Shown: positions 1 through 64,000 of the stretch, in pieces
Layout: every line of letters starts with the position of its first letter
Position numbering within the stretch: position 1 is the stretch's first letter
Assembly (NCBI GenBank): GCA_012295275.1
Contig: CM022668.1
Span: 248,001-312,000 of the forward strand
Source: Chrysomallon squamiferum
Lineage: Eukaryota > Animalia > Mollusca
Reading direction: 5' to 3'
Length of the DNA: 64,000 nucleotides
Notes under the pieces: model-generated
The model's input: the letters and a program-made list of their open reading frames with translations, nothing else
Databases searched by the model: none
What the model was told of the DNA's origin: nothing
Made by a program: the position numbers and the translations under genes

Positions 1-314
1 GAAATTTAAAACATAAAATAATAAATTAAATATTTTATCAGAATGAATATAGAAAATAAAGAATCAATTACCATTTTTCCAGGACAAATAGAGTCCCAGT
101 ATGACTGCACCAAGAAACAAGGGTATTAGAGACAGTCAAGGTATGCATATTATTAACAGATATTAAAATAAAATTAGACATTTTTGCCCCTTAACATCTG
201 TGACCACCCTTGACTTTTACTGTAATATTTATATTTTGTTTCAGTAATAACAAGAGGGTACCAACAGGACAAATGTACAAAAAAAGAAACAACAATGGAT
301 GCACTTCTGTATAC

Positions 315-1950
315 CTTGCTGTTTCAGTTCTGCTGCTGCTGCCTTCCCAATAATTGTCCAAACTGGGCGGAGACAACCCAGAAGTCCCTCAAAGAAACCT
401 CTTTGGTGGCTGTCACGGTAATCAACATCTACGCTTCCAGATGGATTGTGGGTAGGAGTGACAGGAGCTGATCTAGCAATAGTTGGGGATGGGGTGGAAT
501 CATTGGAAGATTTTTCTGTTAGGCTAAGTTGGTCTATGTCATGTTCCAAACGTAGAGTACTGAAATAAATAAAGAAATAAAGAAATAAAGAAAGAAAGAA
601 AGAAAGAAACAAACAAACAAACAAACAAACAAACAAACAAACAAACAAACAAACAAACAAATAAATAAAAACTGAGTAATACCATTGGTCTGGAAACAAA
701 CAAATAATGTTCTGAAATTTATTTATCTGTCTTGCTATTTTAACATGGACTGTAAATTTGTTTATCAAGAAAATCTTTTCATAATTTTACTCTAATTATG
801 TATGTGCTTATATATATTATTTTATTTATTTGTTTTCATCTATCTTCATAATCACAAACTAAAATATCAAGTATGGTTGTTCAAATGTTTTTACAAATTT
901 TATAATCTCTTATTTCACCATTTCATTAAAGATAATAAAAGAAGATAACTGAAAAAGAATAAAAGTAAAAATAAAATAAACAGCAATCAGTAGAAATTTT
1001 GCCATGCAGCACTTGAGCTCAAATCAGGGTTTTAGATCATAGAGATTCAAAGGATTTTTTTTATATAAATGATTAGAAGGAGAATAAAAACTGGCCAGTA
1101 TCAGAAAAATCAGATTGACATTAACTGAAATGTGTCAGTGATGTTAATACTATTATTATTTATGCCATTGAAATGCAATTTCATTGTCATATGGCAAAGT
1201 AGAAGATGATTATGAAAAACGAGAAAAAAGCAGAAGAAATAAGGAAAAGTGAAAAAAAAAAAAAAAAAGAAACATGAAGAAAAAATGAATAAATTGAATA
1301 AAAAGAAAAGATGAAAAGAAGAGGGATGGCAAAAATAAAGGAACTTGAAAAAAAAGAAGAAAGTAAACTGAAGATGAAGAACATGAAGAAAAGCAAAAAC
1401 AAAGAAAAACAACTAAAAAAATTATGAAAAGTAAAAAAGAAAAAGAAAACTGGAGAGATCGGAAAACAATTATTTTTTTATTCTAAAAAAAACCCAAAGC
1501 AAAACTGCACATTCACTTTTTTCTTAAATTCTAAGGAAAACCAAATTTGATTTCTTTAGAAGCAGTTTTTGTTCAGAGGCTATATCAGCAAGAAGTAATT
1601 AATATTTTATTTATAGAATTTAATATCAAAGATTTAAAAAAAAAAAAAAAACTTGAAAAACATGAATGGCTTTATTAACATTCAGACATCAACATATTAA
1701 TCAAAAAGTATTGATTAATGTTATTTTTAGTCAGATTTTGAAAACACAAACATTAGATAACACACTATAAACCAAGAAAACATCAAGAGGCTGTAATCAG
1801 CAATCTATATCAACAGGTTGTAAGTGATTATGGGAAAACTGATGATGAAATGTGTAACGTTAAGTGTGGGTGTTTTCACACATAATACTATGGCTGACTA
1901 TAATGAATCGTAGAAGATTAAATTATTAAATTCGAATTTCTTTATTTACA

Positions 1951-2024
<74 letters not shown>

Positions 2025-2722
2025 CTAATTAGCTTCTTCTAGAATTCAGTTTCCAGTTTAACATGGGACCATCCTGTTAAATAGTTTGACCCAAACAAGT
2101 AAAATAAATAGAGGATTATTTCTAATAACCATTTTTCGTAACAGACAATGTTATGAATGTAACAGTTACAATGTCTATCTGCAGGTCATATTTCTGTTTT
2201 AACCCTTTTAATCTGGAGCAGCAAAAACAGAAACACATTTCAGACACAGTGTCATTAAAATATTATTGCTATGGTTACCAAACTATTGTATTTAAAAATT
2301 CAGTTATTTGAAATATGTCAGATATATATATTTATATATATATACAGTTTTGTTAAAATTGATAGATCTTTGTTATACTATATTGTTGATATGGTTACCA
2401 TAAAATTTACATAACAAAGCAAATTAAAAATCTGTCTTTAAAACTCTAAAATTTGTTGGTGTGGTGTCTGAAATCTACAAAAAAAAATTAAAGTAATAAA
2501 TTAGCAATAACAGTGGGCTTTTAAAAAACTACAACCTGTTGTCATGGTAACTGACCTGTTAGAAAATTCAAAATCACTGCTGGCTGTAAGAACATTGAGC
2601 ATATTGGGACTGTTTCTGCTGAACATCGGCTCATCTTTCTTGGGGACATCAATAGCCTTCGTTGTGGTAGTCGATGACGACATAGTCTGCTGGGGGTAGT
2701 CAGCATTACGCTCCAGCGTCAT
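315..2722 (-). CDS. MAP3K13: DLK/LZK-type mitogen-activated protein kinase kinase kinase (MAP3K12/13-like), first coding exons only; gene continues beyond window start
   Basis: Exons 2722-2556 (MTLERNADY...FEFSN, ends AG|GTCAGT, phase 2) and 559-315 (ttcag|T ACT..., ends CAAG|GTAT) join in frame. The second encodes [20 protein letters not shown]...KQQ, the motif just N-terminal to the kinase domain in DLK/LZK (human [20 protein letters not shown]). The start codon is tentative because the frame is open back to the acceptor at 2758. Confidence 0.85.
565..670. repeat. (AAAG)n/(AAAC)n tetranucleotide microsatellite forming the polypyrimidine tract of the MAP3K exon acceptor
   Basis: Direct reading of the sequence. 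Confidence 0.9.
1956..2021. repeat. (CT)n microsatellite
   Basis: About 33 perfect units. Confidence 0.95.
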
Positions 2723-2912
2723 TGTGTAGCTGTACACACGCCAGTCCCTGAGCTGTAACTATAAATAGAAACTATTCTAAATATATTATATATAATATGT
2801 AAATTATTTTACACTGTGTTTAATTTTAATAAACACATACATACATATTACATTTAAATAACTTATATCAAATTAAATTACATTAAATTAAGGAATATTA
2901 AAGAGAATGCAA

Positions 2913-3078
2913 TGGTGGTCAAGCCTATTTAGGCTAAAACTCTCAAAATTTAAGGGGGCATATCTCTGACACCACTGGTCTGATTGGCCTAAAATCCCAA
3001 TCAACAAGTATACCAAGTTTCATAAAAATCTGAGATGGTCGGGTTTAACCCATTGGATGATTTTACACAGAATGACCA
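2913..3078 (+). mobile_element. Solo, diverged terminal arm of the MITE family seen intact at 51011-51663
   Basis: Shares tcaacaagtataccaagtttcataaaaatctgaga.ggtcgggtttaa.ccattgg.tgattt.acac.gaatgacc with the right arm 51448-51663. Confidence 0.85.
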
Positions 3079-3694
3079 CAGTACATATCAAGTCAGATGA
3101 ATCATAATTAACTAAACTTTATTACTGACATTGTGACAGATGTCAAGATTTCTGGACAAAAGCATTATGGGTATAAAAAATGTATTTAATGATATTAGGG
3201 AAGATAATATGTATTAATCCTAGACTAGATGCATTGTAGGTAAAAAATACTTTAATAAAATTATAGCATTTGATAGAGTAATTGCAGATCAGATGCATTA
3301 TGGGCAACAAAAATATGTAAAGTTACAATGGATGAAAATAGTGGTTTTATACAAGATGCATCCTGGTTAATTAAACATATACTGACATTACAATGTCTGA
3401 TGGTACTATAAAGGTGTTAAGAAGCAGTTAGAAACATTGTTTTTCTTCTGGTTGTGCAATAGCAGTACTGGCCTTAATGGGACTGCTTCATGTTATCACA
3501 AAATCAATACTTATTAGCTGTGTTCCATCACAGAATAAAACTACAGCACTTTTACCAGCCTCTGGGAATCTCAGCTAATTAACCATTAAAGACACAATGT
3601 ATAGGGAATCGAAGTAATTAACAGTGAAGATACTGTGTCTGTGAATGTCAGGTACTATATATCAAACATATTACACCATGACTGTATGTCTGAG

Positions 3695-3872
3695 TCTGAA
3701 ATATCTGAATAATAAAGATACTATATCCAGGAATCTGAGATACCTGAATAATAAAGATACCATGTTCAGGAATCTGACATACCTGAATCATAAAGATACG
3801 ATGTCCAGGAATCTGAACTAACTGAGTATTAAAGTCACCATTGTGAGGAATCTGAGATACCTGAACATAAAT
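3695..3872. repeat. 39-bp minisatellite, about 4.5 copies
   Basis: Unit tctgagatacctgaataataaagataccatgttcaggaa starts at 3695, 3734, 3773, 3812 and 3851. Confidence 0.85.
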
Positions 3873-4714
3873 CACTGGGTCAGTAAATACAAACTAAACA
3901 TTTCAATAAATGTTAAAACTAATATTACTTAAAAATTAATGAGATATTTTTGCCTTCAACAACAACAGCATTAGATAAATAAATAAAAAAGTCTGATGGT
4001 GATAGTACATTTTCAGGATTGGTTTCAAATTATCCAAACATTTTCTTCTTTTCAGTGACAGTACAATAACATTCTGAGTGATTGGATCTTAGAATATTTT
4101 GTTATTAGATATTAATCAATGGCTCTTTGAGGAATGGTATGAGAAAGAAAAACATGAGTTACACTTATTAAATAGCAAAAACAGATATTTTATATAAACC
4201 TTCCATACACAAGAATAGGAAATAACTGAATGGGTGCCTGCTGTAACATGTCACTTTTCAGATAATTACAGGGCTAAAGTATGGTTAATAAATATTTATA
4301 GTTACTATTACAAACAAAAAAAGAGTAGACAACCTTTTGATTTTGAAACTTCAGTCATCAGTTAATAAAAAGGCTCATTCCCAGCACAAACAAATTACAT
4401 TTTTTATTCTCGAAAGAAACTTAACACCAGTCATTCACAGGAATATATATATATATATATGAAAAAAAAGTACAAAAACAAAGTGAGAGAGAAAAAAAGC
4501 ACCAAATCTTCAGTAAGTCTTCTAAAAGTGATTGTGTTATTGGAGAAATTTTGTCAAATATGTCAGCAAACAATGCATGCTCAATTCATTGTATTATATA
4601 TGCAAGTGAAGGTGTATATGTATGTGTAAATGTGCATGCATGTGTGTGGGTGTGTGTGAAGAATGTCACAAAACTTTTTACATTGATTTACTTGTAAATA
4701 AATGATCAATATTA

Positions 4715-4751
<37 letters not shown>

Positions 4752-6884
4752 AAATATAGTGTGTGTGTATGTGTATATATATCTTTTTTTAATGTGACTG
4801 AATATAATATATGATATGAATATACATATATACATATCATAAATCCACATATAACATTATTTCTTATTTAAAACAATTCACTATTGATGACTTGAGCCAC
4901 TGAAGAATGGAAAAAAAATATGCTGAGACGGCAGTCAAGTACAAAGATTTGTTTGACATTTTAAAACTGAAACATCAGATGTCTTAATAGCTGTTGTGAT
5001 GTTTGTGTTCCAGATACTGATAGACTGAAATGACTTTGACATTTATGTCAAATATTATTGATTATTTCAAAACAAATGAGTTAGATGTGTATTTGGATGT
5101 AAATGTGTGCAACTGTACATTTGTGTATTTGTATATGCATACAAAAGAATTATTGTGTGCGCATGCCACACACACACATACACACACACGTTTCGAATTG
5201 TCATAATTATTTAAAATTTTGTTTGAATGTATCCACATATGCCATAGACTATGGCCTGAGTATAAATAAAGTTCAGCTCAGTTCAGAAGTGTAGCAACCA
5301 GTGATGAAAATAGTGAGAGAAAGAAAGTCTAATACCTAATGTTAATCCACAACTGACCTTAGAAAGTCTAACCCCATAGTAAAAGGAACATCAGAGATAA
5401 CTTAATCTAATTTCATCCATGTGTTTGGAATATCAATCATAGAGATTAGCAGATAATGGAAAACTATTAATAAAGTTACCTCCCTCACAGGTCAGGAAAA
5501 TAATTCATCAGTTAGAAGCTTCAGCATTCTTTTACACTGGTTTGGAAACCTGCTGGTTTTGATTGATTTCTCCTTCCACCCCACCCACTATTTATATTAG
5601 ATAAATCAGGTGTAAAGTATATTTATTCTTATTTTTTCATCTTCTATTTACATTTAGAGAGTTCTTAATTTTATTTTTCATTTATATATATAAACATATC
5701 ATGGCTGTAACTACATTGAGGCAAATGCCATATTGAAATTGAAGATTTTTTGTTTTTAATTTTATACAAAGATTTTATTTAAAAAATATAAAATACAAGA
5801 TTCTATTCTGATAGAAATGATATCCACTGAATGAAGTTGTTTATGTCTTCAGTTACCATTTGAAGTCTATTAACATCATTGCAAATAAGTGTTTTTGCCT
5901 CATTTCAAAAAGTGTAGTTATGGCCGTGTGCGTGTGTGTGTGTGTGTGCGTGTGTGTGTGTGTGTAAAATTAAGAGTTAATCTGTAAGAACATCAATCAT
6001 TCTACCGACAATAATTTTTCTGGTATCATCATTATAAGATAAATGATATATTTGATATTTAATTAATTATTAAAATAAAACATGTTAAGCTATCTTATTC
6101 ATGCTCTTGAGCACATCAGTGTTTTAAACCACAGACACTCTACAGTAGATCTGAATTATTATACACGGGCAGCCTTAACTGTGACCCTGTTGTTATCTTT
6201 TTTCAATGCTGTTGAATAATTAAAATGTTGTATTTATGAAGGCACAGGATACTGTTTTCTTTTTCTTTTTAAAACCTTACAAAATAAAGTGTATTATCAA
6301 ATGTTCCACTGGTTAATATCCTAGTTATTAGATAACAATGCATTTTAAAGTATTAATAAAATGATTTTAAACATTCTTATGGTTATATTATATTAATTAC
6401 TATAAATCTATTTTCACAGACCAGTCGGCATTCTTTCAGTATTTAAAATATTATAAATATAAAATGCAAATAAAAGCAAAATATAATACAAAAACTGAAT
6501 GCAAAAATAAAAATATATATAATTTGTGAGTGTCTGAATATCTCCATATGTTTAAATATCTATACCAGTACATTGATAAATACACAAATAAACTATCACA
6601 TAATTTTTACACACCTACTTCTACCTCTCTGTCTTTCTATCCATTTATCTATATATCTGTCACAATGTCTACCATAAAAAAAGGCAAATATCAACATAAA
6701 TTAATAACCATACAAACATACACATTAAGATTTCATATTTAACATTTTTTACTATTTATATGAAGAATCCTTCAAATTAGGTAAGCAACATATACAAAAA
6801 CACACATAAACACAGACATACAGACAACTCATATATAAACACTTAATATATACTCATATTATTATAACAATGCCTGACGCATGT

Positions 6885-7110
6885 AATACAATTATTATCT
6901 GATAGTAATGTGTGCCTTAATAAAATTACACTAAATAACCCACATACATACATAAACACAAAAACAGATGTCATACATGATCATAAACCTTTAACTAAAT
7001 ATTTACTTATGTCATTATGATAATATATAACTCATATAATACAATTAGTATCTGATAGTAATGTCTACCTTTTTATTCAAATTATATTAAATAAACCATA
7101 CTCATACAAA
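6885..7110. repeat. Diverged direct duplication, period about 153 bp
   Basis: aatacaatta.tatctgatagtaatgt...aaattа-like block recurs at 6885 and 7038. Confidence 0.6.
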
Positions 7111-7878
7111 CATACATATGATTATGTACCTAGACATATGTTAATATATACAATATATATTTAGCATGTTAAGATCGAATTCGTACAAAGTATATATTAA
7201 ATGAACCAGGAAGTTAACAGCTGCCATGACAGGAACAAACCAAAATGAAGAAAACACTGAAAAGCATCTATCATCATTTCTCTTCTGTAGCTACAAATCG
7301 ATTCTATCTGAATGTACTGTGATCCTTACTTTCAGGGAGTAATTTGAATTTCGCAACATCAATAGTACGGCCCAGTTTCACAAAAAAATGTGATGCAGCA
7401 ATTCCAGCACTAAGGCCCAGTCGCATGAATCAGCTGTTAGGTTTAAATGAGAAGAAATAGTGTATGGAAAGTTGATGTAGTAGTAGGCCTACATGTGTTT
7501 TACTCCTTCTGATGATTTGCTTATTAGTATGTATGTGTGTGTGTAAGTGTATATAAGTTTGTGTATGTATGTGTGAGGGTGTGTGTGACTATATATGTGT
7601 GTGTGTGTTTGTGTTTGTCTGTGTGGTGTTTGTGTGTGTCTGTGTGGTGTTTGTTGTGTGTATGTAACATCATTATATGATACATTTTTATCAGGTAATA
7701 CGGACATAACACTAAACACAAAACAGAAGTATAGACAAGACATGGACACTGCACAGACAGTACAGATAATATAAATTGAATGTACAGTCATAAACACAAA
7801 TATATCTACGTATACATATACAATTTAAGTAGGTTAGTAATATACACATTATAAATATATATATAGGTACCTACAAAA

Positions 7879-7912
<34 letters not shown>

Positions 7913-8749
7913 TACATATACATATACTAACATATGCATATACACACTCACACACATATCCATTATAATAATATCCATTTAAGTTTGATGTAGCATATTT
8001 TTAAACTATTAACAATAGTAATTATAGTTATAATATTAATATTTTTAATAGTTGTGGTTCTATAGTTAGTAGTAAATATGGTTGGTGTGAAAGTAATAGA
8101 TGTAGTACTAATAGTATATACACATACACATATGCATATGCAAGACAAGATTAGAATAAAATATAATTATTAATCAAATTATAAAAACCAAAATTCCAAA
8201 AACAAACAAAAACAAAAATGACAATACATCTGTGTATTTTTATAAAACCCTAACTTTTTAAATGACAAGGTTTATTTATTTATAATTATTATTATATATT
8301 TTTTTTTTAAAAACCCTAAATTTTGTACCTGTACAGAAGAGAAAATAATAAAAAAATGTAACCATCAATCTGTACACAGCAAATAATAATGCCTGAGTTT
8401 ATTATCTGTCCAAATGAATGTATTAAAGAACCTGAGGATTTTTTAATCTGTTGACAGGTAAATTAATCCCCAACCCATCTTACCTTTGATCTCTGTCAGG
8501 TGAACTGATTGTCATTAATAATTAATTATAACCTTAATAAAATATATTTTAAACACTTGTGAAGTGCCTGAAACTTTTTTTTTTTTTTGTTTCAGTCATT
8601 TAAGACTTTTTTCACATTAGATAAATTGCACTGATTCATGAGAGAACATTTTAAATCTGTTTTTGTAGCAGAAAAGAACAATATAAACAAATAAGCAAGC
8701 AAACAAAAAGAAATGAACAAAATAAATAAGAAAGGAAGAAATGTTTCCT

Positions 8750-9200
8750 AATCTAGTGGTAGTTATAGTAGTCACAGTAATGGTTGTGAATGATAGCAGC
8801 AGCGCCAGTAATAGTAATAGTAGTAGTACTAGTTTGACATGCACTAATAGTGTAATATGGTAATTTTGTTATTAAGTTATAATTAAATAGTAGCAGCAGT
8901 AATAGTAGGAATACAAGTAATAATAATAATAGCTGTCATACAGTAGAAATTGTATTAGTAGTTATAATAGTAGTAGTAGTAGCAGTTGTAGGGGTAGTTG
9001 CAGAATAATAGTCTAGTAAAATTTACTGTCACAGATGAGTTATGTTATAGTAGTAACAGTAGTATAACTATTAGTAGCAGTACTGGTAATTGTAATGGTA
9101 ACTGTAGTAGTAGTTAGTGGTAGCAGTAGTTATAGTTGTTGTTATTATAGGAATACTAGTGGCAATGGAACAAGCAGCTGCATAGTATTGTTATTATTAA
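8750..9200. repeat. Degenerate (AGT/AAT/AGC)n trinucleotide low-complexity tract
   Basis: Direct reading of the sequence. Confidence 0.75.
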
Positions 9201-12200
9201 TCTTAAATCTTTCTAAAACAATTTCTTCTTGTTTACCCTATGATTATTATTCATACAGCTATAAATATCTTATTGAAATCAGTATGTCAGCATTGCCACA
9301 TCAGTTTCTAACATCTACTATGTCATCCTGTCTCACCCTGTATAATTATACTGATTTTCTTCCAAACTTATTTATTGTTTGATAACCTTCATATAGGTAA
9401 ATCCAGGTGAAAACTAATTAACATGAATGATAACAGGTTTGTATGAATGAAAACATTTCACAGTCACTGTATTGCTTTATAAAAATTAAATGCTCTGTTA
9501 TGTGTTAATCACTTAATGTTATGAATATTTATATGTTCGACATTTTGATAATGGATGGATGGAAATTTGAATGATTGGGAAAATGAGTAACCATGGTAAT
9601 ATACATATGTATGTATGTATGACTCTTTACCAGTCTATTAATCTATTTGTCTGTCAGTTGGTGTCTATCAATCTCACTTATACATTTCAAATCTCCTGTT
9701 TAGTTCTCTACAAATAAAAAGGCTCTAAAAATATGACATTCTAACTAATAAACATCCAATAACACTGATTAATAATTTGTATCTAAATAAAAATTAGATA
9801 ATTATGATATAATAATTACTAAACTTGTGTCTAATTAAACTATGATATAAAATAATATTTATATAAATTATAATTATATCCTTGTTGATTAAAATACTTA
9901 TAAAATACAGATAAATTAATATAGCTTATAATAATCACTAAGATACTTATATTAATAATAATAAAAAGATTCATGATCATCTAACATGCAAATAATTTTC
10001 TACATCTTCAGTTTGTTTCTTTGTCTTCATAATGAAGGGGTTCCTGTGTTATTCTAAAAACCAGTACTTGAATAATGAGAACAGATGTATTGATTTATAG
10101 AGGTTACTGCATTATACAATTCTGTTGGCTGAACCAGGAACAGTGTACAAGAATATTGATTTTGTCCTTTGACTTTTCTTTGTACAAGCAGCAGTGGCTT
10201 GGGGCTCAATTGGTCACTAGATCAATACTTGTTGGTGTGCCAGTTAGACTATACATTTTCCCAGATACTGTTACTTATTTCTTAACTTACTCTAGTACAA
10301 GCAGAAAGATGTAAGTCATGGTTTGGGTGATTATCTGAGACATGATGGGTCATTATATCAAACTTATTAGCCCATTTATTAGAGATAGATACTAGGTTAA
10401 TCTCTCTTATTAGTACTGTAAGTGAAAATATATAGCTGATACCTAATAAAATATATAACCAACACCTTTCTTTTGTTAATAATAAAATTTATAATTGATA
10501 CCTAACATATGTTAAACTGAAATCTAATACTTTTTAATAACAAAATATACTGACAAGTTCCATAAAAGTTCTAAAAAATACTAAGAAGTATATTTGTAAG
10601 TAAAATAATTATTTTTCTTGTCATCAAAATGTGAAATGTTTACATCATTACCATAAATCCTCAAGGCTAAATAATATTCAAAACCTCACAAAATCTAAAT
10701 TTCTTTTTTTCAAAATTAGGATGCTTACAGCAGTTAGAATGTCCATCTGTTCTTTCATCTCTTTGGTCAGTTGAATATAATGGAAATTAAAATGATCCCA
10801 GAATGCAACACAATTGTTTTCACCTGACATTTTGTATTGATGTCGTACTTAGAAGTAATTATTTAGTATTGTTAACAATTTGTATAGAAATATGATTATA
10901 TTTTATACAGAGCAGAAAAATATAAGAAATAATATACAGTCTGTTTTATATGTACTAGATCATCACATATGTAATAGAGACAGCAGCATGCACATATACA
11001 CATACACACAAGCACACAAAGACAAAAGCATGTATATATGTATACATACACAGAAACATTTAAACACAAACAAACACACACAAACTGTATTCCCAACACA
11101 CATAAAAACACCTTTTTGAAAAAATGACGACAACAAACAAATAACAACTGCAAAGTTGGTGGTTACTAAAACATTTGATGAAAATGTTCTGTGAAGTCAT
11201 TTAAAAATGTGTTGGGATATAATTAAGAGTGTGTTAGACTGACATTTAAAAGGTGTTATTTAAAATGTGTTAGGTTGAAAAATGTGTTTGACTAATTAGT
11301 GGGTTGAGGCCTCAGTAATAAAATATCAGACTATCATTAAAATATGAAACTTCCGAAGATGTATAAATCCATTAAAATAAGCTTAAACATCCAGTCTTTC
11401 CTTTTCATTTTTACATGTCTGTGTTAACTTCACTCCTACCCTAAGAAGATGCTCACCATAACATTTTCAGTAATTTGTATTTAAAAAAGAACTCTTTCAG
11501 GATAATTTTGTCAACCTATTAGAGTTAATGAGATGTCCATGCAGCATACGAATAGTAAGATATATTGATTGCAGATGGAAAAGCAACACCTACGCAGTTC
11601 CTTGGACTGACCTTTGCTGTTAATATCACAGTTGAGACTACGCTGGTAAATAAAAAGAATCGTGATGTGCAGCAGTCTAGAGAAAAGAGTATATCATGTG
11701 ATGTATGTATGTATGTATGTACGTACAATCAGATAGGCCTACATATTGCACTAAAACACACACAAAAATATAAACACTCAAAACACACACATACACACAC
11801 TCTCTCACACACCCACCCTCACTCTCAAAACCACACATTCCTATATATGCATTCTCAAAACAGATGTACAAAGATACTTCTGTAATGTATTGTTTTTCTG
11901 GAATCTGGTGACCTAATTAATATCAAACACTAATCAGTTAATTGTAGAGAATGAACAGTTATTCTTTTGAAATTAAAAGAGAGATATATAGAGACACAGA
12001 GACAGAAATAATCTTAGACAGAGAGGAGAGAGGAGAAATAAAAATAAGTGAAAGGGTGAGGAATGCAGAAGAATATGAGAAAGAGAGATAGAACAAGAAA
12101 AATTGAGCGATATAGAGATAAACATGAGAAGAAAAGAAACAAACTAAATAATTTGAGATAGAAGATGAATAAGAACACACATTCTATTGTTTTCTAACAG

Positions 12201-12904
12201 ATGTTATGTAGAAACAATATTCAGTGTTTTATATGAAAGTAAATTAAATACTGGCACACACAAATAAAATAATTTCCTTCATAATTCTTAAAACAATATT
12301 GATATTTCTTAAAATGACTTGGAAATATTAATTAAATATAGTTCAAACAAAATTATTTTGTTGAAAAAATAAGTTAATAAGTTAGTTATTTAAATAAATT
12401 ATCAAAAAATAATTTTGAAACGTTTTAATAAAATTTGTATATCTCAATAGTTATTCGTATATAATTACTTTGACATAGTTAACTAGAAAATAGTGTAAGT
12501 ATTTAATTTAAATGCTGTAATTTAATTAAAATAATCTTACAGAAAGTAGCTTAAATATAACATTTATTTTCTATATTAATGATTTAATAAATGTCTATTA
12601 ACTAACATTTAATTTTGAAAACATGATGTTTAAAAACAAATATAATATACTAAAATTAAAAAATATATTTACTCAATAGCAAATTTAATTTCTAATATAT
12701 ATATATATATATATATATGACATATTTTCCATATTAATAAGTAAATAAATATTAAAATTATATTTAATTTTCATCACTGTATATTATTTTATTCATGATG
12801 TGATGCTAAATTGTAATTAATAAAAACCATAAAATAGTCAGATTACATTCCAATTAAAATAAAAACATTGAGAGAACAAAAATAAATTAATTCTAACAAG
12901 TTAC

Positions 12905-12999
12905 CTGATGCATTCATTCTCAAACCATCCTTATAACAATCCTCCATATTTATTTTTGTGTTTTTTTTATCACTTCCTGTTCCAAAAAATATCCACAAA
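12905..12999 (-). other. Candidate additional 5' exon of the MAP3K gene
   Basis: Acceptor attctatag| and donor CAG|GTAAC. The internal ATG (MEDCYKDGLRMNAS) is not in frame with the downstream coding exon. Confidence 0.25.
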
Positions 13000-14838
13000 C
13001 TATAGAATATAAAAAAAAAACTCAAACAGGAATCCTTCAACAAATTAAGAATGTCCTCTTCTCTTTCCTGATAAGAAATAATTTTATTTTTGAAAAATAA
13101 ATATTATTTTAAACAACTGTAGTTAAAAAGTGTTGCAGACATCATTTCATAATAAAAATGTTTTCACTGATTGAGGCATGTAGAGGCATTCAGTCACTAC
13201 TGGGGGTTGCTGTAATTTCTACTCACTCAGTGAGTAGCTATATTTGCATCACTTGCTCTCTCTCCATCAATGAATGCTCTACCATTGCCATCTTTTACAT
13301 CTATATATGGTAAAACTGCGACATTGTCGTCATGACAACATGGAGAAAAAAATCAATAGAATCCCTTGTCCCAGATCACTACCAATCTACTTTCAATGGA
13401 AAGCACTGCTTGTATTGATTATTTTTCTTTCTTTCATTTTTTTGCTCTTTGCGTAGTGGAATCTGCACTCCATTTCTTCTTGTTATTTCACTGTCAGAAG
13501 CCATATGAGAGTCTATCACATGTTAGTTATGATCTACTATATATGGTGTTTTAATATTAAATTTATATGATTAACATTTTGACATCATATCATGTTTTAT
13601 TATATAGTGATTTAATATTATTTGCCCATATCACATTTATATATATGTAAACCATAAAAAGTATCTGTGATAAGATATAGATATTTTAAATATTAAATTA
13701 CAATCACAACAATAATAGAATATATCTACAAATATATAGGTAATTCATAAATAATGTATTTAGAATAAAAATAAGATATTCATAATAACTGTAATATCTG
13801 TCTAAATAGGCACAATGAGAAAATTCAGCTCATCATCAATAATTGTTTAAAATCTTAAAAATAACAACATAGCTCTACTGATAATAATGACAAATTTAAT
13901 TTAAACATAACTTGTATTAAGTAATGAGAAGTCTAGAATGGATTAAACAAATCATTCTTTTGGACAGCCTACTAATTTAAGTAAAATTATTTTAAAATAA
14001 ATTCTTAATTACTCTAAACCAAAACTAGTTCTCAATAATTTAGATAGATAAAACATAATTAAATAAATATAACTAACTACACTGTGCACAGACTATGAAA
14101 ATATTAATGATTACTGCATTAATTATAATTACCTTCTATATTTAGCAGATATGACAGGTAATATATTAAAATTAACTGAAAATGAAACTTTACAAAAAAC
14201 CTAGATGTTTATCACCATAACCTTTTTCTTTTCTTTTTTAAGAAAAAACCCACATTAATTATAATTATTTGATAAATAATAATAATTCCCACTTTAGTTA
14301 ATGAAGTATGTGATTTATGACTATGCATATGTTTGTGTATGTGTGTGTGTGTGTCTCCTATGTGTATTCGTTTAAATGAATTAAATAGGCATTGATAAAA
14401 AACATGTTTTTATATATTTATGTTTTCATATATACAGACATTTATAAATATACTTTCTGTTACTTGTGAAGTGAAATCATCTGAAAACATAAATACACAC
14501 TCAATATTATTACACACACATACAACACAGAGATGTACACAAACACACACACACTCTCACAAAATATCTATATATATACAAATATAAACACACACAGATA
14601 CATGGGTAAAACACACATACAGAAATGCACAATCAGGAGCAATATATTTAGAAAAACATTCACTAGTTATGAACCTATAAAAGAAAAAAAGAAGAAAAGA
14701 AAATTGACAACAAAAAATCAGACGCATTCATAAAACTTCCCAACAAAATTCTTTTGAACTGCTCACTGCCACAGACACCCAGAAAATGTAGAAGTTTCAT
14801 TAAACCTGTTAAAGATTTTAAAATATCAACAGACTTAC

Positions 14839-14970
14839 CTAAATAAATAATATTTTTAAATCCTCAGCGAAAACCTTTGAACTAAATATTTGCTTCATTT
14901 GATGAATGTCATTTCAGCCTTTCATTGCCATAGAAACAAGCTCCCAGTTTTTAGACAAAATCTTAAAATG
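14839..14970 (-). other. Candidate 5'UTR exon of the MAP3K gene
   Basis: Strong acceptor (ttttcatattttcag|) and donor (TAG|GTAAGT) bounding 132 nt that contain three short uORFs. Confidence 0.4.
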
Positions 14971-16444
14971 CTGAAAATATGAAAAAAATAAGATGACATA
15001 AAAATTAAAGTGTATATTCTTAATCAAAATGTTCTATGAATAAAAACATGACAATGTAAATTGTAAAAAAGTTTACTCAAGGTTCTTAATTCAGGAAAAA
15101 AAAAAAAAATTTTTTTTTTTAAATATTCTTTTTGTATATCTGTTTTCTATTTAGCCTTCTGTTTTCCTGTTGTTTCTTTATTCACTGTTATTATTTTTTA
15201 TTCATTGTTTTTAAATTTATTCACTATTCGTATTTTTTTTTTTAAATTCTTTGAACATGTAAATTAATTTCACTGTTATTCTTTCCATATATATATTATT
15301 ATTTTTTTGGGTTAGTTTCAGTTTTACTTAACAATAACGTTATTAATAATAATATATTCATCTTTCTTTTATTATTATTTATGATCTCCATTACATAAAA
15401 CCAAGTTTTTTTTCTTTTATTTATTTATTTATTTATTATAAAATTGGGTTTGTCCCTTCCATATAATTCCAGTAGACATATATTAACAAAAACACAGTAT
15501 AATTCATGGATGACTAGCAGAGTGGATTAACTGGTAGATGAATAAAAGAAAGTGACAGATATTGATGTTGGATGGACAGATTTACAGACATTAACTGACA
15601 AAGACAAATTCACTAGTATTTGTAAATAATCACTGAAGTATTAGACTTTCCTTTTTTCATTCTCCTTCTGGAGGTCATCATTTATTTAAGCAAAATATCT
15701 TCTCATGATTAGTCTCACCGCAAAATAACTTTTTCTTTATAATCACCCTGTATCCAGCAAAAAACTCTTTTCATGATTATCCTTCACCCAATAATAATCC
15801 ATATTTTTAACACTTTTTATCATCACCATTCCCCAACAATGTAACTGGTATTCTATAGGAATCTCCAGATCGATCTGAGTTTTGTACAGTTAATGGCAGA
15901 TCATTACTAGAATAACCATGTTTGTACATGCAGGCTACTCTCTCTCTTACCTTAAAGGGAAAACATGGAGGGTGGTACTGACTGGGATGATAAAGAAGAG
16001 TTCTGTACTTTTGAAAAATAAAACAGAAAAGATGTGTACAAAATGGTGAAAAGAATGGGTGATTGCAAATTACTCCAAAAATATTACTAATATTGTAAGA
16101 TATAACATACTAGCGTTATTATTATATATAAATACCAGTGATTTTATTACATATAAAATACAAACAACATTAACAAATATAAAATACCAGTAATTTTCAT
16201 ATGAACAAAATGTGATCACAACAAAGACAAACTGAATTCTGGAAGAATGAAATAATTATTTGACTGTCTGTGTTTTATTTTCTCTCAAATACTTAATAAA
16301 AAGTTGTTTTATAAATTAATTTTAGCTTGTTTCAATAAATAGCCATTAAAAGATTTAATCAAGAGAGATAACTGTGACTGATCAGTAATAGGGTTTCTGG
16401 TTTCATTTTATACATAAAAGTTAATTTGATGAAAGACTTGTTGT

Positions 16445-16870
16445 TGCCAGTTTTATATTAAACAGTAAAACACATCAGTTTTGTATTAAAAATTAAAACA
16501 TCAACTTTCAATTATACATTAAAACATTATTTTTGTATTAAACATTATGACACAAGTTTTGTATTAAACATTTTAACATTAGTTTTGTATTAAAGAGTAA
16601 AACATATCAACATGTAAAATACTAGCATTAGCTCACATCAGTTTTTCATTAGACATTAAACAATTAGTTTTGGTATTAAACATTATAACATTAATTTTGT
16701 ATCAAAAATTAAAACATCAATTTAAAATTAAACATTAAAACACCATTTTTGTATTAAATTTACAACACCACTTTGTTAAACATTAACATACCAGTTTTCA
16801 GTTATTAATTGATTTGTATGAAACATAAAAATCAATATAAAACAGATGTTTAGTATTAAACAGTATAATT
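16445..16870. repeat. Degenerate minisatellite, unit about 27 bp (cagttttgtattaaacattaaaacat)
   Basis: More than 10 recognisable ttttgtattaaa cores. Confidence 0.7.
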
Positions 16871-17619
16871 CAAGTACAAGTTTCTAACAATATAACATGA
16901 GATACAACAGTTAATTGCTGGTCAGATGTGTCATCATTTATTAAAACATTGAACATGCCAAGAGTCAAATATGTGATAGACTTGCTTCAAATCTCATTCA
17001 TACAAAATATGATTTTTCAAAACTATCCAGTTTTATTAAAGTCTTGTTTTATGTCAAAATAGTGAATAATAATTAATTATTTATGCATTTGTTTATCTAT
17101 ATCCATTCATCCATATACATATACAGACAGATATACATACACATACACATCAACACACATATACATACTGTTATCAAAACTAAATGTTAGACTTTCTTGA
17201 TTTATAAACTGAAAACAGAAGTTTATTCAATGAAACATCATGAGATTTTTGGCTTTTTTAAATTAATAAGGCATCAAATATGTAATTTTTATATGTTAGT
17301 TTGGTAATAATACATTCCTAATAGCATGTCATCAGTGGGAATTTCAGAGACCTAACTCTTAACTTGATGTTACAGTAATAAAACATAACAAAAGTAATAT
17401 GTTATTAGAAAGAAAAAAGAGAGACAAATTTTAAATGTTTGAATTAACAGTTATATGGCATCAGATATATATAGATAAGGACAATAAAGGTGCTCTTTAA
17501 AGCTGCAAACTAAACAACTTTTTAATCTATGGTTATATTACATCATGGATAAAACAATTAATAATATGCATGTTATAATTAACTTTAGTTCTTAATTGTA
17601 ATAGCGATATCAATTTTTA

Positions 17620-17965
17620 AGGACAGTAATATTGCTATAGTTGTAGTAGGTGTAGTTTCAGTAGTACTAGTAATAAATAGTAGAAGCTGTAATGGTAGGC
17701 ATAATAATAGAATTAGTATATGCTAGAAGTATTAATAAGTAGTAGCAGTAATAGTAAGAATGGTAGCAGCAGTAAAAGTAGTACTAGCAGAAGTAGCAAC
17801 AACAGTAGTAGTAATGTAGCAGGAGTAGTACAAACAGCAGAAATCATGATAGCTGTAATAGCAGTAGTAATTATAAGCAGTGAAAACAGTAGCAGTAAGT
17901 ATAATAATAATGATGATAATAGTAATAACAACACCACAACAACAATTATCAGTGATAAGTAATAG
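17620..17965. repeat. Degenerate (AGT/AAT/AGC)n trinucleotide tract
   Basis: Direct reading; it explains the poly-Ser/Leu/Thr ORFs in the track. Confidence 0.75.
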
Positions 17966-20900
17966 AATCATCTATCATACAATTACCTAAATCTGTGACC
18001 AAATTACTAATCAATAGACAAAAGTCAAAAATTTAATCAGAGTAAAACATTAAAGATATTCACCTGCACATACATCAGTATGTAATTTCACACCTTTATG
18101 TCAAACAGAATAACTCAAAATTACTTAATCAATACTTATTATATAAACATATAAAAAAATTAAAATGTCATATCTTTACTTGACAGCCTCCAGTTTACAT
18201 GTAATTAATTTTTTTTATTATTATTATTACAGGTAGGCAGTAGAAATTATTATGTTTTATTTAAAAAACCTAAGCTGGTAACCAGTACAAGTATTATGTT
18301 ATTATGTTTCTGTGTTATCTATGCACTTGAAGATATTTAATTATACTGGTGAGAAAAGCAGAAATGTTAGCAAAATATTAATTATTATTTTTTTTGACAT
18401 TTGGGAAATATTTAAGGTAACAGCAGCTAAAACAAAATATATATATATATCTACGTATAATTATTATTATCTCCATGCATTTAAAATAATTTTAAAACTA
18501 AATTAAATTAGCCTAAAATCTACTGAAACAAAATATTGAAAATAAAATTAAAATGAAAATGAATGAAAAAAAAAGACAACATAGCAATAAAAAAAAAAAA
18601 AAAAATTCAAAAAAAAAAAAAAAAAAAAAAAGTAAATAAATAAGAGAAAAACCAACTAAACAAATATGCAATAAATAAATAAAGTAACCATGACAATAAA
18701 AAATTATATTATTAAAAAATAAAATAAAAATAATAAATATTAAAAACAAATAAGAAGATAATTAAATCATTACTCACATCATGAGTTCAGACTTTATAAA
18801 GTGCATCTACTGCTTTAGAAAACTTGCAAACTTTTTGATCCACTCAGCAGTCTTAAGAGTTCCAACAGGGGACAGAACATTGTATAAATAATGACTCACA
18901 AATAGGCAGTATGCAAATTTGTCCTTAATCCCTACCCTACCCCATTTCAACAACCAGTCAGAACATAAAACACAACATAAAAACTTTCCTGAATGGTTAA
19001 AAATAAAATAAAAGAATCAGTGAGCTTTACCAATTGAAACAAGAAGAAAAGAAAAAAAACACCTTTAATAGCAGAAGCTAACAAAGTACTTTTGATGTCA
19101 TCATTTCCTGTTGGTGCTCCCCCATCTTAACATACCTGCTTATGTCATAGCTATTTTTGTTACAGTATCCATGATGATAAAAAAACTTCTCTAAGAATTT
19201 ACCTCAGGGCTTTACATTAATTTGTCATATAAGAATATAAATTTTAAATATTTAATATTAAGTTTAAAAAATGCAAACATTAATAAAAAAATAATAATAA
19301 TAAAAAATGAAAAATTAAATAATAATATATAATATATCAAAGTAAACAAAAGCAACCAGATGGTATGAAGATTACTTTTCATGCACATAGTTAATAAATA
19401 TACATATAAACACATGCACGCAAACAGTAACATATATACACACAAGACTGGTTGTTGAAGCACAAACAAACTGGATTAGAACTGTGATCTCGGGCTCAGA
19501 ATAATGTCCCAAGTTATCAACAACAGCGATGTGTCACGACAAGCTTTTGACTTTGACGTAGGTTTTGACACACAGATACACACAATATGTTCATAATTTG
19601 TACATATATTCCATTTTACTGATTATAAAATAATAATAATAAGACAAAGAAGAATACAAATTTTAAAAACTAGAGAAATTCACATCATCGTTACTAGTTT
19701 CTATCTTGCCTACATCAGCTGTTTTAACTTTGTACAAGATGTGTAACCATGACAACACTGTGACAAGTTTTCAGGTTTCAAATGTCCTCAGGTGCAACAG
19801 TTGGTTTTTGAAACAGGTCTGAGCCTTGGGCTCTGTTACTATGGTGACCAGTCTAAAAACTACAATGAAGTATTATTAGCACTGGTGTCAGTTCCAGTTT
19901 TATAACAATTCATTTGTCAAATACAGACGTCACTATGTGGGTGTGAGGGGTGGGCAAGATATTTGGATTTGACTTGTTCAGATAAATGAAAGAAAAAGAT
20001 AACTGACTAAATATCCATCTTATTTAACTGTTTTACATCGTATAAAATTATGTATCTGTCTACATATATACGCACACAAACATCCATATGTGTGATATAT
20101 ATAGACACACATACATATAAGATAATTAACAAAGCAAGTTGAGTAATTTTAGGGATATTGGTCTATACATACCGTCTTAAATCCAAGTATTGATATCTAT
20201 CTATCTCTTTATTTGATATATACATATATAAACTAACACAATAATAAAAATTAAAAAATTAAAATATTGAAAATTCCACATTAAAAAGCATTAGCAAGAT
20301 AAAGACAAATTCTGAAGAGTTATAAAATATATGATGATTCATATCTATATTTAAAACATATATAGGTATTTATATATTGATTCATCTGTAGACCATATTA
20401 TTCTCTTATCTTGATCTAAGTGAAAATTTATTGCAGAAGATAATCTAATAGTAAGAAGTATTAGCAAGTGACATATAAAAATTTATTTCATGGTATATAA
20501 TTACTCATATTTACTATATTTATTATAAAGTATTCATCCATTTATTTGTCTGCTTATATGTCTCTCTGCTTGATGTTGATAAACAGATTAGTGCAGAATA
20601 TAATTCCACAATAACCAGCAGTAGTGATATATGAAGTTTTATTCCATGGTCAGCAGTATATAATGACTCATACATACCAGATTTAATACCAAAGTAGCTG
20701 ACCTTGAAGTGTTTAGAACTTGTAGTTATCTGATTATTTCATTGTGGATGAATACAAATCCTGTTACAAGCTCATAAAATAAAAACAAATAAAACAAAAG
20801 AATACATTTAGCAGTTTCCCCTGGGTATTAATTGATCTGAATGTAATCTTACTGCCAATGATCATAATTAAAGAATATAGAATGTAATTTTATTTATAGT

Positions 20901-23649
20901 ATTCTCTTAAATCTTCTGCAGAGACTGGGTCCCAGAATGTCTTAAAATTAATAAATAAAAATACCCAGAATACAATAATTCTGAGGATCTGCAAATTCAT
21001 TTAGAGATTTGTCCACATCAAAATAATCATCTTAACAAATTATTCTGTTCATTTAAAAACATCATTTCAAAATATTGACTGCCATAGGTTTGGTGCTGTT
21101 TAGAATATAATACTCAGATAAAATTTTACAAGACAAATGGATAGCCAAGACCCCCATTTATAGTGAACACCTGTGTATTCAGGCGTAATTCCTTTTTAAC
21201 ATATTTAATTATGTGCACAAAAATATTTTCATAATCAACATTTATGTCTTGAGTCATTTGGTCATTTTATAAAGGATATACTGGTATTCCTTTGACCATT
21301 CACATTTAAAACCAATATTTCAAAATTCTGGACACCTGAAAAAGGTCAGGAATGTTTTAATTGTATACCTCAATATGTTAAGTATATATTTTTGTTATGC
21401 ACAGTACAGTACCCAGCAATATATAAAATGACACCAGAATCTTACAATGGACACATGAATATTTAGCAGTATGTTCAGTGAAATCTCCCATGATGAGACA
21501 TCCATTAAAAAAATTAGCTTTTAAGCAGACACAGATTTGAAGATGGGTGGGATGTGATTAAATATCAGTGCTGTACATGATACGTTAACATTAAAACAAG
21601 TCATTCACTTGACAAGTAACACTGAGTCAAGACAAGACTACACTATACAATCACCTTCTGTACTCTAACTTGCATTAAGCCAGTACATCAGTGAATTTCT
21701 GACAGGAAAATACATCACTTCTAGATGGGTCCCAAGGTGGGTAAAGACTAAGCTGAATTGTTCAGGCAATACAGAGGGGTTGTCTGGAATACTGTGGCTG
21801 GGCTATAGTATTTTCAACAACAAAAAATATTTACATTTAAAAGTACTCTTCAACAACATACCCATACTAAGTAATACATTACATATGGTCTATTTACATT
21901 ACATCTAAGGAGCTGTAGGTTTTAGGATCAATTCCTTCTTTTATAGTGGTTTATCTATATTATATCATACATAAAATATTTATTAACATTCAGTTAAAAC
22001 TAAAATATGTCTTGGTTTCAGTGCATAGAGCATAATCGTGGATTCTCTATAAATAAATATAATTATAACAGAAGTATTTAATTCACTAGTGTATTATACA
22101 AATTAATGGATGTACAGACTTTGTTGTCTGTAGTTTAATATAATGTCCACAAACATTAGACAAGAAAGGATATTCCTAATCTAATAAAGTCTAGTTACAT
22201 TAATATGGATTGCACTACATAATATTTTATTTCTTCAAATACCAAACCAGCTAAGTAGATGGTCAACTAGATCAACTGGACTGTACTTACCACATTGTAT
22301 TTAAGACTAACAATAATATTTAACTCAATGGATGGATAAATAGATAATTATCTAGTATATTACATAATACAGGGATAGAATACTGCATATAACAAACTAA
22401 GTCTTTTGAGAAACACTTACTTTAGGAAACCATTCAAAATATTTTAAAAATGTAAATACCATAAAATTCAGCTGTATGAAATGTACTGAACATCCAAGGG
22501 CAATATATAGTTATCATGTTATTTTTACATATTAAAAAAAGAAAATTTCTTACAAACCTTGATCAGCATTGTAATTAGTAAACAATTAATAATAAGCACA
22601 TAAGTAAAAATAATAACAAACAACCTATTTGAAAAAAAAATAGATTAAGACAGGTTATAAACAAAAATCATGCAGTGTAAATATATGTAACCTGCCATAC
22701 TTTTATCTAGTATTGTATGTCGTAACAGATGTTCACTGCCCTATATACTAACTTCTGTATTTTATATACTGTATGAACTGTTATTAGTGCACAAAAAACA
22801 TGTACTTTTTTATTGAAATATCATATTTGTTATACTATTTTTTAGTGTAGTATATAATACTATGCACTTGAAGATATACACACACACACACACATGCACA
22901 AGAAAAGCAATTATGTCTTTTATAAAAATGTAAAGACTTTTTCATATACATGTACAGAAAACATATATGCATAAAAGCACAGGTAGTGACTATGTAAAAA
23001 TTGTATATGCATGTCACAAGCACATACATAGCCACATACATATATATGTATAAACATACCCCCAAAAAACATTTATAAAATACTAACACACACACACACA
23101 CACACAATAAAAAACATTTATACTTTATATATATATATATATATATATATAAAAACACCCCTCTGCGGCAATCAGTGGGTTTACCCTGTCATTATAAATA
23201 CCATTCCAAGAAAGATGGAGATATGGTAATCATTAAAGCAGAAATCAATAATAAGCACTTGAGTAGTACATCCCAGCATACAACATAAGAAGTTCAATAT
23301 GCCATTGTCGTCACAGAAACACATTGCTGTGATTGGCCAATATGGTATGAGGCCACATAATGCAAGTATATAAAAATAACCACATTGCATATGCAGGCAA
23401 TATCTGTCAGTATCGTATCCAAAAATATACATATTTGTATCAGATAAAGGATCTAATTAATTAACATTAATAAAGAATGATAACTGGATAAGTGCATGCT
23501 GCAGTTAAATGTTTTCCAAAAAAAGAACAACTACAAAGATTAAGGGGTGTTTTTCCCCCACCATGTTTTCCTAAATAAACAATATTTATTGTCTACCTAA
23601 ATAATATAATGATTAGTGTTCAGGTGTTTGTGTATGTTTGTATGGTTTA

Positions 23650-23800
23650 CATGTATGTATGTATGTATGTATGTATGTACATATGTACATATGTATGCAT
23701 ATATGTATGTATGTAAGTATGTATTTATGTATGTATGTATGTATGTACGTACGTACGTACGTATGTATGTATGTATGTATGTATGTATGTATGCATGTCT
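23650..23800. repeat. (TATG)n/(TACG)n tetranucleotide microsatellite
   Basis: Direct reading of the sequence. Confidence 0.9.
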
Positions 23801-24848
23801 GTATGTGTATCTATTTATGAATGTTGAATGTCTATAGGTAAATAGGTATACAGAAGTCAATTTTGCATAATTATGTTCAATAATTCAAGGATGGAGACAG
23901 AAAGAAATAGACATATACAGAAAAAAGAGACAAATCCACAGACAAACAGAGAGAGAGACACAGAGAGATAAATATATATAGAGAGAAAAAAATCATCCAA
24001 TCTTATATCAGTTAACAGAAAAGGATAATATGAAATAAAGGAAAGCACTGACTCCTAAACAATCTGTCACAGACACCAGCTAGAATGGGACAAGCTGAAT
24101 CTACAAGCCACCAAACTATGTAATCAACCACAGCTAATTCTCCGACATTTTTTCATTGAATATTTAATTACTTTTAGCATTTTGTAATACAATAAAACAA
24201 ACCTATATATAACACACATATTAAAAGAAAAATTAAATTAAAATAATAAAAATTTCTTTTTCATTCTTTTTTTGGATAATGATAAAAAAAAGTTAAATAT
24301 AATTTATTACCAAACTGATTTTGTTTTGTTTTTGGTGCGATATAAAACATTCAAAAAGTTGTTGAATAGCTTCTGTAAAATATTTTAGGACAATCCTAAC
24401 ACCCCAGTCTTTATAGAATATTTGTGATTACAATTTTCTTCTGTTTTTTTTTTTGCACAAATTTGATTCTTCCAGTTTTAATAAGATTTAGTTGTTGATT
24501 TTCTTAAGTAGAAATCAGAATACGAGCATGACTTAAGAAATAGCAGCACCAATAAGATAAAACAAAATATTTTCAAAATTTGCATATATAACAAAAGAAC
24601 TTCAACAACAACAAAATTATGCATAGACAAACACACATTCAGTTAATATATTTAAAATATTAAGAAGAATTTATATGATAGTATAAAAATTTTCAATAAA
24701 AAAGAGATCTATCGACTATGTTTTTATTTTCGTATTTCATCATTTATTTATTATAAATTTTAGACCGTTTACACCTTTGGCTTTTAACTAGTTATTTTAT
24801 ATTGCACAGCTCTTCATTATTCATGAAATAACGTAATCACTATATTAT

Positions 24849-24883
<35 letters not shown>

Positions 24884-25036
24884 GGACAGCAGCCAATCGA
24901 CGTAATTATTTTAACAGGTAAACTGACGTTTGTCACTTAACAATGGCATCCATAGTTCAACCTGAACTAAGTAAGTCGTCGCCTTGTGACAGCTACCAGT
25001 TGATAAAGGAATATCGTAATTAAATTGTCAACTCAC

Positions 25037-25260
25037 CGAATGATTCACGAATACCCCGGAATATTGTGAGTCACTTTTAGGATGTTAAAAGTACATAGTC
25101 TATGACAATACCGATTAGCGGACCAGCCGATTCGGTCACCTCAAACAATTCCATTCGCACTAAACCACAAAATGACGTGTCTGGTTATTTTTAGAAACAC
25201 GACGTAAACAGGAAGTAGAATCGGAACACATCGTGTCATTCCGTATGAACAGCAAAATAA
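25037..25260 (-). promoter_or_regulatory. Probable promoter and non-coding first exon of the MAP3K gene
   Basis: Locally CpG-rich island. Minus-strand donor TCG|GTGAGT at 25036, AP-1 TGAGTCA 25067-25073, CRE half-site TGACGT 25173, ETS CAGGAAGT 25209. Confidence 0.5.
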
Positions 25261-25302
25261 AAAGATTTCCGTTCAAAAAGTTTGATATTGGCAGCAAATA
25301 TT

Positions 25303-25333
<31 letters not shown>

Positions 25334-25344
25334 ATACTACTACA

Positions 25345-25380
<36 letters not shown>

Positions 25381-27585
25381 CAATTCCAACCCAAACAACG
25401 ACAAAATTTAATTAATCTGTATAAATAAATGTGAATGTGTGGTTTTTTTTTTTTTTTTCGCAAAACATCCTGACAAAAGTCTAAAACAGCAGTGAATACA
25501 ATTATTGAAACTATGATGTTACTAACTACTATGATGTCGGCGATGACAACTATGTTGACAGCATCCATATCATTGATAATTTAATAACGCAACTTGTCAT
25601 GTTTATTTTATCATTTCACTAATAATTAATTGGAAACCGAATATATATATAATTGTAACATGTTTAAAAATATTGGTAAGCTCCATGTTGAGTGTTCAAG
25701 AGTTGGAAATAACTGATTCATCCTCACTCTCAAGTATACTGTACACTCTGCTGTCTTACAATGATTTCAAATTGATTGATAGTTATATTTTATTTATTCC
25801 AATACATTATTTACTAAAAAAAATGTTTTTTTTTAAATCTTTCTTTTTGTTTATCATTATTATTATCAACCTTTTGTTATATGGGCCAAAAATAAATAAT
25901 ACCAGAAAATATGTTTGATCTATCCAAGTCTTTATGTTTATATTTTATGTTATGCCTTAGTCATTCTTTGTCTTTTGGGGTTTTTAAATTATACTTATTA
26001 TTGCAAACTAAACTCATTTTATATATGATAATCATAATTATAGTGTTTTGATTTTTTAATTAACTGTTTTGCTAACTATAATATTATTTTTGCCATTGTC
26101 TTTTTGGATACCTTTCAACAAGACCTTGGTAATTATAAATAAATGACAAACCACTCCATAATACTGTAATATTTATTAGAATATAATAATAATCATACAT
26201 ACAATAAACAAATCCTTTCATTATTTGTAGAAAAAGCAAAACTGGAACATTGGTATGTCCTGATTAGTGATAGACTAGATGCAAATTTGTGAAAGCAAAA
26301 CAGATGTGAATGTTAATAAATATCCTGCTATTGTCAATCTATATACAGTGACATTCTATTAAACAGAAAATAGACCATGTTACAAAAAAATCCACTCGCC
26401 AGGAAACAATTCAATAAAAGCAGTTATAAATATTGCATCTTTCAAAGTAAATATTATTCAATTCTGTGTTTTACAAATAATTTTTTATAAATATAATTAC
26501 TAATATTTATGATAACCTACCATTTATAAAAGAATAAATTATAGAATTTTTTAATATGTGTAAGTGTAAAAATTATGACAGTGTAATATATTAAGGATAT
26601 TAAGAAATTAATATTCTATTATTTATTATTATTATTATTTTTAAATAAATGTTTTTGTGTCTATGTTTGTATATTCCTTAAAATACTGTAACATTTACAC
26701 TATTCATCCAAGCTAATGTCATAAATAAGCAATTTATACAGATAACTTTCAATTCCCTTATGTGTGTTTACTCAATATGTATCCCACTCGCCTGCAAGTG
26801 AAAGACAGTACATACCCTAATCTTTTAAGACATTTTACACAACAACACTAGAAATGTTACTTGATATAAAATTATCATTTCCATTTGAACTAATAAGCTA
26901 TTAATAGCCTATGCATTCAATCATGGTAGTTTTGAATTTCTTTGTTTCAGCTGAAACATTTCATAGTTTAAGCATTTCAAGATTTCAAAATAAATTAGTT
27001 TTGAACAACCCTTTAAAGTATAAAATACCTGTGAATTTGATAAACCTAGGTTTTTTCATTTTTTGAAGATTAATACTTTAATTCAAGTGTAGAGTTAATA
27101 TTGTGTAAAATATCTATATTTTCTAAATAAATGATCAGATTATGTGGCTGAATGTCTTACGACAGGAATAATGAGGCTGTTTGCATCATGTGAACAATTC
27201 AGAAATATCTTGTGGCAAACCGACCCCAGTATTTTACATTCAATTATGACAGAAATTTGAGATATTTCACAGGCTGCTAAACTGGTAACATACAGTTATA
27301 TGCAAGCTGTTTTCATTTACAAACAAATATAAATAAAAAGAATAAAACAATTTTATATCTGATAATTATAATAAAAACAATAAATAAATAAATAAATTAA
27401 TTAATAATAATGATAATAGAGAACATGATAAAAAATTGAAATAATATTTAATTAATGAATAACCAAACATAAATAATGATAAACAAAGACAAAATCAGGT
27501 CTTTTATAAAAACTCAGTGCTAAATTATCTACCACATTTTGAAAAAGCACAACCGTGTGGTGATAACAGAACTTATGTGTCAGTG

Positions 27586-29271
27586 CTACAACCCAAGAGA
27601 TTTTCTAACTGTGTGGGCAGCAATGTCATTAAAACGCGCACGATCTTCACGCCAAGTTTTAGCAGCATCAACACTGGCAGCACTCTCGTCATTAGGTTCT
27701 GTAAAAATACGGCAATATATTGGAAATAATGAGTGTCAATAATAATGATGATGACAGAATTAATTTAATAAAACTAATGATGATAATAACAGAATAAAAT
27801 AACAAATACACACAATAATGATGATAGTAACATTAAAAATGTATTCATTCAATCCTCCAAAATAGAAATGCAGTAAAAATCACTATTTAAAAGAATGTTT
27901 TAAACAATGGTTTAGAAACAAAAAGACTCTTGTTTATGATTCTGTTATATAGGATATATAAAATTAATCATTCACGCTGAAACTTTTCTAGATACAAGAA
28001 TATACTAAAGTCAGTTATGGACATAACTTGTAAATGGTACAGATCTTTGGTGGAATTATTTTACTTTTAATGGATGTAAGTATTTCAAATCTATTTAAAA
28101 GACTGGGCATGTGTTTGTGAGTGTGTGTGTGTGTGTGTGTGTGTGAATGTATATGTTGTATCTGTGATTAATTTATTGGATATTTTCCAAATAGTAACTC
28201 ACCTGCCAGCATACTAACAACAGAAAGAAGAATTTTTTCTACACTTTGAACTGGACTCCATCTTTCAGCACTGGTCTCATAACCCATCGGGTCATCTCCT
28301 GGTGCATGAAGAATAGAGATACACACTCGTCCATCTGTGTAAACTGAAAGTTAAAAAATAAAATAAAGTTAACAGAAAACACTGATATCAGTAAGGATGA
28401 GTGTTTCTGTGTTGTTTGTGTGTGTGTGTGTGTGTGTGTGTTTGTGTGTGTTATGTTGCGTGTTTGCGTGCATATGTTGTACATTTCTTTGTGCATTTGT
28501 ATGCATGTGTTGTGTGTCACCATGTATCTGCTTTGTGTGTCTATGCTGTTTTTCTGTATATTTGTGTTTGTGCTCATGTTTGTACTTGCGCTTGTGTGTG
28601 TGTGTGTTGGAGGGAGGGTCAGAGACAAGGTAGGGACAAATCCAGTCATAAATAAACTGGTGAGAAACAGCAAAATAGGTGTAAGTAAATATTCCTTACT
28701 GTTGGGATGAAATATTTCACAGGTAAATTTCATTTTTGGTGGACTAAGTGGGTAGTCTGGTGGAAACGTTAAACGAGCTGGATACACACCACCTTCAAAA
28801 CATGTTCCTTCTGGTCCCCTGAATGAAATTTAACAAAATAATCTTAAAAGACAACACATCATCAAAAAGTATAAACATTTATCAAATTTACTGATTTAGC
28901 ACAATTATTTCATTTTATTATACTCAAAGATAAATTTAAAACTTACATAATATATGCTTCCCATTCAAAAAAATTTTCTTCATTCACTGGACCAGCAATA
29001 ATTCCTTCTGGTGGATTCAATGTTAACTCTAAAATATATTAAAAACAAATTTAAAAAAATAAAAATAAAAATAAAAAAAAGTGAAATAAAATAAATTATA
29101 ATGATGATTATAATAATTTGAAAATATAATAATAATAAAAAAAAAAAAAAAAAAAAAAGATAGTTCTTCAGAAAATTAACTTTGTTACTTTTTTGTAAGA
29201 TATTCATATATTTGAGCTTCTTCAAATAAATAGAAATAAGAAAATAAATTTTAAAATCAAAAATGTGTGTC

Positions 29272-29313
<42 letters not shown>

Positions 29314-29580
29314 CTAATACGTTGTCCGTACCACAGTTCACATGAAATGAAACAACGGTGAGCAAAGCTTATAAAGTTATATATATAAATATAGTATATT
29401 ATATTATATATACTATACAGTATTATACGTCTATACTACCTATAGACAGTATAGTATTATAGTGCTTACATTTTTATTTCATATGAACTGTGGTACGGCC
29501 AACGTATTAGAATAAAATGTTGTAAATTGTCACATACGTTTATATTCTGCCATTAGGCGCTTTAACGCAGAACCTGCCAT
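27586..29580 (-). CDS. UBE2G2: Ubiquitin-conjugating enzyme E2 G2 (Ubc7 ortholog, ERAD E2), complete, 165 aa
   Basis: Exons 29580-29538, 29028-28947, 28818-28700, 28343-28203 and 27698-27586 total 498 nt, all GT-AG. Protein reads [28 protein letters not shown]...[27 protein letters not shown]...[27 protein letters not shown]...KSLGL*, with the HPN motif, catalytic Cys and Ubc7 acidic loop. Confidence 0.97.
29312..29512. mobile_element. Foldback/MITE-like element with about 37-bp terminal inverted repeats in UBE2G2 intron 1
   Basis: ttctaatacgttgtccgtaccacagttcacatgaaat ... atttcatatgaactgtggtacggccaacgtattagaa (2 mismatches) around a TA-rich core, abutting a (GT)n run. Confidence 0.75.
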
Positions 29581-30550
29581 ATTTCTAAAGATTCTAACTA
29601 AGTTATATGACCGGATATATTTGTTATAGCTGTAAAATAGTCAGTTTCACTTTTTGGGCACAATGCATCAAACTTAAACAACGTTTATTTCCTTATACGC
29701 ATGCGCTCTCGATTAGTCTTGATCATAGTAAAACGTCTAAACGAGACTAAACTATGCATAGCTCATCAACCAATAAATCAATATTGAGTATTCTAACACA
29801 ACGCCTTAATGATATGTACTTAAAATCGATTTAGATAACTGATTTAAAATGTTTAGAGAATTGATTAGTTTATTAAAGGTAATTTTTAAAGGTTAAAATC
29901 AAAATCTATTATTATTATTATTTTCTTTGTTTTTGTTTTTCTTATTTTTCTTCTTCTTCTTTTATTTATTTATTTATTTATTTTTTTTTTTTTTAAATTA
30001 TAAAATATTATTCTTCAAACTGGTAGTTGGTATACGTACATGTATATGAAATACATAAGGTTTCCAGATCATAAGAAAACATTCTGGGCCTATGCCTTTA
30101 CGGTGTTTCCTAACCGTACGAAAATTGAAAAGCATACAAAGAAACAAACAAAAACTAAACTAGAATAATAATAACATTCCATCAAATCTACGTCAAATAT
30201 GGAACTATTATTTCTATTAATTTATTCAGCCGATATCTTGATATGGTTACCAATGATGTTAGACTTTCGCAGGCGCAATGTGGAGAACATCATATTAACC
30301 AAATTATGTTTAGATTATATCAGATGTATTTTGAGGTACCAGCTCTCTAGCGCCTAGCTTCATTAAGGGTTGTGGAACTGTTTTAATAATCGTATATATA
30401 TATATAATTTGAATCTTTATCTCTTAATTAAAATACAATAATGATTTTGCTGAACAAAAATTTTAATAGGACTGTAGGTGACATCACATACACACGGCAG
30501 AATTTATGACGTCATCAATTTACTTCTGCTCCACATGCACCAAAATAAAA
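29581..30550. promoter_or_regulatory. Head-to-head UBE2G2 / distal TOP2 promoter region
   Basis: NRF1-like TACGCATGCGC 29696-29706 and CGCAGGCGCA 30268-30277; palindromic CRE ATGACGTCAT 30506-30515; divergent ATGs at 29580 and 30551. Confidence 0.55.
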
Positions 30551-30563
30551 ATGCCTGCTAAAA
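30551..30563 (+). CDS. TOP2: Putative distal first coding micro-exon of TOP2 (MPAK, phase 1)
   Basis: aaaATGCCTGCTAAAA|GTAAGT is a consensus donor. It joins in frame to exon 32548 (MPAKKRAKMTQADLKWN) and to acceptor 32901 (MPAKRKMAAKGPLK). Confidence 0.55.
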
Positions 30564-31484
30564 GTAAGTCGTTTTTCACATAGCCAAATTAAGCTGAAAC
30601 GTCGATTTATGATGTCCTAATCTACAATATTAATTATTATTCAAAAATATTATTCAAACAGCTGGATTTTGTTGTGTTCTTTTGTCAGAATTCCTTGAAA
30701 ACTGTTGTTATTTTTCAGTTTATTTATGGTACATATGATACAGTGCTTATTTTTTGTTTTGTCTTTTTTGCTTTTGTTTGGTTTTGCTGTTTCTTCTTAT
30801 TTTATGTATTGTTGTGTTTTCCGTTGTCAGCCAATCTCTACACAATTAAACAATACCGTGCACGGACAAACTAGTCTGTAATTTGAAAAATTCGTACTTT
30901 CTGCCGTTACCCGACCGTCCCCGCGCCGTGCTAGCTTTGTCCGTCCGTTTTTAGGTATCCGAGAATACAAATTTTTAATAACTTTTTGCTTTTCTTTTTA
31001 ATTTCCCGGCGAAAAAATACGTTAAAATAAATAAATAAATCAGAAAGAAAACGAAAAATCAATCTGAAACGTAGATCTGGTATTATTTGTGTAAAGTTTA
31101 TCGATCGAACAGCTAGCTTCTAGAAAAGTTATCCCATTTGGCCGTATAAATCGATAAATTGTAAACAAACATGATTAATTCATGTGATCAAAGTACTGCC
31201 ATTTGATTGAATATTTATTTTTAATTTATGGATTAAAGTATGATGATTATATCTCTATATAATTAGCTATACCTTTATGTAAGATTGAATTGTAATCTCA
31301 AACAGTCATCTTGATATCCTGAAAAGTTCACTGTGATCTTGCTTTTTAAGGGAGATACGAGAATTTAATGAACTTCGGTAAGAGCACTTGCAGCAGCACT
31401 CTGAAATCACAGGATTTACCTGAAAATAAGATTGTCATTACTCCATTATCTTTCAAGTTACTAACATAAATATTTTAATGAACG

Positions 31485-31528
<44 letters not shown>

Positions 31529-32547
31529 GCTCTTTTCAGTTTTTCAGTGACTTTATTTTCAAATCAGCTTTACTAAAGGTTAGGTATTCCTATATTCGAA
31601 AAAGTATGAAGAAATTACTGTAAATAAACAAGAATGGAGGTGGCCGATATGTTCCAAGACAATTTGATGCTGGATATCATGAATATTTGGATGAAAATTT
31701 AAAATTTAAGTTAAATGTTCAAACTTCTTTAACGTTGTGTATTTGCATTAGCTAAAAATTTATCTCTTTTGTCTGTATTATTATTATTATTATTAAATAA
31801 AGTAATAGTGATCTCACAGAGTATAAATAAATAACAAAATAATAAAATAACGTTAAGTAATTACGAATCGGTGAATTGCGGTACTTTCGCAGGAACAAAA
31901 CTAGCCACACCGGATGTAATGCTTCCTATCTATGAAGCTAGTAACATTAGCGATTGGTTCAGCAAATAAATTTGCGAAACCGTTGCCCAATCAAATACAA
32001 CTTTATGTTTTCTGGCAATATGGCGCGTTATTATTGATCTACCGACAGACTCCTTATTTTCATAATTTTAAAAAAATTCTGTTATCTCTGCACAGTAAGT
32101 TTGTTCAGATCGAAAGATCGTTATATGATACGTATAATATAGCTGCAGCATCCTTATTTATGAATCCAGCATCAAATTTTTCTTCTTTTCCATGTTTGAA
32201 TCGTGAGGCATTTCATTGTCTCGTCTCAAGTCTGCTTTTCTTGGAACATTTTGACAATCCCTTTCAAGTTTCATTGTTTCAAAAATTATTGTTATGTATC
32301 TTAAGATATCTGCATTTAAATACATAGCTATTAAAACATTTTTTTTTAATGTCATCCCAATTTATTCGTTAACTTTGCAGCTAAAAACTGCATATTAATA
32401 ACTGATCGCTTACAGTTTGAGAAAATAGTACCGCGAGATCAGCTTGGAAAATTAAGGTTACTGATTACCGTGATTTTTGAACTTCATCTAGCGAATCTAA
32501 GTGATGTCTGATAGTAACTGATATTTCACAAATTTCGATTTTTGCAG

Positions 32548-32585
32548 AAAGGGCAAAGATGACTCAAGCGGACCTGAAATGGAAC
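32548..32585 (+). CDS. TOP2: TOP2 alternative N-terminal exon, TOP2B-like ((K)RAKMTQADLKWN)
   Basis: tttttgcag| acceptor, ATG at 32559, AAC|GTAAGT donor, phase 0 into exon 33529. Confidence 0.7.
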
Positions 32586-32669
32586 GTAAGTGTATTTATT
32601 TTATTTGTATTTTATTATTATTATTATTATTTTTTTTCTTTTTTTATTATTATTTTTTTTTTTTTTACT

Positions 32670-32800
32670 CTTAAGCGCGTGTGGATACCACGTGGTCTTA
32701 ATAGTTGTGTGTCGTGTCGTGAGATTGGTCAGGGTACGTGTCAGTACAGTTTTCTCGTTTTTGATTGGTCTAAAATGCCGGGCAAATTTTAAAATGAATA
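32670..32800 (+). promoter_or_regulatory. Cell-cycle-type proximal TOP2 promoter (E-box, two inverted CCAAT boxes, CDE/CHR-like)
   Basis: CACGTG 32689-32694, GATTGGTC at 32723 and 32763, then GCCGGGC-aaat-TTTAAA 32777-32793, about 110 bp upstream of ATG 32906. Confidence 0.6.
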
Positions 32801-32905
32801 TTTTTGTTATCCTGCATGAATCGACCTGCAGTATTGTGATAATGTTTAATTAAGAAGTATTTTACGTACATCTTTATTGTGTAATAGACTTCATTGTTAG
32901 GAAAA

Positions 32906-35900
32906 ATGGCTGCCAAAGGGCCACTAAAAGTAAGTGAAACCAGTTTTGTTCATTTACTAGATTTAGAGTTTTGAAATCCCATTATAATCTAGAATGTTAA
33001 TGTTTAAATTTATTAAGATAAACTACTTAAATATTAATAATAACCAAATAATAGTCACAACAGTGAGTGTACAGTTAATTCAAATATTTAATGGCTGTAT
33101 ATTTTTTATCTCAGTTATTGTTTTTAGTTCATGGTTTTAATTGTTTATCATCTGTTTTAATAGATTAGGAAATGAATTTCAAAAATCCAACTGACCAATT
33201 TTATTTTTATGCTGAGAAAAAAAAGGAAACGTGCACAATTCAATTCAGTGATTATACTGAGAGAAAAGCAATGGATTGGTGACACTCTAGAACCCAGTTA
33301 GCTTTATTTACAAGGAAAAAAGAACATGTACACCAAATTAAAATTATAGACTTAGTTTACAGCGTTTTAAAATTGTTTAATCATTTGTAATGTATATTGG
33401 TCATTGGGTGGTTGTGTTATCAGATCACCTCATTGCTAAAAAGTAATTGTAATGTAGTAGTGATATCTGCATTAATCATTTTATTTTATTTTAAATTTAA
33501 CATTCAGTTTATATTTTTTGTTTCCTAGGCAATGTTTGAAAACATGCAGGCCAAGACAGACAAGGCAATACAGAAGTCAAAGCTGACAGAGTCTGGTAAT
33601 GATTTCTTGGACCATGCTGATGCTGGTGATGCAAAGCCAAAAGGAGGAAGTAAACAAGGGAAGAAGTTGTCAGTGGAGAGGATTTACCAGAAGAAAACAC
33701 AATTAGAACACATTCTTCTCAGACCTGACACTTATATTGGATCAGTGGAGGCCGTCACACAGGTATACCTATCATTTGAGAAATACTGACTTGATCGTGC
33801 AAAGCGACACAGAAAATGTTTCAGTATGAGATAATCTCAGACAGCTAAATTTTCTGTATTTTTAAAATTAAAATAAGGAGTAATATAAAATAATAAAATA
33901 AAAACAAGTAGCATACCTTGACTTACTAGTTTTCAGAGTTAAAGGTAGTCACCCAGTCGATTTTTTGCTTTGAATTGTAAGCCCAAATCTGAGTTACAAG
34001 CTAGTTGGCACAATGAACAACTGGACATCCACCCAGCATCCAGCATCTCACTTGTTTGCTTCACGTTACGTCTCCACTGAAGCAACTCTGTTCTGTTGTG
34101 CTCACATTTTTTGCAGTTTCGTGCAAAAATTTCTTTTTTTTCATGTTACCAGTCTTCAAAAGTGCAGAATTGACAAACTCTCTTAGATTATTTGCTAAAA
34201 AGTGCCGTTAGTATTTATTTTTTAATGCTAAAAAATACTGTTAGCTTGACAAACTGAAGCCTGCAGATGACAGTAATTATAGACAGATTTGAGGTGATGT
34301 TGTAATAATTAACATGTTTTGATAATTTTGGCAAATGGGGATGGATATTTTTTAATTTTGGGCACATGGCAGGCTCCAAAAAGAGGCTGCTATCCTATTC
34401 CTGCATAGGGGAGACATTAAACATAAAATGTTTTCTATCATATTATAAAGAAGCAGTGTGTATTGTTTTTTAATTAAAGTTTGGAGTAATATAAAATGTT
34501 TTCTATCATATAAACATACAGCTTTCTGTGTTTTGAAACAGAATTTGTTTTTAATTACTGTTATATTATTTCTTTCTTTTATTAACAGCAAATGTGGGTG
34601 ATGGATGAGGATAAGGAGAACATGATTCTGAGAGAAATCACATTCGTGCCTGGTCTCTACAAAATATTTGATGAAATTCTTGGTGAATTGTCCTTATTTA
34701 TCCTAGATATTTAAATTTATCTTCATAATTACAGCAGGTGCTTACAACATGCAGGCATATAAATGATTCAGATGTATAATGAAAAATATATGAATTGTGT
34801 GTTCTTAAAATCTAGTCTAAGAAGTTTGCAGATATAAGCACCATAATATAATGTATTTAGAAAACCTGCTAATTATTTCTGAAAACTTTTCAGTTCTCCC
34901 AAAAATTTGTTAGTCAGTTTGTAAATATATTCTTTTTATTTTGTAGTAAATGCTGCAGATAATAAGCAGAGAGATCCTAGCATGAACTGCATAAAAATTG
35001 ATGTAGATGCGTAAGTGATTGGTTTTTCTATTTGACATAACTTGTTATAGATAGTATTCTTTTTTAGCAGTTATTTGAATGGATAATTTCATGAATGAAT
35101 GTAGATCTTCTCAAATGTTAAGCTTTAATTGTTTAAATCCAATTGGCTTTGCCTTTAACTTTAAATAAATCAACAAAGCTTTTATTTTTATTTTTTATTA
35201 TTATCAATATCATATTTAAATATTTATTATCAATATTACATTTTAAATTTATTGTTTTCTGTACAAATTATTAAATACACTTTTATTTTCTTTATTACTT
35301 TGTAGAGAAAATAATAAGATAAAAATCTGGAACAATGGTAAAGGCATTCCTGTGGTTGAACACAAAACAGAAAAGATGTATGTACCTACAATGATTTTTG
35401 GACACCTTCTGACATCCAGTAACTACGATGACTCAGAAAGGAAGGTTACAGGTATACAATTATTCACATCTGTTTGTAAATTAAAATTATAATTTCTAAC
35501 AACAAAATAAAAAGTGAAAAAAGATAATACTAAAGAAAATGAAATAACTTTGGCAAAAGAAAAGGTAAATTTGCCTGAAATTCAGGTAGACTGATGTTTT
35601 GTTGTAATGTTATTACAGTGATTTGTTTTTTGTTTGTTTTCTTTTTCTATTTAGTGTCTCTTGTATTGGCTACCAGCAGCATAACCGATACAATTGGTCG
35701 AAACTGTTAAAAGTTCAGATTTTGTCCATTTTCCTCCACTCCCAAATCCCTTCTATAAACCCTACCATAAAAAACAAATACATGTAACTGAAGAGTTCTT
35801 TGTATGAGTGTTAAATGTGGTGGGGAGTAAACACACTTCTGTGCCCGTGGTCAGCAATTAACAGCGTTGAATGTAAAGTCCTAAAATAGGATTGCTGTAC

Positions 35901-38900
35901 AAACACCTGGATTGTTTTCACAAAAATGGCTTCATAGTTTTTTTAGCACCACTGGGAGGGTCAAAGTTCAATCTTTCTAACCGCGCGCGTATCATTGCTG
36001 GCAATGACTTCTATCAAAAGTTGTGTCCAAAAATGTACTTTTTCATGCCTTCAAACCAATTTTGAAAAAAATGGCTGTTCACAGGATCAAATGAAAGATC
36101 ATTCAATTATCTTTTGAACAATGTGCAAAAAGAAGCTCTGCATTTGAAAGTAGCACGTGCTTAGCAAAATCACCATTATGTTACATTTTCGACAGAACGA
36201 AATCACTGTAGATTTTATGTACAGCTAGAAAGGTTTGGAACTGTTTAAAATGATTATATTTATATGTTGTTTATATTTTTAATAACTTGTTGGCTGCTTG
36301 TTTTTCTTGAATGTTCCTACTTTTTGCGTATACATTATAGCATGTGGGTAGTGAAATCACGTTGTGAAATAAACAATTAAATTGTTTTGCCAATTACTAT
36401 CTTCCGTTTAAAGCCATTTTGCTTTCAAAATTCTTCTGATAAACAGGGAATTAAGAATCATAAACATAACAAACTATACTACATAATAGAACAATGTATT
36501 CAGGGGTATTGATGGAATGCTGAATAAAAATCTAATCACTTTTTTAAAAATATAAAGGTCAGATGATAGGTAACTTTTGTTTGCTGTCAAATGATTATAT
36601 ACATTTTATTAATACCCGCAACAACTTTCTGGAGTTGACTCGAAGGATTAGCTGAGTTTATGTATTGCAAAGGATTATGGTTAAATATCAAATGCTTGTA
36701 GACCTTTTAAGTAACATTTACATATATATGATATATACACATCACAGTATCTTAACCTACCAATTATTTAATAGAGTGAGAATTGAAGCTACTTATGTAA
36801 ATACGGTTGTGCTGTTCTATATAAATTGAAACGGTAATTTTTGTTATGGGCTTGGCAGAAATTTTGTTTAATTAAAAATGTTAGATTCAAGTATGTCGTT
36901 TGAAAGATCTTGATAAATTGTTCACAGCACAGGTTGAATTTGTCAAATAAGACAAAAGCTGAAACCACAGTGTCTGTTTGAACTTTTATTCATTCTGCCA
37001 TGTGTCATTTTGAAAATGTTGGCATGTTTAGCATTTTATTGTGAACACATACAAACATACAGGTCTGAAAAAAATTGAGCTCATTTAGCAAGTTGGTCCC
37101 ATCATTCTTGTTGATTTTCAGCCTTTTGTGTCAATTACTTTTCAAACTACAGTTGATCAAAGTAGTCCTTTCTGCTAATTAGCCAAAATAGGGCTGAAAA
37201 CCGACCAAATACTTGTCATACTAATTTGCAAATATCTTTTGAACCCTTGGAGATAGTCATAATTTTTGGTGTGTTTTCATTCTTTTTGCTACAGCTTTCA
37301 TTATGTGCTATTTTTTTTTTGTGTGCATATTATGTGAAATTAAAGTCAGAAAAAATTTGGCTGTCAGTACCTACTTGTATATATTTTTGTTTGTTTTCAG
37401 GTGGTAGAAATGGCTATGGTGCAAAACTTTGCAACATTTTCAGTAGCAAGTTCATTGTTGAAACATCATGCAAGGAATATCATAAATGTTTTAAACAGGT
37501 GATAACATTAATCTCTTCAGTTGCAGTATTATAATTTATTTTAAATGTTAACATTAAAGGTATGCGAATCATTAGCAGTAATAATGAAATATAATACTGA
37601 TGTAATTTTGTGCTGAGGCATTGTCAAACAATTTATTTAGCAGTTCTAGAATTTATTTATTTGAATTATTAATATTTGGTTTTATGACAAATATTTGTAT
37701 ATTAAAGTTTTGTTAGAAGAAGACATAAGACATTTACAACTGACATGTATTCAAGTACTTCAGGGTTCTTTGATTGAAGATGCCCTTATCTTTGGGTTAT
37801 TAGGTCCTGTGTCCCCTTATGGCCGTGCTTAGTATACTGATTTAAAATAGTCATTTTATCTTATGCATGTTCTTAACTTGTTCAAAATGGCTTATACAAA
37901 ACCCACAACTGATAGGCTGAGAGGATAGACATCAGTATGCTTGTAGCACTGTTCTGAATTCTGAAATGGATCTGCCCAAGGATTTTGGTACAGAACAGTA
38001 ATTCTTATTTTCAGTCTTCATAACTTTAATTAACTATACTATTTTTATTTTTATTTTCTAGACGTGGGCTAATAACATGGGGAGAACAAAAGAGCCAACT
38101 ATTGGAGACAGTAAAGAAAATGATTTCACATGTGTGACATTTTTTCCTGATCTAGACAAGTTCAAAATGACCTGTTTAGACAAAGATACAGTGGCTTTGT
38201 TTTCTCGTAGAGCATATGATATTGCAGCCACAACAAAAGGTGTTAAAGTTTTTCTGAATGGAAAAAGGTTACCAGTATGTAATCATTGTTTGTATTATTA
38301 TTTAAATTTTTAAATTTTTGTTGTGGTTAGTTCTAATGGATTTATTTACAGGTATATTTATAAATTAATTAAAAATTGTGTTACTATGTTATATTGTTTT
38401 AATTATTAACTTCAAAAGTGAAGAAAAGTTCATAAAGTTATTTGGCTGATAAATTCTTTAATATTGAATCTGCTATGTAATTGATGTTAATAATAAAGAA
38501 ATGTTTTAATTAGTAGAATTAAAAAGTTTGATACATAATGCATTACAAAATTATTATTCATTTTATTAACAGAATAATTAAGTTAAAACAAATGTATTTT
38601 TCAGGTGAAAAATTTCAAAGACTATGTAGATCTTTACATAAAGAACAAGACAGACGAAGCAGGAGCACCTTTAAAACTTGTTCATGAATGTCCCAATGAG
38701 AGGTGGGAGGTGGCTGTAACGCTTAGTGACAAGGGCTTCCAGCAGGCGAGTTTTGTAAACAGCATAGCTACAACAAAGGTATATTATACATAATATACAA
38801 TACTTTATTATAATTGAAAATCTGCTGCAAAATATATTTCTAGAAGTTCTGAATCGTATCACAATTTTTATCCATAATGATGTTGAAAAATGAACAACCT

Positions 38901-41708
38901 CAATAAAAATATTTAAAAATAAAAAAACTATTTTTATTTTTTTAAACTGATCAGTTTTATCACAAGTTTATAAAAATTTTAATGATCCTGCATTACTGTT
39001 TGAGCAGAAAACCTTTTGAATTTTCTTATTGAATATTGATTTTTCGTTAATACTGTTAAAATGAATAATACTAGGTTTATTGATTTATCCATTTATCTTC
39101 TCTTTATTGAATTGAATGTTTTTGTTTTATAATTGTGTAGCATCCTCTTCTTAATGCTTGAAACTGGTCTTTTATTTTGTTAATAATCTGTGTAATCACA
39201 GGTTTTATATAATCATGTTTATTAACATTGTCTGAATTCTTATGTCAGTGTTTGTTTTCTGTCAGGGTGGACGTCATGTAGACTATGTATGTGACCAACT
39301 TGTCACCAAGCTAATAGAAATTGTGAAAAAGAAAAACAAAGGTGGGGTGAACATCAAACCATTTCAGGTGAGTAAAATCAACTTTTGAAATTTAAATTCA
39401 GACCAGAGTTAATTAACACTTTTGGTGTCATTGGTGTGATATGACAAATTATAAGACTGCTGTTAGCAAAAATATCTCAACATACAGCATTAGTTTAAAT
39501 AAGCCTTAATATTTCACTTTGGTCATTTATCCCAAACATGGCATGAGAATTATGTGTTGTACCAAAGCTTGGTGCTATTAGATGAGATTAATAGTTTTAC
39601 CTCTTATAAGAGTATAACTATTTTGTTTCTTTAGTGAGATGTGCATTGTGCTGAAAAAAATAAGGTCAGAAATGGTACACTGTTTAATTTCAGGTGAAAA
39701 GTCACATGTGGATATTTGTCAACTGTTTGATAGAAAACCCAACATTTGACTCACAGACCAAGGAAAACATGACACTGCAAGCAAAGACTTTTGGTTCTAA
39801 GTGTCACCTCTCCGAAAAGTTCATAACACAGGTAAATTTATGTTTTCTATTTTGCTTGTCTGAACAGAAAACTAAAACTAAATGAAAATATCGGTGATTT
39901 GAAAAAAATTCTTTCTGGATTTTACATACAGTCATTGTTATCAGTAAAGGACTAGATTTTTTTAATTTTAATTAAGATATGTAATCCATATATCGGATTT
40001 TTCAGTTATTGTCATAGATTTTATTGATGCCATGATCTTTACCTATTAATATCTATCTCTTTATCATGTTCTTTTTCCAAAGTATTTTAATTTTTCATTT
40101 TCAGAATTATATAGAGCTACAAAAGTAAGCAAGATAACTTGCTGACTGCACCTAAGATGATTCTCTTCAGGAAATCAGATTTTTATCATTATGATCTTGT
40201 TTTATTATTATATTTTTTTATATATATATATATATATATAGAAATCATGATTTAAAATTCATTATCTAGGTCAGTAAATGTGGCATCATTGAGAGCATCA
40301 TCAGCTGGATGAAATTCAAGGCACAGGCACAGCTCAACAAGAAGTGCCATGCATCAAAACACTCCAAGCTGAGGGGTATACCCAAACTGGATGATGCTAA
40401 TGATGCAGGGACAAAGAACTCTCCATATTGCACTCTGATTCTAACAGAGGGAGATTCAGCTAAGACACTGGCTGTGGCAGGGCTGGGAGTTGTAGGGCGT
40501 GACCGGTATGGTGTGTTCCCTCTCAGGGGAAAGGTCCTCAATGTACGAGAAGCAAGCCATAAACAGGTACACTGTACTCATTTTTCTCTTTTATGTTGTC
40601 TATTGACTTGCTTTTTTGTTTTTCCTTTATAATCTACGTTCTTTTGTTCTCCAAACTTTTACATTCAGTGTTTGTCTTAGTTTTGTTTATACCTTTTATT
40701 TTAAAACTATTTCGCTCTGTTTCAGTCAGTGACTGAATGCATATCTCTATTTTGCTGTCCCAGTCCATACATCTCTTGTTCTCACTCTTTTCATGCTTCC
40801 ACAGAATGACTTAATTTGAAAATGTCTGTTAACACACAGATCATGGATAATGCTGAGATTAACAACATTGTTAAAATCATGGGACTGCAGTTCAAGGAGA
40901 AGTACGAATCACCTGAATCAATTCGGTCTCTGCGATACGGTAAAATCATGATCATGACTGATCAGGATCAGGATGGATCTCACATTAAAGGTCTCCTCAT
41001 CAACTTCATCCACCACTTCTGGCCCAATCTGCTCAAGCACAACGTTGTGGAGCAGTTCATCACACCTATCGTCAAGGTGATAGAATCATTCAGTTTATTA
41101 AGCTATATTAACTAAGCTTGGCATAAAACTCTATGAAATTTTTGTTTTGATTCTATAACATTCAGGTTAATATTAGAATTTTTTAAAAAGAAATAATGTT
41201 CAATTACTCACCACTTCATAATCTGTATTGGTTTTGTTTCATTCTTAAAATACATTCCAGCATTCATTCAAATTCTTTTCTGATAATCTGTATTTGAGCA
41301 TTGCAGCTTTAATTTTTTTTCTCTTCATAGATGATATGACTAATATTTATTTTCTTTATCTTTTTTGTTAAGTACATTGAATCTTTTTCAGTTTTAGTAT
41401 TTGTCATCATTAATTTCCAACAAATGAGAAAATAACCAATTGCATTTTGATAGGGGTTGTCTGTCTTACTCTCTCTTTTTTTTTCATTTTCTTTGTCTGT
41501 AAGACATGTTTTAAAACTTTTTTTTAACCCCAGGTGTCTAAAGGTAAACAAGAACATGCATTTTACAGCATGCCTGAGTTTGAGGAGTGGAAAAACAACA
41601 CAGACAACTGGCACACATGGAAAGTAAAGTACTACAAAGGTGTTTATTTTTTATTTTCTAAATATTTACTTGTGTGCACCTCCAGTTAACATGGGGATAC
41701 ATGCATAC

Positions 41709-41768
<60 letters not shown>

Positions 41769-44700
41769 ATGTATGTATGTACCTAATTGATTATTCCTGT
41801 TATTTCAGATTTATTACTAATAATTAAAATAGGAATGTGCTTGTTTGTAATTGAAATGTCTCTGTAATCTATAATAATAAAAACAACAATAAATAAATGA
41901 AAATAAAAATACAAATATTAATTATAATTTAATAATTAAGAAAAAAACAGGGTGGTTCTGTATTTCAAAATTGGATTTTAAAAAAAGGGTTAAAAGAAAA
42001 AGGATAATTTAAATATAATATATGATTTGAAATTAAACAGTAACAAACACCATGAATAATAAGAGAAAAATTGTTTGTGTTTTAGGTTTGGGAACCAGCA
42101 CAGCAAAGGAAGCCAAGGAATATTTCTCTGATATGGATCGACACAGAATATTGTTCAAGTATGCAGGTGCAGAAGATGACTCATCAATTCAGTTGGCATT
42201 CAGTAAAAAGAAGATAGAAGAAAGGAAGGAGTGGTTGACTAACTGGATGGAAGACAGAAAAAGACGAACAGAGATGGGACTTCCAGAGGTAAATAAATCT
42301 TTCTAATGAGTACTGAAATAACATTTGAAAATTAAGAAGAATTTTGTTTTTAAAATTTACCTGTTTAGGTAGGTGGGTGTGTGTGTGTGTGTAAAGCCAT
42401 GTTTTTATAATCTATCTCTGATTATCTAAATAGTTATATGTTAGGCTGTATTTCTATGATCTGTGTATGTGTTAGTATGTTAAGCCCTGGTTTTAGCATC
42501 TTTCTGTATCTCTGTTTATCAGCTAAGGAGATAAAAATTATGCATGAAGATTTTATTTATAAACTTATTTTTAATGTTTACCTTCTAGTGAATAAATTCA
42601 TCTGTATTAAAAGGAATGCATTTTATCTAAAAGACACATTTGATATAAATGTAATATTTGTTTTGTTGTTGCCTCATTTACAAAATATTGTGTGCAAAAA
42701 AATATTATAATTATTGTCGTTTCATGACAACTATATAAAAACTATTTTTGTATTTCCAGATTTACTTGTATGGAAAGGAAACCAAGCGGGTCGTCTTTAA
42801 TGAGTTCATCAACCGTGAATTGATTCTTTTCAGCAACATGGACAATGTCAGGTCGATTCCATCACTTGTTGATGGCTTCAAACCAGGTCAGAGGAAGGTC
42901 ATCTTTGCCTGTTTCAAGAGAAATCTCATCAAGGAAATCAAAGTGGCACAACTTGCTGGTTCTGTGTCAGAAATTTCAGCCTACCATCATGGCGAGGTAA
43001 TTTAGATATTTGTTTCTGAGTTTCTCAAGGCTAAATTTAGTAAATGGAACATTCTTCAGTTTTATAATGTAAAATAGCTGTCTACAGAGCCACAAGAACA
43101 CTTTAACATTATTTTTAAAAATCTATATTTGGAAGTATTGAATATTTTTACTTTCAGGTTTCCTTGATGGGTACAATTATCAACTTGGCTCAGAATTTTG
43201 TTGGTTCCAACAACTTGAACTTGCTGCTTCCCATTGGTCAGTTTGGTACTCGTCTCCATGGTGGCAAGGATGCAGCCAGTCCAAGATATATCTTCACTGC
43301 TCTGAGGTAAGTTATTACCAGATAATTCACAAATATGTTCTGCTAATGATTTGAATTCTTTGCAACTTAACAACCTGTCAGTGCTTTTAATATCACTATC
43401 TATGAGTCAGTATAACTGAATTTTGACTGGGAAAGAGTGGAGTGTTTTTAAATTATTTTTGTTTTGTTTCTCAGTCGACTGACTCGCCTTATATTCAATA
43501 ACCATGATGATCCATTGCTGAAACCCAACTACGATGACAGCATGAAGGTTGAGCCTGAGTGGTACTGTCCCATCCTTCCCATGGTCCTTGTGAATGGTGC
43601 TGAGGGAATTGGCACAGGCTGGAGTACAAAGATACCAAATTATGATATCCGGGAAATTGTAGCAAACCTCAAACGACTGCTGGATGGGCTGGACCCATTA
43701 CCAATGGTATGAAAACATTAAACTGGCTAAATGATAACACATCTTCTGGCTTCTTTTCTTGTGGAAATCTCTGATCAAGATGTTTAAATGCCATTCGTGT
43801 TAAATTTAAACATTTTGAAAATTGGTAAAATATAGTTATAATAACTTAATAACAATGTCATGTGTATTATTCCAGTGGATACATAGAGAAAAGTTTAAGA
43901 AATGTATTCAAAACATATTTAAAATTTGTTCTTAACACTCACTTAAAGATTGACAATAATTTGAAAGTTTTTTATTCTATTTTATACACTCAAAAACAAT
44001 TAATTATATTTCTAATGTTTAGTATTCATTATATTTGATTTGCTATTAGCACACCTGCTCATTTTGGACTAAAGCATCAAATATTCTTGCTCTGTGAAAT
44101 TTATTATTTATATTAATCAGATCCCATCATACAAGAATTTCAAGGGAACTATCGAGGAGTTGTCAGAAAATCGTTATGTTGTCAGTGGTGAAATCTCCAT
44201 CATTGATGACAACACCATAGAAATCTCTGAGTTGCCAATAAGAACGTGGACACAAAACTACAAGGAAGAAGTGTTGGAACCAATGTTACATGGAACTGAT
44301 AAAACTCCAGCTATTATCACGTTAGTAGAAAACAGTTTTAATATTTCTGCTGGATAACATGTGGATAAAGTAAACAGTTGATTATAATTATTGTTGATAA
44401 ATCAGTTTTTATAGTTTTAATTATTAAATCATATATTGCATTGTAGATTATATATCAGCATTCCAGTTAACTTTGAGAAGAAATGTTAATTAGGTTTGTA
44501 ATGTATTATGAATATTATAAAATGGAATGCTAACTGAGGTGTGAAAAAAAGAAAGAAACTTGCAATTTATAAAATAAAAAATCTGTTTTATTCATGGAAG
44601 CCAAATGATTTATGGATTATATACTGTATGACACAGTTAATAATGAATTGTTTATAGAGATTACAAGGAGTACCACACAGATACAACTGTCAAATTTGTT

Positions 44701-47700
44701 GTGAAGATGGATGCAGAGAAAATGGCAGCTGCTGAACAGACAGGATTACACAAAGTTTTCAAACTGCAGACAACAATCTCTACAAACAGCATGGTGTGTT
44801 GTTCTTTACATATTTAGAAGTTGTTGCACAAACTTGCCAGAAAAAGCGAGCTAAATGTAATTTCTGGCTTTTAACAATGAAATGATTGGTTTGTTACTAA
44901 CTTTCTTTGTTGTTTATGAAAGTTGAAATTGCTGAGGAGATTTTCTTATTTATTTCATTTTTCTGTTTATAAAACTGAGCTATTCTGATAGAGTAGAAGT
45001 TTCTTTTAGGGGACTAAATTACTCTTTGAGTTTCCTAAGATAATCAGTTTTTTAAATGTGCATGTTCTTTATTTGTTAGAAATTATTTGCCCATAATGAT
45101 TAAAAATATAAGGATAATTGTTTTAAAAAACTTCAGTATGTTTTCTGTTGTATACTAAAGTTAATGCAAAAGAAGTAATTTATAGACATTATTTGTGTTT
45201 AGGTTCTGTTTGATCACAATGGTTGTATACGCAAGTTCAGTGTGGTGGAAGAGATATTGAAGGAGTTTTTTGAGGTTCGACTAGACATGTATAAAAAGAG
45301 AAAGGCATATCTAGATGGCATGCTTGCTGCAGAATCACTCAAGATGGACAATATTGCCCGCTTCATCCTCGAAAAGATTGAAGGAACAATAGTCATTGGT
45401 GAGTTGACATGACTAATACTTTCTGAGAAAGTCAGTAGTTTTTACAGACAGCAAAATATATGTAAAAATAATTACAAACAAAATTTCAACTGCTGTTGGT
45501 GGAAAAATATTTCTTAATAAAATATGTTAATCAATGGGATTTATGGGAAGAGCATGGAGGCAAACCAGATAGGGTAGCCACAGTGTTTTATTGCTATGGA
45601 GATCGTCTAAATTTTAAGGCACTAAGGCAAGTACAGAAGGAAGCCATGGCACTTACCGTCGGTGCTTTGGTAAAATTTGAAGCCTATATATAGTATCAGC
45701 GACCTAATTAACACTACTTAATGACTATGAAACATGGATATGTTTTACATTTTTCGGACTTTTAGTGTACATATAATATAACCAGCCTGTGCGTGGCAAA
45801 ATTGCCATAAATTCTGTTTATTAGTTGGCCAAGTTGCTGTAAATTTTATGTGCAATGTGAAAGGATTTGCACTGTTTAAAATGACTATATGTTTATATTC
45901 TTAATAAGTTGGTTGCTTGTTTTTTGTCTTTGTTCACTTTTAGTGTGTGTGTGTGTGTATAAATATATTACATAAGTACCTCGAAGTATATTAAAGAATT
46001 AATGGTAATAAGTTTAAAAAAAGATACTGTGATATGTGTGTGTATATATATATATATATATATAAATGTTACTTAAAAGGACTACAATCATTTGATGTTT
46101 ATAATCACCTGCAATACATAAACTAAGTTAATCCTTACACCATACTCATTTGAAGACGAAAGGCAAAGTTTTCTCAGCTTTGTATTTGGTGTGGTTTGAC
46201 TGCAAACAAAAGTTACCTATCATATGACTATTGTTGATATTTTTTTCTGATGGAGCTAATCAACACTTGAAGCAAACATAATCTAAATTTTAATACTAAT
46301 CAATACATCATAATGTTGTGTTGTATAGTTTGGTTATGTTTATGATTCTTAATTTGCCCTTATAACAAGAATTTTGATAATAACCAGAAGACAGTAATTG
46401 GCATATCACGAAGTTGAATCTTTTAAGAACATAATTATACACACATACACACACAAACATTGGTCTTAATTTTTATGTAATAAAACTTTGATGTACCTTC
46501 ATAGATTTGGCCTTCATTCTTGGGAAATATTTAAATTTTATTATTATATTTAAAAAAAAAAACAATTTTTATGGATGAAAGTTTGTGTGTCTGAGAAAAT
46601 ATAGGAAATTTTAAAATTGTTTTAAACAGAAAACAAACAGAAGAAGGATATCATTCAGATGTTAGTGCGAAAAGGGTATGAGTCAGATCCAGTCAAAGCC
46701 TGGAAAGACTCGCAGAGTAAAGACAAGGTAAAATTATTTTCATTTACATTTCTCATAGTTAAATTTAGCTGCAATGTGGGTATCAGCAGCCTAGCTGATA
46801 TAATTGGTCAAACTTAAAAGTTCAGATTTTGTCCATTTTCCTCCACTCCCAAATCTCTTCTGTAAAACATACCATAAAAACAAAATACATGGAAATGCAG
46901 ATCATTATGTGCTTTTTAAAAGGTGATATTGTTTTTATTGTGTGTTAAACCAGTTCTTTGTATGGTCAGCAATTACCAGCGTGGAATAAAAGGTCCTAAA
47001 ATATAGGGTAGCTATACAAATATCTGGCTTGTCTTCGCAAAAATGGCTTCAATGTTATTTTTAGCATAGCTAGGAGGGTCAAAGTTCGATTTTTCTAACA
47101 GTGTCCATGCCGTTCCTGGCATTGGTTAATATCAAAAGTTGTGTCCAAGAATGTACTTTCTCTTTCCTTCAAACCAGTTCTAAAATAAAAAAAAATTTCA
47201 CATTTTATGTGAAATTAAAGTCAGAAAAATTTTGCCTGCCGATACCTATTTATAGGAGTAGTTTTGACAAACAAATTATTTGAACATTTTCTGTACCATT
47301 CCTTCATTTAACTTGCACTAGTTATGCTGATTCCCACCATACCTTTCACAAATGCTGGGGAGACCATTGTTTGCCGTAGAGACAGTTTAGTTTATTCCGG
47401 TGTAAGCATTAACTTTTAATGTAAAATATTGTTCAGTCATGAGTAAAATATGCCAATATGTTTTTACAATATGATGTTTTTTTTCAGTTTTCTATTCAAA
47501 TATAGTTACAGTGGTTAATTATTATGTATACTCTTCAAATATTACGCACTATGAAGCAGAGTTTAACAATATTATTCCTGCTTTGTCATTCAACAGTTTG
47601 GTCTAGTTGATATTAGGTCAGGTGTAGTAAGTTCTAAGACATACTAGTCTAGTAATTAAAAAAATTAACGTTGAACCCTGCAATGTCCAGAAATTAATTC

Positions 47701-50700
47701 TCTGTGTTATATTTTCTCAGAATGTTGATGATGATGATGATGATGATGGTGATACTGAAAGTTCAGCATCAACTAGTGGTGGCCCTGACTTCAACTACAT
47801 TCTTAGTATGCCACTGTGGAACCTCACAAAAGAGAAGAAAGATGAACTGTGTAAACAAAGAGATGCTAAGGTCACTATTTTGCTTTTTAACTATTTTTAT
47901 TCCTGTTAAGTCACAGTTAACAAAATGATGCCATGGTGAATATTTTATTATTTCAAATATTTTCATTATTATTAAAACAAAATAAAACAGTATTTATATT
48001 TACAGTTTTATTTCTTATTTTAACTGTTTTCATTATTGTAAAGATGAGATATGCTAAAGGAATTGTATTAATATATGTACTATTTCAAATTTAATAAAAT
48101 GTTATGAAGTATTATATATTTTAATTTCTTATATCAGTGTTACATTCCTTGATTTATTAATATGATTGACAGTGTGCATTGCAGTCTACTTGCAAATATT
48201 TTAACAGCCTACTGAAGTGGTTAATACAAGTTATTAGACAGAATCTTCATTCAGCTGTGTAAAATAAAATAAAATTACACTTCAGGCAAAGGAACTCCAA
48301 ATTCTTCGTAGTAAGACATACTGTGACTTGTGGAAAGAAGATCTGGAGGAATTCCTCAAAATACTTGATGTGAGTTCGACAGTCTGATTAAATAGTCTAA
48401 TAAATTCTTATATACTTCCAAGTTATTGTTTTATTGTTCAGGGCAGTATGTTAGTACTTGTACCAAAGTACGACAGTAAAATAAAACTGTTGTAAAAAAA
48501 ATTTGAATGCTACTATTTTATCTCTTCTCAAACAGAACTTGTAAGGTGGTTGTTGCATAGTAGACTGATAGATAAAACTTTACAGCGAATTGGTCCATCA
48601 TGCTTGTGCAGTGATGTCATTAAAAACAGCAGTGCCAAGTTATTTTTAAATTACTTACTTGTTACCTTTCAGAATGAACATTATTATCATTAACAACATT
48701 ATTGTTATTATTGTCGTCATCATCATTATTATTCAGGAAGTTGAACAACAAGAGAGAGATGACAACATAGTAAATTTTAAGTCAAAGGTATTGAAGGGTA
48801 AATCAGGAAAGCCTCGTAAGATTGTGGAGGAAGTTTTACCGTCACCACTGGGAACCCGAGTTGAGCCAAGAATTGACTCCAGTATGAAGATCAAAGCAGA
48901 GAAAGATGCAGCAAAGAAGCTGAAAAAGATTACTGTTAAGTTTTTGTTTGTTTGTTTGGTGTTTGTTTTTTTAGTTTATTTATTTAAAAGAATGATACCT
49001 AAACATTTCTGTGTCTGAGAAATTATAGGAAATAGTAAAATATATTTATGCTAAATGAAGAAATCTATTTTCAGAATATTGGTTCCATAATGCTCTGGGA
49101 AAATTGGGCTATCTGACAGTGTGCAGAATTTTGAATTTCAATGGAGTTTACCAGAAACATGCATCAAAAATAAAACCTGGAAATAAACATAGAAATTGAC
49201 TAAAATGTGTAAATTTCAGTGACACCTCACAAAATGCATTTTTTTTGGAACATAATAAAATTTATTTGGGCTTTTTAAGTTGTATGAATAGAAAGCTGAA
49301 TAATTTTTCTAAATGGTTGTGTCAAAATCTCAACAATGATTTTTTTGTTTTCAAAGTTTGTCATTTTTCAACCAGCATGTCACTTTAAATCATGCCTAGT
49401 GGCTCAAATGTTTTGTTTTGCTGTTTTGTTAAACATTCATGTATGTTTAGCTATATAGTATTAATAAAAATAATTTGTTATTATTTGTGTTGTATATTCA
49501 GTGTAAGAAGGAGTTGAAAATGGATACAGACACTGGAGATGGACAGACACTGGATTCCGATTGCATTAAGAACGAGAACATCAAACAAGAAAATGGCAAT
49601 GACGAGCCAAAAAGTCTCACAGAGCGTTTAGCTGCTGCTGGAAAGAAAACTACTTTACCCAAAACATCAGCTCCTGCAAAAGGTGTCGGTACTTTCTGTT
49701 TTTTTATGATTATTATATTATTAATTTATTAAATTTACAATATATGGAAATGTGCAGCGTTTATTCAAAATGATATATGAGAAATACTAAGAGTTCACCA
49801 TCCTGTGAATGATGACAGAAAATTAATCAAATTACAATAGTGATCTTTTTTAAAACAAACAAATTTAGATATTTGCAATAATAAATATATCTCTTTATAT
49901 GTAATTTTTTATTTTAAAGAAAAGAAAAGTAATTATTTTGTTTAAAACATTTAGAATAGATACAGAGATTAAAAATGATGGCCTGTTGTTACAGGTCGCA
50001 AACCGAAGGCAACTTCTCCGTTGACCAAGAAGAAGAAGAAAAAGAGATTTGACTCTGATGTGTCGATCAGTGCCAGTGACATGTCTGATCTGGAAAATGG
50101 GGATGATAGCTTTGCATCAAACGCACGTCGAGAAAGAGACATTCCACGAAGAGCTGCAGGTATTCTATTTGTCACCCTTTGAGTGTGTGTATGAACATTT
50201 GTGTGTTAAAGTAAGTGCCGGCAGCCTAGCCGATATAATTGGTCAGACTTAAAAGTTCAGATTGTGTCCATTTTCCTCCACTCCCAAATTCCTTCTATAA
50301 AACATACCATAAAAACCAAATGCACGGAGACAGTGTTCTTTTTATTGTTTGTTAAACCAGTCCTCTGCACGAAAGTTAAACATGGTGGGGATAAATGCAC
50401 TTTGGTGTGCGTGGTCATCAATTAACAGCATGGAATAAAAAGTCCTAAAATAGGGTCGCTCTACAAAGTCCTGGCTTGTCTGCAAAAATGGCATCAATAT
50501 TATTTTTAGCACAGTTGAGAGGGTCAAAGTTCAGTCTTTCTAACAGTGTGCATGTTGTCGCTGGCAATGGTTTGTATCAAAAGTTGTGTCCAAGAATGTA
50601 CTTTCTCTTTCCTTCAAACCAGTTCTAAAAGAAAGAAAGGCTGAAAATAAAACCTACATTCGCTCATTAAATTACCTTTCAAACAACATGCGACACATTG

Positions 50701-53700
50701 GTGTGCCTTCTTTGGCATAGAGAAGCTCCACATTTGAAAGTAGTGCGTGGTTAGCAAAATTGCTATCAAATGACGTTTTCTTCCATTCTGAAACCAAGAA
50801 AAAAGAAAACCTCGCAGAAGAGACCAGTATTTGTCGATTCTGATGAGTCGGATGATAGTTTTGTTACAAAAAAATACCGAAATCACCATAGATTTTATGT
50901 ACAGCTGGAAAGGTCTGGGGCTGTTTAAAAAGATTATATTTATATGGTGTTTATATTTTTAATAACTTGTTGCCTGTATGGTTTTCTTCAATGTTCCTAC
51001 TTTTAGCATATGGGTCATTCCATGTCAAATCGCCCCCCCAAAAAAAGAAATTTAAACCCGACCGTCTCAGATTTTTATGAAACTTGGTATACTTGTTGAC
51101 TGGGATCCCACAGCACCAAATCTGAAATTTTAGCTCAATCAGACCAGTGTTGTGGGAGATACGGCCCACTGAATTTTGAGATTTTTGCCAAAAATGGGTG
51201 TGACCACCAACCTTAGAACCCTCATATCTCAGGAACTTTTATATGTTTTAGTTAACATGTGGGAGATTAAATTTCAATAAAGGTCATCTCAAGATCATGT
51301 GATCCACACGGTCAATTTCAAGGTCATAGCAAAGGTCAAAAGGTCAAGGTACTCCAATATTTTCCAAACTAAACAAAAATGGCAGATTTGGAATCCTTGT
51401 CATTTTGCCTTTCTAACAATACCAGTTTTATGAAGATTGGCCCAGTTGTTCCTGAGATATGAGGGTTCTAAGGTTGGTGGTCACACCCATTTTTGGCAAA
51501 AATCTCAAAATTCGGTGGGCCGTATCTCCCACAACACTGGTCTGATTGAGCTAAAATTTCAGATTTGGTGCTGTGGGATCCCAGTCAACAAGTATACCAA
51601 GTTTCATAAAAATCTGAGACGGTCGGGTTTAAACCATTGGGTGATTTGACACGGAATGACCCATATACATTATAGCACATGCATAGCAAAATCACTGTAA
51701 ATTGTTTCCTACCTGGCGAAATCACTGTGGATTTCATGTGCAGCTAAAAAGTATTGGTGCTGTATTATATTTTTAATAACTTGTAGGATGCATATTTTTT
51801 TATATGTTATGACTTTCACTGAATATAATATGAATACATTCTGAAATAAATGAATTAACATTGTGTTTTGCCGATTACTATCTTCTGTTCTGAAACAGTC
51901 AATTATTTTGCTTTCAAAATTCTTGCGATATACAGCGAATTAAGAATTGTAAACATAACAAACTATATTCTATAACAGAACAGTGTATTCAGAGATATTG
52001 ATGGAATGCTGAATAAAAAACTAATCACTTTTTTTAATATCATAAAATCATCAGTTTTAAAACAGATTATTTTTGCTTGTTGATAAGCTCTCTCAGAAAA
52101 TTTCAACAATGGTCAGATGATAGGTAACTTGTGTTTGCTGTCAAATCACAGCAAGTACAAAGCTAAGAAAATTATTTAATCTGCTTCAAATGACAGACTT
52201 ACCACACCTGTGTCTTTAATGGCATCTAGTCTCATGATTACATACATTTTATTGTCACTGATTAATAGCTGCAACACCTTTCTGGAGTAGACTTCATTAT
52301 TAGCTGAGTTTATGTATTGCAGAGGATTATAGTTCAACATCAAATGTTTGTAATCCTTTTAACAATTATATATTTATATATATATATATATGTGTGATAT
52401 CTACACATCACAGTATCGTAGCTTATTACTTATAATTATTTAATAAATAAAGTGAAAATTCAAGCTGCTTATGTAAATAAAGTTGTGCTGTTCTACATAA
52501 AGGTGTTTAACCCATATCAGTTAGGGTTCTTTGTTGATTTTCTTTTAATTGGCTGCTCTTCAAACTGTAAACAACAATAAATAAATTTTAAATTATAATT
52601 AATTCTTGCTGAAACTACCCAGACTTGTTTTCTCAATGTTTTGAGGCTTACAGTGCCAAAACATATATCATTGCTGTGGACTGAACTGTGCACTAACTCA
52701 CATTTTTACTTCAAAATTGAAAAGATAATTTTGTTTATTAAAAATGTATGTCATTTGAAAGATCTTGACAAATTGTCCACCAAACTGGTTGAATTTTTCA
52801 AATAAGACCAAAACTGAAATCACAGTGTATGTTCGCACTTTTACTCATTTTAGGAGCATTCTGCCTCATCATTTTGAAAATTTTGGCATGTTTAGCATAT
52901 TATTGTGAATACAAATACAAACATACAGGTCTGAAAAAAATTGACTTGATTTAACAACTGGTCCTAGCACTGTTTTTGATTTTAAGTCTTTTGTATCGGT
53001 TTTGTTTCAAACTACACTTGGCCAACGTTGCCCTTACTGATGATGTGCCAAAATATGGTTGAAAACGGACCAAATATCTGTTGCTTTCATTTTGTGCTAA
53101 TGTTCTTGCATATTATATGAATCTGAAGTGACTTTTCTGCTGTTGCACATATTTGAAGAGAGAGCCATTCTATAAAGATAATTTGTCTATGAATATGTCA
53201 GTGTGTGAATTTTTGTTTCATTTCTTATACATCTCAAACCCATTCTGTAAAAAGCTGCATGTGTATGTCAGTCTGTGGGTTTGAAATTTTATTTCCACAC
53301 ACCTCAAAGCTATTTAGTAAAACACTCTAGATAGATACTATGTTTCTGTATGAGTGTGTTTCTACAAGTTTAATATCTGATCTGTTATATGTATCAAGGA
53401 AATTCCATTACAAAAAGAGATGTTTGAAAAGCACTGAAAAGAGAAGTTTGTGGTTTGTTGTTTATATACAGTTTGTTTTAAATATTTATGTGTTAGTGAT
53501 ATTATTTTGTATATGTTTATTATCTATGTAGATGGAAATGTTTATCTACTGATGAAATCTTAATGTTTTGTATATTGTTTCTGTTTTAATATTTAGCTGC
53601 TGCTAAAGTGAAGTATGCTGACTCGGATGATGAAGAAATTAGGTCAGAATCAGAGATGTCATTTAAACCAGTTGAATCTGATTTAGAAACTGAGAGTGTG

Positions 53701-55008
53701 GTGTTAAATCCTCCTTCAGTCAGGTAAGTGTGGATATAAAAAAAAAAAAAACTGATGTGTGATGTTCTGTTGTCACAAATGTGAAATAAATTAACGTTGA
53801 AAGATCCTTATTAATTATTATTTTTAATATATTTTTATTAATAAGCAGAATGTTGACTGGAGTCTGGAATCACCAAAATCTAAAAAAATATCATTGTTGT
53901 CTTATTAACAAGGTTGTTACTGTTGTTAGATATAATGCTGACAGGTCTGCAGTGGCCAGACAGCCAGAGAGAGTACCCAGTCCTGTTATCACAGCTGACT
54001 TCTCTGATGCTGACAGTGATGATGGTGACTTCTCTATGAAGACATTCCCCACATCCACTGTGTCACAACCATCCGGTAAACATTAGAAAAGTTTAATAAT
54101 ACTGATATAAAAACTATTTTATAGACTACATTGTCTGTGTGAGTGTGTGTGTGTGTGTCTACAGCCAGCAAGAGATAAAATATACATACAGATACGCATA
54201 TATGTATATTACTTATATTGTCATGTTAATTTTGATCTTTATGCTAATTTAATCAACAGTCAGCATTTTTACAGTAAAAAAGGTATGGAATTTCCAAAGC
54301 CTTGTTTTATTTATAAAATTAAACTTTTAATGTTTTGGATTTTAACAACTTAATTTTCATTACAGTAAATTCTCAACCAGTAACTTTTGATAGCAGTAAT
54401 GATGATGACAGTGATGAAAATGATGTAGGTAAATACACTCCAAGTTATAAAGAACCAGTAAAACCTAAACTAGTGGGAAAGAAGACAAAGAAACCTTCAG
54501 CTCCTAGGAAGATTAAAAAAGGTTTGGTTTTTATTATCATATGTGATTTTTGTAAAAATTAATATCTTGTCAGAAAAATAACCATTTGGGAATGAGTCCA
54601 TGTTATTAATACTATTGTTATTTCTTGTTCGTTTATTTTATTTTATTTTATTTTATTTTTATACCAATGATGCCCACTTGTTTATTTACTTCTTAAATAA
54701 AAATATATATATTTTTTATTATTATTATTATATTCTTTTTTCCTGAATTCCTTTTTTTTTTTCCACTATACTTTTTAGTTGATCCCAAACAACCATCCAT
54801 TTCGGCAATGTTCTCAAAACCAGTTGCTAAGACAGCCAAAACAAGTAAATTAAAATCTTGGGTTCAGTTAGAGGTGTCTGATGATGATGATGATGATGAT
54901 TTTGGTTATAATGATGGTGACAATGATGTCATTAACTTATCAGGTTTGTCCCAACCCCGACCTTTGAATGATTTTTTGTAATACTGGAGATTTTCTTCTT
55001 CTTCTTCT

Positions 55009-55040
<32 letters not shown>

Positions 55041-56401
55041 ATGGAATTGTTAGTTTATTTTGTCTGTACTAGTTTTTGTTTGGGTCATTCTCTATTATAT
55101 AATACAAGTTTTTAAATTTACTAAATCTTCAATCCTGTTTTTACTGTCTAACCCACCATAAAATGACACACTTCAATGAAGTTAATCTCTAAAAACAATT
55201 ATTAATGTAGAAGCCAGTTGCTATTTTATTGTTTACCCATAATTCTGAAATCCCCAATTATGGTGATTGCCTATTTTTCAAATTTTGTTCAAATTAGTTT
55301 CATTCACTTAAACAATTAAGATTAATGTGTAAGAAATATGAATGTTTACATTTGTCCCATCCAAAATCCAAGTTACTTCTGGATTGAATTATTTTCAGTA
55401 AATGATGTTCAATCTGTTGTAATTTTGAAATGTTCTGCATATCATGATTATTTATTCATTTATCACTTTGTGCTATAGATACCAGTAAAATTCGATTTAC
55501 AATAGATAATAATAGTAACCAAACATTTTGCTATTATAAATGATTAGGCTGTTTTTTCACATCTGCTTTTGTTGCTTCTGCTTTGATTATTGTTCTTTTC
55601 ACGTTTTGTTCAATACTAACATGCATTACAAGTTTAGATTCTATACAGTTATTAATTTTTGAAAAATATTTTATATCAGATTATTTTTATTAATTTTGCT
55701 GATAGATTTTAAAAAAAATCAAATTAAATTCTAATTTGTAGAAAGAAGTACATGTCTGCCAGTTGAAATAATTATAAAAATAATAAATAAATAAATGGAA
55801 TGTTTTTCATCGAATAAAAGAAAAATATATATATATAATTTTTGGCTGCATTTTAAGTAAAAAAAAAACAGACCTTGGTGTTTTTATTGTGGTTATATAT
55901 ATATATATAATTATTTGCAGAGAAGGATTCCATTACTCAGGCAAAGAAACCAAGAAAAAAGAAAACCTCGCAGAAGAGACCAGCATTTGTTGATTCTGAT
56001 GAGTCGGATGATAGTTTTGTTACAAAAAAATCAAAGGTAAAACTCTTGAATTTATCCAGTTAGGTAGTTAAATAAACATCATTTCATATGTGTGTTAATT
56101 TTAATTGCTTTATACATAGGTATGAATGTGTGTGTGCATATATATTTTACTCTAGAAATTCATGCATTTTTTTCCGTTAAGCATGAATGTTTTAGTTTTT
56201 TCTGACATTTAACTTTTAGTAATATGTGGGGTTTTTTTAATTATTTTTATTTATTTGTAGAAGATAACAGTGAGTGACGACGATGACTCATTTCATGACA
56301 ATGGCAATACTGCGACATTGATGCCAGGACGTACAACTGGCCGATCTAGAGCCCCAGTCAAATATAACTTCGGTGAAGATGAGGAGGAGGAGGATTTTTA
56401 A
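32906..56401 (+). CDS. TOP2: DNA topoisomerase II (type IIA), complete, about 1668 aa for the proximal-exon isoform
   Basis: Exons: 32906-32929, 33529-33762, 34589-34682, 34947-35010, 35306-35451, 37401-37498, 38062-38274, 38605-38778, 39266-39367, 39694-39831, 40270-40566, 40840-41076, 41534-41639, 42086-42288, 42760-42996, 43158-43306, 43475-43706, 44121-44320, 44658-44793, 45203-45398, 46630-46727, 47721-47870, 48286-48369, 48737-48934, 49502-49682, 49995-50159, 53597-53723, 53930-54075, 54366-54521, 54779-54943, 55921-56036, 56261-56401. All are GT-AG and the frame is continuous. Motifs: YQKKTQLEHILLRPDTYIGS, EILVNAADN, GGRNGYGAK (GHKL ATPase), EGDSA, PLRGK, MTDQDQDG (TOPRIM), YHHGE, catalytic ASPRYIF, C-terminal RSRAPVKYNFGEDEEEEDF*. 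C-terminal-domain exon boundaries are less certain than the core. Confidence 0.96.
35666..37374 (+). mobile_element. Non-autonomous TIR DNA transposon, about 1.7 kb, copy 1 (unclassified)
   Basis: Imperfect 16-bp TIRs (consensus GTAGGTATCGGCAGCC...GGCTGCCGATACCTAC) flanked by TTGTA on both sides. Colinear with copies at 46776 and 50211. No transposase ORF seen. Confidence 0.8.
45788..45930 (+). mobile_element. Old fragment related to the interior of the same TIR family
   Basis: gcaaaattgc...ctgtaaattttatgtgca...aaagg...actgtttaaaatga.tatat...ttaataa.ttg..tgcttgtttt matches about 36160-36310. Confidence 0.55.
46776..47249 (+). mobile_element. Internally deleted 474-bp copy 2 of the TIR family
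   Basis: Left about 400 bp and right about 50 bp of copy 1 are joined at about 47185-47200; both TIRs are present. Confidence 0.8.
50790..50875 (+). pseudogene. 86-bp duplicated fragment of TOP2 exon 55921-56036
   Basis: 84/86 identical to 55946-56031; no flanking splice sites. Confidence 0.9.
51011..51663. mobile_element. Young MITE with about 220-bp near-perfect TIRs and a TA target duplication (Tc1/mariner-type footprint)
   Basis: Arms 51011-51236 and 51448-51663 are reverse complements, and the ORF track gives the same peptide on both strands. The empty site in copy 1 (gcgTAtacattatagc, about 36327) shows TA duplicated here. Confidence 0.92.
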
Positions 56402-56484
56402 CTATGTGATATTAAGCTATCAAAAAAAAAAAAAATTTTTTTTAAATATATATAACATTTTATAAAATAAACTTGTACGTCATT

Positions 56485-56487
<3 letters not shown>

Positions 56488-56543
<56 letters not shown>

Positions 56544-56556
56544 AAAAAAAAAAAAA
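56488..56556. repeat. (TA)n followed by a poly-A run in the TOP2 3'UTR
   Basis: Direct reading of the sequence. Confidence 0.9.
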
Positions 56557-59274
56557 ACAAACAAGAAAATTAGTGATAATAAAATGTTATTAATCTAAAA
56601 AAATACAGCTTTAAAAAAAAAAGTAAAAGTTATCTAAAATTTCAAAAGGTTACTGTAACATTGATGGTATCATTCTGGAAAATATGAAAACAAAATAAAT
56701 ATGAGTATCTACAAAAAATTTCAAAATAAGTAAATTTAAACAAATGTATATAGAATATAATTTGGTATTGCTAAAAAAAACTCCTGAAAAAATATATAAT
56801 GATTAGTTAACTAAATTATTTAAAAAAAAAGAAAAAAAAAAGAAGTACTGTAAACATAAATCGTTAAAGCCTGCAAAGTACAAATAAAAGAAACACAAAA
56901 AAAAAAATTAAATTTAAAATGTTAGTGTGTTTTTTTCTTTTGTTTTTTTAATGAATATTTTTGATGTATCAAACCTGACCAATGCATCAACTATAACTTA
57001 AACAAATAACATTCATGCCTGTACCAAACAGTGTGTAGATTGTGTTACATATGTGGAAAATATATATGTAAAGAAACGATACAGAATAATTTTCTTGGTG
57101 CAAAGAATAATGATTTTGTTGCATACACATATTCATGTGTCCATGTATGGGATGTTTTTATTTTCATATTCAGGTTTTTTTTTCATTATGTTACATTACA
57201 GTCTTTACAGGTCTGACAGCATTTCACTATTATAATAATACACCCCTCAATTTATTTGTTGCCATGGAGACTAGCAGGTTTTAATTCCTCATACACATTT
57301 GTTTTCCTCTTTATTATAATTATTTGCCAAAGAAACATAGAAATTTGTCAAATTTAATTTCAGTAAAAAGTAGGTTTTTTTGTTTTTTGTTTTTATTAGT
57401 TTTTTAATGTATTTTATTTTTTATTTTATTTTATTTTATTTTGTTATTTCTTGAGTAATGATTAAACTGCTTCAGTACTCTCCCTTGTACATACTCTTAA
57501 GAATTAGAAACCTATCAGTTTTGACTATTTTAGTTAATAGTATAATTGTATCATTCATCACATAACTTAAATATTTTATTTTTAATGTAAATAAATGTTA
57601 ATGTTTGCCACACATATTTGTTAGTACAATACTGAGAAACAAAATTATTGAAATTAACCAACAGTGTTTTTATTTGGGGGGTCAGGGTTTCATTCAACAG
57701 TTGATAATATTTATTATGTTTAAACAATTTTCAAAAAGGTTATAGCTTATAGCAGCTAAGTATCACTGTATTGTTAAACGTTGTTCAGAAATAATTTATT
57801 GTTAAACACATAATAAAATGAAAAACTGACTTTCAACCAGCATCTAGTTTTATAATGAATATTATAATGTGCAGAGAAGCATTTTTACTAAAACATTTTC
57901 ATAACTACCACTGAATGTAGTATGTTATTCATACGTTGCTCAGTATTCATTTATTTACTAAAATATACTATCAATTTATGAAATAATTTTATTTAGGATG
58001 CTATTTTTAACCTTTTACTGTTATTCACAGCTTTGTAGTAATAGTTGATTTGTTTACTACTTACATGCTGGGGTTATTCAAAAGAAATTTCAGTTGTAAA
58101 AATAATTTTAATTTCATGTCTTCCTTATAATCAAAATTACACAATTGTAATAAGAAATCTATATCTGGTGTGTAATCAATTAAAATAATTAATTTTTCTC
58201 TTACTTTATCAGCTAACAATGAGCTGTATTACAGCTTTCATTTTTAAATTGTTTGGTTTTAAAATTTATCTCATTAATTCACACACATACATTTTTATTT
58301 ATTTTTATCATATCTCAGAATATTATTACCAGTTCTCATTTTGATCATAAACATTTTTGAGACAAGCTTAAATAATGAATTACATCAGATATATTTTTGT
58401 TTGCTTTTCACAAGTGTTGCTGATGTATTTATTTGAAGTGTGTCAAACTACACTTCCAACAATAAGCAATGTAGTTTGACACTGAGAGTGTCTGCAATAT
58501 TTTCCTTGGATGGTTTAAAACAAACAGTCAAACATGTCAGTAACAAATTTATAGTTTATGAATTTGTTTTATTTTATTTTTATACAAATCTGGTGATTTA
58601 CATTTTGTCTTGTCTATAAAAACGTTTTATTTTTAATGAATCTCCAGTCATACATTATTCTATCTGTGTGCCTGTCACTCACCCTGTCATATTGTAGCAG
58701 TTACATAATAAAATGTTATGTAGTAAATTTGTAAATTACAATCTTGTGTTTTGTTATTTTTAATTAAAGTACAGCTATAGTGGTTTGCATACCCAGTAAC
58801 TAGTTTTATAATATTTATATTTTTAAAAGTAACATAAACAATAAAGCTATCACTATCAGTTGATCTGATAAAGTTTGTCATTTTGGAATTTTGATTAAGT
58901 CGTGATGTTAACATACGCTTAAGACTGATTTTGTCTGGACACCCATTTTTGTGAATAATAAAGTAACAAAAACAACTGATCTATAAAAAACGTAGAAACG
59001 CCATCGTTTTTCTGACAATATATTAAAAACAAACGAGCCTGATGAGAACAAATAATTTTTTATTTTTGGTAACAACACTTAAAAATCATTAAATAAACTT
59101 GTGAAATGATTTTGGAAGAATTTTGTCTCATTTGTGAATTAAATTCTAAGTTATAATGAAGCTGTTTAACTAATACCTTCCCAGACAGGAGGGCACATAC
59201 AACACCAGTCATTAACAGATGAGTCTATGGGTTAGGGTTACATGTATATTTTAAAATAAATATATATTATAAAT

Positions 59275-60978
59275 TTATTCTTTGACTTCATATTTTTGCT
59301 TCAATTTCTCCAATCTATCCAAGACTTCAGTACAATCTGATCTTTCACTTTCTAGATTTTTAAATAATTTGACACATGCCTCTTGTTCTTGTTTGCTCAA
59401 AAACTGAACAGATAAGGAAAATCTGTTGGTTGTGCTCAGTTGTTCCAATATGTCAATAATGTCTAGCAACTCCTCCCTTTTCATACAGGTTGCCATAACA
59501 ATCAGAAAATCTCCAAGCAATCCAAAACCAATTTCTCCTTTGAAAATAGCTGCTAGTTTTTGTGCTCCAACTGCAAGAAGGAACTGATGTCTCTTGGATT
59601 CTGTCTTGTGCACATGTCTCCATTCTCTAATAAACACCAATGATGTCGCTGGAATCTTTACAGAATCTTTGTTCTGAAAACAGACTTATAAATTGAAATT
59701 ATAAACCTAACAAAAAAATAGAAAATGATGATGAAATATTTATCTCGAGTGTCTTAATGTTTTACATAAAAAATAAATAAATCTGTCTTAGTGTATATGT
59801 AGATATATGTGTGTCATCTTAGTGTGTACATGTTTGTGTGTTCTTGTATGGCTGTTATTTGTGTATGCATATAAGACTGCATTAGTTATTACATATTTTT
59901 GTTGTGGCTATGATGTATATGTCTGAATGTGTATGCATATCTGTGTGTATGTGTGTGTTTGTGTGTGTGTGTGTGTGTGTAAATCAAGACATACCTGAGT
60001 TAGAGGCATGTAGTCAGTTACTACATCACCATTTTGTTTTGTAGCTATAACATTCCAAGGCTGTTGAAATCTACTTTTTATTTTGTCACCTTTGTCTAAA
60101 GGTTTCAGATGAGATGCCGCAACAATATCTCTGAAAAGTATTTGCAATTTGTCAATATTTGAAAATAAATTTTTAAAAATCTAAATAAATAAATAAGTAA
60201 GTAAGTAAGTAAATAAATAAATAGTTACATAAACAATAATACAACATGAAATAATCACAACTGTCTGTCTGAAAAGTTCACCTAACAAATCTAGAAGTGT
60301 TCTACTCACCTGGCTTTTAGAAAACATACCGAGAAGGTCACCTTAAAAACTGCCTCAGTACTCAAACTGATTCAGCATAACCTTTTGCTTATAAATATAG
60401 ATTTGTAAAAATATAGAATTGTTTACAAACTATTTGATTAATGGTTTGGATCAGAACTGAAGTAATGGCAGACCTTTTTTTTCTTTGTCCAAATAATTAC
60501 TGAAGACAACTAGTTATTTCCTTCTGGCAAGGGCTCCATAACTGATATGTAAGTGATAATATATATTTACTTTTTTGTGTGTGTATATGGCTCTTGAATT
60601 TTATGCATCTATGTATTTAAACATAAAAGTGTGTTTTTGTGTGTGTGTGTGTGTGTTGTATTAGTGTGTGTCTTTAGATGTATCTTGGTATTCATACAGA
60701 TTTATATCTGCACATATCTATGTATTTATACAAGTGTGTGTAATGTGTTACTATTGATACATCTTTGCATATATGTATGTTTATGTCTGTGTGTGTGAGA
60801 TTCTGTATGGGTGTCTTACTTACTTAAATTCTTCGTATGAAGCAACTCGCTGCTGCACAGCTCTGAACTTTGCATCATTCTCTCGTTGATATTTTTCATC
60901 TGCGGCTACAGCAGCATTTAGTTCAATTTCTAATTTATCAAAGTCAAAGTCATTGTCATCATGTGACAAACTCGTCAT
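59275..60978 (-). CDS. CCDC103: Coiled-coil domain-containing protein 103 / dynein axonemal assembly factor 19, complete, 229 aa
   Basis: Exons 60978-60824, 60130-59995 and 59673-59275 total 690 nt, GT-AG. N-terminus [52 protein letters not shown] matches the dynein-attachment N-domain. C-terminal RPAP3_C-like domain reads FIREWRH...[12 protein letters not shown]...[13 protein letters not shown]...LKQKYEV. Confidence 0.95.
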
Positions 60979-61400
60979 CTTAAAACTACACAATATGGAA
61001 GAAAAAAAAAGTTAATTAAAATATATATATATTTTAATTAACTTTTTACCAAATAAACAAAGCTTTAATACTAAACTATAAACTGGAAATGTTTGGCTGG
61101 TCTTTTTGTTTTACATAAAATGAACTTAATTATATGATATCTGTTTAATTAACTTGAAGCTTAAACGTCAGTATTTTAAGTTTAAAATATTGTTATTTAT
61201 TAAATATATTTTTATTTTTAAATTATCAGAAAAAAAGAACGATCATTTCAATATACGGAAACAGGTGAAGTAGCATTTTAAACATCGAAACTTATCGAAG
61301 ACTGTCAAAATACTATTAATGCACATGCTTTATATTATATTTAGATGCCGGCAAAGGTCAATAGCATAAAATGATTCTACTGATTGAAAGAAAGGCTTAC

Positions 61401-61460
61401 ATTAAATCACTGAAGATAAAGAAAACAAAAAAAAACACAGCGTCCTTAGCAATTTCAAGG
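61401..61460 (-). promoter_or_regulatory. Probable CCDC103 promoter / non-coding first exon with an RFX X-box
   Basis: Minus strand ATTGCTAAGGACGC at 61440-61453, donor AAT|GTAAGC at 61400, acceptor tgtag| 7 nt before the ATG. RFX control of motile-cilia genes is established. Confidence 0.5.
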
Positions 61461-61711
61461 GAGATTACTCTATTAAAAAGAAAAATATGGTTTTATACGT
61501 CTATTTATTTCTTCCACACTGTTCTATTTCACTTTTGAATGCATAATTAATTAAACCAGGGTTGTTTTGGGTTGTTCTTTTTTTTTTTTGGTTTTTTAGT
61601 AAAATTTGTTTTAAGTATTCACTGCTTTTAATTTAATTTTATTCTTATAAAACATGTCTATTGGGTACTAGAAAACAATAGGAACAAGTAATAATAATAA
61701 TAATAATAATA

Positions 61712-61747
<36 letters not shown>

Positions 61748-62489
61748 GTGGTTATTTAGGATATAACTGCATAAATATAAAACAATAAAGAAATGGGTAA
61801 CATATTTTTAAAATTGAGAAATATATCTTTTGACATTAATTTAACATTAAGTCTCCTATATTATTGATAGATACAAAAACTGTATGGACATGTTTGTTAT
61901 AATCCTCATTATTATTATCATTATCATTATCATAATCAAGGTATATGCAATGTGTATTTTATTATTTTATTATTATTATTATCATTAATTTTTTTAATTG
62001 CTATCACTGATTTTTAATTGCTATTTATGTAGTCAGAGCAGTGATCTGTGAAATGACCTTTTCTATTTTTCATGAAGTGCTTGTTGATTTATTTCCCTTT
62101 CCAGTTAAAGATCATTGTACGACTATTCTGCTTTATGGTTACGTAGATTATTAACATTCGCTTTTATTAAAATAAAAAAATAAAAACAAGAAAAACAAGA
62201 GAAAAAAAATCTTTAAATGTTTGTCAAAAATCCATGTTCTGACGAAATTAAAAGCCGCAATTTAATTAGTTAAGCATTCATATATATACATATGTTTACT
62301 TATATATATACCAATATTTTATTTTACACAGATGAGAAAACTAATTACAAATGCACAGGAGGACGGGTCTTGCATTTTAGGAAAGTGGACGCTATCAATA
62401 TATTGGTTGAACTTTCAGCATTAAATAAATGGGGTGGGTGTGGAAATCTGTTGATAACTATTTTTGTTTATTGTATGTTCCTTTCTAGT

Positions 62490-62716
62490 CTCCACCACCG
62501 ACGTCATCTAGCCCCGCCGCATTAAAATATTAGTGAGACAAGGCAAATGGCGCAATGCGTAATTTGGTTTACTCATGAACGTCTGAAATATGGCAACACG
62601 TGACAGCTTAACCGGAGTGAAGGCTGAGGCAATCCATCATGTTGTAGCAGCAACGTTGAAAAGAAAATATTTATTACTGGGTTTTTACCGCACAGAGAGG
62701 AATAGAGCGGATTCAG
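62490..62716 (+). other. Promoter and first exon of an unidentified plus-strand gene, divergent from CCDC103
   Basis: CpG-rich patch with GACGTCA 62500, GC box GCCCCGCC 62511, YY1-like AAATGGCG 62545, CACGTG 62597 and a strong donor CAG|GTAAGA at 62717. The frame is open from ATG 62590 to the donor. Confidence 0.55.
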
Positions 62717-62792
62717 GTAAGAGTTCCTTTTGTACTTAGTAAAGTTACTAACTTGTGAAATAAAGTGTTAAAAGTAAATTTTTAAATGTAAC

Positions 62793-62827
<35 letters not shown>

Positions 62828-63669
62828 TCATCACTGTTGATACCGTCGTCGTTTTTGTATAATAATGATCATCAAAAATACATCTGGAATTTACTGTACC
62901 TGCTTGTGTCAGTTTGTACCATATTTCTTTAAAGTGTTAGGATATTTCACAAACATGCAAACTTAACATTATTTTAGCCAACAGAAAGTTACGTAAAGGC
63001 TTCTTTTTAAAATATATTACTGCTTTAAGTGTAATTTTATTTCGAGTTACATTGACTATCAATTAATCATTTCTGTTTTAAATATTTTCATTTATTTAAT
63101 TTAAAATGTTTAGCTAATTCAGTTTAATGCATTATATACATGTACATACACATACACACATATATACATACACACACATATACGTATGTTAAGAATCTAT
63201 ATTCACACACATGTAGACAGACAGAGAGAGACAGAGATAGATAGATAGAAGATAGATATATAGATAGATAGACAGATTAGATAGATATACGCACATTTAC
63301 ATAAAGGACAAATCATTAACTGAGACATAATTAAATATGTGCATGTATTTCCTTGTCGTTATAAAATGTACATATATAACCATTATCTGCGTCACGAACA
63401 ATAACTTTTAGTTTTATTCTTGAATAACCTGTTTGTAAGACGTAAGGTCTGTTTGTTATTAAAGAGTTTTTACACAAACTGTAAAAAAACTAATTACATA
63501 TATATTTAAACAGCTAATTCCATTCGCTGTAAAAAGAAGGTATATCAGCTATAAAATTATTTTACCAGAAAATGAACAAATCAATACACATATAAACACA
63601 CTGCACTGGGAAAAAGTAACAACATGAAAAAGAAAGAGAAATAAAGTGAGAGATTAACAGAAAGAGAGG

Positions 63670-63672
<3 letters not shown>

Positions 63673-63740
<68 letters not shown>
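63673..63740. repeat. (AG)n microsatellite
   Basis: About 33 perfect units. Confidence 0.95.
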
Positions 63741-63743
<3 letters not shown>

Positions 63744-63883
63744 CGTGTAAAGAAATTAGCTTAATTAATCAAATAAATGAGTGTTTATTAAAGTTGAACA
63801 TATTTTTATATTTTCTGCACAAGCACGGGATAACGTGTACCATATAAATATATGCTGTTTAAAGAGCAGTAGCAGTGCCACGT

Positions 63884-63917
<34 letters not shown>

Positions 63918-64000
63918 TAGCTTGAAATAGTCGCTAGAGAACGTACGTAATTCGAATTTCAAGCATTTTAACTTGAGCTACCTGTAAAAACTAAAACACA

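Follow-up and report, generated by a model that had tools for sequence, protein, structure and literature searches.

The TOP2 locus and its two first coding exons

The stretch of Chrysomallon squamiferum DNA analysed here (the window, 64,000 nucleotides) contains one TOP2 gene with a full type IIA topoisomerase coding chain. Residues 9-1553 of the Gigantopelta protein align to it in 29 tblastn segments, the last exon lying outside the mapping (Table 1). Over the protein core, 922 of 1000 residues are identical between the two genera, and PDB entries of human TOP2B and TOP2A match the Gigantopelta protein, in alignments that stop short of the human N-termini.

Two short coding segments with GTAAGT donors precede the gene body. 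Exon A has nine codons from an ATG at 32559 and ends in L-K-W-N (W type; donor at 32586), and exon B has eight codons and ends in G-P-L-K (P type; donor at 32930). Both join in phase 0 to the exon at 33529 (acceptor AG at 33527-33528), which opens with the conserved motif x-[LM]-F-[DE]-N and runs on into the ATPase domain; the resulting proteins differ in their first 8-9 residues only, within the N-terminal strap. An earlier note, made from the sequence alone, had proposed these coordinates, donors, acceptor and phase, all of which hold, and had stated that splicing both exons together causes a frameshift and a stop, which we find at codon 18. The AG at 32546-32547, just before exon A, could accept a splice from an untranslated exon further upstream.

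Table 1. Features of the TOP2 locus in the window.
Feature	Position	Strand	Evidence
Candidate upstream mini-exon	30551..30563	+	ATG plus 10 nt before GTAAGT at 30564; in frame on paper; unsupported
Stretch not CpG-depleted, over both first exons	30300..33000		CpG o/e
Exon A, W-type (TOP2B-like) first coding exon	32548..32585	+	Sequence; RNA runs X3 and X4; Gigantopelta isoform X1 orthologous
Putative internal promoter of exon B	32689..32793	+	Motif scan
Exon B, coding part; P-type (TOP2A-like) first coding exon	32906..32929	+	RNA runs X1 and X2; Gigantopelta isoform X2
Second coding exon, common to both forms	33529..33762	+	Sequence; RNA joints
TOP2 gene body	33529..54943	+	29 tblastn segments

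The letters by themselves make a weak case: of the 36 GTAAGT sites in the window, 7 are preceded by an in-frame ATG mini-frame, and 5 of 34 when the donors of exons A and B are set aside. It is the RNA and the relatives that settle the exon pair as real. Both junctions predicted by the earlier note were seen in contigs, which drop rare forms, from four RNA runs of one study. The joint 32929>33529 (GT..AG) is present in two runs (X1 and X2), while in the other two (X3 and X4) the end of exon A is joined to 33529, as a 29-nt loose end that is identical, compared by eye, to 32557-32585. Isoform use differs by run in this way (B form in 2/4, A form in 2/4), and the missing cover of exon B in X3 and X4 is not counted as absence of the B form.

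In X1 and X2, the contigs pass 32901 unspliced, reaching 32670 and beyond. The acceptor at 32901 is hence unused in these contigs, and exon B is not a 29-nt internal micro-exon entered from an upstream exon; the earlier note's term "micro-exon" fits its short coding part only. The same contigs cross the proposed promoter of exon B, which either pre-mRNA or a longer first exon would fit.

These contigs also bear on another reading, in which a common coding exon, the candidate mini-exon in Table 1, precedes A and B and the two are internal micro-exons that exclude each other. On paper, the candidate acceptors at 32548 and 32901 are both in phase 1 and fit it, but the RNA continues across 32901, and most other loci show no clear acceptor before the P-exon ATG when inspected by eye. 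Orthologous proteins, including those of Gigantopelta, begin at the Met of exon A or exon B rather than at a counterpart of 30551. We regard this arrangement as scarcely credible.

Distribution of the two N-termini among invertebrates

Both N-termini are annotated as isoforms of one gene in 12 invertebrate species: Gigantopelta aegis (the nearest named relative), Haliotis asinina, H. rufescens, Pomacea, Littorina, three Mytilus species, two Asterias species, Apostichopus and Branchiostoma lanceolatum. The isoform pairs were compared in eight of these 12 species, and were identical over 1000/1000 downstream residues. A presumably unduplicated outgroup gene making both isoforms is found in the RNA of Chrysomallon squamiferum and in the annotations of these 12 species, and both exon types are kept in related and distant species alike.

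Among the records listed, some groups have one form only. The P form alone occurs in sea urchins, Crassostrea, Saccoglossus, Limulus and Octopus, and the W form alone in Physella, Elysia, Lingula, Holothuria and Ridgeia; neither was seen in spiders, Phallusia or Tigriopus, and the W form in no ecdysozoan. On genomic contigs, the W exon is followed by the P exon in L029, and a diverged first exon is followed by the P exon in L001; L024 yielded no P exon, and in L002 the second exon is of a type other than P. Contig L029 was considered as a possible sponge or cnidarian sequence, but falls among lophotrochozoans in a FastTree tree and hence provides no evidence that the pair is older than Bilateria.

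The hits of a profile search against 50% representatives were for the most part exon fragments from genomic DNA, and served to place the intron rather than to date the exons. Gln (from the CAG acceptor) stands directly before the motif in 20 of 29 genomic read-through ORFs, and the phase-0 intron before x-L-F-[DE]-N appears to be the same in all groups.

The region between the two exons

Exon B probably opens its transcripts and is driven by a promoter of its own. The putative promoter contains an E-box (32689), two inverted CCAAT boxes (32724 and 32764) and a CHR-like TTTAAA (32788), placing CCAAT boxes upstream of a CHR hexamer as in late cell-cycle promoters. TTTAAA is among the CHR variants listed in PMC4176359, and PMC1885802 and PMC4176359 link TOP2A to proliferation and describe CCAAT boxes and a CHR near the start of the human gene. 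According to PMC9592559, post-mitotic cells need TOP2B.

With motifs and regions picked after the sequences had been seen, the CCAAT pair with a CHR arose in 1 of 2000 shuffles of 32670-32905 and occurs at two sites in the whole window, while E2F motifs were found in 6/8 regions upstream of the second exon across animals (9 observed vs 0.84 expected), and in five regions upstream of the first exon there were 2 observed vs 0.6 expected. The motif scan found no E2F consensus in the window's own region upstream of exon B. TTTAAA is a common hexamer, with 160 occurrences in the window.

The surroundings of both first exons also stand out in CpG content, with an o/e of 1.05 in 30300-33500 compared with 0.25 in 1-28000 and 0.31 in 33500-60000 (0.2 from 33000 on). 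The stretch listed in Table 1 is likely an unmethylated promoter zone, in common with the divergent gene UBE2G2.

Alternatively, the exons could be ancient and partitioned, with both invertebrate forms made from a single promoter, by a choice between 5' splice sites in a long first exon, and the cell-cycle control of TOP2A being a later addition. The X1 and X2 contigs, which run without a break from exon B back across the proposed promoter in the direction of exon A, fit such an exon, although low-depth intronic contigs indicate that unspliced RNA is present in the four runs. In a transcript of this kind, translation from the exon A ATG would enter an upstream frame of 77 codons that closes 137 nt ahead of the B donor; such a frame disfavours translation of B and is likely to trigger decay. 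E2F and CCAAT motifs also cluster between the exons in distant animals, and overall a single shared promoter seems unlikely.

Vertebrate TOP2A and TOP2B

Vertebrate TOP2A and TOP2B belong to the same enzyme family as the snail TOP2, which differs from the pair in carrying both N-termini in one gene. We sorted fish paralogs by the protein core alone with a score cut-off of 0.80, which loses some partial or divergent models such as P0016 (A rows fall from 146 to 141, B rows from 57 to 56). In the TOP2A set, drawn with a query itself holding E-P-L-R and made up entirely of ray-finned fish, many of them near-identical kin, the P-L-K type occurs in 107/117 Met-starting proteins and the W type in none. 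In fish TOP2B, the W type occurs in 51/54 proteins and the P type in none. Each paralog reciprocally keeps one isoform in these ray-finned fish protein records, and the vertebrate paralogs retrieved carry one exon type each, in keeping with the homology to vertebrate first exons suggested in the earlier note. Seal and macaque TOP2B fragments are of the W type, and a bird-like ORF (P0540) carries S-P-A-P-L-R, the single candidate TOP2A case outside fish; no named cyclostome, shark or mammalian TOP2A was among the retrieved sequences. Human TOP2B is spliced after Val23, with or without TLFDQ (PMC9592559), in line with the shared phase-0 intron position.

In a quick IQ-TREE tree of 45 rows, in which the vertebrates are fish only, TOP2A and TOP2B group in a single clade that excludes every invertebrate (SH-aLRT 100). 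The Chrysomallon squamiferum TOP2 branches outside this clade, as sister to Gigantopelta.

Could the likeness be convergence or chance, with the vertebrate first exons not descended from A and B? Only 3-4 residues are conserved per exon, and cyclostome TOP2 paralogs are reported as a separate branch (PMC10081982). The earlier note had cautioned that the likeness rests on very few residues; this worry is eased by the near-constancy, in fish TOP2A, of (G/E/S)-P-L-K followed by x-L-F-E-N. Convergence would also have to bring both motifs to one shared junction in lophotrochozoans, echinoderms and amphioxus, split them between the fish paralogs without crossover, and match both the downstream motif and the inferred intron phase. 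We find this very improbable.

We consider it quite probable that one TOP2 gene with alternative W and P first exons, exon B having its own promoter, was inherited from the mollusc-deuterostome ancestor and divided after the vertebrate duplication. The same exon pair occurs in molluscs, echinoderms and amphioxus, and one of the two in each fish paralog; the duplication hence likely divided pre-existing versions, the W exon staying with TOP2B and the P exon with TOP2A. The idea of alpha- and beta-type starts as alternative first exons predating the duplication was put forward in the earlier note, and now draws support from both RNA junctions, the conservation, and the one type per fish paralog.

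In the undivided gene, either the upstream W exon or the downstream P exon would be spliced onto one common exon. The P exon promoter would lie between the two exons, and its CCAAT, E2F and CHR-type elements suggest that cycling cells would make the P form; non-dividing cells may be served by the W form, from an upstream promoter. A transcript from the internal promoter would lack exon A, and one started upstream would splice from donor A past exon B, so the forms would be exclusive. The earlier note had explained exclusivity by the frameshift; including both exons does lead to a stop, but promoter choice is the more likely cause. As the proteins differ only in 8-9 residues of a flexible strap, the main difference between the forms is probably regulatory.

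A more far-reaching proposal, whose chances we judge to be evenly balanced, is that a single locus in the mollusc-deuterostome ancestor already gave rise to a proliferation TOP2 (E2F/NF-Y/CHR promoter, P start) and a housekeeping or post-mitotic TOP2 (W start), and that the junction motif (L or W)-x-x-L-F-[DE]-N is a short functional element whose effect on the enzyme or its partners differs between the forms. Structures predicted for P0299 (P form) and P0004 (W form) have a low-confidence helix after the junction; pLDDT is below 50 for residues 1-59 and 1-18, respectively, and hence the models say nothing on docking.

Partition of isoforms between paralogs is a known evolutionary process. In SKI7/HBS1, as proposed for TOP2, one ancestral gene had two products and each paralog kept one after duplication; PMC3597508 and PMC6143672 describe SKI7/HBS1 products that differ in function by complementation, whereas the TOP2 forms differ by 8-9 residues and their division is likely one of promoters. 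FoxP likewise has an alternative exon pair from early Bilateria with vertebrate paralogs retaining one, but according to PMC3002244 its exons lie internally and encode part of the DNA-binding domain, and FoxP1 has held on to the pair; none of the fish TOP2 paralogs examined did so. Two alternative TOP2 first exons were reported nowhere in the literature searched (Moreira et al. 2022, on TOPIIA evolution, which could bear on novelty, and the human gene structures of Sng et al. 1999 lay outside that search), and the main text of PMC4417111 does not mention TOP2.

TOP2A and TOP2B are major drug targets, and the reviews consulted place their specialisation after the jawed-vertebrate duplication. 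The two first exons leave the paralog-specific C-terminal domains of vertebrates unexplained. They point to a conserved motif in the N-terminal strap. PMC9592559 calls this strap unconserved and missing from ATPase-domain structures, and reports that it lowers ATPase activity in human TOP2B, from a comparison of residues 1-444 with 45-444. If both first exons and their promoters predate the duplication, it fixed a split that already existed, and invertebrates with one TOP2 gene would allow the needs of the proliferative and the post-mitotic programme to be tested directly.

Two first coding exons of TOP2

The window gene is a full TOP2, placed by a quick tree as sister to that of Gigantopelta aegis among gastropods (922/1000 core residues identical). 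An earlier note had described one TOP2 gene whose alternative micro-exons encode alpha-like and beta-like N-termini. Its layout, a W-type (TOP2B-like) exon A and a P-type (TOP2A-like) exon B ahead of a shared second coding exon, was borne out on re-reading the sequence, as was the stop it predicted on including both exons (codon 18, when exon A is spliced to an acceptor at 32901). Upstream mini-frames occur at 7 of the window's 36 GTAAGT sites and are thus not rare by chance.

The RNA data comprise contigs from four runs of one study (X1 to X4), placed on 32670-35100. The GT..AG joint 32929>33529 is present in runs X1 and X2, at contig depths of 38.5 and 59.2, and in X3 and X4 a 29-nt loose end ahead of 33529 is identical to the final 29 nt of exon A. 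Since both kinds of end or joint are present, both forms exist in RNA, each joined to the shared exon; among the loose ends and contig pieces listed, the assembled form varies between runs, and assembly loses rare forms. Both splices proposed earlier are therefore seen, but exon B is not the 29-nt internal exon it was taken for, because the X1/X2 contig continues without splicing across 32901 as far as 32670, where the RNA-covered segment begins. Intronic contigs of depth 2-5 reveal unspliced RNA in these runs, so the upstream reach of the X1/X2 contigs is no firm guide to where transcription starts. Many unrelated RNA contigs match the short intronic repeats at 90-95%.

Features of the window and of related metagenomic TOP2 loci
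Feature	Sequence	Position	Strand	Details
Kinase-like exon	window	241-786	-	no Pfam match
Ubiquitin-conjugating enzyme gene	window	27699-29580	-	ATG 29580; Pfam UQ_con match
Candidate upstream exon	window	31892-32094	+	acceptor-like site near 31891; donor GTAAGT 32095; ATG 31932; CCAAT motifs 31953, 31987
Exon A	window	ATG 32559	+	donor GTAAGT 32586; 9 residues
E-box	window	32689		motif match between exons A and B
Two inverted CCAAT boxes	window	32724, 32764		motif matches 40 nt apart
TTTAAA (CHR-like)	window	32788		motif match between exons A and B
Exon B	window	ATG 32906	+	donor GTAAGT 32930; 8 residues
Shared exon	window	from 33529	+	phase 0
Short intronic repeats	window	33956-34119
C-terminal domain exon	window	54779-54943	+	165 nt, frame-preserving
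W-type exon; P exon	L029	5463-5504; 5665-5682		lophotrochozoan, not placed further
Ruditapes-like first exon; P exon	L001	5178-5213; 5502-5528		bivalve-like
12-mer; different second exon	L002	718-729; 790-819		found by eye

Both N-termini in other animals

The exon pair is conserved between lophotrochozoans and deuterostomes. Searching with the shared exon alone, without either mini-exon, plus three cluster look-ups (30 proteins asked), we found N-termini of two kinds sharing one junction, either P-L-[KR] or L-x-W-x, followed by x-L-F-[DE]-N. Twelve named species have both annotated in one gene: the gastropods Gigantopelta aegis, Haliotis asinina, H. rufescens, Pomacea canaliculata (P-F-K) and Littorina saxatilis; the mussels Mytilus galloprovincialis, M. 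trossulus and M. californianus; and the deuterostomes Asterias rubens, A. amurensis, Apostichopus japonicus (A-L-K) and Branchiostoma lanceolatum. Isoform pairs compared in eight of these were identical over 1000/1000 downstream residues; for H. rufescens and the three Mytilus, the one-gene assignment comes from isoform names and shared contigs. In Ruditapes the P form is accompanied by a diverged alternative that lacks Trp. In the records listed, only P was found in sea urchins, Crassostrea, Saccoglossus, Solemya, Octopus and horseshoe crabs, only W in Physella, Elysia, Plakobranchus, Lingula, Holothuria, Ridgeia and Argonauta, and neither in spiders, Phallusia, Tigriopus and Patella, annotation gap and true loss being indistinguishable in these records.

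Metagenome contigs yielded 80 TOP2 loci, of which 24 were translated and eight scanned for mini-exons. Loci with two exons keep the window's order. The scan of L002 gave a W exon plus a second exon not of P type, and that of L024 a W exon only; L004, L005 and L007 show only a P exon within the available DNA, and no mini-exon was found in L059. Just upstream of its different second exon, L002 carries a G-P-L-K-coding 12-mer with no ATG or donor; it may be the remnant of a P exon whose place a new exon has taken, or may be due to chance.

The two exon types align on a common L-[KQR], the W type being two residues longer, and may be ancient tandem duplicates of each other. Ser precedes P-L-[KR] in 13/140 P-type rows (amphioxus, Saccoglossus, horseshoe crabs, Mytilus, Octopus, Erpetoichthys), giving S-P-x-K/R, a CDK site consensus. 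S4 of human TOP2A is phosphorylated, according to the available text of PMC9592559.

The C-terminal domain exon encodes Q-P-S-I-x-x-x-F, a sequence similar to a PCNA-binding (PIP) box. The matching segment is kept or skipped across isoforms in Gigantopelta, Haliotis, Littorina, Crassostrea and Ruditapes, and in Littorina each state occurs with each of the two first exons, giving four combinations. S. purpuratus has a similar motif, and none was found in 18 fish TOP2A/B checked.

Proposed promoters and neighbouring genes

We infer two promoters, of which the downstream would be cell-cycle controlled, with the forms made exclusive through choice of start site. A single promoter might instead yield both forms, but its transcript would carry a 77-codon upstream frame. 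The motif pattern upstream of exon B is suggestive of a cell-cycle promoter, and only suggestive, because motifs and regions were chosen after the sequences were seen. The CCAAT pair with CHR-like hexamer arose in 1/2000 shuffles, and the window has one further such site. Eight regions preceding the second exon, or directly following the first donor, contain 9 E2F-type motifs where 0.84 would be expected (one double site counted twice in two regions); they lie in 6/8 regions, with none in the window region or L007. Five regions preceding the first exon contain 2 where 0.6 would be expected. CCAAT (9 vs 4.8 expected) and CHR (13 vs 8.9) showed only mild excess. In the window, L001 and L024 alike, an E-box comes first, CCAAT next, and E2F or CHR last. 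Human TOP2A is described as having five CCAAT boxes (PMC1885802, in part) and a CHR close to the start (PMC4176359, in part). CpG is undepleted from about 28000 to 33000, falling just after exon B.

The ubiquitin-conjugating enzyme gene, presumably UBE2G2-like, lies divergent, head to head with TOP2. From its ATG the candidate upstream exon has a 54-codon frame free of acidic residues, which splicing would keep in frame with exon A. The Physella and Elysia chlorotica W-type proteins, like the Priapulus and Phallusia proteins, have basic N-terminal extensions that resemble mitochondrial targeting peptides. The kinase-like exon appears to resemble the N-terminal region of a MAP3K12/13 (DLK) kinase.

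Probable partition between vertebrate paralogs

In a quick tree, fish TOP2A and fish TOP2B each form a clade, and the two together a clade outside all invertebrates (SH-aLRT 100). For the counts below, proteins >1000 aa were assigned to a paralog from 380 core residues only. Each fish paralog has one exon type. The 141 TOP2A rows are kin rather than independent, and came from a query containing E-P-L-R, which favours the P count: 117 start with Met (107 P, 0 W, 10 neither) and 24 do not (1 P, 0 W). Those typed are fish; the retrieved proteins include no TOP2A from a named cyclostome, shark or mammal. For TOP2B, 54 of 56 rows start with Met (51 W, 0 P, 3 neither); the subset from a query without either exon gave 30 W and 0 P of 34, and macaque and seal fragments are W type.

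The x-L-F-[DE]-N motif was found in 29/150 representatives. In 20/29 the residue right before it is Gln, as a CAG acceptor would read, so the intron position looks common to the groups; the ORFs are fish-A-like, B-like and invertebrate-like, as assigned by eye. The TLFDQ splice of human TOP2B is placed after Val23 in the available text of PMC9592559, which terms the strap unconserved and reports that the whole TOP2B strap brings ATPase activity down to 36-46%. Conservation of the 8-9 differing residues suggests that they may matter; structure models give a low-confidence helix only.

The two-first-exon observation is real, and both isoforms already stand in public annotations (labelled X1/X2) without comment. 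Our literature search, with few subscription papers within its reach, found no report of two TOP2 first exons, and the accessible parts of PMC12897701 and PMC10341724 ascribe TOP2 specialisation to the jawed-vertebrate duplication. Following duplication, reciprocal exon loss would have left each paralog one form, much as ancestral isoforms were partitioned between paralogs in SKI7/HBS1 (PMC3597508, in part) and FoxP (PMC3002244, in part). Such partition is known as a process; what appears new, as far as we found, is its likely occurrence in TOP2.
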